From Patescibacteria group bacterium (GTDB lineage Bacteria; Patescibacteriota; Patescibacteriia; JBDRGY01): a stretch of DNA of 64,000 nucleotides. The position numbers were made by a program, and so were the translations under genes. How positions within the stretch are numbered: the stretch's first letter is position 1; every line of letters begins with the position of its first letter. The notes below the pieces were generated by a model. That model had not been told where the DNA came from. It saw only the letters and a list, made by a program, of their open reading frames with translations, and made no database searches. Shown in pieces: positions 1 to 64,000 of this stretch. The stretch is taken from assembly GCA_043817315.1 (NCBI GenBank), contig JBDRGY010000001.1, forward strand, positions 78,702-142,701. Direction: 5' to 3'.

Positions 1-2270
1 ACAACCAAGCCAATTATAAATACTGGTTGGCTGGAGCCACTTCGGTCAGTCATTTATCTTATACCGAGAAAAAAAGATTATTGGGTGGCCCAAAATTACC
101 GGCCCTAAGAGGATTTGAGTATTATACTGGTGGTTATTTTGATTTAAGTGTTCCATCTTCGGGCAATATGGAGCTATCTTCTACTAACGAAAGAGACGGA
201 GAAACAGCTTTTCAGTTCGATTGGCGCGATAGACACGGTCAAGATTGGATGACTCCGGTAAAAACTCAATATTGTGGGGATTGCTGGGCCCATGCAACGG
301 TAGGGGGGGTTGAGGCAACAATAAACCTGTATTACAGATGGCCTATTGATAAAGATTTATCAGAGCAGCAATTAGTATCTTGTTCTGATGCCGGAGATTG
401 TTCTGGTGGTACCTTTGATCTAGGTTATGTTGCTGATGAGGGACTCGTTGATGAAGATTGTTTTGCTTATGCCGGTGCCGATGTTCCCTGTGAGCTTTGC
501 ACTGATTGGGAGGCTGAAACCTGGAAGATTAGCGGATTCGGAGTTATTCCCAGAGCAACTTATCAATACAAGAAGAATCTACTTCAAAATGGTCCTTTGG
601 TATTAAATTATCGTGCTTGGGCCCATGTTATGGTTATTGCTGGTTTCGGAGAAATTACAGCAGGTGACTACTATGGTCCTGATGATCATAATAATCCTTT
701 TACCATTCCGGCAGATGATCCCCTGATAGGTAAAACCTACTGGATAATAAAAAACAGCTGGAGTGAAGCTTGGGGAGAAGCTGGTTATGGAAAATTTATC
801 ATTCCCGAGGAGACAATTGATGATGGATGGGCTCATGCAGCTGTTAGCCACACCCCAATTATCCCCCCAGATGATTTTCCTCTTGACCCTGTTTGTACCA
901 ACAGTGATGCCGATGACTATTGCTGGTGGGGAATAAGGCCGGAAAAACCAGATGATTGTCCAGCTTCCTGTACTAGCAATAGCCTGGATTGCAACGATAT
1001 GGATGCTGCAGTCGGGGAATGCCCCGATAACTATATCTGTGGCAACCATTCATATTTACCAAGCGGTGAGCAGACAGCTTTCGGTGACTATGATCAATTC
1101 CTAGATTCAAAATGTTGTGGTGATAATCTAGGTGAATACCAAGTGGGTGCTGTTTGCTGTGATAATGAGTATGATATTGAAAGTTTTACCGAAGGTTATT
1201 ACCATATTGGTCAGTATGGTTCTCAAGGATCAGGTGTAGGACAATTTAATAAGCCTACTTATCTGACCATGGCTAATGATAGAATATTTATTGCCGATTC
1301 TCTAAATCACCGGGTCCAGATTTTGGGTATCAATCCTGACAACAGTTTGAATTACCTTAGCCAATTTGGCAGCCTTGGTTCTTTTGATGGGTGGTTTAAC
1401 GAGCCCAAGGGCGTTGCTGTGACAGATAACAAGATTGTTGTATCTGATTTTCAAAACCATAGAGTTCAAATATTTGAAATAAATTATACAAACAATAGCG
1501 TCAGCTATCTCAATAAATTTGGGAGTTATGGAACTGGGCCCGGTCAGTTTAAAAAGCCCAAAGGTTTAGCCATAGATGAACAGAATAGAATATTTGTAAT
1601 TGATGAAGCTGATGGCAATGATAGAGTGCAGATATTCCAGCTAAATCCTGATGGGACAGTTGATTGGTTGGATCAATTCAATGGATCAACAACCCCTGGT
1701 GGCCAATTTAATTTTCCAGTTGATGTTGCTATTGAAGATGATCTGCTTTATGTGCTAGATAAATCTTATAGTAAAATACAAGTATTTAGGATAGAGGCTG
1801 ATAATTCGCAAACTTATATTACGGCCTTTATACCGCCACTCGGTAGCGAATTAGATTTTCCAAATGCAATTTTTGTTGAAGATAGAATCATCTATGTTTC
1901 TGGAGAGCATTCCAGCCATTTACTAGAGCTTAATAATAGCGACGTTATTGAATATATTGGAGAATTCCCTTATGATTTTGATAAATCCTGGGGTATGGCT
2001 AAAAGAAATGATACCCTGTTTGTTGCTGATGCGGATCTTGGCCGTATGGAAATCTTTCAAAACACTCCTTTTCTACAGTGTGTGGCTGCTTGCGAAGATG
2101 GTACGCTTTATGGACAATGTTCAACCGGAAAACCACTGTTTTGCGAAAACGGTGAATTATTCCACGACTGTGAAGAGTGTGGTTGCCCTACTCTCTATGG
2201 CGTTTGTCAATCAGATGGAACCTGCAAGAAGGAAAAGACTAAAATTTTAATCGAAGACCCACTGGATTAA
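1..2270 (+). CDS. Papain-like (C1A) cysteine peptidase fused to an NHL-repeat beta-propeller and a Cys-rich C-terminal region. The gene is 5'-partial: the reading frame is open to the window start, TTG at 27 is only the first in-window start, and no signal peptide or propeptide is present.
   Basis: Catalytic Cys motif QYCGDCWAH, His motif AWAHVMVIAGFG and Asn motif NSWSEAWGEAGYG match the C1A triad. Four or more NHL repeats follow (NHRVQIL, NHRVQIF, DRVQIF). A 6-Cys tail (CVAACEDG...CGCPTLYGVCQSDGTC) ends the protein. Confidence 0.75.
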   Translation, partial: NQANYKYWLAGATSVSHLSYTEKKRLLGGPKLPALRGFEYYTGGYFDLSVPSSGNMELSSTNERDGETAFQFDWRDRHGQDWMTPVKTQYCGDCWAHATVGGVEATINLYYRWPIDKDLSEQQLVSCSDAGDCSGGTFDLGYVADEGLVDEDCFAYAGADVPCELCTDWEAETWKISGFGVIPRATYQYKKNLLQNGPLVLNYRAWAHVMVIAGFGEITAGDYYGPDDHNNPFTIPADDPLIGKTYWIIKNSWSEAWGEAGYGKFIIPEETIDDGWAHAAVSHTPIIPPDDFPLDPVCTNSDADDYCWWGIRPEKPDDCPASCTSNSLDCNDMDAAVGECPDNYICGNHSYLPSGEQTAFGDYDQFLDSKCCGDNLGEYQVGAVCCDNEYDIESFTEGYYHIGQYGSQGSGVGQFNKPTYLTMANDRIFIADSLNHRVQILGINPDNSLNYLSQFGSLGSFDGWFNEPKGVAVTDNKIVVSDFQNHRVQIFEINYTNNSVSYLNKFGSYGTGPGQFKKPKGLAIDEQNRIFVIDEADGNDRVQIFQLNPDGTVDWLDQFNGSTTPGGQFNFPVDVAIEDDLLYVLDKSYSKIQVFRIEADNSQTYITAFIPPLGSELDFPNAIFVEDRIIYVSGEHSSHLLELNNSDVIEYIGEFPYDFDKSWGMAKRNDTLFVADADLGRMEIFQNTPFLQCVAACEDGTLYGQCSTGKPLFCENGELFHDCEECGCPTLYGVCQSDGTCKKEKTKILIEDPLD

Positions 2271-3206
2271 TTATTTCTTAAAAACTTTCTCAATATCTTT
2301 AATACTTTTTACTTGCACTAATTTCTGGCGTAGCTTGGCGGCTTCAGGAAATCCTTTGGTATACCAGATTAAATGTTTGCGCATTTCAATAAGGCCATGA
2401 CTGCCTTTGGTTTTGAAATTTAAGCGGGCATGTTGCAGCGCCAACCTTTTAATCTCCGGCAAAGTAGGGGAGTGATACTCCTCTTTTTTTAAATACTCTT
2501 TAATTTGTTGAAACAGCCATGGTTTACCTCGAACCCCGCGGGCCAAACCAAGCCCATTACAGCCGGTCTTTTGAAGCATCCCCTCGGCGTCTTCCGGGGT
2601 ATTAATTCCTCCGTTGCCCAAAACCGGGATTTTGACCAACTGTTTTACTTTTTTGATCATCTGATAATCAATTGGGGCATTAAACGGATTGGAAAAAGGA
2701 CGGCCGTGAATCATGATAGCAGCGATTGGTAGATCCATTACCTTTTTAACGAAATCATAGGCAGTTACCTTTTCAATTTGGGAACGTATTTTGATAGAAA
2801 CCGGTAATTTAGTTCCTGATAAAGTTGCTTCAATGATGGCTCGGCATTTGGCAAAGTCTTTCATTAAGGTTACGCCGCCGCCGTGTCGCACTACTTTCCG
2901 GGCCGGGCAACCAAAATTGATGTCGATGCCATCATACCCTTCCTTTTCTAAACGGGCGGCGGCGTCCCCAAAATATTGAGGGCGCTTGCCGAATAATTGT
3001 CCGACAATGGGTTTCTCTGACTGGTCGAACTTAATAAGCTGCAAAGTTTTTTTGGATTTATAATGCAAGGCATCGCAGGAGATCATTTCGGTGTAGACAA
3101 CATCAGCTCCCATCTTTCTACAAAGCTGCCTGAAAGCAGAGTCGGTCAGACCGGCCATAGGTGCCAGAGCTATTATTGGTTTGTTGCTTTTCCAGAAATT
3201 AGTCAT
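2271..3206 (-). CDS. dusB: tRNA-dihydrouridine synthase (DusB family)
   Basis: LAPMAGLTDSAFRQLCRKMGADVVYTEMIS N-terminal signature; catalytic NFGCPARKV; TIM-barrel length of 311 aa. Confidence 0.85.
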   Translation of the reverse strand: MTNFWKSNKPIIALAPMAGLTDSAFRQLCRKMGADVVYTEMISCDALHYKSKKTLQLIKFDQSEKPIVGQLFGKRPQYFGDAAARLEKEGYDGIDINFGCPARKVVRHGGGVTLMKDFAKCRAIIEATLSGTKLPVSIKIRSQIEKVTAYDFVKKVMDLPIAAIMIHGRPFSNPFNAPIDYQMIKKVKQLVKIPVLGNGGINTPEDAEGMLQKTGCNGLGLARGVRGKPWLFQQIKEYLKKEEYHSPTLPEIKRLALQHARLNFKTKGSHGLIEMRKHLIWYTKGFPEAAKLRQKLVQVKSIKDIEKVFKK

Positions 3207-3222
3207 AAATTTAGTCTATCAA

Positions 3223-3250
3223 AAAACAACCTTTATTGTAAGGTTGTTTT
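3223..3250 (-). terminator. Perfect 11-bp inverted repeat (AAAACAACCTT-N6-AAGGTTGTTTT) between the 3261 gene and dusB. On the minus-strand transcript the stem runs into a U-tract, so a partial or bidirectional intrinsic terminator is possible.
   Basis: Perfect hairpin read directly from the sequence. The stem is AU-rich with only 3 GC pairs, so termination would be weak. Confidence 0.3.
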
Positions 3251-3260
3251 AAAAATAGAA

Positions 3261-3908
3261 TTACTGATTGGTCTGTTCGATTTTTGCTATCCGTTTCTCT
3301 ATTGGCTTACGGAATTCATCTGGCATATCTGGATCTAGAGCCAAGCGAATTTTTAATACTGTCATTTCTATATCAACTCTTTCAGGAGCAAATTTTTTTC
3401 TGAAATCATCAGCCCTACCACTAACAGCGGGTTCAACTGGTTTACCCGGATCTGGTAAAAATTCCGCTATTTGGTCCCAGCGACATTTTATTTCATCTAA
3501 TGAAGGGTTGGTAGGCTTAAATTGAATGAAGGTATATTGATCTCCTAGTCCGGGCAGGCCCACTTCATTTCCGTTTTTAATTACAACACCTAGAGCCTCA
3601 ATTTGCTGTTTGATAGACTCATCCAGGGTAAAATAACCATCTATCGATTGACTTTCGCCGTTTTCTCCATAAAAACCAGATGACTGAGTAGCGTATCCCT
3701 TGCGACGGAATTCAAAAACCGCATCTCTGACTTGCGGTTCAATCATCTCACGAAAGCCTCCAGCTAAAATTTCTTCCTCTGAGGGATGCGGGTTACTTTT
3801 AATTCTTTCAGCTGTGGCTAACTCTATTTGTTCATTTACCTCTGCTCTTAATTTGGAAAAAGCTTGTAATCTTTCCTCTTCAGCGCTAGCAAGTCTTTCT
3901 TCTCTCAT
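3261..3908 (-). CDS. Hypothetical acidic protein of 215 aa, with no recognisable family. Its start is 9 nt downstream of the AAA+ gene stop.
   Basis: Long ORF tightly linked to the upstream AAA+ ATPase gene; no motif recognised. Confidence 0.55.
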   Translation of the reverse strand: MREERLASAEEERLQAFSKLRAEVNEQIELATAERIKSNPHPSEEEILAGGFREMIEPQVRDAVFEFRRKGYATQSSGFYGENGESQSIDGYFTLDESIKQQIEALGVVIKNGNEVGLPGLGDQYTFIQFKPTNPSLDEIKCRWDQIAEFLPDPGKPVEPAVSGRADDFRKKFAPERVDIEMTVLKIRLALDPDMPDEFRKPIEKRIAKIEQTNQ

Positions 3909-3917
3909 ACGAAACTA

Positions 3918-4925
3918 TTAAATGTCTTTCTGTACTTTTTCCGGTGCTTGTTCTTCGGGCGCAGTTCGGTCTTCTTTGACTTTTTCCTCGATTTTAACTA
4001 ATTCATTAGTCCAGTCAGAAACTATTTCTTCAATATCCTCAGGCGTAACTTCAGGAGCCGGATTTTCCTTATAATTAGCTGGATCAGTTATGACGTGTAA
4101 GCGTACTTTGGAGCTGGCCTCGTCTATCAAATCGATTGCCTTATCGGGAAAAGATCTATCAGGTAAATATTTATCAGCTAATTCTACTGCTCTTTTTAAC
4201 GTCCAATCTGGCAAGCGAACGTTATGATGTTCTTCGTATTTGGATCTGATGCCGCGTAAGATATCAATAGTTGCATGGGCATCCGGCTCATCTACGATAA
4301 CCGGTTGAAAGCGGCGCTCCAAAGTAGGATCGTTTTCAATATACTTTTTATAATCCTCAGCCGTAGTGGCCCCGACCGCCTGTAGTTGGCCTCTTGATAA
4401 AGCCGGTTTCAAAATATCCGCGGCGTTAATAGCTCCAGTAGCCTCTCCAGCTTCGGCCAAACTATGAATTTCATCGATGAAGATAATAATACTGCCTTGG
4501 GCTCCCACGATTTCATTGACCACATCTTTTAATCTTTTTTCGAATTCGCCTCGATATTTTGTACCAGCCACCAAACCGCTTAAGTCGAGCTGTAGCAGCT
4601 TTTTATCTTTTATAGTTTCTGGTACATCACCTCTGGCGATTTTATTGGCCAGTTCTTCTACAATGGCAGTTTTGCCCACTCCCGAATCGCCAATTAAAAC
4701 AGGATTGTTTTTGGTACGTCTAGTCAAGATCTGAAGCACTCTTTCAATCTCGTGTTTTCGTCCCACCACCGGGTCCAATTTACCTTCTGTTGCTAAAGTA
4801 GTTAAATCTCGGGAATAAGTGGCTAGAATAGAGGAGGAAGTGACCCTGTCTTTGTAGTAACGGGAGGCAAAAAATAAAAGCACCCCCAAAACCGGAATGA
4901 TAATGTATAAGCCTAAATTGTCCAT
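3918..4925 (-). CDS. Membrane-anchored AAA+ ATPase consisting only of a Clp/Hsp100-type D1 nucleotide-binding domain. It has an N-terminal TM helix and no N-domain, middle domain or D2.
   Basis: TM helix [17 protein letters not shown]. Clp D1 signature [40 protein letters not shown] (Walker A), IIFIDEIH (Walker B), RRFQPV, and the D1 small domain ([19 protein letters not shown]). The protein ends after D1. Confidence 0.75.
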
Positions 4926-4938
4926 TTTTCTATTTTTT

Positions 4939-5085
4939 TTACTTTACTTGAAGAAATCTGATAGCTGCTGCGATTAAAGCAAGAACGATTGCCGAAGCCG
5001 TAATGATACCGACAATAATAGGAATTTTTACCTTTAAATTTGTTTTTGTCAGGGTGGCTGTTTGTAACTGAGGTTTTTTGTTCAT
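4939..5085 (-). CDS. Candidate small membrane protein of 48 aa ([48 protein letters not shown]), absent from the ORF track.
   Basis: ATG-to-TAA ORF in the 160-nt gap between corA and the AAA+ gene, on the same strand. It contains a clean 22-residue hydrophobic helix. No Shine-Dalgarno site is present. Confidence 0.25.
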
Positions 5086-5089
5086 AGTT

Positions 5090-6043
5090 TTAAATCCAAC
5101 GTTTTTTTCTAAAGTAGAGAACCATCATCATAACGATGAAAGCGCTCATACCTATAATAACCCAGAAGTCATAAGGCTGTCCAATGAAAGGCATGTGACG
5201 AGTGTTCATGCCGAAGATGGAAGCGATCAAGGTAATTGGCAGTAATATAACCGAAATCATAGTCAGCAATTTCATTATCTCATTAAGACGATTACTGATA
5301 AGAGATTCGTTAGTTTGCTGTAAGGTTTCTATGGCTTCGCGGAAAGACTCCAGGTTGTCCCAGATGTCTTTATCAAGATTGATAATGTTGTCAAAATGGG
5401 TCTGTAATTTGTTAGGAATTACGTGGTTGGGTTTGCCGTCACGGCGACCTAGTAATTTCTGAATAGTATTCTTATGGGCTTGCATGATTTTTCTGAGGTC
5501 AGCAATGTTTTGGCGGATCAGCAATATCTCACCGACCATCCTACGTTCACTCGCCTGAAAGATGCTCTTTTTAACATTACTAATACCCAAGGAGATATGA
5601 TCTAGCATGGGAAAACAATGTACCAACAGTTTATTGATTACGTGATAGAGCATATGGACCGGACCTTGAGCCAGGCAGGCTTCTTTTTCATCCTGATTGG
5701 TTTGGCAGACATTTAGTAAATCGATTAGAGGAGCCAGCTCGTTGCGATGAACTGTAATCAGATAGTTCTGACCGATAAAAAAATCAACTTCAGATGGATA
5801 AATCTGTCTGTTCTGGCGATTATAAACAGGAAAAAGTAAAATCAAAAAAGCATAACCAGGATACTTTTCTACCTTGGGTCGCTGGGTAGGGGAGAGACAA
5901 TCTTTTAGATCTAATTCCTGGAAACTGAAGTTCTTGGCCAGATATTCCCTCTCCTCTGGGCCAAAATTTACAATATCTATCCAGCGATAGTTATTCAGTT
6001 GGACTTCACGAATATTTTTCATAAATATAAAAGGCGCTAACAA
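5090..6043 (-). CDS. corA: CorA-family Mg2+/Co2+ transporter. The start is TTG at 6043; an in-frame ATG lies at 6022.
   Basis: C-terminal two TM helices with the GMN motif (FGMNTRHMPF) and a long cytoplasmic N-terminal domain. Confidence 0.85.
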   Translation of the reverse strand: MLAPFIFMKNIREVQLNNYRWIDIVNFGPEEREYLAKNFSFQELDLKDCLSPTQRPKVEKYPGYAFLILLFPVYNRQNRQIYPSEVDFFIGQNYLITVHRNELAPLIDLLNVCQTNQDEKEACLAQGPVHMLYHVINKLLVHCFPMLDHISLGISNVKKSIFQASERRMVGEILLIRQNIADLRKIMQAHKNTIQKLLGRRDGKPNHVIPNKLQTHFDNIINLDKDIWDNLESFREAIETLQQTNESLISNRLNEIMKLLTMISVILLPITLIASIFGMNTRHMPFIGQPYDFWVIIGMSAFIVMMMVLYFRKKRWI

Positions 6044-6095
6044 AAGTAATTAGCACCCCATTTATCGTGTATTTCTACACCTTTATTCTATCTAC

Positions 6096-6124
6096 ATTAT
6101 AGCACACTTTAGCAATAATATCAA
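6096..6124 (-). promoter_or_regulatory. Sigma70 promoter for corA: -35 TTGATA, a 17-bp spacer ending in TGc (extended -10), and -10 TATAAT.
   Basis: The minus strand reads TTGATAttattgctaaagtgtgcTATAAT, with -35 at 6119-6124 and -10 at 6096-6101. It sits directly downstream of the lipoprotein terminator and about 50-70 nt upstream of the corA start. Confidence 0.55.
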
Positions 6125-6130
6125 GGTTTG

Positions 6131-6173
6131 AAGTAAATAAAGAGGGGGCGCTGGTAAGTAGCCAGTCGCCCCC
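6131..6173 (-). terminator. Rho-independent terminator of the GC-rich lipoprotein gene.
   Basis: The minus-strand transcript reads GGGGGCGACTGG-ctactta-CCAGCGCCCCC and is followed by UCUUUAUUUACUU. The GC-rich stem is 11-12 bp with one bulge and lies immediately after the stop at 6178. Confidence 0.65.
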
Positions 6174-6177
6174 GTTC

Positions 6178-7125
6178 CTAGTAGTTCTTGGCGCTGTCCA
6201 TGATGAGGACGACCTCGAACTGTTCAGTTCGAGATACTGTCTCGTCAATCACAGGCAAGCCAGTGTCCGGATTCGGAACGATACTTCCGTAACGAATCCA
6301 GAAGGTCATCAGAACCTCGCCCTGTCCGCTGTTCTTCTGCCGAAAGCGGTAGCGTGCGCTGTTATTACGCACCTCTCTGGGTTTCTCTCCACTAATTGAC
6401 CTTTCGATGGAGAGCACCCGCTCATGCTTGAGGGCATCAGGTCGGGGAATGATCTCGAACTCCTGCTCGCGGGTCCCGGCAGAAATAATCCAGTTGGGAC
6501 CCACCTCTACCCAGGTGTTGCGGGTGTGGGGAGCTTTGGCCAGAAGGGGAGAGAAGGGACTGAGTCGCCAGTGCTCGTTGTCGTTGAGCGTCTTGACGAC
6601 TGCGAAGATCCGTTCGATCCGCAGAACCTGCTCGCCACGTATCGGGTGGTTGGTCAGATCACGAGTCACCTGACCCATGGCGATTTCCACATTGACGGCA
6701 TGGATCCCATTGTCTCCGTAGTTACGGATCTCAAAGGGATATTCGTAGTCGCGATTGCGCCGCAACTTCTTGGCCTTGCCTCCGTCGATCCAGACCTTAA
6801 CGTAGAGTACGTCTTCACCGATCTTAGGCCGCGGAGTCACCACGAACCTCTGTCGTTTGACGTCAGCCTTGATCATGTAAAACATGTAGGGAGGCTCAAT
6901 AACCTCCTCGGCTACGGCAAAGGTGTGGTAGGTGTCTCCTTCCTTGGCCGCCAGATTAGACTGGCTGACAAAGGGGTTGACCTTTCGGCCAGGATACCTA
7001 ACCCCGCTGGGATCAGTGTAACGGTCACGCAGTAGCGGACCGCCAAGATTCAGAACAGCGCAGCCTGTGCTGGCAAAAGACGCCAGAATCAGGGCGGCAA
7101 TGGAAAGAACACGAAACAGTTTCAT
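6178..7125 (-). CDS. Secreted probable lipoprotein of 315 aa and unknown function. The gene is compositionally foreign: about 52% GC against about 39% around it, with GC-ending codons.
   Basis: Signal peptide MKLFRVLSIAALILASFASTGC with a Cys in lipobox-like position. Its own promoter, a perfect Shine-Dalgarno site and a GC-rich terminator are present. Codons CTG, GCC, CGC and GGC are used heavily, unlike in neighbouring genes. Confidence 0.7.
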   Translation of the reverse strand: MKLFRVLSIAALILASFASTGCAVLNLGGPLLRDRYTDPSGVRYPGRKVNPFVSQSNLAAKEGDTYHTFAVAEEVIEPPYMFYMIKADVKRQRFVVTPRPKIGEDVLYVKVWIDGGKAKKLRRNRDYEYPFEIRNYGDNGIHAVNVEIAMGQVTRDLTNHPIRGEQVLRIERIFAVVKTLNDNEHWRLSPFSPLLAKAPHTRNTWVEVGPNWIISAGTREQEFEIIPRPDALKHERVLSIERSISGEKPREVRNNSARYRFRQKNSGQGEVLMTFWIRYGSIVPNPDTGLPVIDETVSRTEQFEVVLIMDSAKNY

Positions 7126-7132
7126 GATTAAT

Positions 7133-7202
7133 CCTCCTTAGCTCGTGTTACCTCCACTTCAATCAAACATTGTATACTATCACATTTTTTCCAAAATGTC
7201 AA
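7133..7202 (-). promoter_or_regulatory. Sigma70 promoter plus consensus Shine-Dalgarno site for the lipoprotein gene: TTGACA-17-TAGTAT, with AAGGAGG 7 nt upstream of the ATG.
   Basis: The minus strand reads TTGACAttttggaaaaaatgtgaTAGTAT, with -35 at 7197-7202 and -10 at 7174-7179. The Shine-Dalgarno site is the reverse complement of CCTCCTT at 7133-7139. Confidence 0.6.
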
Positions 7203-7229
7203 TACCCACTAAATCTACAGCATCTCTGA

Positions 7230-7258
7230 TTGACCAATCGGCCAAAAAGTGCTATACT
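7230..7258 (+). promoter_or_regulatory. Sigma70 promoter TTGACC-17-TATACT, divergent from the lipoprotein promoter. It is the likely start of the long operon from 7278 to 28232.
   Basis: ttgaccaatcggccaaaaagtgctatact, with -35 at 7230-7235 and -10 at 7253-7258. The first ATG downstream is at 7278. Confidence 0.55.
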
Positions 7259-7277
7259 TAAAAGGTAAAATTCACAT

Positions 7278-7848
7278 TATGAACAATCAAGACGATATTA
7301 TTTTAGGAGGAGGCGGTCGGGAGCAAAAGGAAATTAATCCTGAAAAGAAAGTAATCCTACCATCGCAAAAAGAGCATCAGCTGGGTGTTAGAGTTGAGGC
7401 TGCTCCAGAAATAGCTACACCGGAACAGAAAGTGGAACAAGAAATCAGCCCGGAGCAAGAAAGGGAATTGGCTAAAGAAGCAGCTAAGCAGGAGGATAAA
7501 GAGAAAATCAGTACTGCCCCAGTACCAACTTCCCCTTCATCAGTTCAGCCAGCCCAACAACAACCCAAGACCGAAATGAGACGCAATATTGAGAAAATCC
7601 TGGCAGAAGATTTGGTGGAGATCTATAATAGTTTAAATGAAGAGGAAAAAAAGGAATTTAAAGCTGAAGGAGAAAGGGTAGCCTCCAAGATTGAGCAGAT
7701 AATGCAGCAAATGAAAATAAAGGCCAAAGAAGTACTAAAGCTGATTCGTGACTGGCTAAAAAAGATCCCAGGTATTAATCGTTTTTTTCTTATTCAAGAA
7801 GCCAAGATAAAAACAGACAGAATCCTGGCTCTAAAAGATAGGCAATAA
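7278..7848 (+). CDS. Hypothetical Glu/Lys-rich protein of 190 aa with a disordered N-terminal half. Its stop overlaps the next start (TAATG). The ORF track extends the gene to a GTG at 7249, which lies inside the promoter.
   Basis: ORF translationally coupled to the ATPase gene. Low-complexity composition rich in E, K, Q and P. No family recognised. Confidence 0.55.
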
Positions 7849-10400
7849 TGAACAGTCTGCCGTCAATTAACACTCCCAGTTTTTCTTGGGACACTATCTT
7901 TAATAATCAGATTTTTGTTATCGTAGCGACTTTAGTAGTCGTTATTTTTGTTCTCTGGTTAATGATATTTACTTTACGTAAAACGATTGCCAGGCAGCGC
8001 CGGCTTTCTAATACCTTTTCCATGGTAACCTTGATGGTTACTGTGCCCAAAGAAAGTCTGGATGAAGACGATGAGCGAAAACCGCTCGAGGAAAAATTGG
8101 CTGTTGCCGAAGCCTTTATGTCCACGGTCGGTGGCATGATCTCTCAAAAGGGGATCAGGGCGTTTCTCTTAGGCCGCTCTGACCACTTTGCTTTTGAGAT
8201 TGTTGCCAACAAAGGATTGATTTCTTTTTATGTCACTGTACCTTGCTATATGCAGCAGTATATGGAACAGCAGATTCAAGCCCAATATCACCGGTCCCAG
8301 ATTGAAGTGGTAGAAGATTACAATATTTTTACCCCACGAGGAGTTATCGAAGCCGCCTACCTCAAGCTGAAAAAGAGATCAATGTTCCCAATTTTAACTT
8401 ATAAAAAGTTAGGATCTGATCCTTTAAATTCCTTAACCAATGTTTTGAGCAAATTTCAGGAAGATGAAGGTGCTGTTCTGCAAATCATGGCCCGGTCTTC
8501 CCATCCGGCTTGGCACAAGGCTGGAGCCAAAGTAGCTACCGAGATGAGCCAGGGGAAAAATGTAAAAGATGCTATGAAATCCAGCAACCCAAGTATTTTA
8601 GGTCAGATTGGCAAGACTGCACTGGCCTCTACCAAGAAGAGTAAAAAAGACGATTACGAATATGATGAACCGAGACGTTTAACTCCCATGGAAGAAGAAA
8701 CGGTAAAGGGTTTGGAAGAAAAAACGGCTAAAGCGGGCTTGGATGTCAACATTAGAATCATAGTCTCTTCACCTGATGGTCAAAGAGCCAAGGCCAATAT
8801 TCGAAACATTGCTGATGCTTTTTCTCAATACAGCGGTTATGAGTATATCAACGCTTTCGTTAAAAAAAGAGTTTGGCGCAAGAGTAAAATTATCAGAGAC
8901 TTCATCTATCGCAATTTCTCTGAGAAGAATAAATTTATATTAAACGCCGAAGAGATAGCTTCCGTTTATCATTTTCCATTGCCCAATACAGAAACACCCA
9001 ATATTCGCTGGTTGGTCGCCAAGAAATCAGCCCCTCCGGTCAACATGCCCCAAGAAGGCTTGATCCTGGGTCGTAATTTCTATCGGGGCCTGGAGACTCA
9101 AATCCGCATTAAAAGAGACGACCGGCGTCGTCATATTTATATCATTGGTAAATCCGGTACTGGAAAATCTGTTTTAATTTCTTCAATGGCTATTCAGGAT
9201 ATTCAGAACGGCGAAGGAGTCTGTGTTGTCGATCCCCATGGTGATTTAATCGAATACATTTTAGCTCACATACCTAAAGAGCGAGCAGAAGACGTGGCCG
9301 TCTTTGCGCCGGCCGATATGGAAAAACCGGTTGGTCTAAATATGTTAGAAGCTGACTCGGTGGAAGATCAGGATTTTGCCATCCAGGAAATGATTGCCAT
9401 TTTCTATAAACTATTCCCGCCGGAGATGATTGGGCCTATGTTCGAACATAATATGAGAAACGTGATGTTGACCCTGATGGCCGACAAAGAAAATCCTGGT
9501 ACTATCGCCGAGATTCCCCGTATGTTTACTGATCCTGCTTTTCAAAAATACAAATTGACTAAAGTAACTGACCCCGTTGTTAGAAATTTTTGGGAGAAAG
9601 AGATGGCTAAAACTACCGATTTTCACAAATCCGAAATGTTGGGTTATCTAATATCGAAAGTAGGCCGCTTTGTCGAAAACGAGATGATGAGGAATATTAT
9701 TGGCCAACCCAAGTCCGGTTTTGACATCAGAGAGATAATGGATAAGCAGAAGATATTACTGGTCAATCTGTCTAAAGGTAAAGTAGGTGAGGTCAATAGC
9801 GACCTTCTGGGCTTGATTATAGTTTCCAAGTTGCAGATGGCTGCCCTCAATCGGGGTGATATTCCCGAGGAAGAACGTAAAGATTTTTATCTCTATATAG
9901 ATGAGTTTCAAAACTATGCTACTGACAGTATTGCCACTATTTTATCCGAGGCCAGAAAGTACCGTCTCAATCTGACCATGGCTCACCAATACATTGGGCA
10001 GTTAGTAAAAAATAATGATACCCAGATCCGCGATGCGGTTTTGGGCACCACTGGTACTATGGTGGCCTTTAAAGTGGGAGTAGACGATGCCGAGGTTATG
10101 GCCAAAGTGTTTGACCCAGTTTTTGACGAGTACGATGTGCTTAATGTTGAAAAGTTTACTGCCTACATTAAGTTACTGGTTGACAACCAGGCCTCTCGCG
10201 CTTTCAACATGCACACCTATCCGCCGGTGCCGGGTAATAAGGAGCTGGCTCATAAGATTAAAGAATTATCACGTTTAAAATATGGCCGACCCAAATCCAA
10301 GGTGCAGGCCGAAATCATGAATCGGTCGCAGTTGGGAGAACCCAGTAAGCCGTCACCATCTTTGGGAACGCAGGATTTAGGTCGGGAACCTAAGGCCTAA
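7848..10400 (+). CDS. VirD4/TraG/TraD-like type-IV coupling-protein-family P-loop ATPase (FtsK-HerA superfamily). It has an N-terminal TM helix and a unique domain of about 350 aa before the ATPase domain.
   Basis: TM helix IFVIVATLVVVIFVLWLMIFTL. Walker A IIGKSGTGKSVLISS, then VVDPHGD, Walker B FYLYIDEFQNY, and the TraG-D C-terminal-like motif LNLTMAHQYIGQL. This is 850 aa, the typical length of a coupling protein. Confidence 0.55.
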   Translation: MNSLPSINTPSFSWDTIFNNQIFVIVATLVVVIFVLWLMIFTLRKTIARQRRLSNTFSMVTLMVTVPKESLDEDDERKPLEEKLAVAEAFMSTVGGMISQKGIRAFLLGRSDHFAFEIVANKGLISFYVTVPCYMQQYMEQQIQAQYHRSQIEVVEDYNIFTPRGVIEAAYLKLKKRSMFPILTYKKLGSDPLNSLTNVLSKFQEDEGAVLQIMARSSHPAWHKAGAKVATEMSQGKNVKDAMKSSNPSILGQIGKTALASTKKSKKDDYEYDEPRRLTPMEEETVKGLEEKTAKAGLDVNIRIIVSSPDGQRAKANIRNIADAFSQYSGYEYINAFVKKRVWRKSKIIRDFIYRNFSEKNKFILNAEEIASVYHFPLPNTETPNIRWLVAKKSAPPVNMPQEGLILGRNFYRGLETQIRIKRDDRRRHIYIIGKSGTGKSVLISSMAIQDIQNGEGVCVVDPHGDLIEYILAHIPKERAEDVAVFAPADMEKPVGLNMLEADSVEDQDFAIQEMIAIFYKLFPPEMIGPMFEHNMRNVMLTLMADKENPGTIAEIPRMFTDPAFQKYKLTKVTDPVVRNFWEKEMAKTTDFHKSEMLGYLISKVGRFVENEMMRNIIGQPKSGFDIREIMDKQKILLVNLSKGKVGEVNSDLLGLIIVSKLQMAALNRGDIPEEERKDFYLYIDEFQNYATDSIATILSEARKYRLNLTMAHQYIGQLVKNNDTQIRDAVLGTTGTMVAFKVGVDDAEVMAKVFDPVFDEYDVLNVEKFTAYIKLLVDNQASRAFNMHTYPPVPGNKELAHKIKELSRLKYGRPKSKVQAEIMNRSQLGEPSKPSPSLGTQDLGREPKA

Positions 10401-10403
10401 ACA

Positions 10404-13190
10404 ATGACCCGGTTAGCAACAAAAACAAAATTAAGAGAAAAAACAGCAGTCGCTTATATCATTTTGACTGCTACTGTTAGCGCAGCGGCTTTAATAGCCG
10501 CTGTTTTTGTTATCTTCCGGGTTAATAGTGTTGATATTGAACCAGCACCAGCCAGAAGTGTTGTTAGCTGCGGTAGTGTCATTACCACGGATACTTTTTT
10601 AACTGCTGATTTGTTGGATTGTACCGGTAATGGTATAGAAATTGGAGCCGATGACATAATTCTTGATTGCCAGGATCATCTGATAACCGGACCAGGTAAG
10701 AGTACTAATTATACTGGAATCGAGATAAACCGTAGGTCTGGAGTAAAGATAAGGGGATGTAATGTTTACAACTTCGGAAAGGGATTTGACGTTCATGGTG
10801 TATTTGGTCAGCCATCTACTAATAATATCTTAATTAATAACGTAGCTTTTAATAATAATTTTGGAATATATATCAAAGAATCATTTGGTAATGGTTTATA
10901 CCGAAACGTAGCTAGCAATAATAATCACGGAATATATATAGGTTATTATACACAGGATAATATTTTAGAAAATAATATTGTTAACGGTAATAACCAGTAC
11001 GGTATTAAGCTGTATAACAGTGATGGGAACAAGTTTATTGCCAATACCGCCAACTGGAACGGTGAAAACCTGAGTGGTGATAAAGATTTTTGGTGTGAAG
11101 GTGGCGTTGACAACCAATGGGAAGATAATTTATGTAAAGGGATTACCGATTGTTCTGGCTTGACATGTTATCAGTATGGGCAGTTTGACTCAACAGGAAT
11201 AAATAATAATTTAGTTTTCAATCCTGGCTTTGAAATGGATTATAGTATTAACTACCAAGGTTGTTATGGCGGGTGTGATCGTGGTTTTGGCAATCATAAA
11301 CCAGACGGTTGGATTTGGGATGACATCGAAGACAACTTTGATTATATAGAGAATGGAGCAGGTTGTTTTAATGAAAGATGCATCAAGCTAAACTCGGTTG
11401 ATGATGAATGGATTGGGGTAGGACAAGTTTTTGAGGTAGAGCCAGCTGAATCCTATACCCTGGTAGCCTATATGAAATACGAAGGCGATGGAACAGATAC
11501 AGCCTATATGCATATCTATGAATGTGCTGAATGGGAAGGTGATTCTTGTGTTAGCGGAGCCGGTTGGACAACGGAAAAAGTCTATGGTAATTCCAGTGAC
11601 TGGGAAAGGGTTGAGATTGATTTTCAATTAGATCCTACAACCAACTATGTAAGAGTTTGGGCCGGGATTTATGATGATCCGGGCAATTATGTGTGGTTAG
11701 ACAATCTACAATTTTCTAAAAATGGGGACCTGGATCAATATACTATTATGGATACCCACGGCCTTCAGACGATAGGGGAACAAGTTTTGGTTAGGCAACA
11801 CGCAATTTTTAATCCCGACGATCCTGCCAACCCCACGCCTGTGAATTATCAGTGGCTGGCTGAGGGTCAGTGGGGTCAGGGCTGGGCTGAAATATCGAGA
11901 GTAGTTCTATCGGAGGATAATGAGATTGGGGAATTTAAAGTAAACCCCTTGAACGATATGTGTTTAAACCAATCAGGACTAAAATGTGAACCGATTGCTG
12001 CTAATAATTATTGCCAGGCTCTGGGTTACGGAGAATATCTGGATGGTACTATGGCTTGTGATGGGGAACAGCACCTAATGGGTAATTGGGCCAACAGCGA
12101 CATCGATCCATTGCATTTCAATTGTGGATCCGGTGGTAGCGACGAGTGGATAGAGAGTATGAGCTGCTTCAAGGCAACACCACCTCCGGAATATTATAAC
12201 CAAGACCACTTTGATACCTATTTTTCACTAATGGATGCGGAATTTTCCTTTTGTGGCGATGGCGTAATTACTGAGACTGCAGAAGAATGTGAGGCTGATG
12301 CAGATTGTGCTACAGGAGAAGAATGTTGGTATTGTAAGTGTGTTAGCAAGCATGAGCCTAATGATACCAACTGCAGCAGTAATTCGGAAAATGGAGAGTA
12401 CCTTCTTCATGGCAATGATACTAAATGGTCCTGCCAGTTGATGACTGTGAAAAGTAACGAAGAAATTAATTTTTTAGATTATATAGTTGATGACGCTATA
12501 GATTGTTGTATTACTCCTCAGGGAATTGTTTCGAATAATCATAGGGAGCTGTGTGATTTTGTCCATTCAGAATATGGGTTCTTAACTTCCAGAGATTGTG
12601 TGACTAGATTTATTGGTACTGGGTTAAGTGATACCCACAATTCTGTTAGTAATTTTGGTAATAAAACCCCCTGGATACAGAATTATTATTACCCGGAACT
12701 ATGTTGTTATGCTGGCAAAGATCGGGGTGACCAATTATGTTCTGATGGAGGGGGCACTCCGGGAATTTGTAGCCCTGATCAAGTAAATGGAATTGCTTAT
12801 AACGATTACGTTTTGGGATTAGATTGTTCTGATTATGATTGTAACTTTCATGATCAATCAGCACTAAAAAGCTCCACAATATTGAATAGCGGTACGTGTG
12901 TTGATTGGTCTTTACTAACCACGACCTTATTGAGAAAGGCAGGCCGGCATTATGCTAATCCGGGGGAAGGTGATCTGATTCTTTCTGCTGATGAGGATGG
13001 CCATTTTGCTAACCTAGTTTGGGTGGATGAGGTCGGTACCTGGGTTTTTATGGACTATGGTAGACTTTACTTTGATCCCGAAAACGCCTGGTGGGACTAC
13101 TGTGATAAAATAGAAGGCTGCGGCCACGAAAATCAATGGTTAGGCTGCACCAGATCTTGGGCTAGTGATAATGTATATGGATGCGATTAA
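10404..13190 (+). CDS. Giant surface protein of 928 aa. It carries an N-terminal TM anchor, right-handed parallel beta-helix repeats, a CBM-like jelly roll, Cys-rich segments and a C-terminal transglutaminase-like Cys-His-Asp core.
   Basis: TM helix AVAYIILTATVSAAALIAAVFVIF. PbH1-type repeats NNNFGIYI, NNNHGIYIGYY and NNQYGIKLYN. NPGFE start of a CBM4/9-like module. Transglutaminase motifs GTCVDWSLLTTTLLRKAGRHYANP and GHFANLVWVDEVGTWVFMDYG. The start is 4 nt after the ATPase stop. Confidence 0.7.
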   Translation: MTRLATKTKLREKTAVAYIILTATVSAAALIAAVFVIFRVNSVDIEPAPARSVVSCGSVITTDTFLTADLLDCTGNGIEIGADDIILDCQDHLITGPGKSTNYTGIEINRRSGVKIRGCNVYNFGKGFDVHGVFGQPSTNNILINNVAFNNNFGIYIKESFGNGLYRNVASNNNHGIYIGYYTQDNILENNIVNGNNQYGIKLYNSDGNKFIANTANWNGENLSGDKDFWCEGGVDNQWEDNLCKGITDCSGLTCYQYGQFDSTGINNNLVFNPGFEMDYSINYQGCYGGCDRGFGNHKPDGWIWDDIEDNFDYIENGAGCFNERCIKLNSVDDEWIGVGQVFEVEPAESYTLVAYMKYEGDGTDTAYMHIYECAEWEGDSCVSGAGWTTEKVYGNSSDWERVEIDFQLDPTTNYVRVWAGIYDDPGNYVWLDNLQFSKNGDLDQYTIMDTHGLQTIGEQVLVRQHAIFNPDDPANPTPVNYQWLAEGQWGQGWAEISRVVLSEDNEIGEFKVNPLNDMCLNQSGLKCEPIAANNYCQALGYGEYLDGTMACDGEQHLMGNWANSDIDPLHFNCGSGGSDEWIESMSCFKATPPPEYYNQDHFDTYFSLMDAEFSFCGDGVITETAEECEADADCATGEECWYCKCVSKHEPNDTNCSSNSENGEYLLHGNDTKWSCQLMTVKSNEEINFLDYIVDDAIDCCITPQGIVSNNHRELCDFVHSEYGFLTSRDCVTRFIGTGLSDTHNSVSNFGNKTPWIQNYYYPELCCYAGKDRGDQLCSDGGGTPGICSPDQVNGIAYNDYVLGLDCSDYDCNFHDQSALKSSTILNSGTCVDWSLLTTTLLRKAGRHYANPGEGDLILSADEDGHFANLVWVDEVGTWVFMDYGRLYFDPENAWWDYCDKIEGCGHENQWLGCTRSWASDNVYGCD

Positions 13191-13205
13191 TTTAATATTT
13201 CTAAT

Positions 13206-13946
13206 ATGAAAATTTCTCCAAAAATTACTTTTCCTATTATTGGATTGATCTGCCTAATTAGTGTCGGATCAGTTTGGGCTTTATCTGACAAAAAAGTTGA
13301 AGCACAGCCAGAGGAAGTCGATGGTATGAGAGCCAATCGCTTAACTATTCAGCCCACTCAAACTATTAATGTTTTAGCTAATGTTCGATACAGCAAGGAT
13401 TTGGAGTCGGTTAATTACACGGTCGGTGAATTATTAAACACTGAGTTTGTCGTCTATAATCAATCAAAACAAAAAATGAGTTTTAAAGTGATCCGAGAAG
13501 TTCTGCCCGATGAGGAAATCACTGAATCCAGAAACGCTGAGTTAAAGTATTTTTCCATGGAACACTACCAAGTACCCTACCTCGAATACACAGTAGATTT
13601 AGCAGGAGAAACAGCTACTGCTATGGAAGTAAAGTCCAAGTATAATAGTTTGCCAGTTAATGGAAAGTTGACATTACCCCGGATAGATATTATTGATATT
13701 GACTCCGGAAGAGTAATTGCTAATTCAAGTCCCACCATAATAAAAATCAATTGTCTGGAAGATAAAACTTGTAACATTAAAAACGGCGAGAACTTCCGCA
13801 ACTGCCCGGCTGATTGTCCTTCTGGATCCGATGATAGTTATTGTGATATGGAAAAAGACGGTAAATGCGATCCCAATTGTTTAATGGAATTAGATAAAGA
13901 TTGTAAGAAAGGAGAGGGGATAACCACTATCCCCAAAATAGAATAG
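13206..13946 (+). CDS. Secreted hypothetical protein of 246 aa with a Cys-rich C-terminus (CDPNCLMELDKDCKKGEGITTIPKIE).
   Basis: Signal peptide MKISPKITFPIIGLICLISVGSVWA. An 8-Cys tail. The gene immediately precedes its larger partner gene. Confidence 0.6.
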   Translation: MKISPKITFPIIGLICLISVGSVWALSDKKVEAQPEEVDGMRANRLTIQPTQTINVLANVRYSKDLESVNYTVGELLNTEFVVYNQSKQKMSFKVIREVLPDEEITESRNAELKYFSMEHYQVPYLEYTVDLAGETATAMEVKSKYNSLPVNGKLTLPRIDIIDIDSGRVIANSSPTIIKINCLEDKTCNIKNGENFRNCPADCPSGSDDSYCDMEKDGKCDPNCLMELDKDCKKGEGITTIPKIE

Positions 13947-13958
13947 AAAAAGGATTTT

Positions 13959-15908
13959 ATGCCCCATCGTCATCTAAACATTACCTTAATCTTTTTAGCC
14001 GCTACCTGGCTGATGGTAGCCAGCTTTTATTTTTGGGAGGATTGGCAGATCGATCCCGCCGCAGGACAAGAAATATTATCCATTACTGGTTATTCTCCTA
14101 CCATTCCGGTCTTAACTCCTGGTTCTACCGGTTTCACTTTGCAGGTCAACACCTCACTGGGGTCAGATTGTAAACATGGTGACCAAGGCCAAACCTATGA
14201 GCAAATGTCTAATCAGTTCAATGGCGACGGTACCTTAATACATACGGCAGAAATTTCCAACTTAGTTAGCGGTCCCACTTACCATTATTATGTCCGCTGC
14301 CAAACCGGAGCTCAGACAACTGAGGAACTGGATCTGAGCTATCGAGTTATACCGGCCATTGATTATGATTTTCCCAGATTAACCAATACCTTTTACGGGG
14401 ATATTAATAATGATAATTTAGATGAATTATCAAGATATGATTTATTAGCGATCACCACTTTTTATCAGAAGGCAGCCCAGCAGAATAAGATTAAAACCAT
14501 TAGGGAATATAATTCGGAAATTACTATTTTGCCGTATCTATTGATTAGAGATACTCACAAAGACCTAACTGATCCCAGTCTGATTGATTATCCGTTAAAG
14601 GAACAAATTTTTGAAAACAATTGGTTCTTATACCAACCTTATACCACGATTGTCGGTGATATTGATGAATACGCTACTTCTATTCAAGTGACTGATATCA
14701 ACAAATTGGATCTTGATTTGGAAGGAGCGGATATAAATAATTATATAGCCGTAGAAGATGAATACATGGAGGTTACTGATATTGTTGGTGATACCTTGAC
14801 TGTGGTACGCGGTCATCAATCAGATGCAGTATCGCATACTGACGGGGATCAGATCAGGGCCCATATTATTCTTTGGCTGGGTTTACATCCTGCCCTTAAC
14901 CTGAGTACTGATTGGAATTTGGCTGTGCCAGAATTTGTGGAGACCACTTTGATCCCCTCCGGACTTTGGGATGGGGTTTATTACGATGCGGTTGCAGAAA
15001 ATCTGTACAGCCGTGGTTTTGATACAGATATTGATAATGATGGAATAGCTGACGATGACGAAACTAAGTTACTGCATAAAGCTGGCATTGGCACGCTTTT
15101 TAATCAAACCAGAAATATCAGCTCTGATATTTATATCGTGGGCAATGGCTATTACACTTTCTATCAATACGGTAATGGTATAGAATATGAAACTTTTACA
15201 GGGTTGGATGGATCTAACTGGTCAGCCCATATGATAGGATATTTAGAATGGCAAGAAAGTGGTTTAGACCCTCATATCGATATAATAAATATGAAATGTA
15301 ACAATAGCGGCAATGATACTTTGTGCCAGCAGGAATACCAAAAAATGCGTTATGGTCTTACCTCAACACTAATCGGAGATGGCTTCTATCTTTTTGACGG
15401 AGGGGGTACTGGACATAATAAACTGTATTGGTTTGATGAATATTCTGTTGATTTGGCTACGGGCATTCCGACCACTCCTACTGCGGAAAATGATTTCGTG
15501 GGAAAGGGTTATCTGGGTCAGCCAAGCGGTGACTACTCGATTTTAGCTAATGGAGTTTACCGCCGTAATTTTGCCAATGGTGTAGTCTTAGTCAATCCAA
15601 CTGAATCAGAACAAGATGTTGAATTGGGAGAGACCCTGCGGCGGATTCAAGGAGTTCAAGATACCAATGTTAATATTGGGGGGGAGGTGTCAATCGTTAC
15701 TATAGCTTCTGAAGACGGCATAGTTCTACTCAGTCAGATTTGTGATGAAGATTGGCAGTGTACTGAATGGTCTGAGTGTATTGACAGTCAACGATCAAGG
15801 ACTTGTACTGATCAAAACGAATGTGGTACCGTAGAAAACCAACCAGTAGGAACTCAAGCGTGTGATTCAAATTCTCCAGCAGATATTTACGATTTATTCT
15901 TAGATTAA
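13959..15908 (+). CDS. Surface protein of 649 aa. It has an N-terminal TM anchor, an FN3-like domain, a putative TIM-barrel glycoside-hydrolase-like domain and the C-terminal 4-Cys module. It is a paralog of the protein at 16036-19158.
   Basis: TM helix LIFLAATWLMVASFYFW. Segments TYHYYVRCQTG, DYDFPRL...RYDLLAI and YWFDEYSVDLATG...VYRRNFANGVVLVNP align with the 16036 protein. C-terminal module DWQCTEWSECIDSQRSRTCTDQNECGT. Confidence 0.65.
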   Translation: MPHRHLNITLIFLAATWLMVASFYFWEDWQIDPAAGQEILSITGYSPTIPVLTPGSTGFTLQVNTSLGSDCKHGDQGQTYEQMSNQFNGDGTLIHTAEISNLVSGPTYHYYVRCQTGAQTTEELDLSYRVIPAIDYDFPRLTNTFYGDINNDNLDELSRYDLLAITTFYQKAAQQNKIKTIREYNSEITILPYLLIRDTHKDLTDPSLIDYPLKEQIFENNWFLYQPYTTIVGDIDEYATSIQVTDINKLDLDLEGADINNYIAVEDEYMEVTDIVGDTLTVVRGHQSDAVSHTDGDQIRAHIILWLGLHPALNLSTDWNLAVPEFVETTLIPSGLWDGVYYDAVAENLYSRGFDTDIDNDGIADDDETKLLHKAGIGTLFNQTRNISSDIYIVGNGYYTFYQYGNGIEYETFTGLDGSNWSAHMIGYLEWQESGLDPHIDIINMKCNNSGNDTLCQQEYQKMRYGLTSTLIGDGFYLFDGGGTGHNKLYWFDEYSVDLATGIPTTPTAENDFVGKGYLGQPSGDYSILANGVYRRNFANGVVLVNPTESEQDVELGETLRRIQGVQDTNVNIGGEVSIVTIASEDGIVLLSQICDEDWQCTEWSECIDSQRSRTCTDQNECGTVENQPVGTQACDSNSPADIYDLFLD

Positions 15909-15909
15909 T

Positions 15910-16035
15910 ATGGCTAATTTTCCTAGAAAGTATGTCTATCCAATCGTGACCGGCGTCAATTGTATAACCGAGCTGGATAAAGATTGTAAACAGGGAGAGG
16001 GAATAACCAATGTTCCCGATATCCCTAAAACCTAA
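15910..16035 (+). pseudogene. Chimeric remnant ORF of 41 aa (MANFPRKYVYPIVTGVNCITELDKDCKQGEGITNVPDIPKT). Its first ~13 residues resemble the signal-peptide start of the 19161/13206 genes and its last ~25 residues match the C-terminus of the 13206 protein.
   Basis: The ORF exactly fills the gap between the 13959 and 16036 genes. MxNFPRKxxYPxV matches MINFPRKIIYPVV of the 19161 protein. CITELDKDCKQGEGITNVPDIPK matches CLMELDKDCKKGEGITTIPKIE at the end of the 13206 protein. The whole middle of a 13206-like gene is absent. Confidence 0.55.
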
Positions 16036-19000
16036 ATGAAAATAACCCACAAAAATCTGGATCGGGTTTTAATCTTTATGGGTATCTTCTGGTTGTTTAC
16101 CGGCTATTTTTTTGTGTCTAGTGAATTTAGAGCGATGGCAGCCGGAAATACCTATTATGTAGCCGAAACTGGATGTTCAGACTCTGGTCCGGGAACAGCC
16201 GGTGAACCTTGGTGTGCTATCGCCAAAGCAGCATCTACTTTGCAAGCAGGAGATACTGTCTTGGTTCAAGATGGAACTTATATTGTCTCTCAGATCAATC
16301 CAACATATTCAGGAATAAGTGGCAGCCCAATAACATTTAAAGCCAACGGGGACAATGTGATACTTGATGGTTCAGGAACCCATGCTTTCTGGCTGCGTAA
16401 TCGAAATTATGTGACTCTTGATGGTTTCGAATTTATAAATTCAGAGGCTTGCGTTATGGTTTATCCCTCTTCTTCTACCATGACAGGGATAACATTAAAG
16501 AACTTTTATTCAAATGCAGGATGCAGAATTGGGATTTATACCTCAGATTTTGAATATGGATTAGAAGACTATCTAGTAGAAAATATTCACTTTATAAGTG
16601 CAGGTGGTATTGGCATGAATGGTGCCAATGGTGGAATATTAAGAAATTGCCTGTTAGATTGTACTGCAACTGCAGGTTCAGGAGGATGCAATACAGGGAT
16701 AAACAATGGAAACAACATTTTAATAGAAAACAATCAATTTCTTTTTGTAAATGAACATACAATCAACATAGGACACAGTGATCCAGCAAAGGGATGTACA
16801 AATGTTGTTGTCAGAAACAATCTATTTTACAGAATTCATGATGTAAAAATTGACGCTGGAAATGATAATGTAGATGTTTTACACAACACTTTTGTCCTAG
16901 AAAAAGATGCAGGCTGGAGCTCGATAAATAATCCGGAAGTCTATCCTTCAACGGATATAACTGTTAAGGATAATCTATTTGTCCAAACCGGTTGGACGCA
17001 TATCCCCCTTAGTAGATTATCCGAAAGCGATCATAATTATTGGGTTAGTGGCTGGCCAGATTCGAGCAGTGCCGTTATATACGGCAATCTTTTACTGGCA
17101 GATTGGCAAGCAGCCAGTGGAAATATCCATGATCTAAATTCCCATCAAGATCTAGGTTTGGATAGATATAACATTTTTGTTGATCCGGATAATTATGATT
17201 TTACTCCCCAGGCTAATTCTTGGCTTTGCCAAGATGGTAATGAAGGTTCTGATGGAGAAACAATTGGAGCCTTGTCTTGTGCCGGCGGGGGTGCGGCAGC
17301 AGTTTGCTCTGACGGAGAGATTACCGAAACTTGCGATTGTGGTGGCACTGACTATGATACCGGTTATTGTTGCGCCGGAGTTTATCAAGATAGTGATTGT
17401 AGTGTTGACGATATATCAATAATCCACTCACCGGAATATGTAGCTCATAGCACGGAAACTGCAAGTATCAACCTAACAGTTACTACCAATTACCTATCGA
17501 CCTGTAAATACGACACCAACAGTGGGACTGACTATGCCAGTATGCCCAATACCATGACTGGTTCGGACACTTCTCATACAGCTACCCTGTCCGGGCTGGA
17601 ATCGGGTACTACATATAATTACTACGTTCGTTGCAGTACTTCTTTTGGAACCACAGAAAATGATCACGAAATTGTCTATCGTGTTTTACCGGAATACGAT
17701 GATCAATATCCCAGACTTGGTTTGGTCCTACACGGTTGCATTATTGAAGATGCAGCAACAGTAGAGCAGGCGGCCCGTTACGATTTGTTAGTCTTGCATA
17801 AATATCACACCGAATACGAAGGCCGGTATTGTAATCCCGATCGCTTGGAAGAAATCAGAGCTTTAAGTCCCAGAACCAAAATGTTTGTCCATCAGCCTCA
17901 GAGCTATGCCTATCATCCTTTGGAAACCTGGCCAGGGGATGGATCTTATCCGGCGGCTGGTCATATCCTTTATGATTGGTTAGACGGAGTTGTCCATTAT
18001 GGTGATCCGGAAGACAGATGGACCTTGACTGATACAGCTGGTGACACCATTTGGGAATTATCCAATACTTCTTGGGATGTTGCAGTAATGGACATTACCC
18101 CTTACTGCCCGGTAGCTGATGGAACGGTGGACTACAATTACAATAGCAACAACGTTGATTATACTAAGGAAACCTTGATTGACCCGGGTATTTGGGATGG
18201 AGTGTTTTGGGATAGCTTATACAATAATATTAACTGGATGAACAGCAGTATAGAGCCGGATATCGACATTGATCACGATGGAGTGGCCGATACTAATGAT
18301 TTTTCCACCGCTCAATGGACAGCTGGCATCAATGATTTTTACAGCAAGGCCAGAAATTACATGGGAGAAGATATTTGGTTTATCGGTAATGGAAATCATG
18401 ATCAGTATCAGTACGGTAACGGAGAAATGATCGAAGGTTGGTGGAGCAATAGGACTTGGCGAGAAAGAATAGATGCTTTTGATAATTGGAACAGCAATGG
18501 CCAAGAGCCGGATTTCAATATGGTGGTCGGTCCTTATAATTCCGAGGAAATGCCAGCGACCCACAATTATCGGGTACCGCGTTGGGCATTTACTTTTTCT
18601 TTATTAACCGGTTCCTATTACGAAATGTTTGATGATGAAGTTGGTTATACAGAATTCTACTGGCTAGACGAATACGCAGTTGATTTAACCAGCGGGGAAG
18701 CGGTAATACCCACTGAAGCCAATGATTGGTTAGGAAAAAATTATCTGGGAGAGGCCGAAGATGATGCTTATGAGCTGGATGTTAATCCTACTTCTTATCC
18801 GCAAGGTGTCTGGAGAAGAGATTTTGCAAATGGGATAGTTTTAGCTAATCCGAATAGTCCATCAGTAACCATTGATTTAGGCGGTGAATACAGAAAGATT
18901 TTAGGAACGCAGGATCCGATAAATGATGGTTCAACTGTTTCCCAGATAACCTTAACTGGTAGTAACGGCATCATTCTCCTTAAACCGGCTTGCGAAGAAG

Positions 19001-19158
19001 ATTGGCAATGTACTGATTGGTCTGATTGTGAAGATAGCCAGCAAACCAGGACTTGTACGGATTTGAATGTCTGTGGTACCGAGATTGACAAACCGGAAGA
19101 AACTAGATATTGTGATTCGATATCCCCAGAAGATATTGATGATTTAATAGCCGACTAA
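16036..19158 (+). CDS. Giant surface protein of 1040 aa. It has a TM anchor, an N-terminal right-handed beta-helix (DUF1565/pectate-lyase-fold-like), an FN3-like domain, a TIM-barrel hydrolase-like domain and the C-terminal 4-Cys module.
   Basis: AAGNTYYVAETG...GDTVLVQDGTY beta-helix entry motif. Repeats such as NNQFLF and NNLFYR. The shared region TYNYYVRCST...YWLDEYAVDLTSG aligns with the 13959 protein. Ends EDWQCTDWSDCEDSQQTRTCTDLNVCGT...IDDLIAD. Confidence 0.7.
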   Translation: MKITHKNLDRVLIFMGIFWLFTGYFFVSSEFRAMAAGNTYYVAETGCSDSGPGTAGEPWCAIAKAASTLQAGDTVLVQDGTYIVSQINPTYSGISGSPITFKANGDNVILDGSGTHAFWLRNRNYVTLDGFEFINSEACVMVYPSSSTMTGITLKNFYSNAGCRIGIYTSDFEYGLEDYLVENIHFISAGGIGMNGANGGILRNCLLDCTATAGSGGCNTGINNGNNILIENNQFLFVNEHTINIGHSDPAKGCTNVVVRNNLFYRIHDVKIDAGNDNVDVLHNTFVLEKDAGWSSINNPEVYPSTDITVKDNLFVQTGWTHIPLSRLSESDHNYWVSGWPDSSSAVIYGNLLLADWQAASGNIHDLNSHQDLGLDRYNIFVDPDNYDFTPQANSWLCQDGNEGSDGETIGALSCAGGGAAAVCSDGEITETCDCGGTDYDTGYCCAGVYQDSDCSVDDISIIHSPEYVAHSTETASINLTVTTNYLSTCKYDTNSGTDYASMPNTMTGSDTSHTATLSGLESGTTYNYYVRCSTSFGTTENDHEIVYRVLPEYDDQYPRLGLVLHGCIIEDAATVEQAARYDLLVLHKYHTEYEGRYCNPDRLEEIRALSPRTKMFVHQPQSYAYHPLETWPGDGSYPAAGHILYDWLDGVVHYGDPEDRWTLTDTAGDTIWELSNTSWDVAVMDITPYCPVADGTVDYNYNSNNVDYTKETLIDPGIWDGVFWDSLYNNINWMNSSIEPDIDIDHDGVADTNDFSTAQWTAGINDFYSKARNYMGEDIWFIGNGNHDQYQYGNGEMIEGWWSNRTWRERIDAFDNWNSNGQEPDFNMVVGPYNSEEMPATHNYRVPRWAFTFSLLTGSYYEMFDDEVGYTEFYWLDEYAVDLTSGEAVIPTEANDWLGKNYLGEAEDDAYELDVNPTSYPQGVWRRDFANGIVLANPNSPSVTIDLGGEYRKILGTQDPINDGSTVSQITLTGSNGIILLKPACEEDWQCTDWSDCEDSQQTRTCTDLNVCGTEIDKPEETRYCDSISPEDIDDLIAD

Positions 19159-19160
19159 AT

Positions 19161-22148
19161 ATGATCAATTTTCCTCGGAAAATTATTTATCCAGTAGTGG
19201 CCGTTATCGTTTTAATGTTAAGCGGAGTAACGGTCTGGGCCATGACTGAAGATTGGGTATCCTGGCCCATGCAGTGGGACGAGTCAGCTGATAGTGTAGC
19301 TAGTGCTGCCTTTTTGAATGATTACGATATTGATGCCCGAGGGTTTGTTGAGGTTAATCCAGAGACGGGAGACTTTGAGTTAGGAGATGGTACTACTTTA
19401 CGCTTTTGGGGCAGTCAAGTCTGGACTGATGCCACCACGCCGACAACGACTATTGCCGATGGGGTGGCTCCCCATCTCAGAAAACACGGATTTAATATCA
19501 TGAGGATAGGTATCAATACGGAACATATTGACACTCAAGATGAATGGGAAAGATTTACTTATTTTTTAAAGCAATTAAAAGATGAAGGAATTTATGTTGC
19601 TCTTCAGGTAATGGCCGGAATCAGTTTTGATACCCTGTTAGATGAAACTGCCAGGCAAACCAGATTAGAATGGATTAAAGACGATTTATTAATGCGAGAT
19701 AATCCTTATGACCAACCTTTCTATAACAATCCCCAGATTGCCATGTTGGAGATTACTAATGAACTAAGTTTTCAAAGATTTTATCACTATCATCGCCTCA
19801 ACTATAATACTGAAGGCTGTCATCCCACCCAGGGACAAAATGCCTATCGTTATCCGGTGTCTCAATCTACTAGCAACTATCTTGACCAGGAATTTTCCCA
19901 GTGGTTGTTAAATAAATACGGAGACAGAGATACCTTAGAGGCCGCTTGGTTGGATTCACCGGCGACAGATCCGGCCGGGGCCAATTCGATTGTCAACGGA
20001 GGGTTTGAAAGCAGTATGGATAATTGGACTCTGACCACAGGAGATGGTTGTGAGGCCAGTTCTCAAATAATCAGTGATGCAGTTGAGGGAAGCCAAGCCA
20101 TCCAGATTGATGTAACTCAAGCCGGAGAAACCTACTGGAAAACAATTAGTTTGAGTTATAACGGGCCGATGGCTCTGACTGAAGGAAACTGGTACACTGT
20201 TGGTTTTTGGGCCAAGTCTGATGCGCCCAACCCGGGCGAGTATTGTGGCACCTATCCTTACCAATTTACTGTTATGGTTAGAGGTTTGCCGGGGATTGTC
20301 TATGGTGATAATAATATGCCCTACATCGATGCCATAGACGATGGAAATTCTAGCGTTGACGATGACTGGAAATATTATCAAGTTTCCTTTTTGGCAGACG
20401 AAACAGTCACCAGCCACGGATTTAGACTGACCGGTTTTGGCTACAAAACGGGAACGATTTGGTTTGATGACATTACCATTAAAGAAAATGGAGTTTATGG
20501 ACTAAGGAGCTGGGAGGACCCGGATCCGGCTTCAGAAAATGTATGGCGTTTGCAGTTGTTAGATCAATTTTCTTTTTCTGCTCCCCGCTATCGGGATACA
20601 GTTGAGTTTTACGTGGACAAAGAAAGAGAGTTTACCGGAGCAGTCACTGATTATTTAACAAATAATATTTTTACCGGTGATAGACCATTGCCGCCGATCA
20701 GCGGCAGTCAACCGGGGGGAACTTTGGGCGGCTATGCTGATACCACTCTCGGTCGTATCGATATTCATTCTTACTATAATAGTGTAGTAAGTGTTGAAGA
20801 AGACTCCTATGTAAGAGAAATAGGCAGACCGTGGTCAATAATATCTACTGCCAGGCAGGATCCTCCTTGGGATAATTTAATTGCTCCCCAGGCCAAGCAC
20901 CAGGTGGCCGGCATGCCCCTGACGGTTTCCGAACACAATGTTGGTTATCCTCACCCGTACCGTTATGAGAGCCCCTTATTGACAGCTGCCTATTCGGCTT
21001 ATCAGGGTTGGGACGGGATTTATTGGTTTAATTATCACTCTGACGGAGATGAAACCTGGGAAGATGTTAATGCTCTTTTTGGCGGGGCACACGGAGTTCA
21101 TAATATTGAGTCCAATTCCCAAACCATGGTCCAAATGATCCAGACAGCTATTATGTATCGGCGGGGAGATATCCAACAGGCTGATCGGTTTATTGACGTA
21201 TCTTTAACTAAAAACGAAACTCTAGATGGCCACAAGATAGGTGACGAGGGACGTAGCCGGGACAAATGGGGTTTGGGTGGTTATCCTTATGATTTATCAG
21301 ATGATTTGGATTGGCGCTATCTCATGCTTTATGGTGTTCGGATTTCATCATATGAAGCAGTAGGGCCCAGGCTATTTGAGGATTTGAAAACTGAATATGG
21401 ATTACCTGATATTAGAACTTGGAATGCTGACGAGTTGAAATTTGTTTCCGATACAGGAGAGCTAACTTGGGACGTCTCCGATAACGGAGGTGAGTTCGAA
21501 GATCATTTCCTGATTAATACCCCCAAAACTCAATCTGTGGCCGGTCGGTTAATGTACGGTGTTATCCCCAGAACCCTAAGCACAGATAATATGGAGGTAA
21601 CGGCTTCGGATCCGGAATACGGAGCAGTTACTCTTACCAGTATGGACAATAATGATATTGCTCAATCAGAGTCTCTGTTGATCTCCGGATTGAGACAGGC
21701 AGCTAATCAAGGCTCCACTTGGGATGCTGATGAAGAAATTTTGACCATGATTCAAAACGATACCATGCTGGAACCGGTCAATGCCCAGATTACCCTTGTC
21801 ATGGCTGCCAATTCCGAAAGTCTGACTGTTACTCCTTTAGATAAAACGGGACAAGTGATAGATTCCTCTTTACCAGTTAATAGAACGGCTTATGGAGACA
21901 GAGTAGAATACCAGTTCGATATTTCCGGGCCGATCTACGATACAGTTTGGTACAGTATTGCCCAAACTTTTACCGAAGAGTGTGTTGAGAACTGGCAGTG
22001 CACCGAGTGGTCAGAATGTGTAACAGGACAACAAACCAGAACCTGCACGGATATAAACGAATGCGGAACAGAGATAGATAAACCTTCCGAAGTACAAGAA
22101 TGCGATTCGGTGTCCCCGGAAACCATTGACGATTTAGTGGCCAATTAA
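19161..22148 (+). CDS. Giant surface protein of 995 aa with a signal/TM anchor, a GH5-like (clan GH-A) TIM-barrel glycoside hydrolase, a CBM4/9-like module and the C-terminal 4-Cys module.
   Basis: HGFNIMRIGIN and MLEITNELSF, with NEL in the position of the GH5 acid/base NEP. IVNGGFESSMDNWTL at the start of the CBM. Ends NWQCTEWSECVTGQQTRTCTDINECGT...IDDLVAN. Confidence 0.6.
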   Translation: MINFPRKIIYPVVAVIVLMLSGVTVWAMTEDWVSWPMQWDESADSVASAAFLNDYDIDARGFVEVNPETGDFELGDGTTLRFWGSQVWTDATTPTTTIADGVAPHLRKHGFNIMRIGINTEHIDTQDEWERFTYFLKQLKDEGIYVALQVMAGISFDTLLDETARQTRLEWIKDDLLMRDNPYDQPFYNNPQIAMLEITNELSFQRFYHYHRLNYNTEGCHPTQGQNAYRYPVSQSTSNYLDQEFSQWLLNKYGDRDTLEAAWLDSPATDPAGANSIVNGGFESSMDNWTLTTGDGCEASSQIISDAVEGSQAIQIDVTQAGETYWKTISLSYNGPMALTEGNWYTVGFWAKSDAPNPGEYCGTYPYQFTVMVRGLPGIVYGDNNMPYIDAIDDGNSSVDDDWKYYQVSFLADETVTSHGFRLTGFGYKTGTIWFDDITIKENGVYGLRSWEDPDPASENVWRLQLLDQFSFSAPRYRDTVEFYVDKEREFTGAVTDYLTNNIFTGDRPLPPISGSQPGGTLGGYADTTLGRIDIHSYYNSVVSVEEDSYVREIGRPWSIISTARQDPPWDNLIAPQAKHQVAGMPLTVSEHNVGYPHPYRYESPLLTAAYSAYQGWDGIYWFNYHSDGDETWEDVNALFGGAHGVHNIESNSQTMVQMIQTAIMYRRGDIQQADRFIDVSLTKNETLDGHKIGDEGRSRDKWGLGGYPYDLSDDLDWRYLMLYGVRISSYEAVGPRLFEDLKTEYGLPDIRTWNADELKFVSDTGELTWDVSDNGGEFEDHFLINTPKTQSVAGRLMYGVIPRTLSTDNMEVTASDPEYGAVTLTSMDNNDIAQSESLLISGLRQAANQGSTWDADEEILTMIQNDTMLEPVNAQITLVMAANSESLTVTPLDKTGQVIDSSLPVNRTAYGDRVEYQFDISGPIYDTVWYSIAQTFTEECVENWQCTEWSECVTGQQTRTCTDINECGTEIDKPSEVQECDSVSPETIDDLVAN

Positions 22149-22149
22149 T

Positions 22150-23856
22150 ATGAAATTAATCACCAGAGAAAAAACTACCATAGAAACCAGGTTGGGCCTG
22201 TATATCGGGGTTACGGCTACGGTTTGTGTTTCCATATTAGTCTCTACTATCTTGACAACAACGACACCATTTCTAGCTCCGCTTTTAAGTTTGCCCTCGG
22301 TGGTAGCTCTTGATTCATCCAACTCTATGAATTTAACCTGGACCGCTCCGGGTGACAATGGAAATAGCGGAACGGCTGCTGCCTATGATATTCGTTATTC
22401 CACTTCACTTATTAAAGAAGTCAACTGGGATCAGGCCGAACAGGTCGATAATGAACCAACTCCTGCAGTGGCAGGCAGTACTGAAACTTATCAATTAACT
22501 GGTCTTACCCCCAATACTACTTATTATGTGGGGATTAAAACAGTTGACGAAGCGGGAAACTGGTCAGGTATTTCTAATGTCGCTTCCAAAACCACTGATT
22601 GTTTTGAGGCCTGGTCCTGTGCTGAATGGGAAGATTGTCTTGATGGCCAACAGGCAAGAATTTGTACCGATTTAAACAGTTGTGGTACTGAGGAGGAAAA
22701 GCCAGTCGAAACTCAAAGCTGTACTGATCCAGATGAACTCTGTGAAGAAAACTGGGAGTGTACTGCCTGGTCTGCCTGTGAAGACAATGAGCAAGTAAGA
22801 ACTTGTGCCGATTCCAATGCCTGCGGTACAGAAGAAAATAAACCGGGAGCCAGTCGTTATTGTGATGTAGTTGGTGGTCCAGTAGGGGATCCGGAAGTGT
22901 TGAACCGCGAAACCTTAATCGTGACCGGTGTCAATAGCGGCGGTGGCCCTCAAGTAAAAACCTTTGATCAGGACGGAAACTTGCGTGGCCAGTTTTGGGC
23001 CTTTGATCAAGGATTCACTGGAGGGATAAATGTCTATGCTGAAGATTTAGGCCGAGATAATGTAGCAGAAATTATTGTTGGTGCCGGACCGGGTATGTTA
23101 CCGATAATTCGTATCTTTGATTCCCATGGTGGCTTACTAGGTAGTTTTCAAGCTTATGATGATAATTTTCAAGGTGGAGTGTCTGTAGCAGCTGGCGATC
23201 TGGACGAAGATGGTATTGCCGAAATTGTAACCATACCTCAATCAGGCGGGGGACCCAACGTTCGTATCTTTGGCTACCGTGACGGTCAGTATGTTCCGGT
23301 GATTGAAAGCTTCTTCGCTTATGACGTTCGCTTTCGTGGTGGAGTATCTTTAGAAGTTTGTGATTTGGATCGTGATGATAAGGACGAGATAATCACTATT
23401 CCTAAGAGTAACGGCGGTCCTCACTTGAGAATTTTTGGTTACCGTGACGGTGTCTACCGACCGGTCATCTTGGGTTTAATGACTCATCATCCTAACTTCC
23501 GTGGTGGACTCAATCTGGGCTGTGGTGACCTGGAAGGTAATGGCTACGAACAAATCATAGCGGCCCCAGCTTCCTTGGGTGGACCCCACATCAGAACTTT
23601 TGGACGCAACCGTTTAGGTTCTATCAGTATCTTAAGCCCGGGCTTTATGGCCTTTCATCCGGAGTTTAGGGGTGGTGTCTCTTTGACCACCGGAGATTTC
23701 GATTACAATTATCAAAATGAGATAGTGGTCTCGGTCTCTAGCGGAGACAGGGCCCTGATTAGAATATTTTATCAGGACGGCACTTTAATGAAAGAATTTT
23801 TGGCTTACCCAGAAGACTTTCATTTTGGAGTAAATGTATCTGCCGCTAAGTTTTAA
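22150..23856 (+). CDS. Surface protein of 568 aa with a TM anchor, an FN3 domain, two 4-Cys modules and a seven-blade FG-GAP beta-propeller. It ends in the tail GVNVSAAKF.
   Basis: FN3 segment LTWTAPGDNGNSGTAAAYDIRYS...TYYVGIKTVDEAGNWS. Modules CFEAWSCAEWEDC...CTDLNSCGT and CEENWECTAWSAC...CADSNACGT. FG-GAP repeats FRGGVSVAAGDLDEDGIAEIV. Confidence 0.7.
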   Translation: MKLITREKTTIETRLGLYIGVTATVCVSILVSTILTTTTPFLAPLLSLPSVVALDSSNSMNLTWTAPGDNGNSGTAAAYDIRYSTSLIKEVNWDQAEQVDNEPTPAVAGSTETYQLTGLTPNTTYYVGIKTVDEAGNWSGISNVASKTTDCFEAWSCAEWEDCLDGQQARICTDLNSCGTEEEKPVETQSCTDPDELCEENWECTAWSACEDNEQVRTCADSNACGTEENKPGASRYCDVVGGPVGDPEVLNRETLIVTGVNSGGGPQVKTFDQDGNLRGQFWAFDQGFTGGINVYAEDLGRDNVAEIIVGAGPGMLPIIRIFDSHGGLLGSFQAYDDNFQGGVSVAAGDLDEDGIAEIVTIPQSGGGPNVRIFGYRDGQYVPVIESFFAYDVRFRGGVSLEVCDLDRDDKDEIITIPKSNGGPHLRIFGYRDGVYRPVILGLMTHHPNFRGGLNLGCGDLEGNGYEQIIAAPASLGGPHIRTFGRNRLGSISILSPGFMAFHPEFRGGVSLTTGDFDYNYQNEIVVSVSSGDRALIRIFYQDGTLMKEFLAYPEDFHFGVNVSAAKF

Positions 23857-23861
23857 GAGAA

Positions 23862-26800
23862 ATGTCAGGAAAATACATGACTAAAATCCAGACTAAGAAC
23901 AAAATCAAACTTAGTATAAAAATTTTAATGGCGATATCGGCTTCAGCCCTAGTCCTGTCTGCCGGTTTCGCTATTTTTCGATTCCAGACAATAAAACAAT
24001 CGGGTATCACTAGCGGTGAATATATCTTCGAAACGAAGATTACTGATTTATCTAGAAAGACAGTGACTGATCCAGAAGGTAATAATTATATATTTATTCA
24101 ATCACCAGAGTCTAGCTACCTGAACGAAGCGGGTAAACCGAAAGTGCCAGTTCAGAACTATAAGGTAGAGATACCAAAAGATGCTAAGAATCTAAAAATC
24201 GAAGTGGTAAACTCTATTGACGAGCAAGAACGAATTGATGCTCACTATTACCCAGCAGAAGAACTGGTTCAGAAATCGATCGATGAAAATGTTGAGTACA
24301 TAGATGAAGAATTTTATATCGACAATAATTTCTATGATGAATATCAAGAAATATATCCAAAGAACCCGGTGGTAATTGGCCAAACCGGTAAAATGAGAGA
24401 AGTCAATTTTGTCGAAATCCTTTTTTATCCGTTGCAATATAAACCTAGTGATAAAACATTAGTCACTAATAGGAAATTAACGGCAAAGTTAACCTATACT
24501 TCAGAAAATGGCAAAGAAACTATCTCTTTGCCATCATCATTTAAATCTATCGGTAAAGGTATCTTAAATCATGAGGAAGAGGTCGATGCTCCTGCCACTT
24601 CAAGATTAGGCGCAGTAATTTATCCAACAGACTTAGCCAGCTCTAGTAATGTGGCTAATTACTTAATTATCACTGCCGATTTATTCTACGATAATATACC
24701 TGATAACGATGACCCGATTGAACAATTGGTTGAACATCGCTCCGAAATTAGCAATTACGATGTAGCGGTGGTCCAGCTAAGTGATATTGTGGCTTCTTAC
24801 GGCGCTTCAATTCCTATTCACCCCGATTTGATTGACACCGATGACGATCTGGATTTGAAGATAAAGAATTTTATCAAATACGCCTATGAAAACTGGAATT
24901 CAGGGCAACCCGATTTAGAATACATTTTAATGGTCGGTGATGCAGCTCCGGAAACAGAGGAGTTTTTTCTTCCGATGCATCTTTCAACTATAGAGTCCTA
25001 TGGCGAAAGAATCCTCACTGATCATTGGTACATTTGCATAAACGATGATCAAGCCTCACCCCAAATAGATGATATGGACGTAATTGGGGATATTATTTTG
25101 GGAAGATTTAGCGTACAAACTGAAACAGATTTATCAACGGTGGTAAATAAAACAATCAACTACGAATTGAATCCGCCACCGGACAATGATTGGGGAAACC
25201 GAACCTTGTTAACGTCAGGGTTTGAGGAGGGGGACGGTGGTTTACCTATAATACGTGATGAAATTTTAATTCCAAATGGCCTGGAAGCAAACGAAGTCTA
25301 TGCTGATGATTACACTGATTATCAGTTGGCCATTAATGACATTCTCGCCAATATTAATTATGGACATTCATTTTTTGTTCATCATGGCCATGGGTGGCCA
25401 TATGGCTGGCAGATTGGTGATGTCTATTCAATTACCACAGATGATATTGGCAATCTAAGTAATGACAATAGGTTACCTGTGGTATTTAGTATGTCTTGTA
25501 GCACAGCTAAAATTGATTCTGATGACCCGAGTTTAGCAGAAACATTTGTAAATGGTATTGAGGGATCAATAGCTTTTTTCGGAGCTACTAGAATAGCGGA
25601 TTCCTCTGGTTTTTCGTTAGCTATTTATACAATGCAGCAGATTTTCGAAGAAGGAGAATATAGATTAGGAGCCAGTATTCTTAAAGCAAAATCATTTAGT
25701 AATTCTGGTCTTGTATACAATTTATTTGGTGATCCAGCCCTTGATTTATCCCAATCAATTTTGTCTTCCGATAAACCAGATTTTAGAACTACACTGGAGG
25801 GATTTGATTACAGTGGAGAAAATGTTACTTTCTTTGCCACCATATATAATAAAGGATTAACCGCAGGTGAGAATGTAAAGGCAGAACTTTTTATTGGTCA
25901 TCCCGAACTAGGTGGAACAGTTATTGATGACTCAACAACTTTTCATACAATTCCAGCTCTATCTAATTTACCAATTGAAATTACAATCCCTCTCCAGGAA
26001 GGATGGGATCATGGATATAGTACAGAATTATACTTAGTAATCGATAGTCAAAACGAAATAGAAGAATTAAGTGAGCATAACAATATTAGCAATCAGCTGG
26101 CTTTCTTTTTGAACTTTCTACCTAATTATTACATCGGAGGAGGGTATGGCCCAAGTATCTATGACAATAAGCTTGTTTGGACAGAAAATCATGATGGAAT
26201 TTTTTCAAGTATTAATATGTTCGATTTGGGAAATGATGGGAAGTATGGAACGGCTGATGATAGCGGGGTGATTCAAATTACGGAAGACAACAGAAATAGT
26301 TATCACCCTTCAATCTATGGTAATAAAATTGTTTGGTATGGAGACACCAATGATGGCCAACTTGGGATCAGTCTGTACAATCTTGGTCAAGATGGATTAT
26401 TTGGTACATCAGATGATTCGGGTGTGATTACGATTGCCCAGGGGGGAGATAAAAAGTATCCTAAAATATTCGGAAATAAAATTGTCTGGCAAAAAGCGGA
26501 TTCATACGATTACTTATATATATTCGATTTAGGAAATGACGGTGTTTATGGAACAAGTGATGACAGAGGTCCAAGCAGAATTTCTAGTTTCCCACTTGAT
26601 TATAGTGATTCTTTCAGCTTTCGTGACAATAAAATTCTGTGGAGTTCTCTCAACTATCCAGATGATATGATCGAAGATGTTTTCCTTTATGACCTGGGAG
26701 ATGATGGTATCTTCGGAACTAATGATGATATAAAAGATGTTCAGATTACCAATAATAATATGAACGCCAGTAAACCCAACCTTTACGGAAAAAAAATACT

Positions 26801-28232
26801 AATGTCTTCATATATATTTAATCTGGGAGATGACGGAATTTTTGGGACAGACGATGATTTGGGCGAGATTACCATTGACCGAATAAGCCTTGAGTCTGAA
26901 GATAATTATATACCTGTTGACTATAACATCGAAATATTTTCCGACAACCAATGGTCAGTAATTCTTGAAGTGGAAGGAAATAGTGATCCTCAAATATTGC
27001 ACTATTTACCTGAAATAGTTACTTTTAGTAAGGTTCGTTTCAATTTTACCGATACATATGATACGGAACCAGATCATGAAGAACTTAGAATTTATGACAT
27101 TGAATTACTTAATTCTGAGACCGGTAAACTTTATAGTGACCACGGCTATGTCAGTGCTTCTGCTGGAAATAACCCAAACTACATACATGAATCTTACGGC
27201 ACTGCTTTTTGGCAGGTTATTAATTCTGATCCGTTCTGGTTGGAAGTGCAATTTCGTGATATTGCAAATATTAACGATGAAATTACTCAAATTAACAGCG
27301 AGATCTACTTGAGTTTAAATGATATATTTGCAAATGTAGTTGTTGGAGAGAATCTTTTTGATAATCCGAATATCTACACTTATGACCTAGTATCCGGTAG
27401 CCTCAATCAAATCACTGCTAGGCCGATTAACCAACAGAGAATAAAAGTATGGGGAAACAAAATTGTTTATACAGGAGAAGGAGATTTAGAAGGAATATTT
27501 TTAACTGAATATTTTAGTTGTGATAATTCTAATCCGGCAGTTTGTGGTGAGGCATTTGGACCAGATTGCCAGGAGGTTGATCAGTTAATGTGCTGTGAGG
27601 ATGATACAGATGAAAATTATTTAAGTAGAGATTGTGCTGACTCATCAATCTTTGCTGACAGTTGCAGTGACGAAGAAAATGATAATGCTTGTTGCGACGA
27701 CTCAAAAGACTGTGTTTATAAAGGAATATGTTATACCAGAAACCGGGCAAATGATTTTCAGGAAAATGCCTGGGAGGGAACCAATGGTGCAGGAACGGTT
27801 GGATACTATAAATGTTTGAACACTCCTGGAATGATTTTTGATTGCGACCATGATCCATATGTTTGTGAGGAATACAATTGGGCCTGTAACGTTGATGAAA
27901 CAAGACCTTATGGAAGATCCGCCGGTTGGGCTTTTGAAGGCGAGGATCATACCTTTGGAGGTTACGGAGATTCCTGGGGAAGGGGAATTGGTGTTTGGGG
28001 TAGCTATGATCAAGGACCAAGCTCAGTAATTAATCATGAATTTGAAGAATGTTGTGGAGATGATGTTGGAGAATATTTAATTGGCAATATATGTTGTGAT
28101 TCACCAAACGATAGGATAGATAACAGCGGCAATTGTGTACCCCGGGGTAAGCCAAAAAGAATCCAGGAAATGAGTCTCCGTAATAATACATATTCGCAGC
28201 TTGGTATTAATGTTACCGCTGCCAAGTTTTAA
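23862..28232 (+). CDS. Giant surface protein of 1456 aa. It has a TM anchor, a peptidase C25 (gingipain-like, clan CD) domain, six or more tandem repeats of about 45 aa (YGNKIVW...GxDGxFGTxDD), a Cys-rich region and the tail GINVTAAKF.
   Basis: The FFVHHGHGWPYGW His block and the LPVVFSMSCSTAKID Cys block are spaced as in clan-CD peptidases. Repeats seen directly: YDNKLVW, YGNKIVW (twice), FGNKIVW, RDNKILW and YGKKILM. C-terminal region with CCDD, CCED and CCGDD. Confidence 0.55.
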   Translation: MSGKYMTKIQTKNKIKLSIKILMAISASALVLSAGFAIFRFQTIKQSGITSGEYIFETKITDLSRKTVTDPEGNNYIFIQSPESSYLNEAGKPKVPVQNYKVEIPKDAKNLKIEVVNSIDEQERIDAHYYPAEELVQKSIDENVEYIDEEFYIDNNFYDEYQEIYPKNPVVIGQTGKMREVNFVEILFYPLQYKPSDKTLVTNRKLTAKLTYTSENGKETISLPSSFKSIGKGILNHEEEVDAPATSRLGAVIYPTDLASSSNVANYLIITADLFYDNIPDNDDPIEQLVEHRSEISNYDVAVVQLSDIVASYGASIPIHPDLIDTDDDLDLKIKNFIKYAYENWNSGQPDLEYILMVGDAAPETEEFFLPMHLSTIESYGERILTDHWYICINDDQASPQIDDMDVIGDIILGRFSVQTETDLSTVVNKTINYELNPPPDNDWGNRTLLTSGFEEGDGGLPIIRDEILIPNGLEANEVYADDYTDYQLAINDILANINYGHSFFVHHGHGWPYGWQIGDVYSITTDDIGNLSNDNRLPVVFSMSCSTAKIDSDDPSLAETFVNGIEGSIAFFGATRIADSSGFSLAIYTMQQIFEEGEYRLGASILKAKSFSNSGLVYNLFGDPALDLSQSILSSDKPDFRTTLEGFDYSGENVTFFATIYNKGLTAGENVKAELFIGHPELGGTVIDDSTTFHTIPALSNLPIEITIPLQEGWDHGYSTELYLVIDSQNEIEELSEHNNISNQLAFFLNFLPNYYIGGGYGPSIYDNKLVWTENHDGIFSSINMFDLGNDGKYGTADDSGVIQITEDNRNSYHPSIYGNKIVWYGDTNDGQLGISLYNLGQDGLFGTSDDSGVITIAQGGDKKYPKIFGNKIVWQKADSYDYLYIFDLGNDGVYGTSDDRGPSRISSFPLDYSDSFSFRDNKILWSSLNYPDDMIEDVFLYDLGDDGIFGTNDDIKDVQITNNNMNASKPNLYGKKILMSSYIFNLGDDGIFGTDDDLGEITIDRISLESEDNYIPVDYNIEIFSDNQWSVILEVEGNSDPQILHYLPEIVTFSKVRFNFTDTYDTEPDHEELRIYDIELLNSETGKLYSDHGYVSASAGNNPNYIHESYGTAFWQVINSDPFWLEVQFRDIANINDEITQINSEIYLSLNDIFANVVVGENLFDNPNIYTYDLVSGSLNQITARPINQQRIKVWGNKIVYTGEGDLEGIFLTEYFSCDNSNPAVCGEAFGPDCQEVDQLMCCEDDTDENYLSRDCADSSIFADSCSDEENDNACCDDSKDCVYKGICYTRNRANDFQENAWEGTNGAGTVGYYKCLNTPGMIFDCDHDPYVCEEYNWACNVDETRPYGRSAGWAFEGEDHTFGGYGDSWGRGIGVWGSYDQGPSSVINHEFEECCGDDVGEYLIGNICCDSPNDRIDNSGNCVPRGKPKRIQEMSLRNNTYSQLGINVTAAKF

Positions 28233-28243
28233 TTAAATGAAAT

Positions 28244-28279
28244 AAACAGGCCAATGTATTGACAAAAGCCTGTTTTTTT
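28244..28279 (+). terminator. Intrinsic terminator after the 23862 gene: AAACAGGC-loop(16 nt)-GCCTGTTT followed by TTTTTTT.
   Basis: 8-bp GC-containing stem plus a 7-T tract directly downstream of the stop at 28232. The loop is long and contains a -35 box. Confidence 0.45.
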
Positions 28280-28287
28280 GATATAAT
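28259..28287 (+). promoter_or_regulatory. Perfect-consensus sigma70 promoter TTGACA-17-TATAAT for the second giant-gene operon (28317-41422). It is embedded in the upstream terminator.
   Basis: ttgacaaaagcctgtttttttgatataat, with -35 at 28259-28264 and -10 at 28282-28287. The ATG is at 28317. Confidence 0.6.
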
Positions 28288-28316
28288 AAGGGTGTTCTCT
28301 ACTCTTAAACATAGCA

Positions 28317-31300
28317 ATGATTAAAAGGTCGCTTAACTATACCTTGATTATTTTGGCAATTCTTTGGACTGGAGTTGCCATTTTTTATTTTACCGATAAT
28401 ATTGCGGTCCAAGCAGCTGGCAACACTTATTATGTAAAAACCGATGGTAGTAATAGCAACAGTGGTATTTCCTGGAATCAAGCCTGGGCTTCTATTGAGT
28501 ACGGTATGAATCATATTAGTGGCGGTGACACCTTGTTAGTGGCTGATGGGGATTATTATGAAGCCGACTCCAGTCATGACTGGGGTATCGGTAACGGCAC
28601 TCCTTCCGGACCCAGTCCCGATCAACACACTATCATCAAAGCGGACGGTGACAGTGTCCACGTTTATAACAGCGATCAGCACGGTTTCTATCTGATCTCC
28701 AGCCCCAAACAAAATATTACCATTGACGGCTTTAACATTCATAACGATAATGGTGTCTGTATTTTTTTTAATTCCAGCAGTTCCCGCAACATCACCATTA
28801 AAAACAATAATTGTACCAGTGTAGGGGAGGTGATGAGGGGATCAATCAGCTTTGCTGACTATACGGGAACTGAATCCAGGAATTTACTGATTGAAAATAA
28901 TCAGATCAGAAACGGTTCTATTGGTATTGCCTCGGGCTCAACAGATTGCCAGGTTTTAAACAATACGATCATTCAGGATTATCCTGATCAGACCACTTAT
29001 GGAATTTCCATTGGTGGAACCTGGCCCGATTACTTAACTGAAGATATCTTAGTCAGCGGTAATACGATTATTAATATCAGAGGCAGCTCCGGTCATTCCG
29101 CCTCGGTCAGCCGGGCCCGTAATGTGACCTTCTCCTATAACACCTGGTATTTCCCGGTGGAAGCCATTATTTTCTGGCCAGATCCTTTGGTAGAAAATAT
29201 TTATGTTGACCACAATACCATTGTCGATGTCAGATCGGTTACTTTCACTTTGCCTTATCACGCTTCTGGGCACACCGGCATTGGAGACAATATTAGAATT
29301 ACCAATAATTTAATTGCCACTAGCCAAGATTGTGAATACCAAGGTGGAGCTGCTTTCCCCTTGGAAAATTTTCATGAGGATTATAACTATTACTATTCAC
29401 CACAAACAGTTGTTATTGATCACGAAGCCTGTCGGGCTGTTAATAGCGGCCAAAGATATTGCCCCACCATTGCTGATTGGCAGGAGGCAACAGAACTGGC
29501 GGGGCATCCCCTGGGTATTAATTCAGTAGATGATAATAGTGGTGGTACTAAATACGATATTTTTGAGGACCCGGAAAACTACGACTTTACTCCCAAAGCA
29601 GATTCTTGGATTTGTAATCCCGACAATTACGGTTCTGACGGGGAGCCGATTGGAGCCTGGCCCTGTGAAGGCGGTTCGCCCCCACCACAATGTACTGATA
29701 GCGACGGCGACGGTTATGGCGATCCGGCCAGTTCCGCTTGCGAATACTCTGAGTTGGATTGTGATGATGGAAATGGGAATATCAATCCGGGGCAAAGCGA
29801 AATTTGCGATGACGAAATTGATAATAATTGCGACACCAAAATTGATTGTATTGATCAAGAGTGTGCCAACGCTGAGCCTTGTGTTAACAGTGAAACCAGC
29901 GCTGTAACTTCATCTGATTTTTATGCTGATGAGCCAACTTTAAAATCGTTGGGTTTCAGATGGTATGTAGAAGGAGACGAGGACAATGATGCTCAAGTGC
30001 AGGTTCAGTATAAAAGATCGGTTGACAGCCAATACAAGCAAGCCCTGGAAATGAAAAGGATTAATAATGATGCCTGTGGTTATCATACCGAGATGTGGAC
30101 CACAGGTAATTTATTTGCCGGCAGTGTACTCAACCTCGAACCAGGCACTTCCTATGATGTCAGGTTTACCATGAGTGATCCTGATGGTGTTAGTGGCGAT
30201 ATAGTAAAGAATGCGACTGTCAGTACCAGATCGGAACCGCCGCGGCACCAGGGTAATAATACTATTGATGTTTATCCAGGAGATTCGCTGCTGACAGCTG
30301 CCCAAAATGCCCAACCGGGAGATGTCATCTTATTACATGAGGGAGTGCATGATTACAGCAGCGGGGGGACTATGAACCTAGGTTCAGTTCTATCTGGCAA
30401 GCAAACTAGCGAAGAGAATCCGATTGTAATTAGGGGAGTGGATAAGGATACGGTAATCGTTAACGGCCCTCACGGTAGTTCTTCGGCAAACTGCGTCCAG
30501 TCATTGATCAGATTTATAAATTTAGGCTCAAGTGACTATATTCATTTGGAAGACTTTACCATCAGGAATGCCTGTGTAGCTGTTATTGCCGAAAACGCCA
30601 AAAACCTGGTGGTCCGCAATATGAATTTTTTGGACGTTTGGGGTGGAGTCTGGGGACGAGTCAATTGGTACGGGCCCAATAATCCTTGGCAAGGAGACGA
30701 TGAAAACTGGTTTATAGTTGATAATGTCATTATCGGCAAAACAAACCCTTGGTTTCCCAGGAGCAGTGCCTACGGTAATAACGGAGGAGTCAGGGTCTAC
30801 GGTAAAGGCCACGTGGTCGCTTACAACACTATTAGTAACTTTTGGGACGGCATTACTTTACTAAACGATTATGATAGTGACATTCCAGATTCTTTCAGGC
30901 AAGATCCGGGACAACGATCTGTCGATTTTCATAACAATGAAATTTCTAACTGCATGGATGATGGAATAGAAACGGATTATGGATTTCAAAATATTCGAGT
31001 GTTCGAAAACAGAATCACTAATGCTCACGCCGGCATTACCGCCCAACCTGTTTTTGGAGGCCCGGTTTACATTTTTAAAAATGCCATTTACAACACCAAT
31101 GGAGTCAGTGGCTTTAAATTTCACAATAACCCCTCCGGCCTAGAGATTTTTCACAACACCTTGGCTGGGCATTGGTATTGGGGTTCGGACTGGGGTTGGA
31201 AAAATGTCAGGATGTACAACAATCTGATTTTTGGCGATGAAAATTCCGGAGGTCCGAAAGTCCGAACTGGTTCGCCACCTTCAGATACCAGGACCAAAAT

Positions 31301-31847
31301 TGATTATAACGGCTATAATCCCAATTCAGGAGATGTTATCAGATGGTGCAAGGATTTCAACGTAATCGAAGGCCAGGGTTGCAGTCCCTGGAGTTATTAT
31401 TCTTCATTAAGCGAATTCTATGGTGACACCGGGTTTGAGCAGCACGGGAAGACCTACAATTATAATGTTTTTGAAAATGCTAATGTTCCTCAGGGCACCT
31501 GGACGTATACGCCAGGCGAAAAAGATTTAACTCTGGATAATTCTGTTAATCCCAATCCCATAGACCAGGGATTGGTTTTGCCCAACATCAATGAAGATTT
31601 CTCCGGCAGTGCTCCGGATCTGGGAGCCTACGAATCTGGTCAGGACCTTCCTCAACTCGGACCGCGAGCAGACGAAGATTGTACGGAAAACTGGCAGTGC
31701 GCTGACTGGTCCGAGTGTTTAGAGGGTCAGCAAACCAGAGAATGTGTCGATACAAACAATTGTGGTACTTACGTCAATCAACCTGATTTGACCAGGGATT
31801 GTGATTCCACCCCGCCGCTCTCCGTCAGTAATCTAACAGCAATTTAA
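28317..31847 (+). CDS. Giant surface protein of 1176 aa. It has a TM anchor, an N-terminal beta-helix domain, one MopE-like DGDGYG Cys repeat, an FN3-like segment, a second beta-helix region and the C-terminal 4-Cys module.
   Basis: AAGNTYYVKTDGSNSNSGISWNQAW...GDTLLVADGDYYE. CTDSDGDGYGDPASSACEYSELDCDDGNGNINPGQSEICDDEIDNNCD. Later repeats NNEISN, ENRITN, KNAIYN and HNTLAG. Ends NWQCADWSECLEGQQTRECVDTNNCGT...SVSNLTAI. Confidence 0.7.
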   Translation: MIKRSLNYTLIILAILWTGVAIFYFTDNIAVQAAGNTYYVKTDGSNSNSGISWNQAWASIEYGMNHISGGDTLLVADGDYYEADSSHDWGIGNGTPSGPSPDQHTIIKADGDSVHVYNSDQHGFYLISSPKQNITIDGFNIHNDNGVCIFFNSSSSRNITIKNNNCTSVGEVMRGSISFADYTGTESRNLLIENNQIRNGSIGIASGSTDCQVLNNTIIQDYPDQTTYGISIGGTWPDYLTEDILVSGNTIINIRGSSGHSASVSRARNVTFSYNTWYFPVEAIIFWPDPLVENIYVDHNTIVDVRSVTFTLPYHASGHTGIGDNIRITNNLIATSQDCEYQGGAAFPLENFHEDYNYYYSPQTVVIDHEACRAVNSGQRYCPTIADWQEATELAGHPLGINSVDDNSGGTKYDIFEDPENYDFTPKADSWICNPDNYGSDGEPIGAWPCEGGSPPPQCTDSDGDGYGDPASSACEYSELDCDDGNGNINPGQSEICDDEIDNNCDTKIDCIDQECANAEPCVNSETSAVTSSDFYADEPTLKSLGFRWYVEGDEDNDAQVQVQYKRSVDSQYKQALEMKRINNDACGYHTEMWTTGNLFAGSVLNLEPGTSYDVRFTMSDPDGVSGDIVKNATVSTRSEPPRHQGNNTIDVYPGDSLLTAAQNAQPGDVILLHEGVHDYSSGGTMNLGSVLSGKQTSEENPIVIRGVDKDTVIVNGPHGSSSANCVQSLIRFINLGSSDYIHLEDFTIRNACVAVIAENAKNLVVRNMNFLDVWGGVWGRVNWYGPNNPWQGDDENWFIVDNVIIGKTNPWFPRSSAYGNNGGVRVYGKGHVVAYNTISNFWDGITLLNDYDSDIPDSFRQDPGQRSVDFHNNEISNCMDDGIETDYGFQNIRVFENRITNAHAGITAQPVFGGPVYIFKNAIYNTNGVSGFKFHNNPSGLEIFHNTLAGHWYWGSDWGWKNVRMYNNLIFGDENSGGPKVRTGSPPSDTRTKIDYNGYNPNSGDVIRWCKDFNVIEGQGCSPWSYYSSLSEFYGDTGFEQHGKTYNYNVFENANVPQGTWTYTPGEKDLTLDNSVNPNPIDQGLVLPNINEDFSGSAPDLGAYESGQDLPQLGPRADEDCTENWQCADWSECLEGQQTRECVDTNNCGTYVNQPDLTRDCDSTPPLSVSNLTAI

Positions 31848-31849
31848 AT

Positions 31850-34800
31850 ATGGCCCAAAAGACTAATAAATTAATTCAAGTGTCAATTCTAACAGCCGTA
31901 ATTATTATTGGCTGTTTTCTTGTCCTGATGAATGAAAGAGATCAAAAAACTGGAGCCAGGGCCGTTGGAAATACCTACTACGTTAAAACCGATGGCAGCA
32001 ACGGTAACAGTGGCACCTCTTGGGATCAAGCCTGGAGTTCAATCGAATATGGGATAAATAACATTAGCGGAGGGGACACGCTCTTGGTAGCAGACGGTGA
32101 TTATTATGAGACAGAAGCCGGGAATGACGGTCGAGGAATCGGCGTTTATACCAAAGCGGGAATAGACCAAGATTACCCCACGGTCATAAAAGCAGCCGGG
32201 AATAATGTTCATATGTACACCAGCGACGCTCACGGATTCTATTTTTTATCAGGGCTCAAGAATTACATCACTCTAGAAGGATTTAACATTCACAATGAAA
32301 ACGGTTCATGTATTTGGGTAAATAAGGGAAGTTCTTCTTATATCACCATCAAGAATAATAAGTGCCTAGAACGAGGTGAAGTAAAAATCTCGTCAGGCGG
32401 GGAACGTAACTCTCATCATCATATTATCGAAGGTAACTACATAAAAGATTCAGGGATCAGTATAGAAGCCGGTAACTATGAGGTTCAGATTATTAATAAT
32501 GTAATAGAAAGAGTTAGTGATTCCGGAGGGAGTATAGGGATTTCTGTGGGCGGTCCAGGTGTAGCGATTACCTATCAGGTAGAGAATGTTTTGGTGCACG
32601 GTAACACATTAATCAATAGAACAAACTACGGCAGTCACGCTGGATCGATAAAAAATGGCAAGAACATAACTTTTTCCCATAACATTTGGTACCACACTTA
32701 TGATGCCATTGCTATCTGGTCCAGAGATTATACCGAGGACGTTTATATCGATCATAATACTTTAGTCTATTCTGGAAAAGCAACGTTTTTTCCTGATACT
32801 GATTCTTACGATCAAGATTGGTATCGTTTTTACAATCTCAATTTCACTAATAATTTGTACGCCAAATCCGCCCATAATAAATTCAGAGGCGACGACTTTT
32901 TTCCTTTAGAAGAACTGTATTCTGATTATAACTATTATTTTCACCCGGAAACCCACGACAGCGGTTGGCAGGTAATTGATACTCACATCATCCGTCATAA
33001 CAACTGTCCAAGCAGCAAGTGTAATACGATAGAGCAATGGAGAGCAGCTACTGCCGGACATCCTGATTACCCGGGTGGGCTGGGGGCCCATTCAGAAGAT
33101 GAGCATGATGCTGGATTGGACCTCTATGATTTATTTGTTGATCCTGATAATTACGACTTTACTCCCAAGTCTGATTCTTGGATATGTAATCCGGACAATT
33201 ACGGATCAGACGGACAGCCTATCGGAGCTTTGCCTTGCCCTGGTTCCCAACCGCCATCCTGCAATGATGATGACGGTGACGGCTATGGCAGCCCGGCCAG
33301 TGCCAGCTGCGATCATCCAGGGCTTGATTGTAATGATAACAACGGCAATGCTTGGCAGAATCTAACGGGCTATCCTGATGTTGATGAGGATACTTATTAT
33401 TCAGAGGATTCGATCCAAGTTTGCTCGGGCAACAGCCTGCCTGCTGGTTACGCAGTGTCCCAGGGCAATGATTGTGATGACTCTAATTCTAATATCAATC
33501 CGGGAACCACTGAAGTATGTACTGGCAATAAAGATGATGATTGTGATGGCTCTGTTGATTGTGACGATTCGGACTGTCAAAATGATCCTGATTGCCAAGC
33601 TCCAGGAGGGTCAGGGGAGTCTTATCAAGGATTCGGGGCAGTGACCTCAGGCGGAGAAGGGCAAACTGAATATCATGTTACCACTCTAGCTAATAGTGGA
33701 GCTGGCTCATTAAGAAGTCTTTTGGAAGGAGGGGCTTCCAATAGATATATTATTTTTGATGTTGCCGGAACAATTTTCTTAGATACCCAATTAGTCGTAT
33801 CGGGCCATCACATTACCATCAACGGATCATCGGCTCCGAGTAGCGGCATTATGATTCAGGCTGGTAACAATAGTTATAACGATGCCCTGCTGGGAATACA
33901 AGGTCACGACATTATCATTAATAATATCCACGTCAGAGACAACAGGACCGGAGTGCCATCAGACAATTCAGCTGACAACATCAGAGTTATCGGATCAGGG
34001 GCCTACAACTTAATATTTGACCACATCTCCTCGTTGGATAGTAACGATGGAAATCTAGACCTGACACAAGGAGTCCATGATATTACTGTCCAGTACTCTC
34101 TTTTGGGCAATAACGTCAAAAACCAGTTGATTAAATACCCCGAATCAGCTGGACCCTATAATCTTTCTTTGCATCACAATCTTTATATCACCAGCACCGA
34201 AAGACAGCCCCTGCTTTTTAATGTTAACCTGTTCGATTTTGTTAATAATGTGGTTTACGATTGGGCCAACGCTGGCTCAACCCTGGAAAATGGATCTCAA
34301 GGGAATTTCATTAAAAACTATTATTTGAGTACCAGGGCCAGTAAGGACTACAAAGCAGTTTGGGACAAAACCGGAACTAACTATGTTTATATGGAAGATA
34401 ATTTCATTCCGGCGGCCTGTACCACTTCTACTAATCATGCCGAATATCAGGCCCCAGATGTCACCACTACTAGTTACCAACAGGCAGCGGTGGAGGTGAC
34501 CAATCAAGTCGGCGCCTTACCCCGCACAGCTCATGAACAGTCTTTAATCGATACTTTTGCCGATGAGTTTCCCAGTTGTGATAATAACTCAGCTCTCAGT
34601 GAAATCTGCCAATGCGGCAGTGGGATGGCTTACCAGGGGTATTGCTGCTCTGGAGTTTGGCAATCTGTTCCCTGTGGTGAATGTCAAGAAGACTGGGAAT
34701 GCACTGATTGGTCAGATTGTATCGAGGGGCAACAGACCAGAGAATGTACTGATTTAAATTCTTGCGGTACAGAAATAAATAAACCGCCAGAACTGCAAGA

Positions 34801-34975
34801 TTGCGAATGCGAAGAAATTTGGCAGTGTACTGATTGGTCAGAATGTATAAATAACCAGCAAACCAGAGAATGTGTCGATATTGACAATTGTGGTACTTAC
34901 GTCAATCAACCTGATTTGACCAGGGATTGTGATTCCACCCCGCCGCTCTCCGTCAGTAATCTAACAGCAATTTAA
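31850..34975 (+). CDS. Giant surface protein of 1041 aa. It has a TM anchor, a beta-helix domain, MopE-like Cys repeats, a pectate-lyase (PL1)-like domain and two C-terminal 4-Cys modules. It is a paralog of the 28317 and 34978 proteins.
   Basis: N-terminus almost identical to the 28317 protein (VGNTYYVKTDGSNGNSGTSWDQAW). PL1 motifs GSLRSLL, IIFDVAGTI, HHITINGSS, NLIFDHISSLDSNDGNLDL and HHNLYITSTERQPLLFNVNLFDFVNN. Its last 40 codons are identical to those of the 28317 gene. Confidence 0.7.
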   Translation: MAQKTNKLIQVSILTAVIIIGCFLVLMNERDQKTGARAVGNTYYVKTDGSNGNSGTSWDQAWSSIEYGINNISGGDTLLVADGDYYETEAGNDGRGIGVYTKAGIDQDYPTVIKAAGNNVHMYTSDAHGFYFLSGLKNYITLEGFNIHNENGSCIWVNKGSSSYITIKNNKCLERGEVKISSGGERNSHHHIIEGNYIKDSGISIEAGNYEVQIINNVIERVSDSGGSIGISVGGPGVAITYQVENVLVHGNTLINRTNYGSHAGSIKNGKNITFSHNIWYHTYDAIAIWSRDYTEDVYIDHNTLVYSGKATFFPDTDSYDQDWYRFYNLNFTNNLYAKSAHNKFRGDDFFPLEELYSDYNYYFHPETHDSGWQVIDTHIIRHNNCPSSKCNTIEQWRAATAGHPDYPGGLGAHSEDEHDAGLDLYDLFVDPDNYDFTPKSDSWICNPDNYGSDGQPIGALPCPGSQPPSCNDDDGDGYGSPASASCDHPGLDCNDNNGNAWQNLTGYPDVDEDTYYSEDSIQVCSGNSLPAGYAVSQGNDCDDSNSNINPGTTEVCTGNKDDDCDGSVDCDDSDCQNDPDCQAPGGSGESYQGFGAVTSGGEGQTEYHVTTLANSGAGSLRSLLEGGASNRYIIFDVAGTIFLDTQLVVSGHHITINGSSAPSSGIMIQAGNNSYNDALLGIQGHDIIINNIHVRDNRTGVPSDNSADNIRVIGSGAYNLIFDHISSLDSNDGNLDLTQGVHDITVQYSLLGNNVKNQLIKYPESAGPYNLSLHHNLYITSTERQPLLFNVNLFDFVNNVVYDWANAGSTLENGSQGNFIKNYYLSTRASKDYKAVWDKTGTNYVYMEDNFIPAACTTSTNHAEYQAPDVTTTSYQQAAVEVTNQVGALPRTAHEQSLIDTFADEFPSCDNNSALSEICQCGSGMAYQGYCCSGVWQSVPCGECQEDWECTDWSDCIEGQQTRECTDLNSCGTEINKPPELQDCECEEIWQCTDWSECINNQQTRECVDIDNCGTYVNQPDLTRDCDSTPPLSVSNLTAI

Positions 34976-34977
34976 AT

Positions 34978-37944
34978 ATGGCCCAAAAGACTAAAAAATT
35001 AATCCATCTATCTGTACTTACCGCAATTTTTATGATCGGTAGTATTATTGTCCGGATGGATGAGATTGATCAAAGTACTGGAGCCTGGGCAGCAGGGAAC
35101 ACCTACTACGTTAAGACTGATGGCAGCAACAGCAATGGCGGTACCTCTTGGGATCAAGCTTGGAGTTCTATAAATTACGGTGCCAATCGGTTATCACCGG
35201 GAGATACTTTATTAGTGGCCAATGGAACTTACAACGAATCGCGTATCACCAGAGATATGACATCAGGTACTGCAGATAATCCGATTACCATCAAAGCTGA
35301 TGGCAGTAACGTTATTATTAACAGTGACAGTCACGGCTTTTGGTTGCCTGGTGGAGGCAGCTATATCACCATTGAAGGTTTTAAAATTTATCCTTCAGGA
35401 TCATGCATACTGGCCTATTACCGGATAAATGGTATGGATGGCATTACCATAAAAAATAACAGTTGTTATGGAGGAGGTATCAGTTGGCAAGAAGACGAAC
35501 AAACAGTAGATTTGGCTTCGGGAGGAAATACGATCGAGGGAAATTATCTAGAAAACGCTTCTATTGGTTTATCGGGTGGGGTTTTCGATACAATAATAAG
35601 AAATAATTATATTTTATATCATGAGTACGGAACTTGCAGGGGAATCTGTGTTGGTCATGGGGGTGTAGATTCAGATAAGCCGAGTGCTTCAGATATACTC
35701 ATTACAGAGAATACAATAATCAATACCCAGTATTTTCCTTTAAAACACACTTGTACTCTAAAGAAGGTCAGAAACGTTACTTTCTCCAATAATATTATTT
35801 ATGGCAAAAGAGATTTTTATATCTGGGGCTACCCCGATTCCGAACATATCACGATTGATCACAATACCTTTATTGACCAAAATGAAGTATCCGTTGCTAT
35901 CGCGGAAGATAGTTCACCACATAGCTTCAATCATGTAACTTTCACCAATAACTTATTTGCCGAAACCAGCGCTCCCTGGTATGGTGGGGCTTATCTTCCA
36001 ATTAGTGAACTAACTGCAGACTATAACTATTATTTCAATCCAATTAACGATGGAGTAGTCTTCCACTCCTTATGTCCCCACTCCGGAGGTCCTCACCACG
36101 CTAAATGCTATACCTTGCAGGAGTGGCAAACAGCTACTGCTAATGCCGGATATCCTCAGGGTGTGCATTCAGCAGAAGATCATAGCGGAGCCACGATTGA
36201 TGATTTATTGGTTAATCCGGCCAATTACGACTTTACCCCTAAGAACGATTCCTGGATTTGCGATCCGGCCAATTACGGCTCGGATGGGCAACCCAGAGGA
36301 GCTCTACCTTGTTCTGGTTCTGAGCCGCCAACTTGTTATGACAATGACGGGGACGGTTACGGCAACCCAGCCAGTTCGGGTTGTGAGTATCCCCAGTTAG
36401 ATTGTAATGATAATAATGATAGCGTTTGGCAGAATCGAACGGGCTATTCTGATAACGATGGTGACACCTATTATGCAGAAGATTCGATTCAGGTCTGCTC
36501 AGGCAATAGCTTGCCGGCAGGCTATCAAGCCAGTCAGGGTAATGATTGCGCCGACGCTAATCCCAATATCCATCCTGGGGCTACAGAAGTCTGTACCGGC
36601 AATAAAGACGATGATTGTGATGGAAGTGTTGATTGTGACGACTCAGATTGTCAAAATGATCAAAATTGTCAAACTCCATCTGGTCCGTCCGGTTCCGGTG
36701 GGTCTTATGAAGGGTTCGGGGCCGATACCCCTGGCGGAGTGGGACAAACAGAATTTCACGTTACCACGATAGCCGATAGCGGAGCCGGATCCTTGAGAAG
36801 TCTTTTGCAGAGTGGTGCCTCCAATAGACAAATAGTATTCGACGTTAACGGAACCATCCAACTTCAGAGCCGACTTACGATAAGCGGACATCATCTAACC
36901 ATTGATGGTACTACACCATCAGGCAATCCGATTCAGATTCAAGCAGCCAGCACCAGTCTTAATGCCGCCCTTTTTAACGTAACAGGAAATGACATAATAT
37001 TTCATAATATTAGTATGAATGATGTTAGACAGATTTCCGGGGATAATTCCGCTGACAATTTCCGCATAACTGGTCCTGATGCTTACAATATCGTAGTCGA
37101 TCATTGTACCTTCACCCGTTCCCAAGATGGCAATTTGGACATTATTCAAGGAGCCCATGACGTCACTATCCAGTGGACTATTATGGGAGACAATGTTAAA
37201 AACCAATTAATTAAGAATTGGCAGGCAGGACCGCCCCCGCCATACAATTTAACTCTTCATCATAATTTATATCTCCAGGGCGATGAGAGAAACCCACAAA
37301 TCTATGAGTCAGCTCTTTTTGACATGGTAAATAATGTAGTATACGGCTGGGCAGGAAATTATGGTACATATTTGGCCAATGGATCAGTGGGAAATTCGAT
37401 TAAGAACTACTATTTGGTTGACGCTGGTAGTGATGGCAGTGATGCGGTAATAATTATTCCCGATACAGATAATGTCTATATGGAAGGAAATGTACTGCCG
37501 GCCAACAATCAGGATATGGGCACTGCTACAAGTAGGTTTACTACACCGTTACTCTCTTCCGAAACAGATGCCGAGCAAGCTTTGCTTGAAGTAGTTAATG
37601 GGGCTGGTTCCTATCCCCGCAATTCCACTGAACTAAGTTTGATCAATAACATCTTAGACGAGTTCTCCCAATGCTCCAATAATCAACAGATAGCCACTGT
37701 TTGCTCCTGTGGAGCAGGATTGTATGATTCCGGCTATTGCTGTTCGGGTAATTGGCAGTCAGTACCTTGCGGCCAATGTGAAGAAGACTGGCAGTGTACT
37801 GATTGGTCAGAATGCAATAATAACCAGCAGGCTAGGGAATGTGTTGATCTGAACGAATGTGGTACCTATGTTAATCAACCGGATTTGGAAAAGGATTGTG
37901 ATTCTACCTCTCCGGGAGCGGTAATTGATTTACAAACAAATTAA
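34978..37944 (+). CDS. Giant surface protein of 988 aa with a TM anchor, a beta-helix domain, MopE-like Cys repeats, a PL1 pectate-lyase-like domain and a C-terminal 4-Cys module.
   Basis: AAGNTYYVKTDGSNSNGGTSWDQAW. PL1 motifs GSLRSLLQSG, IVFDVNGTI, HHLTIDG, NIVVDHCTFTRSQDGNLDI and HHNLYLQGDERNPQIYESALFDMVNN. Ends CEEDWQCTDWSECNNNQQARECVDLNECGT. Confidence 0.7.
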   Translation: MAQKTKKLIHLSVLTAIFMIGSIIVRMDEIDQSTGAWAAGNTYYVKTDGSNSNGGTSWDQAWSSINYGANRLSPGDTLLVANGTYNESRITRDMTSGTADNPITIKADGSNVIINSDSHGFWLPGGGSYITIEGFKIYPSGSCILAYYRINGMDGITIKNNSCYGGGISWQEDEQTVDLASGGNTIEGNYLENASIGLSGGVFDTIIRNNYILYHEYGTCRGICVGHGGVDSDKPSASDILITENTIINTQYFPLKHTCTLKKVRNVTFSNNIIYGKRDFYIWGYPDSEHITIDHNTFIDQNEVSVAIAEDSSPHSFNHVTFTNNLFAETSAPWYGGAYLPISELTADYNYYFNPINDGVVFHSLCPHSGGPHHAKCYTLQEWQTATANAGYPQGVHSAEDHSGATIDDLLVNPANYDFTPKNDSWICDPANYGSDGQPRGALPCSGSEPPTCYDNDGDGYGNPASSGCEYPQLDCNDNNDSVWQNRTGYSDNDGDTYYAEDSIQVCSGNSLPAGYQASQGNDCADANPNIHPGATEVCTGNKDDDCDGSVDCDDSDCQNDQNCQTPSGPSGSGGSYEGFGADTPGGVGQTEFHVTTIADSGAGSLRSLLQSGASNRQIVFDVNGTIQLQSRLTISGHHLTIDGTTPSGNPIQIQAASTSLNAALFNVTGNDIIFHNISMNDVRQISGDNSADNFRITGPDAYNIVVDHCTFTRSQDGNLDIIQGAHDVTIQWTIMGDNVKNQLIKNWQAGPPPPYNLTLHHNLYLQGDERNPQIYESALFDMVNNVVYGWAGNYGTYLANGSVGNSIKNYYLVDAGSDGSDAVIIIPDTDNVYMEGNVLPANNQDMGTATSRFTTPLLSSETDAEQALLEVVNGAGSYPRNSTELSLINNILDEFSQCSNNQQIATVCSCGAGLYDSGYCCSGNWQSVPCGQCEEDWQCTDWSECNNNQQARECVDLNECGTYVNQPDLEKDCDSTSPGAVIDLQTN

Positions 37945-37963
37945 TAATTACTATAATAAAATT

Positions 37964-40900
37964 ATGAAAGAACAACAAGTTAAAATCAGAACAAAGGAGG
38001 CGATTGGGCTAGCCAGCCGGATAGAGCTTTATATCGGAATCATCGCTGCTTCCACAGTGACCATTGTGGTGATCGTGATGACGCTGGCTCCACAATTTAT
38101 TATACCTACTATCCAGCTGCCTGGAATTTTGCTGTGGGACGAAACCAATTCGGTCATTTTAACCTGGACCGCTCCTGGTGATGACCTCAACATTGGTACG
38201 GCCACTTCTTATGACATTCGCTATGCCACTAGTCCAATCACCGAAGCCAATTGGAGCAGTGCTATCGAAGTAGTTGGTGAGCCCGATCCCCAAGCGGCCG
38301 GCACCGAGGAATCTTTCCAGGTTACTGATTTAACTCACAATACCAGTTACTACTTTGCGCTAAAAGCGGTAGATGAGGCTGGTAACTGGTCCGAGCTTTC
38401 TAATATTGCCACCAAGACGACTCTTTGTGAAGAATCATGGTCCTGTACCAGCTGGTCAGATTGTTCTGATGGCTACCGCACCAGAGAATGCACTGATATG
38501 AATGATTGTGGGACCTATGTTGATCAACCCGATATGAGCCAAATCTGTGTCTGTAATGACGGAGATGGAGACGGTTACGGTAATTGCCCAGAATGCGGTA
38601 GAGACTATAATTGTATTTTTGAAGGAGATGATTGTAACGATAATAACGGCAATGTCTGGCAATACCTAAACGGCTATCCCGATGCTGACAGCGACAATTA
38701 TGATTCTGAGATTTCGGAACAGATATGTTCCGGTGATAACCTGCCCGGCGGCTACACCTATCTAGAGGGCGATGACTGTAATGACAGTAATCCCAATATT
38801 AATCCGGGCATAGCCGATATCTGTGAAGACGGGGTTGATAGCGATTGCTCCGGAGCTGATGCTGAATGTGCCTTATGTCAAAATGGACAAATAGTACCGG
38901 CCGGTTGTCAGTGCGGTGGAAGTAATTATTATGAAGGTCATTGTTGTGATGACGTTTGGCAGACCGAACCTTGTCTCACTGTAGAATGCTCTGATGGTGA
39001 CGGGGATGGATATGGTGTCTGTCCTGAATGTGGCACTGACTATAATTGTGACTACGAAGGTGATGACTGTGACGATACCAATCAAAACGTAAACCCGGGC
39101 ACTACGGAATCGTGTGCCAATGAAATCGATGATGATTGTGATGAGCTTGTCGATTGTAACGATGGAATTGATTGTTCAGGTAATGCAGCCTGCATCTGTG
39201 AAGAAGATTGGTCCTGTACCGATTGGACGGCCTGCAGCAACGGATATCAGACCAGGGAATGCGTTGATCTCAATCAATGTGGCACTTATACCAATCAGCC
39301 AGATCTGACTCTTGAGTGTCAGTGTACAGACGTTGATCAGGACGGTTACGGAATCTGTCCGGAATGTGGCCTTGACTACGGCTGTGACTACCAAGGAGAA
39401 GATTGTGATGATTATAACAACAGCGTTTGGCAATATCTGAACGGCTATCCTGATGCCGATAGTGACAACTACGATTCCGAAATTCCAGAACAACTTTGCA
39501 CCGGCGATAACCTGCCCAGTGGCTACACCGGTACAGTAGGTGATGACTGCAATGATGATAACCCCCAAATCAATCCGGGCTTAGCTGATATTTGTGAGGA
39601 CGGCATTGATAATAATTGCTCCGGAGAAGACACTAACTGTGCCTTATGCGAAAGTGGTCAAATATCATCGACGGGTTGTCAATGCGGCGGGACCAATTAT
39701 TACCAAGGTCATTGTTGTGATAATGTCTGGCAGTCTGGACCTTGTCCTAATATAGTATGTTCTGATGTTGATCAAGACGGCTATGGTACCTGTCCGGAGT
39801 GCGGAACAGATTATAACTGTGATTATGATGGAGACGATTGTAATGATTCCAATCAAGCGGTAAATCCGGGGGCTACCGAAGCTTGTACTAATGACATTGA
39901 TGATGATTGTGATAACTTAATAGACTGTAATGACGAAATTGATTGTAATCAAGACCCAATCTGTATAGATAATAACGGTTGTGAAGAAGAATGGTATTGC
40001 TCGGATTGGACAGCCTGTCAACAAGGACAGCAATCCCGTGTCTGTCTTGATCTCAATCAATGTGGCACTATCGCTGAGAAGCCGCTTGAATTACAATCAT
40101 GTGTTTGTAACGAAGCTTGGTCCTGCACTGAATGGTCAGTTTGTGTTAAAGGAAAAAAGTCACGAGTCTGTGCCGATTTGAACAGTTGTGGCACTGACAC
40201 CAATCAACCGGACGAAAGCCAGAATTGTCAGGTTCCCGGTGAACCAACCGAGCCCACAGAACCAACCGAGCCCACAGAACCAACCGAACCGACAACTCCC
40301 TGTGAAGAAGGCTGGGAGTGCACTGATTGGTCTGCTGAATGTATCGATAGCCTGCAGACCAGGACCTGCACTGACACCAATAGTTGTGGTACAGAAACAT
40401 ACAAGCCAGGGGAGAGCCGCGAATGTGATGTTGTTGGTGGACCCGAAGACTTACCGGATATTGAGTGGAAAGAGACTTTCATCATAACGGCTACCAACGA
40501 AGGAGTCAGCCCTCAGATTCGAATCTTTAATAGAGATGGTAAGCTCCAGAGCGAGTTCTACGCTTTTGAAGAAAGCCACATTGGCGGCATCAACGTTGCT
40601 GCTACCGATTTGGGTGGTGACGGAATATCGGAGATTGTGGTAGGAGCCGGAGAAGGTTATTATCCTGTCGTCAGAATTTTCGATGCTCACGGTTATTTAA
40701 TAAACAGCTTCCTAGCCTACGATGAAGGATTTCGTGGAGGAGTGTCTGTGGCAGCCGGTGATCTGGACGGTGACGGCATAGCCGAGATTGTTACTGCCCC
40801 CTATTCCAACGGGGGTTCCAATATTCGTATCTTTGGCTACCGTGATGGAGTTTATCGACCGGTTATCGAGAACTTCTTTGCCTATACGGTCCATTACCGC

Positions 40901-41422
40901 AACGGCATATCTCTAGCTGTCTGCGATTTGGATAATAGCGGTCAGTCAGAGATAATTACTGTGCCCAGGAAGAATGCTACTTCTCATATGAGAATATTCG
41001 GTTATCGTAATGGTGTCTACCGTCCAGTAATTCTTGGTTTGATGGCTTATAATGTTAACTTCAAAGGAGGAGTTAACGTAGGTTGCGGTGATACCAATAT
41101 TAACGGAAAAGATGAGATAATTTCCGGACCAGCCCACTGGGGCAGCCCTCATGTTAGAATATTAGGACACAGTTCTAAGTTGCGAACCATTGGATTGTTA
41201 AGTTCCGGGTTCTGGGCCTTTAATACCGATTTCCGTGGTGGTATCTACACAGCAACCGGTGATTTTGACTATAACTATAGCCAAGAGATTGTAGTTTCGG
41301 TGGCCAGCGGAGACAGGTCCTTAATTAGAATCTACTATCCTGACGGCAACTTGATGACAGAGTTCGTAGCTTACCCCGATGATTATCAAAACGGAGTTAG
41401 TATTGCCACTGGGCAGTTCTAG
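37964..41422 (+). CDS. Giant surface protein of about 1152 aa from the ATG at 37964; the ORF track starts it at a TTG at 37925. It has a TM anchor, an FN3 domain, five 4-Cys modules interleaved with about six MopE-like DGDGYG repeats, a (PTE)n linker and a C-terminal FG-GAP propeller.
   Basis: FN3 segment LTWTAPGDDLNIGTATSYDIRYATS...SYYFALKAVDEAGNWS aligns with the 22150 protein. Repeats CNDGDGDGYGNCPECG...DDCNDNNGN, and similar, repeated. PTEPTEPTEPTEPTEPTTP linker. FG-GAP blades FRGGVSVAAGDLDGDGIAEIV. Tail VSIATGQF. Confidence 0.7.
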   Translation: MKEQQVKIRTKEAIGLASRIELYIGIIAASTVTIVVIVMTLAPQFIIPTIQLPGILLWDETNSVILTWTAPGDDLNIGTATSYDIRYATSPITEANWSSAIEVVGEPDPQAAGTEESFQVTDLTHNTSYYFALKAVDEAGNWSELSNIATKTTLCEESWSCTSWSDCSDGYRTRECTDMNDCGTYVDQPDMSQICVCNDGDGDGYGNCPECGRDYNCIFEGDDCNDNNGNVWQYLNGYPDADSDNYDSEISEQICSGDNLPGGYTYLEGDDCNDSNPNINPGIADICEDGVDSDCSGADAECALCQNGQIVPAGCQCGGSNYYEGHCCDDVWQTEPCLTVECSDGDGDGYGVCPECGTDYNCDYEGDDCDDTNQNVNPGTTESCANEIDDDCDELVDCNDGIDCSGNAACICEEDWSCTDWTACSNGYQTRECVDLNQCGTYTNQPDLTLECQCTDVDQDGYGICPECGLDYGCDYQGEDCDDYNNSVWQYLNGYPDADSDNYDSEIPEQLCTGDNLPSGYTGTVGDDCNDDNPQINPGLADICEDGIDNNCSGEDTNCALCESGQISSTGCQCGGTNYYQGHCCDNVWQSGPCPNIVCSDVDQDGYGTCPECGTDYNCDYDGDDCNDSNQAVNPGATEACTNDIDDDCDNLIDCNDEIDCNQDPICIDNNGCEEEWYCSDWTACQQGQQSRVCLDLNQCGTIAEKPLELQSCVCNEAWSCTEWSVCVKGKKSRVCADLNSCGTDTNQPDESQNCQVPGEPTEPTEPTEPTEPTEPTTPCEEGWECTDWSAECIDSLQTRTCTDTNSCGTETYKPGESRECDVVGGPEDLPDIEWKETFIITATNEGVSPQIRIFNRDGKLQSEFYAFEESHIGGINVAATDLGGDGISEIVVGAGEGYYPVVRIFDAHGYLINSFLAYDEGFRGGVSVAAGDLDGDGIAEIVTAPYSNGGSNIRIFGYRDGVYRPVIENFFAYTVHYRNGISLAVCDLDNSGQSEIITVPRKNATSHMRIFGYRNGVYRPVILGLMAYNVNFKGGVNVGCGDTNINGKDEIISGPAHWGSPHVRILGHSSKLRTIGLLSSGFWAFNTDFRGGIYTATGDFDYNYSQEIVVSVASGDRSLIRIYYPDGNLMTEFVAYPDDYQNGVSIATGQF
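40241..40294. repeat. Tandem 18-bp repeat (gaaccaaccgagcccaca, three copies, the last diverged) encoding the (PTE)n linker.
   Basis: Direct tandem copies at 40241-40258, 40259-40276 and 40277-40294. Confidence 0.8.
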
Positions 41423-41442
41423 ATAGTAAAAATCAAATAGTC

Positions 41443-41458
41443 TGCTATAATGGGGAGG
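41443..41458 (+). promoter_or_regulatory. Extended -10 element TGCTATAAT followed by GGGGAGG, 1-8 nt upstream of the ATG at 41460. This is a possible promoter for a leaderless or short-leader mRNA. No good -35 box is present.
   Basis: tctgctataatggggaggtATG read directly from the sequence. Confidence 0.3.
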
Positions 41459-41459
41459 T

Positions 41460-41993
41460 ATGTTAGACCTCCCCATTTTTATTATTCTCTTTTTGGCCAT
41501 CATCACTGTGTTTGGTACAGCCGCCTGGGCCGGACTTTTGGCGGCTCCTTTCGTGCCTACCAAGAAAAAGGACATTAAGCGGATGCTTACTCTGGCTCAG
41601 GTAAAGGCCAGTGACCAGATTTACGAACTGGGATCAGGAGACGGCCGGATCGCCCAGGTGGCTGCTAAAGAGTTTGGAGCTCGGGTCCAGGGAATTGAGA
41701 TATCCTTTCTGCCGTATATAATTTCTAAAATCAGGATGAGACTGACCGGATTGTCCGACCGAGTAAAGATTGCTTACGGAAATTTTTATAAAGTTGATCT
41801 GAAAAATGCCGATGTGGTCATTTGTTTTCTGACTCCAATGGCCATGAAGAAACTGAGCCCCAAATTTAGGAAAGAGCTTAAGCAAGGAGCCCGGGTAGTT
41901 TCCTACGCCTTTCCCCTAAAAGATTGGTCACCGCAAAAAGTAAATAAACCCCACAAAGGGGATGTAGCAGTCTTTCTGTACGGAATTGACTGA
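41460..41993 (+). CDS. Membrane-anchored class I SAM-dependent methyltransferase of 177 aa.
   Basis: N-terminal hydrophobic helix. Motif I YELGSGDGRIA and motif II DVVICFL of Rossmann methyltransferases. Confidence 0.7.
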   Translation: MLDLPIFIILFLAIITVFGTAAWAGLLAAPFVPTKKKDIKRMLTLAQVKASDQIYELGSGDGRIAQVAAKEFGARVQGIEISFLPYIISKIRMRLTGLSDRVKIAYGNFYKVDLKNADVVICFLTPMAMKKLSPKFRKELKQGARVVSYAFPLKDWSPQKVNKPHKGDVAVFLYGID

Positions 41994-42117
41994 TTGGTGA
42001 CCCTTTGCTACATTAAAGGTGCCAAAAATAGAAAAAGTCAAACAAAAAGACCTAAAGTAAAAACAGAAGAAAACATCAAAAGAGGCATAAAAAACTAAAT
42101 AAAAAGGAAATAAATAT

Positions 42118-42690
42118 ATGAAAGAAACAAAAATGATCGACCAAAATAAAATGGCCATGATAAAACAAATGATTGAGAGCGCTGCAGCTAGTCTGCAATC
42201 AGCCAAACAAATGGTGATTGAGTTAGCTGGCGGCGATCCTGCCCTGGATCACTCACAAAAAGCAAAAGAAGTCGGTTCCAGCGATGAATCAGAGTCTGGC
42301 CGAGTTATCGAAGGAGTCTTTGACGGGCAAAACATGATTGGCCCCGAAGGCAAACAATATAGTGTGCCAGCCAATTACTCATCCAAGTCTAAATTAGTTG
42401 AGGGAGACACTCTTAAGCTGACCATCACTTCTGATGGGTCATTTATTTATAAGCAGATCGGTCCGGTGGAGCGCAGAAGGATGGTTGGTGCCTTAATCAA
42501 GGATGATAAAACAGGTGAATTTCATGTTTTGGCGGGCGGTAAAGCTTACAGTGTGCTGTTGGCGTCAGTAACTTACTTTAAGGGTGACCCCGATGACGAA
42601 GCAGTGATTCTAGTCCCCAAAGAGGAAGAAAGTACCTGGGCAGCTGTAGAAAACGTTGTTAAGAAAAAATATCAAGAAACAGATAGCTAA
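42118..42690 (+). CDS. Hypothetical protein of 190 aa upstream of dnaX.
   Basis: ORF with AAAGGA 8 nt upstream of the ATG. No family recognised. Confidence 0.5.
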   Translation: MKETKMIDQNKMAMIKQMIESAAASLQSAKQMVIELAGGDPALDHSQKAKEVGSSDESESGRVIEGVFDGQNMIGPEGKQYSVPANYSSKSKLVEGDTLKLTITSDGSFIYKQIGPVERRRMVGALIKDDKTGEFHVLAGGKAYSVLLASVTYFKGDPDDEAVILVPKEEESTWAAVENVVKKKYQETDS

Positions 42691-42720
42691 AAAATTCATA
42701 TAGTATATATCAACCGAAAA

Positions 42721-44256
42721 ATGGCCCTGGCTTTGTATAGAAAATATAGACCACAGACCTTTTCCGAGATGGTTGGTCAAAATCACATCAAGGTAACTCT
42801 GCTAAATGAGATAGAAGCGAATAGAGTGGCCCACGCTTATTTATTTACAGGACCGAGGGGTATCGGAAAAACCACAACCGCTCGTCTTTTGGCCAAGGCC
42901 GTAAATTGTCACCATCCCAAAAAAGGAGAACCTTGTGATAATTGTGACTTCTGCCGAGAAATTAAAGAAGCTCACTCTATTGATCTGATTGAGATTGATG
43001 CTGCCTCCCATACCGGAGTAGACAACGTGCGGGAAAATATTATAGAGAATGCCCGCTTTGCTCCGTCCCGGTCAAAATTTAAAGTGTTTATTATCGACGA
43101 AGTACACATGCTTTCGATATCTGCCTTTAATGCCTTACTTAAGATTATTGAGGAACCGCCTGAGCATGTGATATTTATTTTAGCTACCACTGAGGTGCAT
43201 AAGGTGCCAGAAACTATTATCTCCCGATGTCAGCGTTTCGATTTCAAAAAAATCAACTACATAGATATTGTAAACCGACTTAACTGGATAATTGAGCAGG
43301 AGAAAATCAAAGTTGATAAGTCCATTTTAGAAATTATCGCTCGTCGGGCTGATGGTAGTATCCGTGACGGAGAAAGTATTTTGGGCCAAGTGTTAGCCCT
43401 GGACGAAAAAGAGATTAATTATGACCAAGCAATGTTGATCCTGCCTCGTTCCGATATCCAATTGGTGTTTCAATTGGTCCAGCATCTTGTCAAAAAAGAT
43501 GCCAGTGCCGGCATTGGCTTGGTTAACAAATTATTAGAGGAGGGAGTAAATCTAGTCCAGTTTAATTACGAGTTAATAGAATTTTTAAGAAAACTGATAT
43601 TGATTAAAGTAGTGGGAAGTCTAGACACCTTTTCCGCCCTGGAGTTCGACAAGGACACTGAAAAAGAGATTCTGGAAATAAGTCAATCAGCCGATCTGGA
43701 TCTGCTAATGACCATGATTAAGAAATTCATCGGGATTGAGCGGGATCTAAAAACAGCTACAGATTTACCCCAGTTACCTTTGGAATTGGTAGTAGTGGAA
43801 CTATGCCAAGAAGAGGGGAGAGATAATGACGATACTAGTCCACCTCAACCAGAACAGGTAAAATCTACTGCCAAGCCGCCAAAGGAAAAAAGTAAACCAG
43901 CCAAAAAAGCCGATCCCAAAGCTATCCTGCCCCAAAAACAAGCAGAAAAATTTTGGAATAAAACCATTAAAGAATTATCAAAAGAAAACCATTCTCTAGC
44001 CCTGATGTTAAGAACTGGTTTTCTGGCGGATATGGAAGGTAATCAGATTATGATAGGCGTTTCTTATCAGATACATTTTGATCATTTGAAGAGACCTAAG
44101 AACCTGGAGCTTATCGAAAATACCTATAGGAAAATATCTGGTCAGCCCACAAAGATTAAGATTGTATTATCAGAAAAAAGAGAAACTAAAGAAGAGGAAA
44201 AGACAAATTCATTTGATTCTGTTTTACAGACTTTTGGAGGTAAAGTAGTTAATTAA
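42721..44256 (+). CDS. dnaX: DNA polymerase III subunit gamma/tau
   Basis: YRPQTFSEMVGQ, Walker A GPRGIGKTTTARLLAKAVNC, zinc-module Cys (CHHPKKGEPCDNCDFC), DEVHML and the sensor SRCQRF. Confidence 0.9.
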   Translation: MALALYRKYRPQTFSEMVGQNHIKVTLLNEIEANRVAHAYLFTGPRGIGKTTTARLLAKAVNCHHPKKGEPCDNCDFCREIKEAHSIDLIEIDAASHTGVDNVRENIIENARFAPSRSKFKVFIIDEVHMLSISAFNALLKIIEEPPEHVIFILATTEVHKVPETIISRCQRFDFKKINYIDIVNRLNWIIEQEKIKVDKSILEIIARRADGSIRDGESILGQVLALDEKEINYDQAMLILPRSDIQLVFQLVQHLVKKDASAGIGLVNKLLEEGVNLVQFNYELIEFLRKLILIKVVGSLDTFSALEFDKDTEKEILEISQSADLDLLMTMIKKFIGIERDLKTATDLPQLPLELVVVELCQEEGRDNDDTSPPQPEQVKSTAKPPKEKSKPAKKADPKAILPQKQAEKFWNKTIKELSKENHSLALMLRTGFLADMEGNQIMIGVSYQIHFDHLKRPKNLELIENTYRKISGQPTKIKIVLSEKRETKEEEKTNSFDSVLQTFGGKVVN

Positions 44257-44333
44257 TCATTGTTCCGGGGTCGCCTGCCTACCGGTAGGCAGGGCAGGCA
44301 GGTCTGATTGGCAATGGAACACCGGCGCAAAGC

Positions 44334-44405
44334 TCCGGGATCGTCTAATTGGTAGGACACCAGATTCTGGCTCTGGCAATCTAGGTTCGAGACCTAGTCC
44401 CGGAG
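44334..44405 (+). tRNA. tRNA-Gln (anticodon CUG). CCA is not encoded.
   Basis: Manual cloverleaf. Acceptor stem TCCGGGA/TCCCGGA. D-stem GTCT/GGAC with a GG loop. Anticodon stem CCAGA/TCTGG with loop TTCTGGC. 4-nt variable loop. T-arm CTAGG-TTCGAGA-CCTAG. Discriminator G. Confidence 0.8.
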
Positions 44406-44421
44406 CTTTGCGCCGGAGCAT

Positions 44422-44451
44422 CTCCGGGGGAAACCCTGCCCCGGAGTTTTT
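44422..44451 (+). terminator. Intrinsic terminator downstream of tRNA-Gln: CTCCGGGG-loop(9 nt)-CCCCGGAG followed by TTTTT.
   Basis: GC-rich 8-bp stem followed by a 5-T tract. Confidence 0.55.
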
Positions 44452-44497
44452 AGTTAGAGAGTTTACCAAACCTTCTCTATTTGCTATAATTTGTGAT

Positions 44498-45421
44498 ATG
44501 AGAATAGCTGAAGTTAAAAGTAAAAACCTGACTTGGATTAATATTAATGACCCGGATGAATCTGCGGCTGATTATCTGAAGAACTTAAAAAAGCGCTTTC
44601 ATCCGCTTAATATCCAAGACTCAATCGAAATTAACCAGACCCCCAAAATCGATACCTACCTTGGCTACACTTTTATTGTCTTACACTTCCCGGCTTATGA
44701 TTCTGAGGAGAAGACTATTTGCAATTACGAACTTAACATTTTTATCGGTAAAGGTTATTTAATTACAATTCCAGAAGCACGTATTGAGGCACTGGAAAAA
44801 TACTTTCAATATTTCAAAAAACGAGTGTCCAAGAAAGGAACAACTGGTTTCAAGGCTTCTTCCAGCTTTCTTTTGTATAAAGTCTTGGACAAGCTTTATC
44901 GAGATACTTTACCGTTGATTAATACCATGGCTAAAGATATAGATGAAATTGATAAGGATATTAGCCATGAAAATACAAAGAGGGCGGTCAGGGACCTGAT
45001 GGTTATCAGAAGAAATATTTTGCATCTCCGCCGGATTATTGAACCTCAAAAATTGATCATCAACACCCTGTCTAATCTTAAAATTAGTTATTTCCCCGAA
45101 GAAATATCGATTTACTATAAAGACATAAGAGATTATTTAAACAGGGTCTGGGCCAATATCCAAGGATTCAAGGATTTTGTTGAAGGGTTAAACGACACCA
45201 ATGAAGCTTTGATTTCCCACCGCACCAATGAGGTTATTAAAGCCCTAACCATAATCTCCGTTTGCTTATTACCATTAACCCTCCTTTCTGGGATTTATGG
45301 AATGAATATCGTCGGCCTGCCCTGGGCCGGTCATCGTTATGCCCTACATATAATATTGGGGATTATGGCGGTAATATTAATCGGCACCTTATGGTTTTTA
45401 AGAAGAAAAGATTGGCTTTAA
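44498..45421 (+). CDS. corA: Second CorA-family Mg2+ transporter paralog. The ORF-track start at 44408 would overlap the tRNA. The ATG at 44498 is preceded by TGCTATAAT.
   Basis: GMN motif YGMNIVGLPWAGH with two C-terminal TM helices. N-terminal domain aligns with the 5090-6043 CorA (GYTFIVLHFPAY with GYAFLILLFPVY; FIGKGYLITI with FIGQNYLITV). Confidence 0.8.
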   Translation: MRIAEVKSKNLTWININDPDESAADYLKNLKKRFHPLNIQDSIEINQTPKIDTYLGYTFIVLHFPAYDSEEKTICNYELNIFIGKGYLITIPEARIEALEKYFQYFKKRVSKKGTTGFKASSSFLLYKVLDKLYRDTLPLINTMAKDIDEIDKDISHENTKRAVRDLMVIRRNILHLRRIIEPQKLIINTLSNLKISYFPEEISIYYKDIRDYLNRVWANIQGFKDFVEGLNDTNEALISHRTNEVIKALTIISVCLLPLTLLSGIYGMNIVGLPWAGHRYALHIILGIMAVILIGTLWFLRRKDWL

Positions 45422-45441
45422 AATAATTTACTCATATTCTT

Positions 45442-46038
45442 ATGGCAAAAAACAACACCAGTAAAAACAAGTCTAGTGGCAAGCCAGGTAAAAAAGAGAT
45501 TCATAACGCCATGTTTTATCAGAGCTCCCACTATTATTTGGCAATACTGACGGTTATTGCCCTGACTTTTATTATGATTGTTTATCTGGACGACATCAAG
45601 GAGACTAGCCAGCAATTAAATATTGTAGCTGAGGAGATTGCTCAAATTAATCTGAGTAGCGACTATCAAGAGGTTGTGGTGGATATTGTTGATGACTACT
45701 TTATGGAGCGTCAGAACTTGGATGCAAGCAGTTCAGTAACCGAGATAGTTTTGGGGCAACGATCGGATTTGATCGAGGAGGCACTTGATCAGTTGGTACT
45801 GCTAAAGGTGACAGAAGAGGACAAAGATTTCCACCTAAAGTTATTATTGGCCTTTAACCAGATTAAAGATTCAGAAAATACCTATAGCCAGTCAATTCAA
45901 TATAGTAACGGCCTGGCCGGAAAAACCATTGACTTGGAGATGGCTGACCAGCTACTTGCCTCTTCCAAGGAAAGCTATCAGGCAGCCACTGCTTCGGTCG
46001 ACCTGTTGCAGCAGCAAAATACCTGGTTTAGTTATTAG
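45442..46038 (+). CDS. Hypothetical single-pass membrane protein of 198 aa.
   Basis: TM helix YYLAILTVIALTFIMIVYL. Coiled-coil-like C-terminal part. Confidence 0.5.
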   Translation: MAKNNTSKNKSSGKPGKKEIHNAMFYQSSHYYLAILTVIALTFIMIVYLDDIKETSQQLNIVAEEIAQINLSSDYQEVVVDIVDDYFMERQNLDASSSVTEIVLGQRSDLIEEALDQLVLLKVTEEDKDFHLKLLLAFNQIKDSENTYSQSIQYSNGLAGKTIDLEMADQLLASSKESYQAATASVDLLQQQNTWFSY

Positions 46039-46044
46039 AATCAA

Positions 46045-47121
46045 ATGCCATCAACAAAGATAATTACACTTGCCGTATTTTTACTGGTAATAATAATGGG
46101 AGGATTTTTCGTATTCTTTGCCAATAGTCAGGATGAAACCATACTGAACCAGCCTCCGGTCGAAAGTGCTAACAGCCTAGTTAATCAGATAGCTATGGCT
46201 TGCCAGGATCAGGGCAATTGGGGCTTATACATGCAAGACCAGGCGGGGGGAAAGACTTCACTAATTGTAGACAGCGCTCAAAATGAACTAGCACCAATTA
46301 TTGAGCCCTCCAATAACAGTCTCATCTATATTTTAGAAGAAGAAATATACAACCGAATTGCTGAATATTCCTTGATTAATCAAGAAAAAAACAACTTGAT
46401 CTTTACCAAGAATGATATCTCTACCATAAAGTTATCACCCAATGGCCGCCGGCTACTTTATACGGAAAATTCAGATGGTGGGCAAGATCTTTTCTATTAT
46501 GATGCCGACCTGGATCAGTTGAACAAAGTGAGCGGCGAAGTTGTCTCTTTTGGCTGGTTCTTAGACAGTAATAAATTTGTTTACATAAGAGACAATAAGA
46601 TGTTACTAGCCACCATAAACCCTATTTCCAACGAACTGGATAAAGATCTAGAGATTGTGGAAGGGATAGCCAGTCCCCAGGCAGTGCCCGGTGCTTCTGA
46701 CCTTTTTATTGCGGCCAAACAGACTGATGACGGCATCAGTTTAGTTTTGGTAGATACCAAACAAAAAACCATTAAAGATTTCTCGCAAATTGAATTTGCA
46801 CCGGATAGTAATAGCACTTTTAACATGACCTACGCTCCCGATCAGTCGTATATTATCTTATCTATCATCAATCAGGCAAACCAAAAAGCAAAAGTCTGGT
46901 TAATTAACAGAACAGGTCAAACCGTCCAGGGAGTCCTTAGCGATGTTATGGCACCTATCTGGTCATCGGATAGTCAGTATCTTCTTTATAGCAAAGTTGA
47001 TGCTGAGAGTAACCAAAATATCTGGTCGTACAATATAGTAACTAAAGAGGAAGAACAGTTGACCTCACTAAACAACTGTCAATCTCCCAATGTTGCTTCT
47101 TCACTGACTAACAAAAAATAA
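46045..47121 (+). CDS. Membrane-anchored TolB-like (PD40/WD40-like) beta-propeller protein.
   Basis: TM helix IITLAVFLLVIIMGGFFVFF. PD40-type blades SPNGRRLLYTENSDGGQDLFYYD, APDQSYIILS and WSSDSQYLLYSK. Confidence 0.45.
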   Translation: MPSTKIITLAVFLLVIIMGGFFVFFANSQDETILNQPPVESANSLVNQIAMACQDQGNWGLYMQDQAGGKTSLIVDSAQNELAPIIEPSNNSLIYILEEEIYNRIAEYSLINQEKNNLIFTKNDISTIKLSPNGRRLLYTENSDGGQDLFYYDADLDQLNKVSGEVVSFGWFLDSNKFVYIRDNKMLLATINPISNELDKDLEIVEGIASPQAVPGASDLFIAAKQTDDGISLVLVDTKQKTIKDFSQIEFAPDSNSTFNMTYAPDQSYIILSIINQANQKAKVWLINRTGQTVQGVLSDVMAPIWSSDSQYLLYSKVDAESNQNIWSYNIVTKEEEQLTSLNNCQSPNVASSLTNKK

Positions 47122-47125
47122 CAAT

Positions 47126-47890
47126 ATGCTACTGATTAACAGATTGATTCCAATAGTAGGCACTATAGTGATCTGGATTTCTATGGAGAGTATTGTCTTA
47201 GCACCTAACCATTGGTACCTTTTTGCAATCCTGTTGGTGGTAGTCATAACAATATTGACCCTGAGAATTTTTGCTTGGCAATATCACAAAAAAGAGTTTT
47301 GGGGTTTCTTATCATCCATATTATTACTGATAACCAGTTCCATTTTTTTTCTTTTTTTCATCGATGGCAGTATCGCTAGGCTAAGCTTCATAGTGGCCAC
47401 CAGTATCCTGGGGGGTTTTTATCTCAATAATATATTTCTCTATTTACACAGACCCAAATCTTATCAAGCTTATGCTCTGCAGAACGTTTCTGGTTATCTA
47501 AACCTTATTTCATTATTTCTTTTTTCCAGTAGTCTATTTAGCACCATCGTCTTCCTTAACGTCCCAGTCTATCTGTTAATTGTCCTTTTCTTCATTGTAA
47601 CTTACGCTTTGATCGCGCAGAGCTTCTGGGTTAATTCGATAGATATTGATAAAAGTAAGATATTTCTACTGGTCATGGCATTCTTGATGACTGAATTGTT
47701 CTGGTCTGCCCACTATCTACCGACTAGCTTTTTTGTAAACGGTCTTGTTCTAACCCTGATTTTTTACATGATCCAGCAGCTTGGTTTAAACTATTTTTCA
47801 GGAAAAGATGAACCGGCCACTATCAAAAGGACTTTATTAATAGGCAGTAGTATGATAGTATTACTACTAGTTTTTGCTCAATGGACTTAA
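47126..47890 (+). CDS. Polytopic (7-8 TM) membrane protein of unknown function.
   Basis: Multiple hydrophobic helices of 20 residues or more throughout the 254 aa. Confidence 0.55.
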   Translation: MLLINRLIPIVGTIVIWISMESIVLAPNHWYLFAILLVVVITILTLRIFAWQYHKKEFWGFLSSILLLITSSIFFLFFIDGSIARLSFIVATSILGGFYLNNIFLYLHRPKSYQAYALQNVSGYLNLISLFLFSSSLFSTIVFLNVPVYLLIVLFFIVTYALIAQSFWVNSIDIDKSKIFLLVMAFLMTELFWSAHYLPTSFFVNGLVLTLIFYMIQQLGLNYFSGKDEPATIKRTLLIGSSMIVLLLVFAQWT

Positions 47891-47894
47891 TGAA

Positions 47895-49136
47895 ATGAAA
47901 TTAATACCAACCCCAACTTCACCAAAAAAGCTACGTTCCAAGCAAGAGATAGAAAAATTCTACAAAACAGAAGATTTGAAATCAATCAAACAGCCTAACA
48001 GAAAGTGGCGTAGTTCAGTATTACTGGCAGTGGTCTTAGCTGCTATTTTTGGTTTTTTAGGAGGAGTAATTGGCGAGATAATAATAAATTCTTATATTCT
48101 TACCGAATCGGACATTCTAGAACAACTATATCTGGGAAAAAATACTACCAGTACTGTGACAACAGTCAAAAAAGATAAAAGTGAGCAGACGGTAACCTCT
48201 GAAACTATTAGCCGGGTTTCTAATAACTTGGTAGCCATCTATCAACAAAAAGAGGAAGGCTACTATCTGGCCAACCAGACCCTGGGCAGCGGAGTGATCT
48301 TAACCAGCGACGGTCTGGGAGTAACCACTAATGAGGTTATTACTGATCCGCAGTCAGATTTGGTGGTAATAACCCCAGCCAGAAAAATTTATACCATTAC
48401 CCATGTTTATGAGGACCCTATCAGCCCTTTGGTCTTCTTTAAATTTTCCGAAACTGGTTTGTCAGTGGCCGAACTAGTTAACCGACAGGATATTAGTTTG
48501 GGTGAGGAGTTGCTGGGGGTGCAAAACGTGATTGATAGCTCCCAGCGACAGGTTTTTTCCACCAAGGTAGCTCGTCTGTACTGGCATCCCGAAAATGGAT
48601 CGACTATCAGTTCATCAGAGAAATTAGCTGATTATCTTCGGGTTCACCCTGGACTTCCAGTCGATAGTTTATCGACTTCAATTGTTGACAGCTCAGGAAA
48701 GTTGGTTGGTATCTATTATACCAATCAGTCGACTTACCAAGCGGTTATCAGCTCAGATCTGATCAATTCTGCTTTGGATAGTATTTTGAACAACAATGAG
48801 ATAATTCGTCAATATTTAGGTGTCAATTACCTGGATCTATCGCAGATTTTAGATCCCGGGGGAGATGACAGTCACGGCTTAAAAAAGGGCGTTCTAATTA
48901 CTGGCGATGAATCTAGCGGAACTGTTGCCGTTCTGGCTGATAGTCCTGCTGAGGAATCAGGCATTACCTGGGGAGATATTATTCTAAGCATAGAGGAAGT
49001 AGAGATCAACCAGAAGAATTCTTTACCCAGCTTAATTCAGCAATGGCCCCTGGATCAGCCCCTGGAGTTTGAAATCCTACGCGACGGAAAAGAGAAGAAG
49101 ATTTCAGTTACCCTAACTAAGATAAACGAGCAATAA
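47895..49136 (+). CDS. Membrane-anchored HtrA/DegP-like trypsin-fold domain plus a C-terminal PDZ domain, with an apparently degenerate catalytic triad. The ORF-track start is a TTG at 47874.
   Basis: TM helix VLLAVVLAAIFGFLGGVIGEII. GSGVILTSDGLGVTTNEVI (the His of TNxHV is missing), DLVVIT, and DSSGKLVGIYY in place of GNSGGPL. PDZ segment GITWGDIILSIEEVEIN. Confidence 0.45.
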   Translation: MKLIPTPTSPKKLRSKQEIEKFYKTEDLKSIKQPNRKWRSSVLLAVVLAAIFGFLGGVIGEIIINSYILTESDILEQLYLGKNTTSTVTTVKKDKSEQTVTSETISRVSNNLVAIYQQKEEGYYLANQTLGSGVILTSDGLGVTTNEVITDPQSDLVVITPARKIYTITHVYEDPISPLVFFKFSETGLSVAELVNRQDISLGEELLGVQNVIDSSQRQVFSTKVARLYWHPENGSTISSSEKLADYLRVHPGLPVDSLSTSIVDSSGKLVGIYYTNQSTYQAVISSDLINSALDSILNNNEIIRQYLGVNYLDLSQILDPGGDDSHGLKKGVLITGDESSGTVAVLADSPAEESGITWGDIILSIEEVEINQKNSLPSLIQQWPLDQPLEFEILRDGKEKKISVTLTKINEQ

Positions 49137-49140
49137 AAAT

Positions 49141-51387
49141 ATGAAAAAAATATTTTCGACAATATTAGTCTTCATCTTTCTTTTTAGTTTCTTAATGCCC
49201 CAAGAAGTTTTTGCCAGAGAGGCCAAGACTGATTATCAGGCCTACATTGTAAAGTTTGCCGATAAGGACGAAATTACCAAAATGCATTTTTATTCCCAGG
49301 AAGAGGGCTATCAAATTATGAATAAAATTTCTCCGGATCGTCAGATAGAATACTTAGAACCTGATTATCCTATGTTTGCCAGCTTAGAAACCGATGATCC
49401 GGAGTATTCCAGACAATGGGCCTTTCCCCATATCAATGTACCTTCAGCCTGGGAGGAAACCACCGGAGATGATATTGTCATTGCCGTATTGGATTCGGGG
49501 GTAGATCTGGATCACCCCGACCTTGAAGGTAATCTATGGTCCAACGATGACGAAATTGCCGGCAATGGTATCGATGATGACAGCAACGGATACATAGATG
49601 ATGTCCTGGGCTGGGACTTTGTTGACGATGATAATGATCCCAACCCTGATTTATCAGAATACGACACTTATGTTAACACCAATAATTACCAAACTTGGTA
49701 TAGTGGCGTTAATCATGGCACTGTGGTAGCTGGACAAGTTGCTGCCATAGGCAACAACACAACTGGTATTGTCGGTGTAGCCTTTGATGCTAACATAATG
49801 GCTATCCGCACCCTTAACAGTCTGGGTGTTGGCTCCACTTCTTCGGTGGCCCAGGGAATTGATTTTGCAGTTGCCATGGGTGCAGATATTGTTAACCTGA
49901 GTTTTACCGGTAATGATACCAATGCCACTTTGCAAAATTCATTACAGAACGCCGCGGATAAAGGTGTCTTAATTGTGGCAGCCGCTGGAAATAATGATAA
50001 GAATTTAAATGATACCCCGGTTTATCCTGCCTGTAGCGATACCGGAGACGATAATATAGTATTGGGAGTGGCCTCGGTTGATGACGACAATCAAAAACCG
50101 AGCTGGTCTAATTATGGAGATGATTGTATCGATATAGCAGCCCCCGGAACCAATATATACAGCACAGTCGTATATAACACCGAAAAGTCCTTATCCGATT
50201 ATTATAGCAGTGGTTGGTATGGAACTTCAGTGTCAGCTCCTTTGGTTTCCGGAGTAGCGGCTTTAGTCAAGGCCAAGTTTCCTACTGCCACTAATTCTGA
50301 AATTATGGAAACCATTATTGATCATGCCGTAAGTCTGGATGGGGATAATCCTGATTATGTCGGGCAGCTGGGTGGCTTAATTGATGCCCATCAAAGCTTG
50401 GGCGTCCAGGAGATAGTGAGTATTGAGCCTTCTTTACTGGTAGCCGGAGCAGGATATGGGGGAGGTCCCCAGGTCAGGATATTTGATAGAGGAGGAAATT
50501 TAAGCTCGCAGTTCTTTGCTTTTGCTGAGGATTTTCGGGGCGGAGTCAATGTGGCCTTTGGCGACCTGGATCAGGATGACCAATTTGAAGTAATCGCTGG
50601 TGCTGGCCAAGGCGGAGGGCCCCAGGTACGGGTTTTTGACCAGGACGGTAATTTGTTATCACAATTCTTTGCTTATGACGAAAGTTTTCGAGGTGGCGTT
50701 AATGTAGCTTTGGGTGATGTTGACCAGGATGACCAAAATGAGATTATTACCGGAGCGGGTAACGGTGGTGGTCCTCAAGTGCGGGTTTTCGATACCGAGG
50801 GAAATTTGGAAAATCAATTTTTTGCCTATGGCGAGAATTTTAGAGGCGGTGTCTATGTCAATACAGGAGACTTGGATGGGGATGGAACTGATGAAATATT
50901 GACCGGAACCGGTAACGGAGGAGGACCCCAGGTACGAACTTTTGACGGTTATGGTAATGCAGTTTTTACACCCGGATTTTTCGCCTATGCCGAACATTTC
51001 CGAGGTGGGGTCTTGGTTTCAGCTGGAGATCTAAACGGTGACGGACTGGACGAAATCGTGACTGGTACCGGAGTTTCCGGCGGCCCTCACGTAAGAACCT
51101 TCGACAGATTTGGTAATGCAGTTTTTACACCCGGATTTTTTGCCTATGCCGAGCACTTCCGAGGCGGGGTCTTGGTTTCAGTCGGTGATTTAGATGGTGA
51201 TGGTACCGAGGAAATAATAACCGGCACTGGTTACGGCGGTGGCCCTCATGTCAGAACCTTTGATCGTTATGGAAACGCTGTTTTTACCCCAGGATTTTTT
51301 GCCTTCGCCGAAAACTTCCGAGGTGGAGTCAATGTTGCCTCCAGCCCTGGGATTACTACCACTACTTATCAATACGGCTTAGATTAG
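49141..51387 (+). CDS. Secreted subtilisin-like (S8) serine protease with an I9 propeptide, fused to a C-terminal FG-GAP beta-propeller of seven or more blades.
   Basis: Signal peptide. Catalytic Asp VIAVLDSGVDLDHPDL, His HGTVVAGQVAA and Ser GTSVSAPLVSGVAAL. Repeats GGGPQVRVFDQDGNLLSQFFAYDESFRGGVNVALGDVDQDDQNEIITGAG. Confidence 0.85.
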   Translation: MKKIFSTILVFIFLFSFLMPQEVFAREAKTDYQAYIVKFADKDEITKMHFYSQEEGYQIMNKISPDRQIEYLEPDYPMFASLETDDPEYSRQWAFPHINVPSAWEETTGDDIVIAVLDSGVDLDHPDLEGNLWSNDDEIAGNGIDDDSNGYIDDVLGWDFVDDDNDPNPDLSEYDTYVNTNNYQTWYSGVNHGTVVAGQVAAIGNNTTGIVGVAFDANIMAIRTLNSLGVGSTSSVAQGIDFAVAMGADIVNLSFTGNDTNATLQNSLQNAADKGVLIVAAAGNNDKNLNDTPVYPACSDTGDDNIVLGVASVDDDNQKPSWSNYGDDCIDIAAPGTNIYSTVVYNTEKSLSDYYSSGWYGTSVSAPLVSGVAALVKAKFPTATNSEIMETIIDHAVSLDGDNPDYVGQLGGLIDAHQSLGVQEIVSIEPSLLVAGAGYGGGPQVRIFDRGGNLSSQFFAFAEDFRGGVNVAFGDLDQDDQFEVIAGAGQGGGPQVRVFDQDGNLLSQFFAYDESFRGGVNVALGDVDQDDQNEIITGAGNGGGPQVRVFDTEGNLENQFFAYGENFRGGVYVNTGDLDGDGTDEILTGTGNGGGPQVRTFDGYGNAVFTPGFFAYAEHFRGGVLVSAGDLNGDGLDEIVTGTGVSGGPHVRTFDRFGNAVFTPGFFAYAEHFRGGVLVSVGDLDGDGTEEIITGTGYGGGPHVRTFDRYGNAVFTPGFFAFAENFRGGVNVASSPGITTTTYQYGLD

Positions 51388-51402
51388 TGATTATAAACTA
51401 GG

Positions 51403-51834
51403 ATGAAAAAATTATTAGCCAAACATCCTAACTTTATTCAATTTACTAAATTTTGTATTGTTGGTGCTTCTGGTGCGGCGGTCGATTTTGGGATTTATAC
51501 CTTGCTAAGAAAAGTGGTAGGTATGAATGAAATTCCGGCCACTGCCATTTCTGTCCCCTTAGCCATTTTGAATAACTTCATTTGGAATAAATACTGGACA
51601 TTTAAAAGGGGAAAATCACAACAGAGTTATCAAGAATCTGTTAAGTTTTTCGTGGTAAGTATGATTAACTATTTTATACATTTGGCGATTTTTAAAGGGT
51701 TGTTGGATTATACTTCCATTAAGCAATTACTCAGCAACAACGGAGACTATCTGGCCAAAACTATAGCAATTGGTGTAGTGATGATTTCCAATTATATTGG
51801 TAATAAATACTGGACTTTTCGCATAAAATCTTAG
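51403..51834 (+). CDS. GtrA-family membrane protein (putative polyprenyl-phosphate-sugar flippase component).
   Basis: KFCIVGASGAAVDFGIYTLL...NFIWNKYWTF; four TM helices in 143 aa. Confidence 0.75.
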   Translation: MKKLLAKHPNFIQFTKFCIVGASGAAVDFGIYTLLRKVVGMNEIPATAISVPLAILNNFIWNKYWTFKRGKSQQSYQESVKFFVVSMINYFIHLAIFKGLLDYTSIKQLLSNNGDYLAKTIAIGVVMISNYIGNKYWTFRIKS

Positions 51835-51857
51835 CTGATATTAGCTATTTTTACTGC

Positions 51858-51886
51858 ATTGAAAAAGTAGATATTTTTTGTTATAC
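51858..51886 (+). promoter_or_regulatory. Sigma70 promoter TTGAAA-17-TATACT upstream of the glycosyltransferase gene at 51912.
   Basis: ttgaaaaagtagatattttttgttatact. Confidence 0.5.
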
Positions 51887-51911
51887 TGACTTTACCCAGA
51901 ATCATTAAATA

Positions 51912-52631
51912 TTGAATAATTATTTGATGAACTTCTCACTTTCAATCGTTATTCCGGTTTATAATGAAGCGGCCAGAATTACCAAAAGCCTGGAGAAAAT
52001 AATCAAGTATTTTGAAAGAGATGATTATGAAATACTGATAATTGACGATGGTTCTTCGGATAGAACTCTGGATATAGTTCGCTCATTTAGAAACAATCGG
52101 ATCAGAATATTACGCAATGAAGTCAATTTAGGCAAGGGTTATTCTGTTAAAAAGGGAGTGTTAGCCGCTACCAAGAGTCATATTCTATTTTCTGACGCCG
52201 ATCTATCAACCCCCATTGCCGAATTTGAAAAATTCAAGCCCTATCTAAAAAGTCATGATATATTAATTGGTTCCAGGGCTATGACTAATTCTGATGTTAA
52301 GGTTCGTCAACCGATATATAAGGTGATCCTGGGCCGACTGGGCAATCTGATGATCCGCCTGCTGGCGGTTAAGGGAATCCAGGATACCCAGTGTGGTTTC
52401 AAGTTGTTTAACCGTCAGAGTAAAAAGTTATTTACCAAATCAACCATCTATCGTTGGGGGTTTGATTTCGAGATATTGTACATTGCCCAAAAGCAGAAAT
52501 TGAATATTAAAGAAATTCCGGTTGTCTGGGTAAACGATCCCAGAAGTAAGGTCAAAAAAATCGATTATCTGATTACCTTTTACGATTTAATAAAAATAAG
52601 AATTAATAATATTTTAGGAAAGTACAAATAA
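51912..52631 (+). CDS. GT2 polyprenyl-phosphate glycosyltransferase (GtrB/DPM1/ArnC-like).
   Basis: LSIVIPVYNEAARI, DDGSSD and DADLS (DxD) motifs; 239 aa. Confidence 0.75.
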   Translation: MNNYLMNFSLSIVIPVYNEAARITKSLEKIIKYFERDDYEILIIDDGSSDRTLDIVRSFRNNRIRILRNEVNLGKGYSVKKGVLAATKSHILFSDADLSTPIAEFEKFKPYLKSHDILIGSRAMTNSDVKVRQPIYKVILGRLGNLMIRLLAVKGIQDTQCGFKLFNRQSKKLFTKSTIYRWGFDFEILYIAQKQKLNIKEIPVVWVNDPRSKVKKIDYLITFYDLIKIRINNILGKYK

Positions 52632-52633
52632 TT

Positions 52634-53656
52634 ATGGCTAGACCGAAACCAATTTTTGAAAAAAAGAACATATTAATCACGGGTGGAGCCGGGTTTATCG
52701 GTTCTCACCTTTGTGATGAACTGATAAAGAAAAACCGGGTGATCTGTATTGACAATTTCTCTACCGGCAACGTTCAAAATATTGAACATCTTCTCAAAAA
52801 TCCAGATTTTAAATTTATCAAACATGATATAGCCGAACCCCTTGATCTTGACAGCTTACCTGACCTAGAACCTTTTAAAGTTGCCTTTCAAGGAGTACAG
52901 GATGTTTATAATCTGGCTTGCCCCACTTCACCCAAAGATTACAACAAATTTCCCGTGGAAACCTGTCTAGCCAATTCACATGGAACAAAAAACGCTCTCG
53001 ACTGGGTAGTCAAATACCAATCTAAGTTTTTACATCTATCAACTTCTGCTGTCTACGGCGATCCGATTGAGGACCAACCCCTGCTAGAAAAATATTGGGG
53101 CTATATAGATCCTATTGGTCCCAGATCATGTTATAACGAGGGCAAGAGGTATGCAGAATGCCTGACAACTAATTACGCTCTTACTCATAAGATCGCCATA
53201 AAGATTGCCAGGGTATTCAACACTTATGGGCCTCGGATGAGATTAACAGACGGACGCATGATTCCCGACTTTGTCACTGCCGCAATCGAAAATAAGGATT
53301 TGATAATCTACGGAGATGGCAAACAAGTTAGTTCCTACTGTTATATTGATGATTTAGTCGAGGGCATAATCAAATTCATGAATGCAGAAATTACTGGTCC
53401 GATCAATATGGGAAGTCCTAAGGTATATACAATCCTGGATATTGCCAATAAAATAATCGAAATCACCGGCTCCGATTCCAAGATTGTTTACAAAGACCCC
53501 ATTCTCTTTCTGGCCAAACAGGGAGTGCCGGACATTACTTGGGCCAAGGAGAAGATCGGCTGGTTTCCCATTATTTCTCTGGAAGATGGACTGCAAAGGA
53601 CCATTGATTATATGAAAGGCAGCAAGGCAGTGGGTTTCGAACAGGTTAAAATATAA
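52634..53656 (+). CDS. UDP-glucuronate decarboxylase (UDP-xylose synthase)-type short-chain dehydrogenase/reductase (SDR).
   Basis: [33 protein letters not shown]; catalytic YNEGKRYAE; 340 aa. Confidence 0.75.
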   Translation: MARPKPIFEKKNILITGGAGFIGSHLCDELIKKNRVICIDNFSTGNVQNIEHLLKNPDFKFIKHDIAEPLDLDSLPDLEPFKVAFQGVQDVYNLACPTSPKDYNKFPVETCLANSHGTKNALDWVVKYQSKFLHLSTSAVYGDPIEDQPLLEKYWGYIDPIGPRSCYNEGKRYAECLTTNYALTHKIAIKIARVFNTYGPRMRLTDGRMIPDFVTAAIENKDLIIYGDGKQVSSYCYIDDLVEGIIKFMNAEITGPINMGSPKVYTILDIANKIIEITGSDSKIVYKDPILFLAKQGVPDITWAKEKIGWFPIISLEDGLQRTIDYMKGSKAVGFEQVKI

Positions 53657-53674
53657 ATATTAAGCAAATAAAAA

Positions 53675-54841
53675 ATGACAGACACCATCAATAAAAGAAA
53701 CTATTTTTTTACTTCAGAGTCGATGACCGAGGGTCATCCCGACAAGGTTTGTGATCAGATATCTGATTCAATCTTAGATTCAATATTAAAGAAGGATAAA
53801 TACGGTCGAGTAGCCTGCGAAACTATGTGCGGCAAGGGATTTATTATTGTAACCGGTGAAATATCCACCAAGGCCTATGTCAATGTGGAGAAGATCGCCC
53901 GAGAAGTCCTTCTGGAAATTGGTTACGATAAACCGGAATACGGTTTTGATTATCAAAGTGTAGGCGTTTTAGTATCCATTAATGAGCAAAGCCAAGATAT
54001 TGCCCGGGGAGTGAAAAAAACTTCTTCAGCGCAGCAGGGAGCAGGGGATCAGGGAATGATGACTGGCTATGCCTCTAACGAAACTCTCCAAATGATGCCC
54101 CTGCCCATTATGATGGCTCATAAGTTGGCCATAGGACTAAGCCAAGCCAGAAGGAAGGGGGTTATCCCTTACCTGAGACCTGATGGCAAGACTCAAGTGA
54201 CGGTTGAATACAAATCAGGTAAGCCAGTCCGTATAGACAGTGTGGTTGTGGCCAATCAGCACGATCCGGAAGTTGCCCTCAAAAAAATTCAAAATGATAT
54301 CAGGAAAAAAGTTATTATTCCAGTTTGCGGCAAATGGCTAGATAAAAAGACAAAGGTATATATTAACAACACAGGGCGTTTCGTGATTGGGGGTCCGGTG
54401 GCTGATTCAGGCTGCACCGGTCGTAAAATCATCGTGGATACCTACGGAGGCATAGTGGGACATGGTGGAGGTGCCTTTTCCGGTAAAGATCCCACCAAAG
54501 TTGATCGCTCTGCTGCCTATATGGCTCGCTACATCGCCAAAAATGTAGTAGCAGCCGGTTTAGCCGATAAATGCGAAGTGCAATTAGCTTACGTAATCGG
54601 AGGCAATAAACCGTTGTCCATAATGATTAACACTTTGGGTACCGGTAAAATTTCCGAAAAGAGAATATTGGGATTGGTTAAGAAAAACTTCAAATTGATG
54701 CCTGGTGATATTATCAGACAGCTGGATTTATTGAGACCGATTTATCGCAAAACAGCCAATTATGGTCATTTTGGCAGAGGAGGGTTTTCTTGGGAGAAGA
54801 CTGATATGGCTGATAAATTAAAGAAACAAGCAGGGTTATGA
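53675..54841 (+). CDS. metK: S-adenosylmethionine synthetase (bacterial type).
   Basis: [32 protein letters not shown] and [19 protein letters not shown]. Confidence 0.9.
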
Positions 54842-55764
54842 AAATATTGGTAACCGGCGGCGCTGGATTCATCGGCTCGCACCTAGTTGATAAATTAGTG
54901 ACGGAAGGTCACCAGGTGGCGGTTGTTGATGATTTGTCCAGTGGCAGCCAAGAGAATCTAAATGAGAAGGTAGATTTTCTGGAAATTGATATCAGCGATC
55001 AGTCCAAGATTAATGACTTATTGTCCAAAGAGAAGTTTGAAGTGATAGTGCACACGGCTGCTCAGAAAAACGTTCGTTATTCGGTCGACAATCCTCAATT
55101 TGATGCTGAAATAAATATTGTCGGTAGCCTCAATCTTCTGGAGGCAGGCCGCAAAGCCGGATTGCGCAAATTTATATTTTTATCAACCGGCGGAGCTATC
55201 TACGGAGATACTGATGATCGTCCTACCCCAGAATCTCATTTACCTAAGCCAGCCTCCCCATATGGCATTACCAAACTGGCAGTGGAAAATTACCTGTATT
55301 ACTACCAGTTGCAATACCAGTTGCCTTATGTAGCTTTACGCCTGTCTAACGTTTACGGTCCCAGGCAGGATCCTAAAGGTGAAGCGGGGGTAGTGGCCAT
55401 TTTTTACACCAAAATCAAACAAGGAGAACAACCGATAATAAATGGCGACGGTAAGCAAACCCGGGATTATATTTATGTAAGTGATGTGGTGGAAGCGGTT
55501 AGCCTAAGTCTTGGAGATAAAGCTCTGGGTATTTATAATGTGGGAGTATCTAAGGAGACATCGGTCAATCAACTTTTTAAAGAAATTGTTCAGTCAGTCG
55601 GTCAGGAAATTCCTGAAAAGCACGGCCCGGCCTTGCCCGGTGAGCAGCAAACCAGTTGCCTCGACATTACCAAGATCAAAGAACGATTGGGTTATCAGCC
55701 CAAGGTGGATTTGGAAGCGGGGCTTAAACAAACTAAAGAATGGTTTTATCAGAATGAAGGATAA
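54838..55764 (+). CDS. NAD-dependent sugar-nucleotide epimerase (GalE-like short SDR).
   Basis: [19 protein letters not shown]; catalytic [11 protein letters not shown]. Confidence 0.75.
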
Positions 55765-57067
55765 TAATAAAATTTGCGTTTTAGGTACTGGCTACGTAGG
55801 TTTAGTCTCTGGCGTATGCTTTGCAGAAATGGGTAATCTGGTAACTTGTATTGACAGACATAAGGATAAAGTAGAGATGATGAGGAAAGGAAAGTCACCA
55901 ATTTTCGAACCCGGACTTTCAGAACTGATGAAAAAAAATATTAAAAAAGAGCGACTGTTTTTTGAAACTTCACTGAAAAAGGGCATGAAAGGGGCCACCA
56001 TGGTGTTTATCTGTGTGGGCACCCCGCCCAAGAAGAATGGGGAAGCTGATTTAAGCCACGTCAAAAAGGCAGCGCAGCAGATAGCCAAGAATCTCCAGAA
56101 ATACACCCAGATCGTTATTAAAAGCACGGTACCGGTAGGTACCTCAGCCATGACAGAAAGGCTCATCAGGAGGCATTGTAAGGCCGAATTCGACGTCCTA
56201 TTCTGTCCTGAGTTCTTACGGGAGGGTTCAGCCGTGGGGGATTTCTTAAAGCCGGATCGGGTGGTGATCGGAGCCACCGACAAAAAAATAGCCCGTGATT
56301 TGGTCCAGGTTTTCAAAGAATTGAAAGCTCCGATTTTCGTTACCAACCGATCCAGTTCCGAATTAATAAAATATGCCTCCAACTGTTTCCTGGCCAACAA
56401 AATCTCCTTAATCAACGAAATCGCCAATGTTTGCGAATACACCGAGGCTGACGTAGAGGAGGTGGCCCATGGTGTTGGCTTAGATAAAAGAATCGGACCT
56501 CATTTTCTAAAAGCGGGGATTGGCTACGGCGGCAGTTGTTTCCCCAAAGACGTTCATGCCCTCAATCAGTACGCCGGGGCCAAAGGATACGATTTTAAGT
56601 TATTAAAAGCGGTTATCAAGGTCAACCAACAACAAAGAGATAATTTCGTCAAAAAAATTGAGAAACGCTTGGGTAATTTAAAGGATAAAAGAATCGCTGT
56701 TCTTGGCTTGGCTTTCAAGGGCAATACAGATGATATTCGGGAGTCGGCAGCTATCGAAATCATCAAAGCCCTAACCAAAAAAGGAGCCAAAATTCAAACT
56801 TACGATCCTGAAGCCATCAATCGGGCCAAAGAAGTGCTGGACGGCCAAGTGCGGTATTTTAGAAATCCTTATTCCGCGATCCGCAATTGTGATCTGTTGG
56901 CCATAACCACAGAGTGGCCGGAATTTAAAAAATTAAGCTGGCGTAAAATCAAAACGCTTCTTAAAAACCCCATTATCCTGGACGGCAAGAATATGCTGGA
57001 CGGAGTCAAGTTGAGGAAAATGGGATTTGATTATCAGGGAGTGGGAACCAGCAACGGAACTAAATAA
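55754..57067 (+). CDS. ugd: UDP-glucose 6-dehydrogenase. The true ATG is at 55754 ([17 protein letters not shown]). The ORF-track N-terminal extension back to 55511 is out-of-frame read-through of the epimerase gene.
   Basis: ICVLGTGYVGLVSGVCFAEMGN; catalytic GGSCFPKD; C-terminal UDP-binding domain. Confidence 0.85.
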   Translation: MKDNNKICVLGTGYVGLVSGVCFAEMGNLVTCIDRHKDKVEMMRKGKSPIFEPGLSELMKKNIKKERLFFETSLKKGMKGATMVFICVGTPPKKNGEADLSHVKKAAQQIAKNLQKYTQIVIKSTVPVGTSAMTERLIRRHCKAEFDVLFCPEFLREGSAVGDFLKPDRVVIGATDKKIARDLVQVFKELKAPIFVTNRSSSELIKYASNCFLANKISLINEIANVCEYTEADVEEVAHGVGLDKRIGPHFLKAGIGYGGSCFPKDVHALNQYAGAKGYDFKLLKAVIKVNQQQRDNFVKKIEKRLGNLKDKRIAVLGLAFKGNTDDIRESAAIEIIKALTKKGAKIQTYDPEAINRAKEVLDGQVRYFRNPYSAIRNCDLLAITTEWPEFKKLSWRKIKTLLKNPIILDGKNMLDGVKLRKMGFDYQGVGTSNGTK

Positions 57068-57075
57068 TCAATACT

Positions 57076-58383
57076 ATGAAAAAAACCAAAAAAACTAAGA
57101 AATCGGTTGGAAAACGAAAAACAATTGCCATTGTTGGCATCGGCTATGTGGGATTGCCCCTGGCTTGTTTATGTGCCAATAAGGGTTATAAGGTATTCGG
57201 TATAGGTAAAGACAGAGACAAGATCGCAATGGTTAATGCCGGGATCAGTCCTATCAAGGATCGACCACTTCAGATAGATGTCAAAAAGCAACTGATTGAA
57301 GCTACCGACGATTACCGGGTGATTAAGAAAGCTGGTATCGTGATTATTTGTGTACCTACACCAGTTGACGATCTTTACACTCCTGATTTGGGCCCGGTGC
57401 GTTCGGCCAGTGAAGGAGTACAGAAAAATTTGACAAAAGGACAACTGGTTATCGTGGAATCAACCATCAACCCCGGCGTTTGCGAAGAAGTGGTTTTGCC
57501 AATTTTAGAAAGACAAGGAAAGAAAGTCGGCCGGAATTTCTATCTGGCCCATTGTCCCGAGAGAATAAATCCTGGAGATAAAAAATGGAAAGTCCATAAC
57601 ATTCCCCGAGTAGTCGGTGCTTTCACCTCCAGAGGATTAGCTATGGCAGTAAAATTCTATGAGAGTATTCTTAATGCTCCTGTCAGGCCGATGAAGACGA
57701 TCAAGGAAGCCGAAGCTACCAAGATTGTAGAGAATTCGTTCCGTGATATCAATATCGCTTTTGTCAATGAATTGGCCCGTTCCTTTGACCGGTTGGGTAT
57801 TGATGTTCATGAGGTTATCCAGGGAGCAGCCACTAAACCTTTCGCTTATATGCCCCATTATCCGTCTATCGGAGTAGGGGGGCATTGTATCCCGGTAGAT
57901 CCCTATTATTTGATTGAAAAAGCCAAGCTGCTGGGGTTTGATCACGAATTTTTAAAACTGGCCAGAGTGATCAATAATCGAATGCCTTATTACGGAGTCA
58001 AAGCCCTGCAGAGGAATTTGAACACCATCAAGAAGTCAGTTAAAGGCACCAAGGTGGGAGTCTTGGGGTTGTCATATAAGGCTGACGTCGGTGATATGCG
58101 GGAAACCCCAACTAAAAAAGTAATTGAATACCTCAAGGTTTTGGAGGCTGAAGTTCACCTTTATGATCCCCATTTCCTGGAACTATCGACGGAAAGAAGT
58201 CTCGACGAGCTTTTGGAAAAAGTTGAGGCCATTATCTTATGTACTAACCACAAAGAATTTGTAGAGATGGACTTGAATAAACTGAAGAAAAACAAAATAA
58301 AAGTAATCATCGATGGCAAAAACTGTTGGGACAAAGAAGCCATTACCAAACTGGGCATAATTTATAAAGGAATCGGCCGCTAA
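57076..58383 (+). CDS. Second nucleotide-sugar dehydrogenase (WecC/WbpA/TviB-like UDP-HexNAc dehydrogenase family).
   Basis: IAIVGIGYVGLPLA, catalytic GGHCIPVDP and the C-terminal domain GLSYKADVGDMRETP. Confidence 0.8.
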   Translation: MKKTKKTKKSVGKRKTIAIVGIGYVGLPLACLCANKGYKVFGIGKDRDKIAMVNAGISPIKDRPLQIDVKKQLIEATDDYRVIKKAGIVIICVPTPVDDLYTPDLGPVRSASEGVQKNLTKGQLVIVESTINPGVCEEVVLPILERQGKKVGRNFYLAHCPERINPGDKKWKVHNIPRVVGAFTSRGLAMAVKFYESILNAPVRPMKTIKEAEATKIVENSFRDINIAFVNELARSFDRLGIDVHEVIQGAATKPFAYMPHYPSIGVGGHCIPVDPYYLIEKAKLLGFDHEFLKLARVINNRMPYYGVKALQRNLNTIKKSVKGTKVGVLGLSYKADVGDMRETPTKKVIEYLKVLEAEVHLYDPHFLELSTERSLDELLEKVEAIILCTNHKEFVEMDLNKLKKNKIKVIIDGKNCWDKEAITKLGIIYKGIGR

Positions 58384-58385
58384 CT

Positions 58386-59342
58386 ATGAGATTAGTCATT
58401 ACCATACCGGCCTATAACGAAGAAAAAACTATTGCCAGCGTCATTAGGGGAATCCCCAGGCAGCTTGAGGGAATTGACGAGGTGAAAATATTGGTAGTTG
58501 ATGACGGCTCAACTGATAATACGGTCAGAGTCAGCCAGGAGGCTGGCGCCGATTATGTGGTTTCTCACCAAAATGTCGGCTTAGCTACCAATTTTAGAAT
58601 TTCCCAGGATGAAGCCCTGCAAAGAGGGGCTGATATTATCATAAATATTGATGCTGATAACCAGTACGACCCCAACGAAATCCCAAAATTGATCAAACCG
58701 ATTCTAGACAATGGGGCGGAAATTGTTTCCGGAGACCGGCAAGTTAAAAGATTAGACCACATGCCCATTTCCAAAAAATACGGTAATCTGTTGGGTACCT
58801 GGGTGGTCAGGAGGGTGTCTGGTTTGCCGATAAGGGACGCTTCGTCAGGATTTCGAGCTTATTCCCGGGAGGCCGCTTTAAGACTAAACGTGATCTCTCA
58901 ACATACCTATACTCATGAAACGATTATTCAGGCTGCCAATAAACACCTTAGATTTATCGAAGTACCGTGTACTTTCCGGGAAACCGAGAGGGCCAATCAA
59001 GAATCCAGATTGATCGGTGGCGTCTGGGGCCATATCAAAAAATCAGGAGCTACAATTGTTCGCACCTATTCGACTTATCGTTCTCTCAAAACATTCTTTT
59101 ATATCGGGTTGCCCTTTATTTTGGTCGGCACTTTTTTTATTTTAAGATTTTTTTACTATTACTTTTTCAATTCGGGAGCAGGCCACATCCAGTCTTTAAT
59201 TATTGCTGCGATCCTGATTATTGTCGGTTTTCAGGTATTTGTGATCGGGTTAATGGCTGATGGCATTAGTGCTAATAGAAAAATAAATGAGGAGATTTTA
59301 TACCGCCTGAATAAGGAGAAGTATAACGGTAATAGAAAATGA
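58386..59342 (+). CDS. GT2 polyprenyl-phosphate glycosyltransferase with two C-terminal TM helices (GtrB/ArnC-like).
   Basis: ITIPAYNEEKTI, VDDGSTDNT and DADNQ. C-terminal hydrophobic helices FFYIGLPFILVGTFFIL and LIIAAILIIVGFQVFVIGLM. Confidence 0.75.
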   Translation: MRLVITIPAYNEEKTIASVIRGIPRQLEGIDEVKILVVDDGSTDNTVRVSQEAGADYVVSHQNVGLATNFRISQDEALQRGADIIINIDADNQYDPNEIPKLIKPILDNGAEIVSGDRQVKRLDHMPISKKYGNLLGTWVVRRVSGLPIRDASSGFRAYSREAALRLNVISQHTYTHETIIQAANKHLRFIEVPCTFRETERANQESRLIGGVWGHIKKSGATIVRTYSTYRSLKTFFYIGLPFILVGTFFILRFFYYYFFNSGAGHIQSLIIAAILIIVGFQVFVIGLMADGISANRKINEEILYRLNKEKYNGNRK

Positions 59343-60400
59343 AGGTCTTATTTATATGTGGCAGAGAACCTGAATATTCCAGAAATGCCTTATTATTGAA
59401 AGCACTGAAGAACCGTTATGAAGTAATTGAATGTACCAGCCAGGCTGCAAAATACTCGTTTCGGTTTTTGCATATCATAACTAAGTTTCTATTTCAATAT
59501 CACAATGCTGATCTTATATTTGTCGGTTTTCTGGGCCAGCCCCTGGTAATTTTGATCAGGTTGCTTACCAAAAAACCGATTATTTTTGATGCCTTTATTT
59601 CGCTATTTGATACAGTTTGCTTTGATCGGAAAAAAGCTTCGCCAAATTCACTTGTAGGAAAATTCTGTTTTTGGCTAGATCAAACATCTTGTCAGAAAGC
59701 AGATAAGGTTATTGTTGATACAAAAACGCACAGAGATTATTTTATTGAAATGTTTCGAATACCCCCCGGTAAGGTTGAATATATCTATGTGGGGGCCGAG
59801 GAGTCCGTTTTTTCATCTCAGAAATTTGTAGAGCGAAAAAACGATAAGACAACCATATTCTATTATGGCACTGGTCTTCCTTTGCAGGGCGTGGATATCA
59901 TCCTCAAAGCTGCCAAGAGAATTGAATCTGAGAAAAACATTGTTTTTAGAATTGCAGGACCGATTAATAATAGATGCAGTGCATTGATTCGAGAACTAAA
60001 TCTGTGCAATGTGCGATTTCTCGGCTTCGTACCCTACAGAAAACTATCAGAAGAAATTGGAAGGGCCGATATTTGTTTAGGCGGACATTTTTCTAATATC
60101 GACAAAGCCAAAAGGGTGATTGCCGGGAAAACATTTCAGTTTATTGCCATGAAAAAACCGGTGATCATCGGAGATAATGAAGCAAATAAGGAGTTGTTCA
60201 TCGACGGAGAAAGTTGTAAAATGGTAAACATGGCAGATCCAGATGATTTGGCGAAAGCGATTATTGATTTAAAGTCCGATAATCAATTGAGAGATAAAAT
60301 TGCTAATCGAGCCTATCAGGTCTTTCAAGAGAAATGCAGTTTGGACATTATTACCCAGCAAATATTTGATATTCTCGGTAAATACGAGAAATCATCCTAG
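59339..60400 (+). CDS. Glycosyltransferase with a GT-B fold (GT1/GT4-like).
   Basis: FYYGTGLPLQGVDIILKAAKRI...FRIAGP C-terminal GT-B domain; 353 aa. Confidence 0.6.
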   Translation: MKVLFICGREPEYSRNALLLKALKNRYEVIECTSQAAKYSFRFLHIITKFLFQYHNADLIFVGFLGQPLVILIRLLTKKPIIFDAFISLFDTVCFDRKKASPNSLVGKFCFWLDQTSCQKADKVIVDTKTHRDYFIEMFRIPPGKVEYIYVGAEESVFSSQKFVERKNDKTTIFYYGTGLPLQGVDIILKAAKRIESEKNIVFRIAGPINNRCSALIRELNLCNVRFLGFVPYRKLSEEIGRADICLGGHFSNIDKAKRVIAGKTFQFIAMKKPVIIGDNEANKELFIDGESCKMVNMADPDDLAKAIIDLKSDNQLRDKIANRAYQVFQEKCSLDIITQQIFDILGKYEKSS

Positions 60401-60401
60401 T

Positions 60402-62231
60402 ATGAATAAATTTCGTTTTCTTAATAAAGGGATAAAAACAAATTTAATAGAATCGATTCTGTTATCGATTATAATATGTTTTATTGCCCAGTTATTTTTT
60501 TTGTATTTAAACCTTTTTCAATATACTAAATACCTTTCGTTTCTGCTAATAGTAATCTTCATTTATTTTTTCCGAAAATATACCTCTCACTCAACAGAAA
60601 TAAAAATCAAATTAATCATATTACTTTTAATTATTTCTTTTTTTACCGCCTTTTTCACGACCAAAGATATTAATGCGGGCCGTGATAACGGGGCATATCT
60701 CAATGACAGTTTATTGATTAATAAGAGTAACACCTATATATACCAGGATGCTGTTTTGGCTACTTTTCCTGGTTTTACTAATTTAGAAGACGGAGAGACA
60801 GTTTTAGGTTTTCCTATCGGCTATTCGCTATTTTTAACCTTGTTTCATTTGGGCAAGATGAGTTTTTTGTTTTTGGCAAATTTTATCTTATATTTCTTTA
60901 TTCTTTACTGTGTCTACAAAATAAGCTCAGTATTATTTGAGCGGGCTAATCCACTCTATAGTGTAATATTTTTTTCAACTTTCTATACCAGCATTTGGAT
61001 AACCAGGAATTTCTATTCAGAAAATCTGACTTGTTTTTTATTACTAGGCGCACTGACACTTTTATTGTCCAATAATAAAAACATCAAGTTACTTTCGGCA
61101 ATACCGGCAGTTGCTACGTTGCTAGTCAGGTTAGACACCCTTATTTACCTGCCGATTTTTCTAGTTATTTACTTTATTGAAATCAAGCGGATCAAGGGCC
61201 GAATAGAAAAAAAACTTGTTCTGTTTTTGTTTTTGGCTTTAGCCATAGTCTTTTTTGCCTTCTATTTCTATTCGGTTTCAATCAATGATGAGTATCTGAT
61301 AAATCATTTTAAGGAATTTGTAAGCCCGATAAAAAATTTGTTTTTCGAAGACAACACTACTGGAATAACTGATTTTACCAATCTGCATTTTCCCATGGGC
61401 TATTATACGTTGAAGGTTTTTTCGGCCTATTTATTGCCGGTATTTTTCGCCCTAGCCGTTTTTGGCCTATTCCGCATTTTGAGAAATCGTCATAGGAATA
61501 CCCGATACATTATTTATACGTTGTTATTTTTTGCCCCTTCGTTATTTTTTATTTTCAAGCCGATGATTACGATTGATCACCCCTGGTTCATGAGAAGATT
61601 CTATCCTGCATTCATACCCCTGTTAATTATCCTGGCTGTTTCTTTTTTTGAGAAAAAACTGAAAAAAGGTGATTACATTATTATAATCTTATTAGTTATC
61701 GGCAATCTGGTTAATGTGGCTCCTATTCTATTTTTCAGAGATTACCGTGATTCACCAGTGATGGCAGAACAGTTGGCCGATTCCTTGCCTGACGATTCAG
61801 TATTAATTGTAGCCAGCGGATCTCAGAATACCCTATCAACCTATATGTACATAAATTATGATATTATTTCCAGCATCGAGCCAGCCTACTGGTCTTGGTT
61901 AGATAGAAAATATCCCAATGATTTATTAACTAAACAATATATACTTGATAATTTTGCTGAGAACAAAGAAATCTTTGTGCTATCTAAAGTTAACCCCAGT
62001 TTAGAGAAGGGGACATCGATTTCTAATGTGTTTACCAATGATGAATTAGTCTATCTGAAAGAATATCAATATACAACCCCGGCCATTAAATACTCCTGTG
62101 ATTTCAGGGCGGAATTTCTCAACCAGCAAGCGAATAAAGAAATGATTGACCAAACCTGTGACGATCTCCCCCCCACAGAAATTTCGCAGAAAGTGATTAA
62201 CTTCTATATATATCAATACCAGCCAAGCTAG
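60402..62231 (+). CDS. Large polytopic membrane protein with a C-terminal extracytoplasmic domain. It is a candidate GT-C-type (ArnT/PMT-like) glycosyltransferase or polymerase. The ATG at 60402 (MNKFRFLNK) is preferred over the ORF-track start at 60300.
   Basis: About 12 predicted TM helices, then a soluble tail of about 170 aa. An acidic first-loop segment (DINAGRDNGAYLND). Genomic context with polyprenyl-phosphate GT2s and GtrA. Confidence 0.45.
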   Translation: MNKFRFLNKGIKTNLIESILLSIIICFIAQLFFLYLNLFQYTKYLSFLLIVIFIYFFRKYTSHSTEIKIKLIILLLIISFFTAFFTTKDINAGRDNGAYLNDSLLINKSNTYIYQDAVLATFPGFTNLEDGETVLGFPIGYSLFLTLFHLGKMSFLFLANFILYFFILYCVYKISSVLFERANPLYSVIFFSTFYTSIWITRNFYSENLTCFLLLGALTLLLSNNKNIKLLSAIPAVATLLVRLDTLIYLPIFLVIYFIEIKRIKGRIEKKLVLFLFLALAIVFFAFYFYSVSINDEYLINHFKEFVSPIKNLFFEDNTTGITDFTNLHFPMGYYTLKVFSAYLLPVFFALAVFGLFRILRNRHRNTRYIIYTLLFFAPSLFFIFKPMITIDHPWFMRRFYPAFIPLLIILAVSFFEKKLKKGDYIIIILLVIGNLVNVAPILFFRDYRDSPVMAEQLADSLPDDSVLIVASGSQNTLSTYMYINYDIISSIEPAYWSWLDRKYPNDLLTKQYILDNFAENKEIFVLSKVNPSLEKGTSISNVFTNDELVYLKEYQYTTPAIKYSCDFRAEFLNQQANKEMIDQTCDDLPPTEISQKVINFYIYQYQPS

Positions 62232-64000
62232 ACTAAAGAGGCAACCAATTTCTTGAATTGATTTGCGGCTATGTCCCAGCTATATTGACGAGAATAACTC
62301 AAACCATCTTCAATTACCCTGTCTCTGAATTGTTTTTCATCTCGCAGTCTTATTAGTAGTCTATAGAGTTCATCGCAGTTTAATTTACTAAGAATGACTG
62401 TTTTACTAATGATCTCTTTTGGCATATTTTTTGAATGCAAAGTAATAACCGGACAACCGCAACGCTGAGCCTCAATAATAGGAAAACCAAATCCTTCATC
62501 AGAAGAGAGAAATAATAAACCGAGAGATCGATTATACAAATCAATCAGCCGTTCGTCATTTACGTCTTTGATAAAGTTGATATTATTGTTTTGTCTTTCT
62601 TCATTCCCTATGACCGTCAAAGATAGTTTTCCATATTTATTAAAACAATCTAATACGAAATTGGTGTTCTTCCAAACTTCTTTTCGATCGAATGTTAAAA
62701 AATAATCTCTCTTTTCAGTCGAATAGCTTCTAAATTTTTCACTTACCCCGCTGTTTATTTTTTCAATTAAACCGGGGGATAAATGATATTTTTGTATTAG
62801 ATCCCTTTCTGTAACACTTGATATGGCAACTACCTTGTCTGATTTTCTCAAAATACGGCCCAAAAAGTGCCTGTATACAAATTTCATTAGAATGCTGGGA
62901 CTATAACGTAAGGGGATAAGGTCATGTACCACCGAGATTATCTTGAGATCGTAAGGATTAATTACAGGATGAAATTGGTAGGGATAGATTAACAAAGAGT
63001 ATCTTTTTTTTATTTCAAAAGGAGCAACAATTCGATATAAAGCTTTTTTTAGCTTGACCGATTCTTTCAGAAAATCAAGATATTTAAGGTGGAGCTTGTT
63101 TTCGACTTCTTCGGTGAACTTATTTTCTTCATAATAAATTAACTCAAGGTTTAGTCCGATCTTTTTCAAGGACGTATAAAGATTTTCTTGATAATTTTTT
63201 ATACCATAAGAGATGCTCGGTTCGTAGAAAAAGCCGATTTTTTTTGATTTATTGCCTTGGGCTTTTTCCCTTTTAATAATCATTCTGGCGTCTTTGATGC
63301 CCCTTAGCCAAGATTGGAACTTTACTTTAGGGAAAATAATCCGGGCCAAGACAGTTTTTAGGCCTATTTGGATTGTTATGAATGTTAAAGATTTAAATCG
63401 GTTTTTATTATAACGATAATTAAAAATCAAGCGGTTTCTGGAAAAGTGGTATATATAAAATGGACTTCTGGTTTTTGAGGACCGGCTGATTTTGTGATAG
63501 ACTATAGAGTCCTGGGCGACTATCAGTTTTTTGCCAGTTGCTTTAACTCTTTGACACAAATCGGCATCCTCAAAATAGCAAAAGTAAACGGGATCGAATA
63601 AACCCGTTTCCTTTAAGACTTCGACTGGAATCAACATGGCACATCCGGTAACAAAGTCGGTATATTTTCGATTATCTTTTTTCAGATGATGGGGTCGTGC
63701 CAACCACCAATTTATTTTTCCGCCGGCGAAATTAATTTCTCCGGTATTTTCGTTTATAATTTTAGAACCGATAATTCCTGCTTCCGAGTGTTCCAATGCC
63801 TTATCGACCAGCTTGGTCAAAAAATCTTTTTCTACAATTGTATCATTGTTTAAAAGTAGCACGTAATCTGTTTTTCCTTCTTTCAAGATCTCTTTAAAGG
63901 CGGTATTATTGCCCCCGGCAAAGCCCAAGTTGACCTCGTTTCTAATTAATTTTATATAGTCACCAAACTTTTTTTTCAAGATATCAGCGTCATTGCCTAA
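62228..64000 (-). CDS. Bifunctional GT2 and GT4 glycosyltransferase, 5'-partial. The reading frame is open to the window end and TTG at 63979 is only an in-window start. Its stop overlaps the convergent 60402 gene by 4 nt.
   Basis: The GT2 core NLGFAGGNN lies only 17 aa from the apparent start, so the N-terminus is missing. C-terminal GT-B EGFGFPIIEAQRCGCPVIT (E-x7-E) motif. Confidence 0.7.
   Translation of the reverse strand, partial: LGNDADILKKKFGDYIKLIRNEVNLGFAGGNNTAFKEILKEGKTDYVLLLNNDTIVEKDFLTKLVDKALEHSEAGIIGSKIINENTGEINFAGGKINWWLARPHHLKKDNRKYTDFVTGCAMLIPVEVLKETGLFDPVYFCYFEDADLCQRVKATGKKLIVAQDSIVYHKISRSSKTRSPFYIYHFSRNRLIFNYRYNKNRFKSLTFITIQIGLKTVLARIIFPKVKFQSWLRGIKDARMIIKREKAQGNKSKKIGFFYEPSISYGIKNYQENLYTSLKKIGLNLELIYYEENKFTEEVENKLHLKYLDFLKESVKLKKALYRIVAPFEIKKRYSLLIYPYQFHPVINPYDLKIISVVHDLIPLRYSPSILMKFVYRHFLGRILRKSDKVVAISSVTERDLIQKYHLSPGLIEKINSGVSEKFRSYSTEKRDYFLTFDRKEVWKNTNFVLDCFNKYGKLSLTVIGNEERQNNNINFIKDVNDERLIDLYNRSLGLLFLSSDEGFGFPIIEAQRCGCPVITLHSKNMPKEIISKTVILSKLNCDELYRLLIRLRDEKQFRDRVIEDGLSYSRQYSWDIAANQFKKLVASLV

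Follow-up and report, generated by a model that had tools for sequence, protein, structure and literature searches.

The GC-rich lipoprotein gene of this Patescibacteria contig is probably neither a recent import nor an assembly error, and is best explained, with reasonable but not high confidence, as a native, vertically inherited Patescibacteria gene, in which a fast-evolving lipoprotein occupies a conserved slot, is driven by a strong Shine-Dalgarno (SD) sequence, and has its GC content held high. The analysis covered a 64-kb stretch of DNA (the window), in which the slot is flanked by CorA on one side and on the other by an operon of an orphan T4CP-like ATPase that is transcribed divergently; feature coordinates are given in Table 1.

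GC and codon profiles were computed along the window, and the deviation described in the first-pass annotation, which had put the gene at about 52% GC in a region of about 39%, was found again at 54.9% for the gene versus 41.5% for the window. In a 948-nt scan of the 64 kb the gene formed the GC peak (z = 3.7; highest value elsewhere, 49.5%), its GC3 was 0.658 versus 0.28–0.51 in the other 36 long ORFs of the window, and by codon-usage log-likelihood it was a clear outlier among the window ORFs (z = -6.95), overusing CTG, GCC, CGN, GGC, CCC and ATC, in agreement with the preference for CTG, GCC, CGC and GGC annotated earlier. GC was raised in every synonymous class, and at each of the three codon positions the CDS was composed much like a typical gene from a ~55% GC genome. 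The GC-rich part extended over ~6130–7110 only, that is, over CDS and terminator, with a host-like 5' leader. The window held no ribosomal or other highly expressed reference genes for codon-usage calibration. Translational codon optimisation of the tRNA type was judged unlikely, since the rise in GC extended to NNR codons and to synonymous classes that differ at the first position. Antisense coding was rejected as well, the plus-strand ORF at 6424–7035 having 211 codons versus 214 ± 47 in synonymous shuffles, and not being kept in the related locus L001 described below.

The gene was confirmed, at the level of predicted signals, as a self-contained cassette of promoter, SD, CDS and terminator, and each element named in the first-pass annotation was recovered. 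The promoter, TTGACA-17 nt-TAGTAT with a TG-extended -10, was read directly and gave 10/12 matches in a promoter scan, in which promoter-like matches alone were not rare (11 found versus 5.7 expected in 3.5 kb); the full signal set of promoter, SD and terminator recurred in the orthologous cassette of L001. As in a monocistronic unit, sigma-70 hexamers are spaced by 17 nt, the perfect AAGGAGG SD lies 7 nt ahead of the ATG (5–9 nt would be expected), and the stop codon is followed by a GC-rich hairpin and U tract, the hairpin folding at -23 kcal/mol (z = -5.07 versus shuffles). The near-absence of SD sites elsewhere in the window also held: within 64 kb a GGAGG-type SD precedes a genuine gene start only at the lipoprotein gene, and the other matches lie inside larger ORFs. 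An Rfam search of 5900–7400 gave no match. Folding of the mRNA gave -16.9 versus -9.3 ± 1.4 kcal/mol for the CDS, and -14.5 versus -5.1 ± 4.2 kcal/mol for the start region. A hairpin sequestering the SD by pairing of leader and signal-peptide codons was plausible in single folds and was rejected, since it did not exceed codon-shuffled controls; across 20 loci, SD-to-CDS pairing had a mean z of 0.04 versus such controls (p = 0.84).

Table 1. Coordinates of the lipoprotein cassette and its neighbours in the window
Feature	Position	Strand	Basis or remarks
CorA promoter	6096-6124	minus	one edge of cassette
Whole cassette	6125-7229	minus	extent set against empty site of L134; bounded by two neighbour promoters
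Intrinsic terminator	6130-6173	minus	fold; hairpin GGGGGCGACUGG...CCAGCGCCCCC at 6173-6144, then U-rich tract at 6143-6130
Lipoprotein CDS	6178-7125	minus	315 aa; signal peptide, lipobox, linker, two domains
Predicted beta-sandwich domain 2 (residues ~204-315)	6181-6516	minus	better-modelled part, pLDDT 70-90
Predicted beta-sandwich domain 1 (residues ~79-190)	6556-6891	minus	internal duplication; AlphaFold2 all-beta
5' leader, ~40-48 nt	7126-7173	minus	GC 33-35% (host-like); holds SD and second GGAGG-like motif (GTGGAGGTAAC)
SD AAGGAGG	7133-7139	minus	direct reading; 7 nt ahead of ATG
Extended -10 TGaTAGTAT	7174-7182	minus	direct reading and promoter scan; hexamer TAGTAT at 7179-7174
-35 hexamer TTGACA	7197-7202	minus	direct reading and promoter scan
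Promoter of 189-aa gene	7230-7258	plus	other edge of cassette
189-aa protein gene	7279-7848	plus	divergent partner operon
T4CP/VirD4-like ATPase gene	7848-10400	plus	divergent partner operon; Pfam T4SS-DNA_transf, TrwB_AAD_bind, DUF87, TraG-D_C

Signal features and structure models suggest that the product is anchored in the membrane and carries, in tandem, two beta-sandwich domains of ~105 aa. Its signal peptide (residues 1–21, 7063–7125; MKLFRVLSIAALILASFA) carries K2 and R5 ahead of a 13-residue hydrophobic stretch, a layout identical in L001. The lipobox, assigned by eye, is A-S-T-G-C22 in the window protein (a relaxed pattern with Ser at -3) and a canonical L-T-G-C20 in L001, with T-G-C invariant in the alignment of the two; neither lgt nor lspA was among the Pfam-annotated genes of the window. 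In the model, a flexible ~60-residue linker of low confidence separates the lipobox from the two domains, which are related by an internal duplication (Smith-Waterman score 77 versus 29 ± 4.8 for shuffles) and have a PRPD/K motif in common. AlphaFold2 returned low-confidence models (pLDDT 53.7 and 47.7), the first of them all-beta with two domains; supplying a second aligned sequence brought no improvement. The best Foldseek matches were tandem FN3/Ig-like proteins such as SiiE BIg domains and cytokine-receptor ectodomains, which share the predicted all-beta two-domain architecture (probability ~0.98); at a TM-score of ~0.2 and ~10% identity, with a low-confidence model, the likeness extends to fold class and not to family membership.

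Word-indexed, exhaustive HMMER and window/L001 profile searches for homologues, covering 5.8 billion proteins as well as 1.84 billion cluster representatives, retrieved only the protein itself (P0001) and the L001-lineage protein (P0002). No homologues were found in viral contigs or among PDB sequences, and Pfam, NCBIfam, PHROGs and PADLOC gave no significant match, in keeping with the earlier description of a lipoprotein without known fold. Membership in DUF1573 (PF07610) was rejected at 12 bits (E = 0.22), below the gathering score of 26.1 bits. The search for a donor lineage that the first-pass annotation had proposed thus returned no donor-side homologue among the 5.8 billion proteins.

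The 189-aa gene and T4CP pair beside the slot is conserved in 73/80 genome loci. L001 and L161 are independent assemblies of one related lineage. The gene order of L001 is Dus-unknown-AAA-CorA-[lipoprotein]-189aa-T4CP, with neighbours 54–83% identical to those of the window; the slot is occupied by a lipoprotein gene of 320 aa on the minus strand, with a GC of 0.54 versus 0.40 for the locus. The window and L001 lipoproteins align end to end at 22–26% identity. Promoter, leader and SD with its 7-nt spacing are alignable between the two, the L001 -35 (TTGACT) and -10 (TGcTAGTAT) standing at matching positions, and the terminator layout is alike (L001 hairpin z = -5.5). Across the cassette L001 and L161 are 99.92% identical; over 5.1 kb they differ by 4 SNPs, one in the lipoprotein gene (one residue) and three outside.

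These loci bear directly on the earlier suggestion of an assembly chimera, in which a GC-rich fragment of another organism would have been joined into the contig. The compositional step alone would fit such a join; however, the GC-rich segment is exactly one ORF framed by host-type promoter, SD and terminator, L001 and L161, two further assemblies that agree with each other, are collinear with the window across both cassette junctions, and the contig of the window is 321 kb long, leaving a chimera extremely improbable.

In the close relative L134 the slot is empty, so gain of the cassette in the window/L001 ancestor is possible instead of loss. On a neighbour-joining T4CP tree (no support values), however, L134 is nested within the clade of the window and L001, a placement that implies loss and not gain. 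No meaningful direct or inverted repeats were present at the cassette borders, and no mobility genes or tRNA beside the cassette, the sole tRNA of the window lying at 44334. A recently transferred islet is not supported: its composition would be atypical, as found here, but L001 and L161 carry the cassette at the corresponding site (absent in L134), and it is without donor homologues, mobility signatures, or fit as an unameliorated remnant.

The composition of the gene was compared with its rate of change between the window and L001. Flanking genes had pS of 0.67–0.83, and the four-fold sites of the lipoprotein gene were saturated (0.71), with GC3 ~0.65 in both copies. Since synonymous sites are saturated between the two, the high GC is not a passive leftover; under a simple F81-type model, passive amelioration needs an ancestral GC3 of 1.10 (95% interval 1.00–1.30). 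The GC-rich coding composition is thus stationary and gene-specific in two genomes with saturated synonymous sites, and retention of the anomaly in an orthologue at this distance indicates that composition is actively held at the level of the single gene.

A recent transfer from a proteobacterium-like donor, not yet ameliorated, had been the first proposal for this locus, and atypical GC, codon usage and SD are, taken alone, its classic signatures. It is very improbable here, given an orthologous cassette of equal composition in a genome at synonymous saturation, the lack of a homologue in any other lineage searched and of mobility features, and the conservation of a strong SD at this slot throughout the clade.

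The lipoprotein evolves 5–16 times faster than the neighbouring proteins (dN 0.6–0.99 versus 0.05–0.25). A DGR, hypermutation or silent cassettes were considered and rejected, with no second copy, repeats or paralogues in 64 kb and near-identical strains differing at one residue. Separately, dS was saturated even in the closest pair, and dN/dS above 1 is therefore not demonstrable.

For more distant Patescibacteria, the slot often holds a lipoprotein gene, head-to-head with the orphan T4CP-like ATPase operon. SD sites of 5 nt or more were present in 16/16 slot lipoproteins surveyed versus 15.7% of other ORFs (P ~1e-13). Almost every slot gene from other lineages had a TTGACA -35 hexamer, and TGnTAnnAT stood upstream of slot lipoproteins in at least 19 loci. 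An envelope-protein class among strong-SD genes was not supported, as these showed no enrichment of hydrophobic N-termini or signal peptides. GC3 of slot genes was offset by a mean of +0.113 (Wilcoxon p = 0.0008) and correlated with host GC3 (r = 0.80), with the window/L001 offset of +0.28 lying ~2.6 sd above the other lineages (+0.09). Occupancy varies among loci, occupied loci group in clades on the T4CP tree, and detectable slot-lipoprotein homology follows T4CP phylogeny, in one example with T4CP identity of 89–92% versus lipoprotein identity of 30–34%. Most other slot proteins have 140–190 aa, versus ~315 aa and two domains in the window/L001 protein. Between that protein and slot lipoproteins of other clades, hhalign gave weak matches only (E = 0.003–0.5), so homology is not demonstrable; slot lipoproteins of different clades may, judging from sequence comparison, have arisen independently in the same position.

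Two further origins were weighed against this distribution. Ancient horizontal acquisition would place a gene from a GC-rich donor in the CorA/T4CP intergenic region of the window/L001 ancestor, its composition later held by selection. The empty site of L134, the length and two domains of the protein, a GC3 offset far larger than in other clades, and the undemonstrable homology to other slot proteins all agree with such an event. It is nevertheless quite unlikely: neither donor homologues nor insertion scars or mobility genes were found, promoter and leader are native-like, slot, orientation, SD and lipoprotein nature recur in other clades, the neighbour-joining tree (no support values) nests L134 in the window/L001 clade, and a force maintaining the GC would still be needed.

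Recurrent allele replacement would instead use the conserved flanks as recombination anchors, promoter and SD to one side and terminator with CorA promoter to the other, and would repeatedly exchange the CDS for divergent alleles of a GC-richer unsampled pool, a process known from some surface-antigen loci; GC-biased gene conversion may contribute. This would account for a hyperdivergent CDS between conserved regulatory flanks, for GC boundaries that match CDS plus terminator, for a composition like that of an ordinary gene of a ~55% GC genome, and for variable slot occupancy. It is considered unlikely, as no member of the pool appeared among 5.8 billion proteins, among 1.84 billion representatives or on viral contigs, detectable homology follows T4CP phylogeny, slot GC3 scales with host GC3, two L001-lineage strains differ by one residue only, and the window has no silent copies.

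Hypervariable surface lipoproteins are familiar from wall-poor or host-associated bacteria, as in Mycoplasma Vlp/Vsa and Borrelia Osp/Vls. Like these, the window protein is lipobox-anchored, predicted to be extracellular, extremely divergent between close relatives, and served by a dedicated strong expression signal; unlike them, it has one gene copy only, which keeps to a fixed slot in the gene order and is GC-rich relative to its genome. It has no sequence or family relationship to them, and the window showed neither tandem repeats nor phase-variable tracts nor silent cassettes. Surface loci can also stay compositionally atypical over long times, as do the low-GC O-antigen/capsule clusters of enterobacteria. 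The locus shares with these a persistent atypical composition at a diversifying surface locus with conserved flanks, whereas its deviation is towards higher GC, is confined to one ~1-kb gene, and is demonstrably stationary at synonymous saturation.

A fast-evolving lipoprotein beside a T4SS-family ATPase gene is also reminiscent of VirB7-type and entry-exclusion (TraT, TrbK) lipoproteins. VirB7 has ~50 aa and is encoded in a virB-type operon, unlike the window protein with its 315 aa and two predicted beta-sandwich domains. No VirB4, VirB6 or VirB8 domains were found in the neighbouring genes, and a VirB7-like identity was rejected on this ground and on length; no sequence similarity of the window lipoprotein to T4SS-associated lipoproteins was found. 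In Patescibacteria, such T4CPs are for the most part orphans and may have been exapted (PMC12102498).

Under the preferred reading of a native gene, expression of the lipoprotein would depend on a native-type promoter with a consensus extended -10, on a strong SD otherwise near-unused in the clade, and on a dedicated terminator. The protein would lie at the cell surface where it meets a host cell or phage, and selection on it would be diversifying or very relaxed. A directional force acting on transcript or locus would keep the GC of the gene high; the likeliest is selection for an mRNA that is stable, structured and well expressed, the alternative being GC-biased gene conversion at a recombining locus. 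The strong SD may offset the structured start region, other genes of the genome presumably starting in unstructured AT-rich sequence. More tentatively, and with low confidence, the gene-specific GC equilibrium (GC3 ~0.65 in a ~0.37 genome, at saturated sites) together with the sole strong SD could mark a separate, SD-dependent expression regime within otherwise SD-poor Patescibacteria, serving a hypervariable surface lipoprotein that partners the orphan T4CP-like ATPase, which, if true, would offer a natural test of selection versus biased gene conversion in setting GC in small-genome bacteria.

Atypical GC and codon usage with a strong SD are routinely taken as horizontal transfer, a reading that fails at this locus, which therefore stands as a caution against inferring transfer or chimerism from composition alone. 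If mRNA selection holds the composition, the gene would illustrate how high expression can be achieved in a reduced, AT-rich genome that is poor in SD sites; if biased gene conversion does, it would be a case of recombination at work on a diversifying epibiont surface locus. As a lineage-restricted lipoprotein adjoining a widespread, unexplained orphan T4CP, the product is a candidate, on sequence grounds, for host or phage interaction.

The lipoprotein gene has a GC content of 54.9% against 41.5% for the window and occupies its top-GC 948-nt segment (next best elsewhere, 49.5%). GC at third codon positions (GC3) is 0.66, compared with 0.28–0.51 in the remaining 36 long ORFs, and the gene is the only clear codon-usage outlier (z = −6.95), confirming along the window profile the GC-rich gene with atypical codons described in the first-pass annotation; the GC anomaly is real. 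Direct reading of the minus strand reproduced the proposed promoter and Shine-Dalgarno (SD) site, as TTGACA, a 17-nt spacer with a TG extended −10, TAGTAT, a ~45-nt leader, AAGGAGG, 7 nt, and ATG, and the GC-rich terminator was recovered after the stop codon, where a hairpin (−23 kcal/mol, z = −5.1) precedes a U-rich tract. Recognisable SD sites had been described as nearly absent elsewhere, and this is indeed the only real gene start in the whole window with a GGAGG-type SD, all other matches being internal to larger ORFs. The lineage is SD-poor (0/36 other long ORFs start with such a site), and GGAGG occurs 69 times on the plus strand versus 22 on the minus strand, a threefold difference.

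The GC excess was present in all synonymous classes, both in the window and in the related locus L001. Window values for the lipoprotein gene and other genes, respectively, were 0.67 and 0.31 (C fraction in NNY), 0.77 and 0.35 (G fraction in NNR), 0.86 and 0.48 (Arg CGN), and 0.91 and 0.47 (Leu CTN). Codon optimisation to tRNAs in an AT-rich genome is expected to give a pattern different from a general GC rise, and the excess is general GC pressure, which makes tRNA-based optimisation unlikely. High GC spans the terminator hairpin and the coding sequence up to a point just inside the start codon; promoter and leader are at 33–35% GC. By prediction, the transcript is far more structured than every other one in the window (mean folding energy per 60 nt of −16.9 versus −9.3 ± 1.4 kcal/mol elsewhere; start region, −14.5 versus −5.1 ± 4.2). 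A 203-aa antisense ORF was rejected as coding, being expected by chance at such composition and not conserved.

Coordinates of features in the window and in related loci
Feature	Locus	Position	Strand	Detail
Lipoprotein gene	window	6178–7125	minus	315 aa
GC-rich stretch	window	about 6130–7110
Cassette (promoter, SD, CDS, terminator)	window	about 6125–7229		extent measured against L134 empty site
Second GGAGG-like leader motif	window	7143–7156
Second GGAGG-like leader motif	L001	about 9312–9320
Positive AT skew	window	7200–7800		up to 0.37
189-aa and 850-aa T4CP/VirD4-like ATPase genes	window	7279–10400
Four tandem secreted-protein genes	window	28317–41422		about 1000–1170 aa each
Tandem pair	window	31850–34975 / 34978–37944		50% identical; upstream 20 nt identical
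tRNA-Gln(ctg)	window	44334–44406		sole tRNA of the window
Second CorA paralogue	window	44408–45421		directly after the tRNA
CorA promoter region directly abutting 189-aa gene promoter	L134	640–800		no lipoprotein gene
Type IV pilin-like gene (N_methyl motif)	L135	3587–3922		7-nt SD; GC3 z = 4.6
Secreted ORFan	L061	4363–5157		7-nt SD; GC3 z = 8.3
DapB	L049	16501–17256		7-nt SD; GC3 z = 4.2

A T4CP-based scan of genome contigs returned 80 loci, among which L001 is fully syntenic with the window (neighbours 54–83% identical). Its slot, the position between CorA and the divergent 189-aa gene/T4CP-like ATPase pair, holds a minus-strand gene for a 320-aa lipoprotein at 52–56% GC with flanks at about 37%. 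The window and L001 proteins align end to end at just 22–26% identity with an invariant T-G-C in the lipobox. Regulatory sequences can be aligned between the two genomes (L001 has TTGACT-17-TGcTAGTAT, a comparable leader, and AAGGAGG-7-ATG), and a GC hairpin with a U tract again lies past the stop codon. L161, a second, independent assembly of the L001 lineage, is 99.92% identical to L001 over 5.1 kb, with four SNPs, one inside the lipoprotein gene. Public record titles name L001 'Pirellulales bacterium' and many of L002–L080 'uncultured Gammaproteobacteria bacterium' despite a Patescibacteria-type locus; such labels probably reflect mis-binning or mislabelling.

The first-pass annotation had proposed recent acquisition of a gene of proteobacterial style, or an assembly chimera. 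Two other assemblies run collinear across both cassette junctions, which argues against a chimera, and no repeats were found flanking the cassette. The only database match to the protein was itself, annotated as hypothetical and encoded on a 321-kb contig of a Patescibacteria MAG; no homologue was found in other lineages among 5.8 billion proteins (word index) or 1.84 billion representatives (exhaustive HMMER), and searches with a window and L001 profile, of viral contigs, and of PDB sequences were empty outside the lineage, so that the suggested homology search for a donor yielded only the protein itself and the L001-lineage member. Flanking genes have reached synonymous saturation in the window–L001 comparison (synonymous divergence, pS, 0.67–0.83): where residues are identical, 63% of four-fold sites differ, and the ceiling is 73.5%. 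With a simple F81-type decay model, in which the deviation shrinks to about 0.38 of its value per lineage, the ancestral GC3 would have to be 1.10 (bootstrap interval 1.00–1.30) for the gene to be an unameliorated remnant, which is impossible. The gene's own four-fold sites are saturated too (0.71), yet GC3 is about 0.65 in both genomes, so its composition is stationary. Recent transfer, like the chimera, is not supported.

In L134, a further relative (CorA 71% and T4CP 73% identical), about 130 bp separate CorA from the 189-aa gene and the slot is empty. Because a neighbour-joining T4CP tree, built without support values, nests L134 inside the window/L001 clade, secondary loss is suggested.

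Genome and metagenome scans together gave 141 non-redundant loci. Immediately upstream of the 189-aa gene lies CorA in 35/141 and a minus-strand lipoprotein gene encoding a product of 140–320 aa in at least 16/141, about 22 with manual additions. An SD of ≥5 nt precedes 16/16 slot lipoproteins versus 15.7% of other ORFs in the same loci, the latter computed with equally generous start-codon choice (P about 1e-13), and nearly all have TTGACA-17-TGnTAnnAT and a 45–60-nt leader. The CorA and 189-aa gene promoters are of the same style, which makes the lipoprotein promoter one of native type. In 14/16, GC3 lies above the locus mean (mean +0.113, Wilcoxon p = 0.0008); it tracks host GC3 (r = 0.80, window and L001 left out), which fits a native gene carrying an offset and does not fit imports from one fixed donor. 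An extreme case is the window/L001 lineage, at +0.27 to +0.29. In several slot genes, the leader has a second GGAGG-like motif 30–45 nt before the start codon (window, GTGGAGGTAAC; L001, TGGAGGAAC; also locus L025). No upstream ORF follows the motif, which may serve as a standby ribosome site or be fortuitous.

On the T4CP tree, loci with an occupied slot group into coherent clades. Homology of the slot proteins is detectable only between nearest T4CP neighbours, and is very low there, with lipoprotein identities of 30–34%, 21%, 22%, 27%, and 43% at T4CP identities of 89–92%, 83%, 81%, 79%, and 75%, respectively. Nonsynonymous divergence (dN) is 0.6–0.99 for the lipoproteins and 0.05–0.25 for their neighbours. 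Since profile-profile links between clusters are weak (E = 0.003–0.5), the slot lipoproteins may, but need not, all share an ancestor. The slot is conserved, with vertical descent at least within clades, and the protein evolves very fast.

On the upstream side, same strand, lie dihydrouridine synthase (Dus), an unknown gene, an AAA ATPase, and CorA; on the divergent side, the 189-aa and ATPase genes are followed by many large secreted proteins. The pair is conserved, with the C-terminal half of the 189-aa protein present in 73/80 genome loci; the N-terminal half of that protein, over which the strong AT skew lies, is low-complexity, Glu/Gln/Lys/Pro-rich, and poorly conserved across lineages. 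No virB genes lie near the ATPase, which fits the 'orphan' T4CPs of a survey reporting thousands of VirD4-like genes in Patescibacteria, mostly distant from virB4 and possibly exapted (PMC12102498). The tandem secreted-protein genes, which lie downstream of the T4CP operon, make up an array of paralogues for giant surface proteins.

A secreted lipoprotein of unknown fold had been annotated, and signal peptide and lipobox were assigned by eye. The structural model has low overall confidence (pLDDT 53.7; residues 23 to about 80 very low, domain 2 at 70–90) and contains two all-beta domains (residues about 79–190 and 204–315) that are significantly alike (score 77 versus 29 ± 4.8); a PRPD/K motif is common to both and to both L001-protein domains. 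Foldseek against the PDB returned tandem FN3/Ig-like proteins with high probability yet TM-scores of about 0.2, a likeness of fold class, not family membership. We read the modelled protein as membrane-anchored with two beta-sandwich modules; it belongs to no known family.

With its native-type promoter, strong SD, and terminator, the gene forms a monocistronic unit. The best description is a native lipoprotein gene that is hypervariable, keeps a GC-rich composition, and has a strong SD conserved across the clade. For its function and the force maintaining GC, we infer that the protein would be displayed on the cell surface and shaped by diversifying or strongly relaxed selection, plausibly where it meets a host or phage. 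Given adjacency and divergent promoters, it may cooperate with the T4CP-like system, to which it is accessory at most, the slot being empty in many genomes. GC-richness would be held by selection acting on the transcript's stability, structure, and yield, and the strong SD would offset structure in the start region, in a clade whose other starts lie in unstructured, AT-rich sequence. Live alternatives to transcript selection are repeated allele replacement and GC-biased gene conversion at a locus undergoing recombination. Across loci, genes with 7-nt SDs have a mean GC3 z of 0.88 versus −0.04 for none (p = 2e-4). Because the strong-SD set is heterogeneous and has no signal-peptide enrichment across loci, a link to expression is suggestive, not established. 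Pilin-like, ORFan, and DapB genes pair a 7-nt SD with a GC3 that is strongly raised relative to their own loci (table).

In kind, this would fall among the fast-evolving surface lipoproteins; the unusual part is a persistent gene-level compositional equilibrium. It cautions against transfer calls made from composition and may serve to test what determines GC content.

Follow-up and report, generated by a model that had tools for sequence, protein, structure and literature searches.

A chromosomal VirD4/TraG-type ATPase with a DUF8128 domain in Patescibacteria, probably domesticated from conjugative coupling proteins and followed by an apparent insertion of giant surface-protein genes

Main finding

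The 64-kb stretch of Patescibacteria DNA that was analysed here (the window) encodes an 850-aa membrane-anchored protein which, judged by its sequence, is a VirD4/TraG-type ATPase rather than a VirB4, FtsK or HerA protein, and which stands outside any type IV secretion system (T4SS) or conjugation locus. The explanation that we favour, with moderate confidence, is a joint one: the gene encodes a chromosomal, vertically inherited, domesticated coupling protein (T4CP) ATPase of Patescibacteria that acts with a T4SS, an array of giant surface-protein genes was inserted downstream of it, and its family descends from the coupling proteins of monoderm conjugative elements using Replic_Relax relaxases.

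Organisation of the ATPase gene

The gene and the parts of its product were located as follows.

Positions 7848 to 10400, plus strand: gene of the 850-aa membrane-anchored protein with DUF8128 and a VirD4/TraG-type ATPase (ORF call, Pfam, alignment, fold search)
Positions 7911 to 7976, plus strand: single transmembrane helix (residues 22-43) with a basic stretch after it (Kyte-Doolittle, alignment)
Positions 8010 to 9047, plus strand: N-terminal cytoplasmic domain (Pfam DUF8128), residues ~55-400, with a predicted fold like the N-terminal domain of VirB4
Positions 9060 to 10337, plus strand: T4CP-type ATPase domain, residues ~405-830 (Pfam, PDB profiles, Foldseek, motifs, secondary structure)
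Positions 9147 to 9170, plus strand: Walker A motif
Residues ~505-618, plus strand: helical insertion
Positions 9882 to 9914, plus strand: Walker B motif
Positions 9981 to 9989, plus strand: AHQ motif

The ORF call, Pfam and the alignment agreed with the original prediction of an 850-aa protein with one transmembrane helix, an N-terminal domain of about 350 aa and a VirD4/TraG-type P-loop ATPase. The overlap of its start with the preceding stop (TAATG) was confirmed, the TAA lying at 7846-7848 and the ATG at 7848-7850, and so was the tight spacing to the first giant gene, with the stop codon at 10398-10400, the next ATG at 10404 and 3 nt between them. The ATPase ORF ends at 10400, and the end coordinate given previously (10404) already belongs to the following gene, as its first base.

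The transmembrane helix (residues 22-43) has a mean Kyte-Doolittle value of 3.28 and is directly followed by RKTIARQRR; an N-out, C-in topology is therefore predicted. An N-terminal membrane anchor joined to a cytoplasmic motor, as in T4CPs, was thus found, with one helix rather than the usual two. The domain that follows had been called unique. Its size of about 350 aa held, while its uniqueness did not, as the domain is Pfam PF26449 (DUF8128), which lies N-terminal to the ATPase in the precomputed Pfam annotation of an identical database protein (P0001) and of all the top matches; the Pfam copy used to scan the window did not include a DUF8128 model, and the assignment comes from the precomputed database annotation. 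The predicted fold of this domain is that of a VirB4-type N-terminal domain. The NCBI name of the identical protein is 'type IV secretory system conjugative DNA transfer family protein'.

Assignment of the ATPase to a family

The motor matched Pfam T4SS-DNA_transf with 44.9 bits against a gathering score of 20.1 (residues 423-751), TrwB_AAD_bind with 35.3 bits against 20.5, and TraG-D_C with 24.0 bits against 22 (residues 680-749). Across an alignment of 30 homologues, in which columns were on average 63% identical, there was no variation in Walker A (G434-S441), Walker B (D679-N689) or H713-Q714, and A712 was conserved in at least 90%. In the AF2 model the stretch from Walker A to Walker B contains a helical block (residues 505-618), a candidate counterpart of the all-alpha domain of TrwB; the full-length model had low confidence in the last third of the ATPase (pLDDT <50 at residues ~700-790).

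Profile searches, which had been proposed as the way to choose among TraG/VirD4, HerA/FtsK and TraC/VirB4, pointed to the VirD4/TraG type. The sole sequence matches in the PDB were the T4CPs TrwB and DotL, and Foldseek with the ATPase half of the model gave TrwB, Cag-beta and DotL (E 1e-7 to 1e-5 over ~350-430 columns). The NCBIfam equivalog cut-offs for named T4CPs (CD1115 family, TraD) were far off, the best score being 43.9 bits against 250. TrwB, VirD4, Cag-beta and DotL have, like the window protein, a P-loop motor, and the helical insertion in their motors may correspond to the helical block of the window protein. In these canonical T4CPs, however, the transmembrane segment, usually of two helices, leads straight into the motor without the VirB4-like domain of about 350 aa, and the partners are relaxases or dedicated adaptor complexes.

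The other ATPase identities were rejected. The window protein and VirB4 (TrwK of R388) have the predicted N-terminal domain fold in common, whereas the motor sequence is not VirB4-like: there was no AAA_10 or CagE_TrbE_VirB Pfam match, TIGR00929 scored 15 against 643 bits, and hhalign against a Gram-positive plasmid AAA_10 VirB4 gave a probability of 1.4%, with 14-18% identity. FtsK/SpoIIIE and HerA come, like the window protein, from the broad superfamily of ASCE P-loop translocases. An FtsK/SpoIIIE identity was discarded with no FtsK_SpoIIIE Pfam match at E <= 0.01, no multi-transmembrane N-terminus and no gamma domain. A HerA identity was discarded as well: DUF87 scored above its gathering cut-off (29.0 bits) and covered residues 427-526 only, the Walker A region, and no HerA structure stood among the top fold matches.

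Relatives of the ATPase

Outside its own family, the nearest relatives of the ATPase are coupling proteins encoded near VirB4 genes on plasmids of Bacillus (NZ_CP086062, NZ_OX419568), Embleya (NZ_CP108778) and Natrinema (pNVE500), with a Replic_Relax relaxase (MOB_L-type) adjoining in Bacillus and Embleya. The gene of the Bacillus plasmid homologue lies directly before a Replic_Relax relaxase gene and 2.8 kb upstream of an AAA_10 VirB4 gene, and a like arrangement was seen in B. subtilis and on the Embleya and Natrinema plasmids, with no relaxase annotated in the pNVE500 stretch examined. In a contig resembling a mobile element, a 54%-identical motor is encoded 1.2 kb away from a Replic_Relax gene. 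Pfam DUF87, TrwB_AAD_bind or TraG-D_C was found in the plasmid proteins. The Bacillus coupling proteins have the same two-domain body as the window ATPase, an N-terminal domain followed by a T4CP motor, and hhalign against the Bacillus protein gave a probability of 99.9 and an E value of 2e-36 over 650 aligned columns that include the N-terminal domain. In contrast to the window gene, the plasmid genes lie in operons with VirB4 and other transfer genes, and their motors are just 23-29% identical to that of the window ATPase. We relied mainly on the pairwise identities and hhalign because the neighbour-joining tree of the motor domain is rough, with poorly supported deep nodes. Clustering of the ATPase with conjugative coupling proteins was the outcome that the original prediction had named as speaking against it, and this has largely come about, plasmid and mobile-element coupling proteins being its nearest relatives outside the family.

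Within Patescibacteria the family is very large. A database search with the ATPase gave more than 5,000 matches, the best 120 of which were full length and 57-82% identical, some of them on contigs up to 1.3 Mb, and 6,082 clusters were obtained at 50% identity (E <= 1e-30). These numbers, like the strong conservation of the sequence, speak for a vertically inherited core gene. Other proteins combine the motor with TPR or receiver domains, and these fusions gave no clear functional hint. No Pfam domain was found in the C-terminal extensions of 800-1,200 aa that some members carry, and a search with the N-terminal domain alone returned truncated Patescibacteria fragments only, with no new architectures.

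Orphan T4CP homologues located away from virB4 have already been published for Patescibacteria (Quinonero-Coronel et al. 2025, PMC12102498), and the window ATPase is a further member. That paper counts 5,713 VirD4-type T4CP homologues, about two per genome and only 148 of them near virB4, and finds them in 2,918 of the 3,035 genomes; these are T4CP homologues in general and may not equal the DUF8128 family. The orphan homologues are described there as chromosomal, nearly universal in the phylum, mostly encoded far from virB4 and without a relaxase, like the window gene. VirB4 was present in 2,417 genomes and relaxases were almost absent; in Southlakia the T4CP homologue was dispensable while the T4SS was essential (PMC12102498). 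The DUF8128 domain, the VirB4-like fold, the dnaX-linked synteny and the giant-gene insertion do not appear in the available part of that paper. Wang et al. (PMC10633639) described an essential T4SS cluster without a recognisable coupling protein.

Gene neighbourhood and the giant-gene array

The ATPase gene lies in the following surroundings.

Positions 7230 to 7258, plus strand: promoter-like site TTGACC-17 nt-TATACT with TG, just 5' of up199 (consensus match only)
Positions 7279 to 7848, plus strand: up199, small acidic low-complexity protein (ORF call, homologue alignment)
Positions 10404 to 41422, plus strand: eleven co-directional surface-protein genes, 246-1456 aa (ORF calls, Pfam, synteny)
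Positions 41449 to 41477, plus strand: hairpin with an 11-bp stem and then a T-run, at the 3' edge of the insert, overlapping the methyltransferase start codon (pattern match only)
Positions 41460 to 41993, plus strand: MT177, 177-aa SAM-dependent methyltransferase with an N-terminal transmembrane helix (Pfam, synteny)
Positions 42118 to 42690, plus strand: p190, conserved protein of about 190 aa between the methyltransferase and dnaX (synteny, homologues)
Positions 42721 to 44256, plus strand: dnaX (DNA polymerase III gamma/tau), end of the syntenic block (Pfam, synteny)

Comparison of 83 related Patescibacteria loci showed a conserved order of small acidic protein, ATPase, membrane methyltransferase, p190 and dnaX. 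In 59 of 78 loci an up199 homologue preceded the ATPase by at most two genes; p190 was present in 48 of 57 and dnaX in 44 of 57. This linkage to dnaX is that of ABY1-type genomes; more distant members of the family are linked to gyrAB/pheST or scpAB. The up199 ORF opens at the GTG at 7249, and the homologue alignment starts at the Met of the ATG at 7279. The protein has no transmembrane helix and carries the conserved C-terminal motif IPGVNKFFLEQEAKIKTDKI; profile searches found no Pfam, NCBIfam or PDB relative, and no homology to it could be detected in the small ORFs that precede two distant members of the ATPase family (L089 and L090). MT177, usually the gene directly downstream of the ATPase in related genomes, matched the NCBIfam protein-lysine N-methyltransferase NF041081 with an E value of 3e-28, below the cut-off. 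For p190 there was no significant PDB, Pfam or NCBIfam relative, the best PDB profile match being DotY (E 0.16, not significant). An operon may start at the promoter-like site at 7230-7258; sites of this kind were no more numerous in the region than expected from shuffling, and the promoter and terminator scans, being at chance level, give weak hints.

The original prediction that VirB4, VirB6 and relaxase genes are absent from the window was borne out by Pfam and phmmer, while its statement on pilins is less firm, as such scans could miss short pilins of the VirB2 type. All major ORFs of the window were scanned with Pfam, and none matched a VirB4 (AAA_10 or CagE_TrbE_VirB), VirB6 or relaxase family; phmmer with plasmid VirB4, relaxase, PrgI and conjugal-transfer proteins matched the ATPase itself and nothing else in the window. 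In none of the 83 loci was a relaxase, VirB4 or PrgI homologue present within 10 kb, and linkage to relaxase or mating-pair-formation genes was seen neither in the window nor within that distance in these loci.

The window keeps both conserved flanks of the ATPase. MT177, p190 and dnaX are found again at 41460-44256, and the 31-kb array between them and the ATPase (10404-41422) is therefore taken as an insertion after the ATPase gene. By synteny, the giant genes thus appear to be a lineage-specific insertion and not conserved partners of the ATPase. Their products contain beta-helix, GHL15, CBM, fn3, FG-GAP and C25 peptidase domains and MopE-type Cys motifs, and all eleven have an N-terminal basic stretch and a hydrophobic helix, as is typical of Sec-type signals or anchors, and would therefore need no T4CP. 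GC content showed no clear step at the edges of the insert, and Pfam found no integrase, relaxase or transposase in the window. The gap of 3 nt and the common direction of the eleven giant genes make co-transcription likely, and the array is probably transcribed together with the ATPase.

Whether orthologues always adjoin giant genes had been put forward as a check. Of 68 other loci, only 4 had an ORF of at least 800 aa as the next gene after the ATPase, in addition to the window and its 81% relative L004, against ~1% elsewhere in these loci, and the four large ORFs were mostly unrelated to each other and to the giants of the window. Since large ORFs are somewhat commoner at this junction than elsewhere, a weak link to surface proteins is possible.

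Discussion

The most likely role of the ATPase is that of substrate receptor and motor for a chromosomal relaxase-less T4SS, or of an exapted motor. With its order of one N-out/C-in transmembrane helix, a DUF8128 domain of about 350 aa with a VirB4-N-like predicted fold, and a T4CP-type P-loop motor, the protein would form a membrane-associated hexamer, dock through the VirB4-like domain, and use ATP to recruit substrate (protein or DNA) and feed it to the T4SS, which would be encoded elsewhere in the genome in most Patescibacteria. The gene would have been domesticated into a housekeeping neighbourhood, without relaxase or mating-pair genes nearby. Cooperation of the ATPase with a T4SS is what we infer from this set of features.

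A role independent of any T4SS, with the motor exapted for DNA uptake or translocation (competence, nucleotide scavenging) or for replication or segregation, is a rather unlikely alternative overall, and one that several observations favour. The 83 loci show no linkage to T4SS genes, family members are linked to dnaX, gyrAB/pheST or scpAB, the motor also occurs in fusions with TPR or receiver domains, the sequence is more strongly conserved than is usual for a conjugation protein, and the essential T4SS cluster has no recognisable coupling protein (PMC10633639). Such a role fits the published data at least as well as one with a T4SS, because genomes with T4CP homologues (2,918) outnumber those with VirB4 (2,417) and the T4CP homologue of Southlakia is dispensable although its T4SS is essential (PMC12102498). 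The synteny with dnaX may, however, be neutral conservation of gene order within one class, and both the VirB4-like fold of the N-terminal domain and the near relationship with T4CPs linked to relaxases suggest a partner of the T4SS type. At least the Saccharibacteria have FtsK, as two TM7x transcriptome papers reportedly suggest, so that a missing FtsK need not be filled; the idea that the ATPase substitutes for it, which nothing else supports, was dropped.

The original prediction had made the ATPase a motor dedicated to export or assembly of the giant surface proteins. The close spacing, common direction and likely co-transcription of the genes agree with it, and L004 and four other loci also carry a large anchored surface-protein gene at this junction, at ~6-7x the background. 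The ATPase is nevertheless equally conserved in the 64 of 68 related loci that lack a large ORF at this place. Most of the inserted ORFs bear no relation to one another, each of the giant proteins carries a Sec-type signal or anchor at its N-terminus, and the homologous plasmid motors adjoin relaxases. As substrates, T4CPs take cytoplasmic proteins or relaxase-DNA complexes and not those of Sec. This role is largely refuted by synteny and is now very unlikely. It is more improbable still that the gene is the remnant of an integrated conjugative or mobilisable element with the giant genes as its cargo. Close motor relatives do occur in mobile-element-like contexts with relaxase, toxin-antitoxin and transposase genes. 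The housekeeping flanks, however, are conserved across 83 species-level loci, the catalytic motifs are invariant under strong purifying selection, GC content has no clear step at the edges of the block, and none of the predicted attachment-site repeats, integrase or patchy strain-level presence of the ATPase was seen here.

A more speculative extension of the domesticated coupling protein, which we consider improbable, is a VirB4/VirD4 'hybrid': with its VirB4-type N-terminal domain, the ATPase would be a core relaxase-independent housekeeping motor, perhaps a cytoplasmic gate for DNA or protein exchange at the epibiont-host interface, with up199, MT177 and p190 as partners, and the junction after it would be a recurrent landing site for adhesin-like genes through a real functional or expression link.

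As a caution, finding an ATPase gene tightly packed with giant surface-protein genes in one genome does not count as evidence that the ATPase is dedicated to their secretion. Much of bacterial diversity belongs to the Patescibacteria, which are dependent on host cells, and their relaxase-less T4SS is essential in the one species that is genetically tractable. The DUF8128-T4CP family, with its thousands of clusters at 50% identity, is very widely distributed and highly conserved, and it may provide this system with the coupling component that is missing, or be a motor repurposed for another task. Its VirB4-type N-terminal domain and the three conserved small partners next to dnaX offer handles for experiments and on the divergence of VirB4 and VirD4.

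The ATPase is a member of the type IV coupling protein superfamily

The original prediction had described the 850-aa ATPase of the window as a VirD4/TraG-type protein with one transmembrane (TM) helix, a unique N-terminal domain and an AHQ motif, encoded at tight junctions with its neighbours. The following features were found.

7846-7850, +: TAATG overlap of the stop codon (TAA) of the small upstream ORF with the ATG of the ATPase
7848-10400, +: ATPase ORF, 850 aa
10404, +: ATG of the first giant surface-protein gene

The start overlap was present as described, and so was the tight 3' junction, its reported 4 nt being an ATG located 3 bases past the ATPase stop. The sole strongly hydrophobic helix (residues 22-43) is the predicted TM helix and is followed by a basic stretch. 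Pfam assigned residues ~420-751 to the VirD4/TraG group (T4SS-DNA_transf, 44.9 bits; TrwB_AAD_bind, 35.3; TraG-D_C, 24.0; each above its cut-off); the DUF87 match was only partial, and no VirB4-type or FtsK-type Pfam match was found in the protein. NCBIfam gave only matches far below threshold, the best being VirD4/TraD models, and a profile of 30 homologues matched no PDB sequences other than those of TrwB and DotL. Between TraG/VirD4, HerA/FtsK and VirB4, the profile searches thus favoured the first. Walker A (G434-S441), Walker B (D679-N689) and H713-Q714 were invariant in the alignment of the 30 homologues and A712 was at least 90% conserved, which bears out the AHQ motif. Mean column identity in this alignment was 63%, with long invariant runs (e.g., FYKLFPPE.IGPMFEHNMRN.MLTL); for a protein of the conjugation type, such conservation is unusually high. 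The N-terminal domain is not unique, since it is already Pfam PF26449 (DUF8128), a name of which no mention was found in the literature searched.

Pfam scans of every sizeable ORF of the window detected housekeeping, glycosyltransferase, protease and surface-protein domains and, as predicted, no VirB4, VirB6 or relaxase. The ATPase was the only match in the window when phmmer was run with plasmid VirB4, relaxase, PrgI and transfer proteins. Because the ORF, junction, TM, Pfam, profile and motif results and the searches for type IV secretion system (T4SS) genes agree, the initial observation is confirmed: the ATPase is a bona fide member of the type IV coupling protein (T4CP) superfamily.

Conserved neighbourhood and insertion of the giant genes

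The neighbourhood of the ATPase is conserved and of housekeeping character. ORFs were called in three Pfam-annotated loci and 80 species-level genome loci and compared with the window proteins. A recurrent plus-strand order was observed: up199 (acidic, ~160-200 aa), ATPase, MT177 (a TM-anchored methyltransferase of 177 aa), p190 (~190-270 aa) and dnaX. Ahead of up199, the opposite strand carries CorA, a Clp-like AAA gene or both. Near ATPase homologues, up199 was detected in 59 of 78 loci, p190 in 48 of 57, dnaX in 44 of 57 and MT177 in 31 of 57. The corresponding window genes are listed below.

5090-6043, -: CorA, upstream flank
7279-7848, +: up199
41460-41993, +: MT177
42118-42690, +: p190
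42721-44256, +: dnaX

MT177, which in related genomes usually follows the ATPase as the very next gene, is anchored by an N-terminal TM helix and is similar to archaeal protein-lysine N-methyltransferases, at a score short of the cut-off (NF041081, E 3e-28). No significant relatives of up199 and p190 were found in Pfam, NCBIfam and PDB; the best PDB match of the p190 profile, the Legionella coupling complex subunit DotY (E 0.16), is not significant and serves as a lead only. The invariant C-terminal core of p190 (alignment A3) reads EGvFdGqnM.GpdGk.YsvPaNYaSKSKLveGD.LKLtI... The upstream CorA lies within conserved synteny in many related loci, and with a second CorA-type Mg2+ transporter paralogue (44408-45421, +) it flanks the conserved block.

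The window differs from the related loci by 31 kb holding eleven co-directional surface-protein genes, the giants (10404-41422), between the ATPase and MT177. Since the window keeps the exact flanks yet has these 31 kb extra, the giant genes were inserted into an otherwise conserved block. The original prediction had the ATPase dedicated to export or assembly of the giants; the synteny comparison speaks against this, the giants having been inserted between the ATPase and its conserved neighbours. Nor are orthologues always beside giant genes: an ORF of at least 800 aa directly follows the ATPase in just 4 of 68 other loci (L002, L010, L018 and L034), and in L004, an 81%-identical relative, a large ORF after the ATPase is cut by the contig end. 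The inserts in other loci mostly share no relationship with each other or with the window giants. Because large ORFs are several times more frequent there than the ~1% background of these loci, which are not phylogenetically independent, the junction after the ATPase may be a favoured landing site. All eleven giants and the inserts of other loci have a basic stretch and hydrophobic helix at the N-terminus and, by this signature, have the appearance of normal Sec-exported or anchored proteins.

The giants form a paralogous array (31850 and 34978 are 50% identical, with 28317 related to both; 13959/16036 and 22150/37925 are further related pairs). Most carry a Cys-rich module of ~45-55 aa at or near the C-terminus (50-69% identity), and one, of 1,456 aa, is a gingipain-type (C25) peptidase that includes its propeptide. 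Downstream of the last giant the following was predicted.

41449-41477: strong hairpin with an 11-bp stem that includes 6 GC pairs, then a T-run, 27 nt past the last giant's stop

This hairpin encloses the predicted MT177 ATG (41460) and the GGAGG just upstream of it, and may act as a terminator for the inserted block or obstruct translation of MT177.

Family distribution and relatives on mobile elements

The ATPase is one of a very large Patescibacteria family that is inherited vertically. The NCBI protein identical to it is named 'type IV secretory system conjugative DNA transfer family protein [Patescibacteria group]'. Among more than 5,000 database homologues, the best 120 aligned from end to end at 57-82% identity, with lengths of 749-894 aa (mostly 830-890); the contigs that carry them are in many cases 0.2-1.3 Mb long. 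When 50%-identity representatives were searched exhaustively, 22,789 relatives passed E <= 1e-3, and 6,082 passed E <= 1e-30. Around chromosomal members at greater distance (36-42% identity), the genes are again of housekeeping type (pheST and gyrAB; ribosomal genes, dnaK and scpAB). These loci contain no T4SS genes, and a small acidic ORF lies upstream, without detectable homology to up199.

Some family members have an extra C-terminal extension of 800-1,200 aa with no Pfam domain, and in other proteins a 46-52% identical motor is fused either to a TPR-repeat region of ~960 aa or to the receiver domain of a response regulator (extension and fusion proteins: P0192, P0195, P0200, P0201, P0203, P0207-P0209 and 10001-16021 of locus L089). 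Loci with a named lineage come from Falkow-, Uhr-, Kerfeld-, Kuenen-, Komeili-, Buchanan-, Jackson- and Veblenbacteria, which are presumably members of GTDB class ABY1. Many contigs (L004, L005, L009 and others) are titled 'uncultured Gammaproteobacteria' or 'Pirellulales', with gene content and best protein matches of Patescibacteria; the taxonomy of these MAGs is probably mislabelled in public records.

A tblastn search against plasmids gave 616 records, chiefly from Bacillus, Streptomyces, Natrinema and Sulfolobus, with alignments often beginning near residue 108 and so covering much of the N-terminal domain. The Bacillus homologue (904-913 aa, 'DUF87 domain-containing protein') is directly followed by a Replic_Relax relaxase, then by transfer genes and an AAA_10 VirB4; on an Embleya plasmid the homologue has a VirB4-like ATPase on one side and a Replic_Relax gene on the other, PrgI being encoded upstream and an NlpC/P60 hydrolase downstream; that of Natrinema pNVE500 comes after a large transfer ATPase and a pilin. 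With hhalign, the family profile matched the Bacillus protein (probability 99.9, E 2e-36, 650 columns, 103-813 versus 43-734) and gave nothing against the VirB4 of the same plasmid. Proteins with a different N-terminus and a 50-60% identical motor were found in mobile-element-like contexts: P0211 has a Replic_Relax gene 1.2 kb away and is accompanied by HTH_17 and toxin-antitoxin genes, and P0259 adjoins toxin-antitoxin genes and a transposase. Locus L092 holds such a stretch.

5828-12568 of L092: 554-aa DUF87 ATPase, Replic_Relax relaxase, T4CP, HTH_17 gene and PhdYeFM/PIN pair

The L092 T4CP has a motor 54% identical to that of the window ATPase and a different N-terminus, and the stretch is a candidate for the element type from which the chromosomal family derives.

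Motor-domain identity to the ATPase was 40-75% in the family, 45-60% for mobile-context variants, 23-33% for plasmid T4CPs and 14-18% for VirB4s; a rough NJ tree, weak at its deep nodes, agreed. The kinship of the ATPase is with relaxase-linked coupling proteins. Its nearest outside relatives are coupling proteins beside Replic_Relax relaxases and VirB4 genes on plasmids, and in a mobile-element-like contig; a clustering with conjugative coupling proteins was one part of what the original prediction had named as speaking against its reading.

Predicted structure

The full-length AF2 model was moderate (pLDDT 71) and poor at residues ~700-790; the N-terminal domain modelled alone was confident (pLDDT 88.4, pTM 0.86). 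In Foldseek searches of PDB with the full-length model, TrwK/VirB4 came top (E 8.5e-11) over ~918 columns including gaps and both domains; TrwB, Cag-beta and DotL matched just the motor half. The predicted fold of the N-terminal domain is VirB4-like. The ATPase thus joins an N-terminal domain of VirB4 type to a motor whose sequence is of VirD4 type, the same layout as in the Bacillus plasmid coupling proteins.

Published context and proposed role

In the survey text of Quinonero-Coronel et al. (2025, PMC12102498), VirB4 is reported in 2,417 of 3,035 Patescibacteria genomes, as a monophyletic clade inside the monoderm MPF-FATA class. VirD4-type T4CP homologues number 5,713 in 2,918 genomes, just 148 of them near virB4, and relaxases only 109; class ABY1 T4SS loci often contain comF, recG and radA. 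The same text reports the Southlakia T4CP homologue as non-essential and other T4SS genes as essential, and states that exaptation 'cannot be ruled out'. Wang et al. (2023, PMC10633639) found the T4SS of Southlakia to be essential and could recognise neither a coupling protein nor a relaxase in its cluster, and a 2025 review repeats the Southlakia and T4CP points (PMC12857230). The general phenomenon noticed in the original prediction is therefore already described, and a few descriptive points are new here.

We infer that the ATPase would form a membrane hexamer feeding substrates to a chromosomal T4SS encoded elsewhere or, alternatively, would have been exapted for another translocation task, and that the inserted giants would ride on transcription of the ATPase operon.

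Follow-up and report, generated by a model that had tools for sequence, protein, structure and literature searches.

A chimeric 41-codon reading frame joins pieces of two gene types in a recombining gene cluster of a Patescibacteria genome

The short reading frame at positions 15910..16035 (+ strand, ATG to TAA, 41 amino acids, MANFPRKYVYPIVTGVNCITELDKDCKQGEGITNVPDIPKT) is a chimera of two neighbouring gene types. Its first 16 codons (the head, 15910..15957, + strand) are homologous to the signal-peptide start of the gene that begins at 19161, and its codons 17-41 with the stop (the tail, 15958..16035, + strand) are homologous to the last 25 residues, in the Cys-rich C-terminal module, of the family to which the small gene at 13206 belongs. 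The fusion point is precise and lies between codons 16 and 17 (15957/15958). The history that we favour, with a probability of about 0.55, is an old duplication of a small-gene plus big-gene pair, a long-lived second small gene, and a later in-frame event that fused the last 25 codons of this gene to a 19161-type junction cassette, by which we mean the end of a Cys-rich module, a stop, 1-2 nt, an ATG and a leader. The frame would then be what remains of a second 13206-type gene that once stood before gene 16036 as 13206 stands before 13959.

The window analysed here is a stretch of 64,000 nucleotides from a Patescibacteria metagenome-assembled genome (MAG; locus tags ABIB97_006xx), the bacterial origin of which is confirmed by dnaX at 42721. 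Its + strand from 7249 to 28232 is a tightly packed operon with gaps of -1 to 15 nt, mostly 0-5 nt. The chimeric frame wholly takes up the gap between genes 13959 and 16036: its ATG lies 1 nt past the stop of 13959 (TAA-T-ATG) and its TAA is followed immediately, with 0 nt between, by the start codon of 16036 (TAA-ATG). An ORF with intact start and stop is thus present, as had been proposed, across the 126-nt gap between these paralogous genes, and NCBI lists it as a hypothetical protein (MFH1597560.1 / ABIB97_00625). An antisense ORF at 15730-16050 (106 aa) is the opposite strand of clearly coding sequence. At the head of this surface-protein operon lies a VirD4/TraG-like type IV secretion coupling ATPase (7848-10400), and a clear operon boundary is found between genes 23862 and 28317, where positions 28233-28316 hold a hairpin and T-run followed by TTGACA and TATAAT.

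The small gene (13206..13946, + strand) encodes 246 amino acids with a signal peptide, a beta-sandwich and a Cys-rich tail. In its AlphaFold model (pLDDT 86.7) a signal helix is followed by a beta-sandwich (residues 58-182), and the Cys-rich tail is ordered to about residue 240; the fold matches of the model are generic Ig-, cohesin- or CBM-like sandwiches. Pfam has no match for this small-gene family. An exhaustive HMMER search with 13206 returned 602 relatives, all uncharacterised; the nearest are 41-46% identical and, where placeable, belong to DPANN archaea (Nanoarchaeota, Woesearchaeota), with archaeal ribosomal genes around one of them, P0028. That a bacterial gene has its closest relatives in DPANN archaea may reflect cross-domain transfer among episymbiont lineages.

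In big gene 1 (13959..15908, + strand) as in big gene 2 (16036..19158, + strand, 1040 aa), a GHL15 (PF14885) putative glycoside hydrolase domain is followed by a Cys-rich C-terminal module of 42-55 residues, a module that also ends the proteins of 28317, 31850 and 34978. Gene 19161 (from 19161, + strand, 995 aa) has a CBM_4_9 domain. Over a length of 628 residues, the 13959 and 16036 proteins share 33% identity (E 6e-86, compared with 2e-43 for the best protein from elsewhere). Their paralogy, named in the original prediction, holds only for amino acids 464-1040 of 16036 and for a weakly similar leader; amino acids 1-417 of 16036 form instead an N-terminal beta-helix of about 420 residues that is common to 28317, 31850 and 34978. 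Gene 13959 itself (13959-14090) looks like a 16036-type protein that lost this beta-helix of ~420 residues by another in-frame deletion: its leader is kept up to an 'AAG' motif, which is the point at which the beta-helix starts in 16036, 28317, 31850 and 34978. The leader of 13959 is nearer to that of 28317 (28317-28440) than to that of 16036.

At a threshold of 90% identity, every protein of this locus is a singleton. When 13206, 13959 and the 41-mer served as queries in word-based protein searches, the only matches were to themselves or had at most 37% identity, the latter value being that of the closest homolog of 13959 from outside. No relative turned up among 185,579 species genomes scanned with 13959, nor was the 13206 protein on record in an exact look-up on contigs. 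In the collections searched, no close relative and hence no intact second small gene was seen.

A six-frame tblastn search of the whole window, with the 41-mer as query, gave exactly two significant non-self matches, the next best having an E value of 0.09. Amino acids 17-38 match 13875..13940 at the end of 13206 with 16/22 identities (E 3e-9), in agreement with the claim that the C-terminus resembles the last residues of that protein, and amino acids 1-13 match 19161..19199 with 9/13 identities (E 1e-3). In a shuffled-sequence control, the C-terminal 25 amino acids scored 96 against 13206 (shuffles 25.4 +/- 4.7) and the N-terminal 16 amino acids scored 56 against 19161 (shuffles 22.6 +/- 3.3), and in neither case did any of 5000 shuffles reach the observed score. 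It might be argued that these similarities arose by chance or from amino-acid composition, given the shortness of the two matches (13 and 22 aa) and the wide occurrence of the tail motif in the 13206 family. Besides the shuffling results and the window-wide E values, however, the matches run start-to-start and end-to-end with the neighbouring genes, and both are extended by collinear flanking DNA. We therefore regard the probability of a chance likeness as negligible.

At the nucleotide level, the head and its counterpart, the first 16 codons of 19161 (19161..19208, + strand), share 32 of 48 nt in register, a count unequalled anywhere else in the window (nt identity 0.67, amino-acid identity 0.56). 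Against the leader of 13206 the corresponding values are 0.44 and 0.27, and the score of 21 (shuffles 14.5 +/- 3.2) was reached by 257 of 5000 shuffles (p about 0.05). Thus, of the N-terminal likeness previously claimed to both genes, that to 19161 is strong and that to 13206 is marginal. The leaders of 13206 and 19161 are mutually related (score 46 versus 21 +/- 4.3 for shuffled sequences), and together with that of the remnant they make up a set of three related leaders whose comparison is unrooted. The original prediction also described the frame as a start-plus-end fusion of one gene, and this description is not supported: with a head nearest to 19161 and a 13206-type tail, the frame appears to fuse two gene types.

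With the head ends a longer collinear block, which starts at ~15741 in the Cys-rich module of 13959 and continues through the stop, the spacer and the ATG into the 16 codons. The Cys-rich C-terminal module of 13959 with its stop and 1-nt spacer (15741..15909, + strand) and the head are together collinear with 18991-19208, which comprises the end of 16036, its stop, a 2-nt spacer and the start of 19161. The alignment of the 13959/remnant junction with the 16036/19161 junction has one 1-nt indel, located in the spacer, and the similarity ends abruptly after 15957 (family D12; 71% identity over 182 nt, spacing 3250). Third-position identity between 13959 and 16036 rises from about 0.35 in the gene bodies to 0.52-0.64 at about 15740, where the Cys-rich module starts, which suggests an earlier exchange of the junction-cassette kind.

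The counterpart of the tail is the last 73 nt of 13206 (13874-13946). When 13206-13946 is aligned with 15910-16035, the tail proves homologous, as expected, with 77% nucleotide identity between 15957-16022 and 13874-13939 (family D19). The tail consensus of the 13206 family is CDPDCLTELDxDCKxGEG...IPxIPK, usually followed in homologs elsewhere by 30-60 further residues, and the remnant agrees with this consensus over its last 25 residues, although it is a fragment rather than a member of the family. It retains two Cys, ELDKDC, GEG and IPxIPK, as well as consensus residues that are missing from 13206, namely the T in TELD, and VPDIPK. Against archaeal homologs the tail scores 105, 96 and 95, and the tail of the intact 13206 gene scores 102, 91 and 91 against the same proteins. 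In both genes of the present locus the stop comes shortly after the IPK motif, 2 codons later in 13206 and 1 codon later in the remnant.

The similarity of the tails continues into the big genes. Positions 13874-14043 (copy 1) and 15957-16126 (copy 2) align without gaps at a constant offset of 2083 nt, from the small-gene tail through to the big-gene leader (16036-16126 on the + strand, collinear with 13953-14043). In the spacer and leader part of this alignment 42 of 94 positions agree, a count that none of 599 control offsets equalled (highest 39). Aligned in this register, the stop of 13206 precedes that of the remnant by 2 codons, and the ATG of 13959 follows that of 16036 by 2 codons. At the 13206/13959 junction the stop is separated from the ATG by a 12-nt spacer, TAGAAAAAGGATTTTATG, so the supposition that TAAATG is the original spacing, shared with that junction, does not hold literally. 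The absence of any indel in the register indicates that the 12-nt spacer came from point changes. The gapless offset, the common early stop and the fact that 13959 and 16036 are mutual best relatives uphold the proposed duplication of a small-gene plus big-gene pair. We considered whether a pairing of the small gene with a GHL15 gene is conserved elsewhere and rejected this, because the archaeal homolog P0028 adjoins unrelated genes; the pair is thus local to this genome.

The two copies are head to tail (13874-15957 and 15957-19208) and meet at 15957 without filler. Microhomology at this junction was dropped as uninformative, since the TTAATG common to 19161 and 13206 is 6 nt off the breakpoint and 15957 itself shares 1-2 nt.

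This geometry could also be produced by a one-step tandem duplication, in which a single illegitimate join linked codon 16 of the 19161 ancestor to codon 222 of the 13206 ancestor. The duplicated segment would have comprised the small-gene tail, the big gene and 48 nt of 19161, and the 41-codon ORF would be the duplication join point, as old as the split between 13959 and 16036. Tandem-duplication join-point chimeras have been described for Salmonella and E. coli duplications and among chimeric young genes, and the present frame resembles them in lying between head-to-tail copies and in fusing the 5' end of the right-border gene to the 3' end of the left-border gene. The exact meeting of the copies at 15957 with no more than 1-2 nt in common, the collinearity of the head and the upstream Cys-rich module, stop and spacer with the 16036/19161 junction, and the position of the parent genes at the outer borders, in the order predicted for head-to-tail copies, all fit such an event, which moreover suffices by itself and so requires one event fewer than a pair duplication followed by a deletion.

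The age of the flanking paralogs nevertheless speaks against a single step. Classical duplication join points are young and unstable, whereas the bodies of 13959 and 16036 are synonymously saturated (identical codons at 0.44 of same-amino-acid positions, versus 0.39 at saturation), for which a later deletion is the better fit. With proteins only 33% identical, a neutral scar of 126 nt of the same age should be unrecognisable. In neutral simulations with 0.35-0.5 substitutions per site, start, frame and stop were all kept in about 3-8% of cases. A one-step duplication further leads one to expect a uniform age of both copies and a decayed junction; the tail is instead undecayed relative to the family consensus and as consensus-like as that of a working gene.

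Pairwise GY94 estimates of omega are 0.12 for the tail and 0.19 for head and tail together, in tests on 37 codons that were chosen for similarity, which makes them no more than suggestive. For these 37 similarity-picked codons, omega = 1 is rejected (2dlnL 12.8) and omega = 0.5, the minimum expected for a remnant that has drifted neutrally ever since the split, is disfavoured (2dlnL 4.4). An undecayed tail between saturated gene bodies means that a one-step duplication would need long purifying selection on a fragment that lacks its domain context, and we consider this explanation unlikely.

Codon identity might seem to offer a more direct date for the tail. Identical codons at same-amino-acid positions amount to 0.66 in the Cys-rich module and 0.71 in the remnant, compared with the 0.44 of the gene bodies, and we considered whether this excess makes the remnant tail younger than the bodies. 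This was rejected, because the third positions of the tail agree with those of 13206 at 13/22 sites and those of 13206 agree equally well (13/22) with those of P0027, a homolog from another organism. As the tail is in this respect no closer to 13206 than P0027 is, the split between tail and 13206 must be old, and the high third-position identity is attributable to codon bias on conserved residues. Overall, the nucleotide identity of the tail is 50/66 to 13206 and 44-45/66 to two homologs from other organisms.

Because the tail is as consensus-like as that of the intact gene, either the second small gene stayed functional long after the duplication or the fragment itself is constrained. The consensus scores, the omega estimates and the neutral simulations all agree in direction, and are suggestive of a working full-length gene until fairly recently, or of a fragment under selection. 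The claimed order of events, with truncation after duplication, is in this sense borne out indirectly, through the family consensus that the tail has kept despite synonymous saturation.

The history that we favour, an old pair duplication followed by a much later fusion, would accordingly consist of three steps. The first, which the alignments display in outline, would be an old local duplication that gave the order small1-big1-small2-big2. During most of the time since then, small2 would have been a working full-length gene. Finally, a later in-frame recombination or deletion would have reduced small2 to its last 25 codons and placed these directly behind the 16 leading codons taken from a 19161-type junction cassette. 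The head could have come from a 19161-type leader that small2 already carried, from a 19161-like gene that once lay between 13959 and small2, or from a conversion tract that ran on from the Cys-rich module into small2. The deletion of ~600 nt put forward in the original prediction depends on this choice, since about 0.6 kb would have been lost only if the lost small gene already had a 19161-type leader.

A second pair of junctions in the window shows what such cassettes can do. A perfect direct repeat of 111 nt (31756-31866 = 34884-34994) occurs at the 28317/31850 and 31850/34978 junctions. It runs from the end of the Cys-rich module over the stop and a 2-nt spacer into the next gene, of which it takes in the ATG and the first 5 codons, although the proteins of the gene bodies around it are only 43-50% identical. 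This looks like a very recent gene conversion at a junction cassette. A perfect repeat of this length between diverged genes indicates that junction cassettes recombine in this locus.

Repeated modules of this kind could in principle have misled the assembly, and the source is a MAG, so that the chimera might be a mis-join. We judge this highly improbable. No repeat common to both sides of 15957 is present that could mislead an assembler, the neighbouring modules are only 60-76% identical, and the flanks are diverged paralogs rather than copies of one sequence. In addition, the reading frames and the tight stop-start spacing are intact on either side.

Whether the frame has a present role is a separate matter. 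Its signal peptide is without a hydrophobic core, the beta-sandwich is missing altogether, and three quarters of the Cys-rich module are likewise absent. Direct reading shows MANFPRKYVYPIVTGV followed by the polar NCITELDKD, and the 19161 core VVAVIVLMLSGVTVWA is absent. With these three parts gone, an activity like that of the parent proteins is very unlikely. A functional micro-protein, maintained in its amino-acid sequence whatever its origin, would account for the low omega, the retention of the two Cys and of the conserved motifs of the tail, the intact start and stop, and the NCBI gene call. A recent truncation accounts equally well for the low omega, however, and among 5.8 billion proteins there is no homolog of the 41-mer as such. 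With ~9 residues left of the 19161-type hydrophobic leader, export is unlikely, and the Cys pair would then be cytoplasmic and without its parental disulfide. Judging from the AlphaFold model of 13206, the tail residues are the end of a 64-residue ordered Cys-rich module, the rest of which is missing along with the beta-sandwich. For these reasons, a selected micro-protein appears very unlikely.

An RNA element, such as a leader or attenuator, was also considered and rejected: Rfam gave no match over the ORF at E <= 1, and folding of the ORF RNA is unremarkable, with no unusual stability found (z-score -1.8).

Another possible role is suggested by the way in which genes are spaced on this strand. 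Between 7000 and 60400, most co-directional + strand genes are 0-5 nt apart, with no SD-like motif within 25 nt of the start, and their typical junctions read TAA(N0-2)ATG. Most operon genes, 15910, 16036 and 19161 among them, are not preceded by an SD-like motif. In consensus scans, none of GGAG, GAGG, AGGA or AAGG was found within 25 nt upstream of 16036, and no promoter-like site was found on the + strand at 15900-16035. The frame may thus stay open for mechanical reasons, if ribosomes that terminate on 13959 are handed to 16036 by termination-reinitiation. In E. coli and Haloferax, a gap of about 20 nt is enough to suppress reinitiation almost entirely (PMC10666635). By starting 1 nt past the 13959 stop and ending on the 16036 ATG, the frame would make possible a hand-over of ribosomes that an untranslated gap of 127 nt could not provide.

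The stop-start distances of 0-2 nt on both sides and the lack of SD-like motifs before 15910 and 16036 are like those of termination-reinitiation coupled pairs (Huber et al. 2019, PMC6728339; 2023, PMC10666635), but such pairs consist of two real genes, mostly with a 4- or 1-nt overlap, whereas here the middle ORF is a putative relay only. We offer tentatively, as a doubtful reading, that the remnant was co-opted as a relay ORF and that selection has kept its 41 codons open so that ribosomes reach the 1040-aa gene 16036; its sequence may have been partly conserved for this purpose. If the fusion is young, however, an open frame is to be expected by chance, since neutral simulations with 0.05-0.1 substitutions per site left the frame intact with a probability of 0.42-0.64. 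Were the relay real, a dead gene fragment could still be useful in operons without ribosome-binding sites, and gene scars in CPR genomes could persist as translational connectors.

Whatever its present role, the frame is a known kind of object, ordinary though tidy: a remnant of a gene, or the scar of a fusion, within an array of paralogs that recombine. In bacterial tandem paralog arrays, deletions leave truncated or fused pseudogene fragments. Like such remnants, the frame is a short coding piece homologous to an intact neighbour and has kept its original position and orientation beside a duplicated partner; it differs from them in that frame, start and stop are intact, that two gene types are involved, and that its tail is as conserved as that of a working member. 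The frame offers a readable record of how a cluster of large modular surface proteins in a Patescibacteria genome grows and shrinks, through pair duplication, in-frame deletions and recombination at junction cassettes. Annotators should take it as a warning too: ABIB97_00625 consists of two fused gene fragments and represents no independent gene family.

The neighbourhood of the frame has a similar texture. A module of ~42 residues with the pattern C.E.W.C..WS.C....Q.R.C.D.N.CGT occurs in at least 14 copies, C-terminal or internal, in eight large neighbouring genes between 15741 and 40408 (Cys-rich module examples are at 15741-15830, 18991-19080, 21981-22085, 22600-22845, 31680-31784, 34682-34897, 37777-37881 and 38426-40408). 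Shuffled modules make a mosaic of the entire region from 10 to 41 kb. The adjacent and otherwise unrelated proteins of 22150 and 23862 end in a near-identical heptapeptide, NV(S/T)AAKF (23836-23856 and 28212-28232), which could be a common C-terminal sorting or anchoring signal.

Follow-up and report, generated by a model that had tools for sequence, protein, structure and literature searches.

A glycosylation cluster and its surroundings

The window, the whole 64,000-nt stretch of DNA that was analysed, covers positions 78,702-142,701 of the forward strand of contig JBDRGY010000001.1 from a Patescibacteria MAG (GCA_043817315.1). A glycosylation cluster spans window positions 51403-64000, where it is cut by the window end. 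Its genes, with the three immediately upstream, are as follows.

47126-47890, + strand: DUF5656-like membrane protein (Pfam match)
47874-49136, + strand: PDZ/trypsin-like protease (Pfam match)
49141-51387, + strand: S8 subtilase with FG-GAP repeats (Pfam match)
51403-51834, + strand: GtrA-family small membrane protein (PF04138, 111 bits)
51912-52631, + strand: GT2a, soluble DPM1-like GT2, 239 aa (PF00535, 103 bits)
52634-53656, + strand: UXS_A, UXS-family extended SDR (274 bits to human UXS1, 2b69)
53675-54841, + strand: MetK, S-adenosylmethionine synthetase (TIGR01034, 573 bits; cut-off 309)
54838-55764, + strand: putative GalE-like UDP-sugar 4-epimerase (304 bits to T. maritima GalE 4zrm; PF01370, 224 bits)
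55754-57067, + strand: Ugd, UDP-glucose 6-dehydrogenase forming UDP-GlcA (TIGR03026, 467 bits; cut-off 190)
57076-58383, + strand: second nucleotide-sugar dehydrogenase, UDP-HexNAc type, WecC/Cap5O/TviB-like (TIGR03026, 403 bits)
58386-59342, + strand: GT2b, membrane-anchored GT2 of GtrB/ArnC/DPMS type (PF00535, 89 bits)
59339-60400, + strand: GT4, cytoplasmic (Leloir-type) glycosyltransferase (PF00534, 67 bits; PF13692)
60402-62231, + strand: predicted GT-C fold glycosyltransferase, 609 aa (ATG at 60402; predicted structure)
62228-64000 and beyond the window, - strand: GT2-GT4 fusion glycosyltransferase (PF13641, 47 bits; PF00534, 52 bits)

Every gene family named in an earlier sequence-only reading was found where it had been placed, with strong scores in Pfam, NCBIfam/TIGR and PDB sequence matches. 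The fusion gene is convergent with the GT-C gene and loses its N-terminus to the window end: the PF13641 match begins at profile position 53, with about the first 50 positions missing, and the frame stays open from 63979 to 64000. The locus probably continues beyond the window.

Intergenic gaps within the cluster run from -11 to +18 nt, with the exception of 77 nt between GtrA and GT2a. The genes from 7249 to 62231 (~55 kb) are entirely co-directional, so close packing is normal for this genome, adjacency here is by itself weak evidence, and the weight must come from relatives. We retrieved the relatives' loci using the GT-C protein alone, and they show the locus to be recurrent among Patescibacteria. 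Of the 19 loci with enough upstream sequence, 18 have a GT2b orthologue (47-62% identity) 5' of the GT-C gene on the same strand. The array GT2a - UXS_A - MetK - (GalE/UXS_B) - Ugd/DH2 - GT2b also recurs, in rearranged form, in nine loci (L001, L005, L007, L014, L015, L016, L020, L024 and L026). The relatives' clusters carry methyltransferases and additional genes of the GT4 and GT2 families, as well as downstream MOP-family flippases (Polysacc_synt in L001, MurJ-family in L005). The part of the cluster in the window appears to be roughly the first two-thirds of an envelope-glycosylation locus conserved in Patescibacteria.

The upstream genes (47126 to 51387, + strand) accompany the locus in relatives. 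The DUF5656 and PDZ genes lie immediately 5' of GT2a or GtrA in L001, L013, L015 and L020, and in L026 the PDZ gene alone of this pair is visible; the S8 gene is immediately 5' of GtrA in L005 and within ~7 kb in L012, L023 and L025. Because the DUF5656 and PDZ genes are syntenic as well, conservation of the locus may in part be inherited gene order rather than functional selection. The giant surface proteins, which the sequence-only reading had put next door, in fact end at 41422, 10 kb from the cluster, with a methyltransferase, dnaX, corA and other genes between; no link between giant proteins and cluster was found in relatives.

A predicted GT-C protein and its putative lipid-linked sugar synthases

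The large protein at 60402, previously described as GT-C-like, has a GT-C fold in its predicted structure, with best structural matches that include ALG12 and ArnT, which use monophosphate donors, and also AftD, STT3, AglB and PglB. Its family takes in 3194 cluster representatives matched at E<=1e-3, and no PDB sequence matches the family profile, so the GT-C status rests on predicted structure. A topology built from AF2 helices and the positive-inside rule gives 13 TM helices, the N-terminus inside, the C-terminus outside, and a predicted C-terminal extracytoplasmic domain of ~165 aa. The conserved charged residues D95, E207, R243/E245, D392 and R398/R399 then all fall on the outer face; Asp95, in the first outer loop, is invariant, and the protein carries a conserved loop motif, D-x-P-W-F-M-R-R-F.

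Six of seven close homologues match PMT_2, a Pfam threshold that the window protein does not reach. Its only profile matches are to EpsG (20.3 bits, E 3e-4, cut-off 30.1) and to NCBIfam LA_3751/LA_3752 (54 bits, cut-off 200). The weak EpsG match and the Polysacc_synt flippase in relatives might suggest a Wzy-type polymerase, a WaaL-type ligase or an EpsG-like protein within an ordinary Wzx/Wzy cluster, but the fold search largely refutes this, and we give it very little credence. It is somewhat less improbable, yet still unlikely, that the protein is an oligosaccharyltransferase moving a whole oligosaccharide to surface proteins in the manner of PglB and AglB. In that case the GT4 and GT2-GT4 enzymes would assemble the glycan on undecaprenyl pyrophosphate and a MOP-family protein would flip it, with no single sugars carried on monophosphate. 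However, the WWD motif that defines STT3/PglB/AglB occurs nowhere in the 609 residues, the close homologues match PMT_2 and not STT3, and neither the window nor the relatives examined showed a priming phosphoglycosyl transferase. The monophosphate donors of ALG12 and ArnT also argue against it, as does the near-universal partner, a GtrB/ArnC-type GT2 that would make monophosphate-linked sugars.

That partner, GT2b, is a putative polyprenyl-phosphate sugar synthase with two C-terminal TM helices (237-255 and 271-289). Its top NCBIfam matches are all under cut-off (AglJ 115, Dol-P-hexose transferase 80, PpgS 73 and ArnC 60 bits); in the PDB it matches DPMS at 66 bits and aligns with ArnC along its full length. 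GT2a, whose ORF starts with TTG at 51912 (first ATG at 51927), has no predicted TM segment. Its top PDB match is the catalytic domain (17-221) of the P. furiosus Dol-P-Man synthase 5mlz (54 bits), followed by GtrB sll0501 and ArnC. The sole PDB sequence match of GtrA is the TM domain (255-352) of the same enzyme (E 2e-8, 37.5 bits). The pair therefore resembles a split DPMS, at modest scores, that differs from 5mlz in having separate genes with GtrA first. GtrA lies immediately 5' of GT2a in L005, L013, L024 and L026. We propose that GT2a is a putative polyprenyl-phosphate sugar synthase working with GtrA, an assignment drawn from modest scores (43-54 bits) and the neighbouring gene. GtrA is likely to assist GT2a at the membrane, to flip the lipid-linked sugar, or both; the match to two halves of one archaeal enzyme means that it may be an anchor, instead of or besides a flippase. 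The expected architecture of GtrA, polyprenyl-phosphate-type GT2 and GT-C is borne out, with a single GT-C in the window against two candidate lipid-sugar synthases.

Sugar donors, a modified UXS paralogue and metK

Ugd and the HexNAc-type dehydrogenase kept the identities first given to them, as did the GalE-like epimerase. Ugd, with its true start at the ATG at 55754, scores 531 bits against the TuaD equivalog, under the cut-off of 700, and is 46-56% identical to the dehydrogenase adjoining GT2b in most relatives. The second dehydrogenase has as its top PDB matches the UDP-ManNAc dehydrogenase 4r16 (248 bits), Cap5O (219) and the NDP-GalNAcA dehydrogenase 3g79 (193), and is 62% identical to the sole dehydrogenase of L005.

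The fourth sugar enzyme had been read as a UXS making UDP-Xyl, and here the family membership stands while the product is in doubt. UXS is by far the nearest family of UXS_A (274 bits to human UXS1, 128 to the next family), and the enzyme keeps the GxxGxxG Rossmann motif, the Thr/Tyr/Lys triad and the overall length of human UXS1 and the bacterial UDP-glucuronate decarboxylases. Unlike them, it aligns Ala with Glu120 and Gly with Arg277 (human UXS1 numbering), reading STSAVYG for STSEVYG; it also has a 14-residue insertion after the position of human residue 65, and its gene pairs with GT2a and not with Ugd. The loss of the Glu and Arg is common to every UXS_A orthologue adjoining a GT2a. Both residues are reported to be invariant in UXS enzymes, which depend on them to decarboxylate efficiently and to retain the 4-keto-pentose (PMC3438964).

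It is possible, if unlikely, that UXS_A nevertheless makes UDP-xylose and that xylose is the delivered sugar. Its closeness to human UXS1 and the presence of Ugd in the cluster would fit, and the human E120A enzyme still forms UDP-xylose, at a kcat ~1% of wild type (PMC3438964). UXS_A, however, has replaced both residues, and human R277Q halts at UDP-4-keto-pentose (PMC3438964). Moreover, relatives with the UXS_A paralogue often have in addition a canonical UXS, with both residues, adjoining Ugd (L014, L024 and L026), a coexistence that argues for different jobs; the window has no such copy. With both residues gone and no canonical copy in the window, UDP-xylose is not a secure product.

MetK looks fully canonical, with all three Pfam MetK domains, and the end of its gene overlaps the GalE-like start by 4 nt. 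Its presence in a sugar cluster had been called atypical and tentatively put down to methylated sugars or to packing; both explanations still stand, and the embedding is kept in nine of ten assessable relatives despite changes in gene order (UXS_A-MetK-Ugd; UXS_A-MetK-GalE-DH2; MetK-GalE-UXS_B-Ugd; UXS_A-MetK-UXS_B-Ugd). There is a little under an even chance that metK is a housekeeping passenger, whose place merely reflects how small genomes pack operons and inherit gene order. The 55 kb of unrelated genes packed on one strand with minimal gaps, dnaX and corA within the same run, and the similar synteny of the DUF5656 and PDZ genes across the same relatives would all agree with this, as would the canonical sequence of the enzyme. 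So would the block of L013, which has no metK, and the visible part of the window's cluster, in which no methyltransferase was found. Against it, metK has stayed inside the block while the order around it varied, in genomes whose GT-C proteins are just 22-32% identical to that of the window, and class I methyltransferases lie within the cluster in six relatives (L007, L015, L016, L018, L020 and L021). We regard metK as a conserved resident of the locus whose role is most likely the supply of SAM for glycan methylation, though it may be no more than a passenger.

A proposed mechanism and its closest relatives

We put the probability at about 70% that the locus is a conserved envelope-glycosylation system in which a lipid-linked sugar is made, flipped, and transferred outside by the GT-C protein. 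Points that count against it are the sub-threshold PMT_2 score of the window GT-C, the modest scores of GT2a, the single GT-C for two candidate synthases, and the absence of a priming phosphoglycosyl transferase from the window and the relatives examined. Cytoplasmic enzymes would supply donors of the UDP-uronic-acid type, with Ugd making UDP-GlcA and the HexNAc-type dehydrogenase a UDP-HexNAc uronate; further variety would come from the GalE-like 4-epimerase and from an SDR that derives from UXS but has altered chemistry. Two GT-A fold GT2 enzymes would load polyprenyl phosphate with sugar, GT2b anchored by its own helices and soluble GT2a paired with GtrA. Flipping of the lipid-linked monosaccharide might fall to GtrA, or to a flippase of the MOP family such as those encoded downstream in relatives. 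The GT-C protein would then pass the sugar on to an acceptor at the external face of the membrane, perhaps a cell-wall polymer or a surface protein, using Asp95, with the conserved loop motif binding the lipid phosphate. The GT4 and GT2-GT4 fusion, as cytoplasmic Leloir enzymes, probably build the decorated glycan or a second one; L001 and L005 have a GT4 at the equivalent position, without detectable BLAST similarity to that of the window.

Patescibacteria are monoderm and are not known to have LPS, nor any lipid A or LPS acceptor in the phylum. The earlier analogies to O-antigen modification and ArnT therefore do not apply literally, and the systems of Gram-positive bacteria, which are monoderm too, are better analogues. 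Among the closest systems is the Arn pathway (Ugd, ArnA, ArnB, ArnC, ArnD, ArnE/F, ArnT). No aminotransferase, formyltransferase or deformylase was found in the window cluster, so Ara4N is not expected, and UXS_A lacks the Glu and Arg that ArnA shares with UXS. Rhizobium RgtE/RgtA-D with the LpsL epimerase is a comparable system. In M. tuberculosis, a soluble-type GT2, PpgS (Rv3631), is aided by the GtrA-family protein Rv3632 and feeds the GT-C Rv3779; the comparison with this system gives 51.5 bits against the PpgS model (NCBIfam NF058614), for a cut-off of 370.

The streptococcal Pgf system is related: in a monoderm bacterium, surface proteins are modified by a GT2 together with an epimerase and membrane proteins of the GT-C type. 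Protein O-glycosylation of the GtrB/PgtC type, which targets extracytoplasmic Ser/Thr-rich regions (PMC11092751), is related as well. PgfS is the best NCBIfam match of GT2a, at 61 bits, far under the cut-off of 500. The exported proteins neighbouring the cluster showed no conspicuous disordered segments rich in Ser/Thr, and protein acceptors here are hypothetical.

The closest match is to the Gram-positive multi-component systems, reviewed together with the variant that has a soluble GT-A and a separate membrane protein (PMC8035078): CsbB/GtcA/YfhO and GtlA/GtcA/GtlB for teichoic acids, CsdAB/CflA in Lactococcus, GtsABC in B. anthracis and GacI/GacJ/GacK/GacL in S. pyogenes. These combine a GT-A fold GT2 making C55-P-sugar with a flippase of the GtrA or Wzx type and a polytopic GT-C, often PMT_2, that works outside the membrane. 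Both variants appear in the window, GT2b being the anchored GT2 and GT2a the soluble one, with GtrA as its small membrane protein, and the top structural matches of the window GT-C include those listed in the same review (ArnT, AftD, STT3, AglB and PglB). In contrast to those systems, the nucleotide-sugar genes point to uronic-acid-derived donors and not to Glc, Gal or GlcNAc; the GT-C belongs to a divergent branch, the window protein staying below the PMT_2 threshold and carrying the DxPWFMRRF loop motif; and the host is a Patescibacteria MAG. The mechanism would thus be of a known type, multi-component transmembrane glycosylation, in a locus set apart by its conserved metK and modified UXS paralogue.

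Gene content and surroundings of the cluster

The sequence-only reading had described a glycosylation cluster at 51403-64000 that combines sugar-nucleotide enzymes with several glycosyltransferases, a GtrA protein and metK. ORF listing and profile searches confirmed every gene family that it named.

Genes of the cluster (window position, strand, identity and basis)
51403-51834, +, GtrA (PF04138, 111 bits)
51912-52631, +, GT2a, a soluble GT2 of 239 aa (GT2 domain; TM check)
52634-53656, +, UXS-family SDR (human UXS1, 274 bits)
53675-54841, +, MetK (TIGR01034, 573 bits)
54838-55764, +, GalE-like epimerase (T. maritima GalE, 304 bits)
55754-57067, +, Ugd (TIGR03026, 467 bits; real ATG at 55754)
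57076-58383, +, second dehydrogenase (best PDB relatives: UDP-ManNAc/HexNAc dehydrogenases)
58386-59342, +, GT2b (GT2 domain; two C-terminal TM helices)
59339-60400, +, GT4 (PF00534)
60402-62231, +, polytopic protein of 609 aa (ATG at 60402; identical to NCBI ABIB97_00765)
62228 to >64000, -, GT2-GT4 fusion (continues beyond the window end)

Gaps between these genes run from -11 to +18 nt, the 77 nt between GtrA and GT2a being the sole exception. Promoter and terminator counts across 47000-64000 were at chance level, so no operon boundaries can be called. From 7249 to 62231, about 55 kb, every gene lies on the + strand with very small gaps, and dnaX (42721-44256) and corA are interspersed between surface-protein and glycosylation genes; with housekeeping genes mixed into such a run, adjacency means little in this genome alone. 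GC content is 0.34-0.35 at 60001-64000, which holds the 609-aa protein and the GT2-GT4 fusion, against 0.39-0.45 across the sugar-nucleotide genes. The same two genes are the least conserved in the locus: the 609-aa protein shares 22-32% identity with relatives, compared with 46-63% for the sugar-nucleotide enzymes, MetK and GT2b. Low GC together with low conservation is the usual pattern of variable glycan-specificity genes.

Further upstream, a VirD4/TraG-like coupling ATPase (7848-10400; T4SS-DNA_transf and TrwB matches) heads 11 further co-directional, mostly large genes that extend to 41422. Each of the large proteins encoded at 10404-41422 has a signal-anchor-like segment at its N-terminus, and beta-helix, GHL15, CBM, C25 peptidase, fn3 and FG-GAP domains are found among them; CBM_4_9, C25 propeptide and MopE-like metal-binding motifs also occur among these 11 genes. 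Three neighbours (28317-37944) look like paralogues because they have in common an N-terminal 'AGNTYYV' and a MopE motif at residue ~500-570. These giant surface proteins had been placed next door to the cluster, a description that does not hold: they lie about 10 kb away, with a methyltransferase, dnaX, corA and other genes between, and no conserved link joining them to the cluster was seen in relatives. The intervening methyltransferase-like protein (class I, 177 aa, 41460-41993) is encoded between the giant-protein array and dnaX. Its N-terminal segment is hydrophobic, its Pfam matches are weak, at or below threshold, and it is not related to the methyltransferases found inside relatives' clusters. 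The intervening corA (44408-45421, +) has a paralogue of the CorA Mg2+ transporter family at 5090-6043 on the - strand, both within 40 kb (PF01544, 199 and 195 bits).

Closer to the cluster, three genes at 47126-51387 recur near it in relatives. A DUF5656-like membrane protein and a PDZ/trypsin-like protease are syntenic directly 5' of the glycosylation genes in several relatives (relatives' loci L001, L013, L015 and L020, with the PDZ gene alone visible in L026). An S8 subtilase with FG-GAP repeats adjoins in the window and in L005, and lies within ~7 kb in L012, L023 and L025. The products of these three genes may act in envelope biogenesis or be substrates, or the arrangement may simply have been inherited. 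We looked for Ser/Thr-rich segments in neighbouring exported proteins as a cue to the acceptor and saw nothing striking. Patescibacteria are monoderm and are not known to have LPS, so plausible acceptors, by analogy with Gram-positive systems, would be cell-wall polymers or surface proteins.

The polytopic protein and its probable GT2 partners

By sequence the 609-aa protein is nearly an orphan, with only sub-threshold matches to EpsG and to the NCBIfam entry 'LA_3751/LA_3752 putative glycosyltransferase'. PDB sequence searches with the protein alone, and then with a 78-sequence family profile, gave no relevant match. PF13231 (PMT_2) does not match the protein itself; it matches six of the seven closest homologues (best E 8.5e-10), and one close homologue carries the NCBI name 'glycosyltransferase family 39 protein'. 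An exhaustive search with the family profile recovered 3194 cluster representatives at E<=1e-3.

It is the predicted structure that settles the matter: the modelled protein has a GT-C fold. The AlphaFold2 model, built from the 78-sequence alignment, is confident (pLDDT 88.3, pTM 0.92); ALG12 and ArnT are its best structural matches, Z drops to 6.9 after the leading matches, and Foldseek agrees. No Wzy, WaaL or SEDS structure was among the fold-search matches, so the fold search does not bear out the alternative, foreseen in the sequence-only reading, of a ligase, polymerase or transporter devoid of GT-C features. A Wzy/WaaL/EpsG polymerase-ligase identity was rejected on the same ground, with no profile match above threshold and no WaaL/SEDS-like fold. 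An oligosaccharyltransferase of the STT3/PglB/AglB type was likewise rejected, as the protein has no WWD motif (WWDxG).

Model helices and the positive-inside rule give 13 TM helices and put the N-terminus on the inner side and the C-terminal domain on the outer side. All 78 family members have D95 and P394, and conservation is 90% or higher at E207, R243, E245, W395, R398 and R399; in this topology the conserved charged residues would all be on the outer face, where GT-C active sites lie. D95, the conserved acidic residue, would fall in the first large outer loop. This Asp stands alone, in a G-R-D context with no literal DxD, and this divergent family carries a DxPWFMRRF loop. The extracytoplasmic C-terminal alpha/beta domain (residues ~445-609) has weak Foldseek matches to the Rossmann-type methyltransferases RlmA and BioC (probability 0.5-0.94, TM-score 0.13-0.29), a resemblance that is probably generic alpha/beta similarity. 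Might this domain bind the acceptor?

Both GT2 proteins are predicted, by sequence and architecture, to charge polyprenyl phosphate. For GT2b the strongest NCBIfam and PDB matches are AglJ, Dol-P-hexose transferase, PpgS, ArnC and the P. furiosus Dol-P-Man synthase (DPMS); ArnC aligns over the full length, and the NCBIfam scores are all under the equivalog cut-offs. The best PDB match of GT2a is the catalytic domain of the P. furiosus DPMS structure 5mlz (residues 17-221), and the sole PDB match of GtrA is the TM domain of that same protein (residues 255-352, E 2e-8), so that GtrA and GT2a together look like a split DPMS. A variant with a soluble GT-A and a separate membrane protein is described in a review of Gram-positive systems (PMC8035078). 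The profile match of the 51403-51834 protein places it in the GtrA family, which would supply the putative flippase component; GtrA may be an anchor/activator, a flippase, or both.

Organization of the locus in relatives

We compared 23 loci, found by protein-identity look-up and a GT-C family motif scan with one genome per species. By record title, most come from Patescibacteria-type MAGs, including Kerfeldbacteria and Saccharibacteria labels; others are called 'bacterium' or 'uncultured bacterium' or have apparently wrong labels. L015 and L019 are labelled 'uncultured Gammaproteobacteria' and L021 'uncultured archaeon' despite Patescibacteria-type synteny or GT-C homologues, probably through binning or labelling errors in public records. 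Among the 19 loci with enough upstream sequence, 18 have a GT2b orthologue (47-62% identity) upstream of GT-C on the same strand. Because the loci were retrieved by GT-C alone, this is independent evidence that GT2b and GT-C act together. Several gene orders recur, in which UXS_A and UXS_B are two paralogue classes of the UXS family, UXS_A being like the window's own and UXS_B canonical, and DH2 is the second dehydrogenase.

Gene orders in relatives
L001, L015, L020: GT2a - UXS_A - MetK - Ugd - GT2b
L005 (layout nearest the window): S8 - GtrA - GT2a - UXS_A - MetK - GalE - DH2 - GT2b
L007, L016: MetK - GalE - UXS_B - Ugd - GT2b
L024, L026: GtrA - GT2a - UXS_A - MetK - UXS_B - Ugd - GT2b

On the 3' side of GT-C, relatives carry additional GT4 and GT2 genes, a MOP-family flippase (Polysacc_synt in L001, MurJ-family in L005), a class I methyltransferase in six loci and, 6-8 kb away in ten loci (L001, L005, L007, L009, L014, L015, L016, L020, L024 and L026), a polytopic protein of ~1000 aa.

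Examples of the ~1000-aa polytopic protein, conserved downstream of GT-C
L001 16259-19303, -
L005 16883-19855, -

This protein has 8-9 TM segments in its first 440 aa, followed by ~550 soluble residues, and no Pfam or NCBIfam match. With hhalign its membrane core aligns weakly, profile to profile, with the GT-C family (probability 89.5%, E 2e-6), and the protein may be a second GT-C. Its gene in the window's genome would be located just past the window end. Given the genes found downstream of GT-C in relatives, from which we infer the end of the locus beyond 64000, the window probably holds only the first part of a ~20-kb locus.

Candidate sugar donors, metK and comparison with known systems

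The 52634-53656 protein is closest to human UXS1, the next family scoring 128 bits, and its T118, Y147, K151 triad is conserved. Glu120 and Arg277 (hUXS1 numbering) are stated to be invariant within UXS enzymes (Eixelsberger et al., PMC3438964); in that study E120A lowers kcat ~100-fold and R277Q stops at UDP-4-keto-pentose. UDP-GlcA 4-epimerases have Ser and Thr at the two positions. Aligned to human UXS1, the window protein reads STSAVYG where UXS has STSEVYG, with Gly at the Arg277 position. In relatives, UXS_A always adjoins GT2a and both residues are always missing (A/S/T and G/V/A; eight of eight distinct GT2a-linked orthologues), whereas UXS_B adjoins Ugd, and five such Ugd-linked paralogues keep both. 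The window holds UXS_A only, so UDP-xylose production is not secure here. The earlier claim that UXS makes UDP-Xyl thus stands as to family and falters as to product, since Ala and Gly replace the two invariant residues. In view of these substitutions, annotation of the protein as a canonical UXS (EC 4.1.1.35) is not warranted; it could yield UDP-GalA, a 4-keto-pentose, a HexNAc-uronate derivative, or UDP-xylose slowly. The altered paralogue offers a natural test of how Glu120 and Arg277 steer UDP-GlcA toward decarboxylation or other outcomes.

MetK is well above the TIGR01034 equivalog cut-off of 309, with PF00438, PF02772 and PF02773 all present, and its gene lies within the block in nine of ten assessable loci (missing in L013). 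Methylated sugars and operon packing had both been proposed for it. That it has been kept despite several rearrangements speaks for a functional link, as does the presence of methyltransferases in half of the loci with metK. It is possible, however, that metK is a passenger without a dedicated SAM-supply role: no methyltransferase is seen in the part of the cluster inside the window, unrelated genes are tightly packed in this genome, and adjacent non-glycan genes are syntenic too. We consider the odds between passenger and dedicated SAM supply roughly even. M. tuberculosis LAM capping by methylthioxylose, which involves a SAM-derived sugar, a GT2 and a GT-C, was dropped as a main reading of metK because Ugd and the UXS-family genes indicate chemistry based on UDP-GlcA.

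Patescibacteria (CPR), a vast and mainly uncultured group, have tiny genomes, and many of them live attached to host cells; the building and decoration of their envelopes are poorly known. A large glycosylation locus kept across distant reduced-genome lineages is probably important for the cell surface. It is tempting to speculate that the locus is an ancestral, phylum-wide surface-decoration machine with undescribed lipid-linked donors, a joint reading to which we give only about one chance in five. The donor could be polyprenyl-phosphate-xylose in relatives with a canonical UXS between Ugd and GT2b. A second donor would come from the UXS-derived enzyme, now devoid of the decarboxylase Glu and Arg, which would feed the split DPMS-like GT2a/GtrA pair, and metK would be retained to serve SAM-derived (methyl) groups on the glycan. 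Two GT-C enzymes, the 609-aa family and the ~1000-aa protein of relatives, would install the sugars on the cell surface, and the decorated surface would mediate an episymbiotic lifestyle.

The noteworthy features are the phylum-wide locus itself, the embedded metK, the UXS-derived enzyme without a decarboxylase signature, the split DPMS-like pair and the divergent GT-C. Concrete candidates for experiments in those few relatives that can be cultivated are GT2b, GT-C, the altered UXS paralogue and metK. Our literature search returned no lipid-phosphate-xylose donor and nothing on this locus in Patescibacteria.

Among known systems, the Arn (L-Ara4N) pathway uses the ArnB aminotransferase, ArnA formyltransferase and ArnD deformylase alongside ArnC and ArnT. 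Aminotransferase, formyltransferase and deformylase domains were found neither in 41460-64000 nor in the relatives' clusters examined, and we rejected an Arn-pathway identity for the 609-aa protein. [quoted passage not shown] The predicted gene products place the locus among these known systems, in a poorly studied phylum. Since the mechanism is of a known type, the locus does not contradict current understanding; it extends that understanding rather than changing it.
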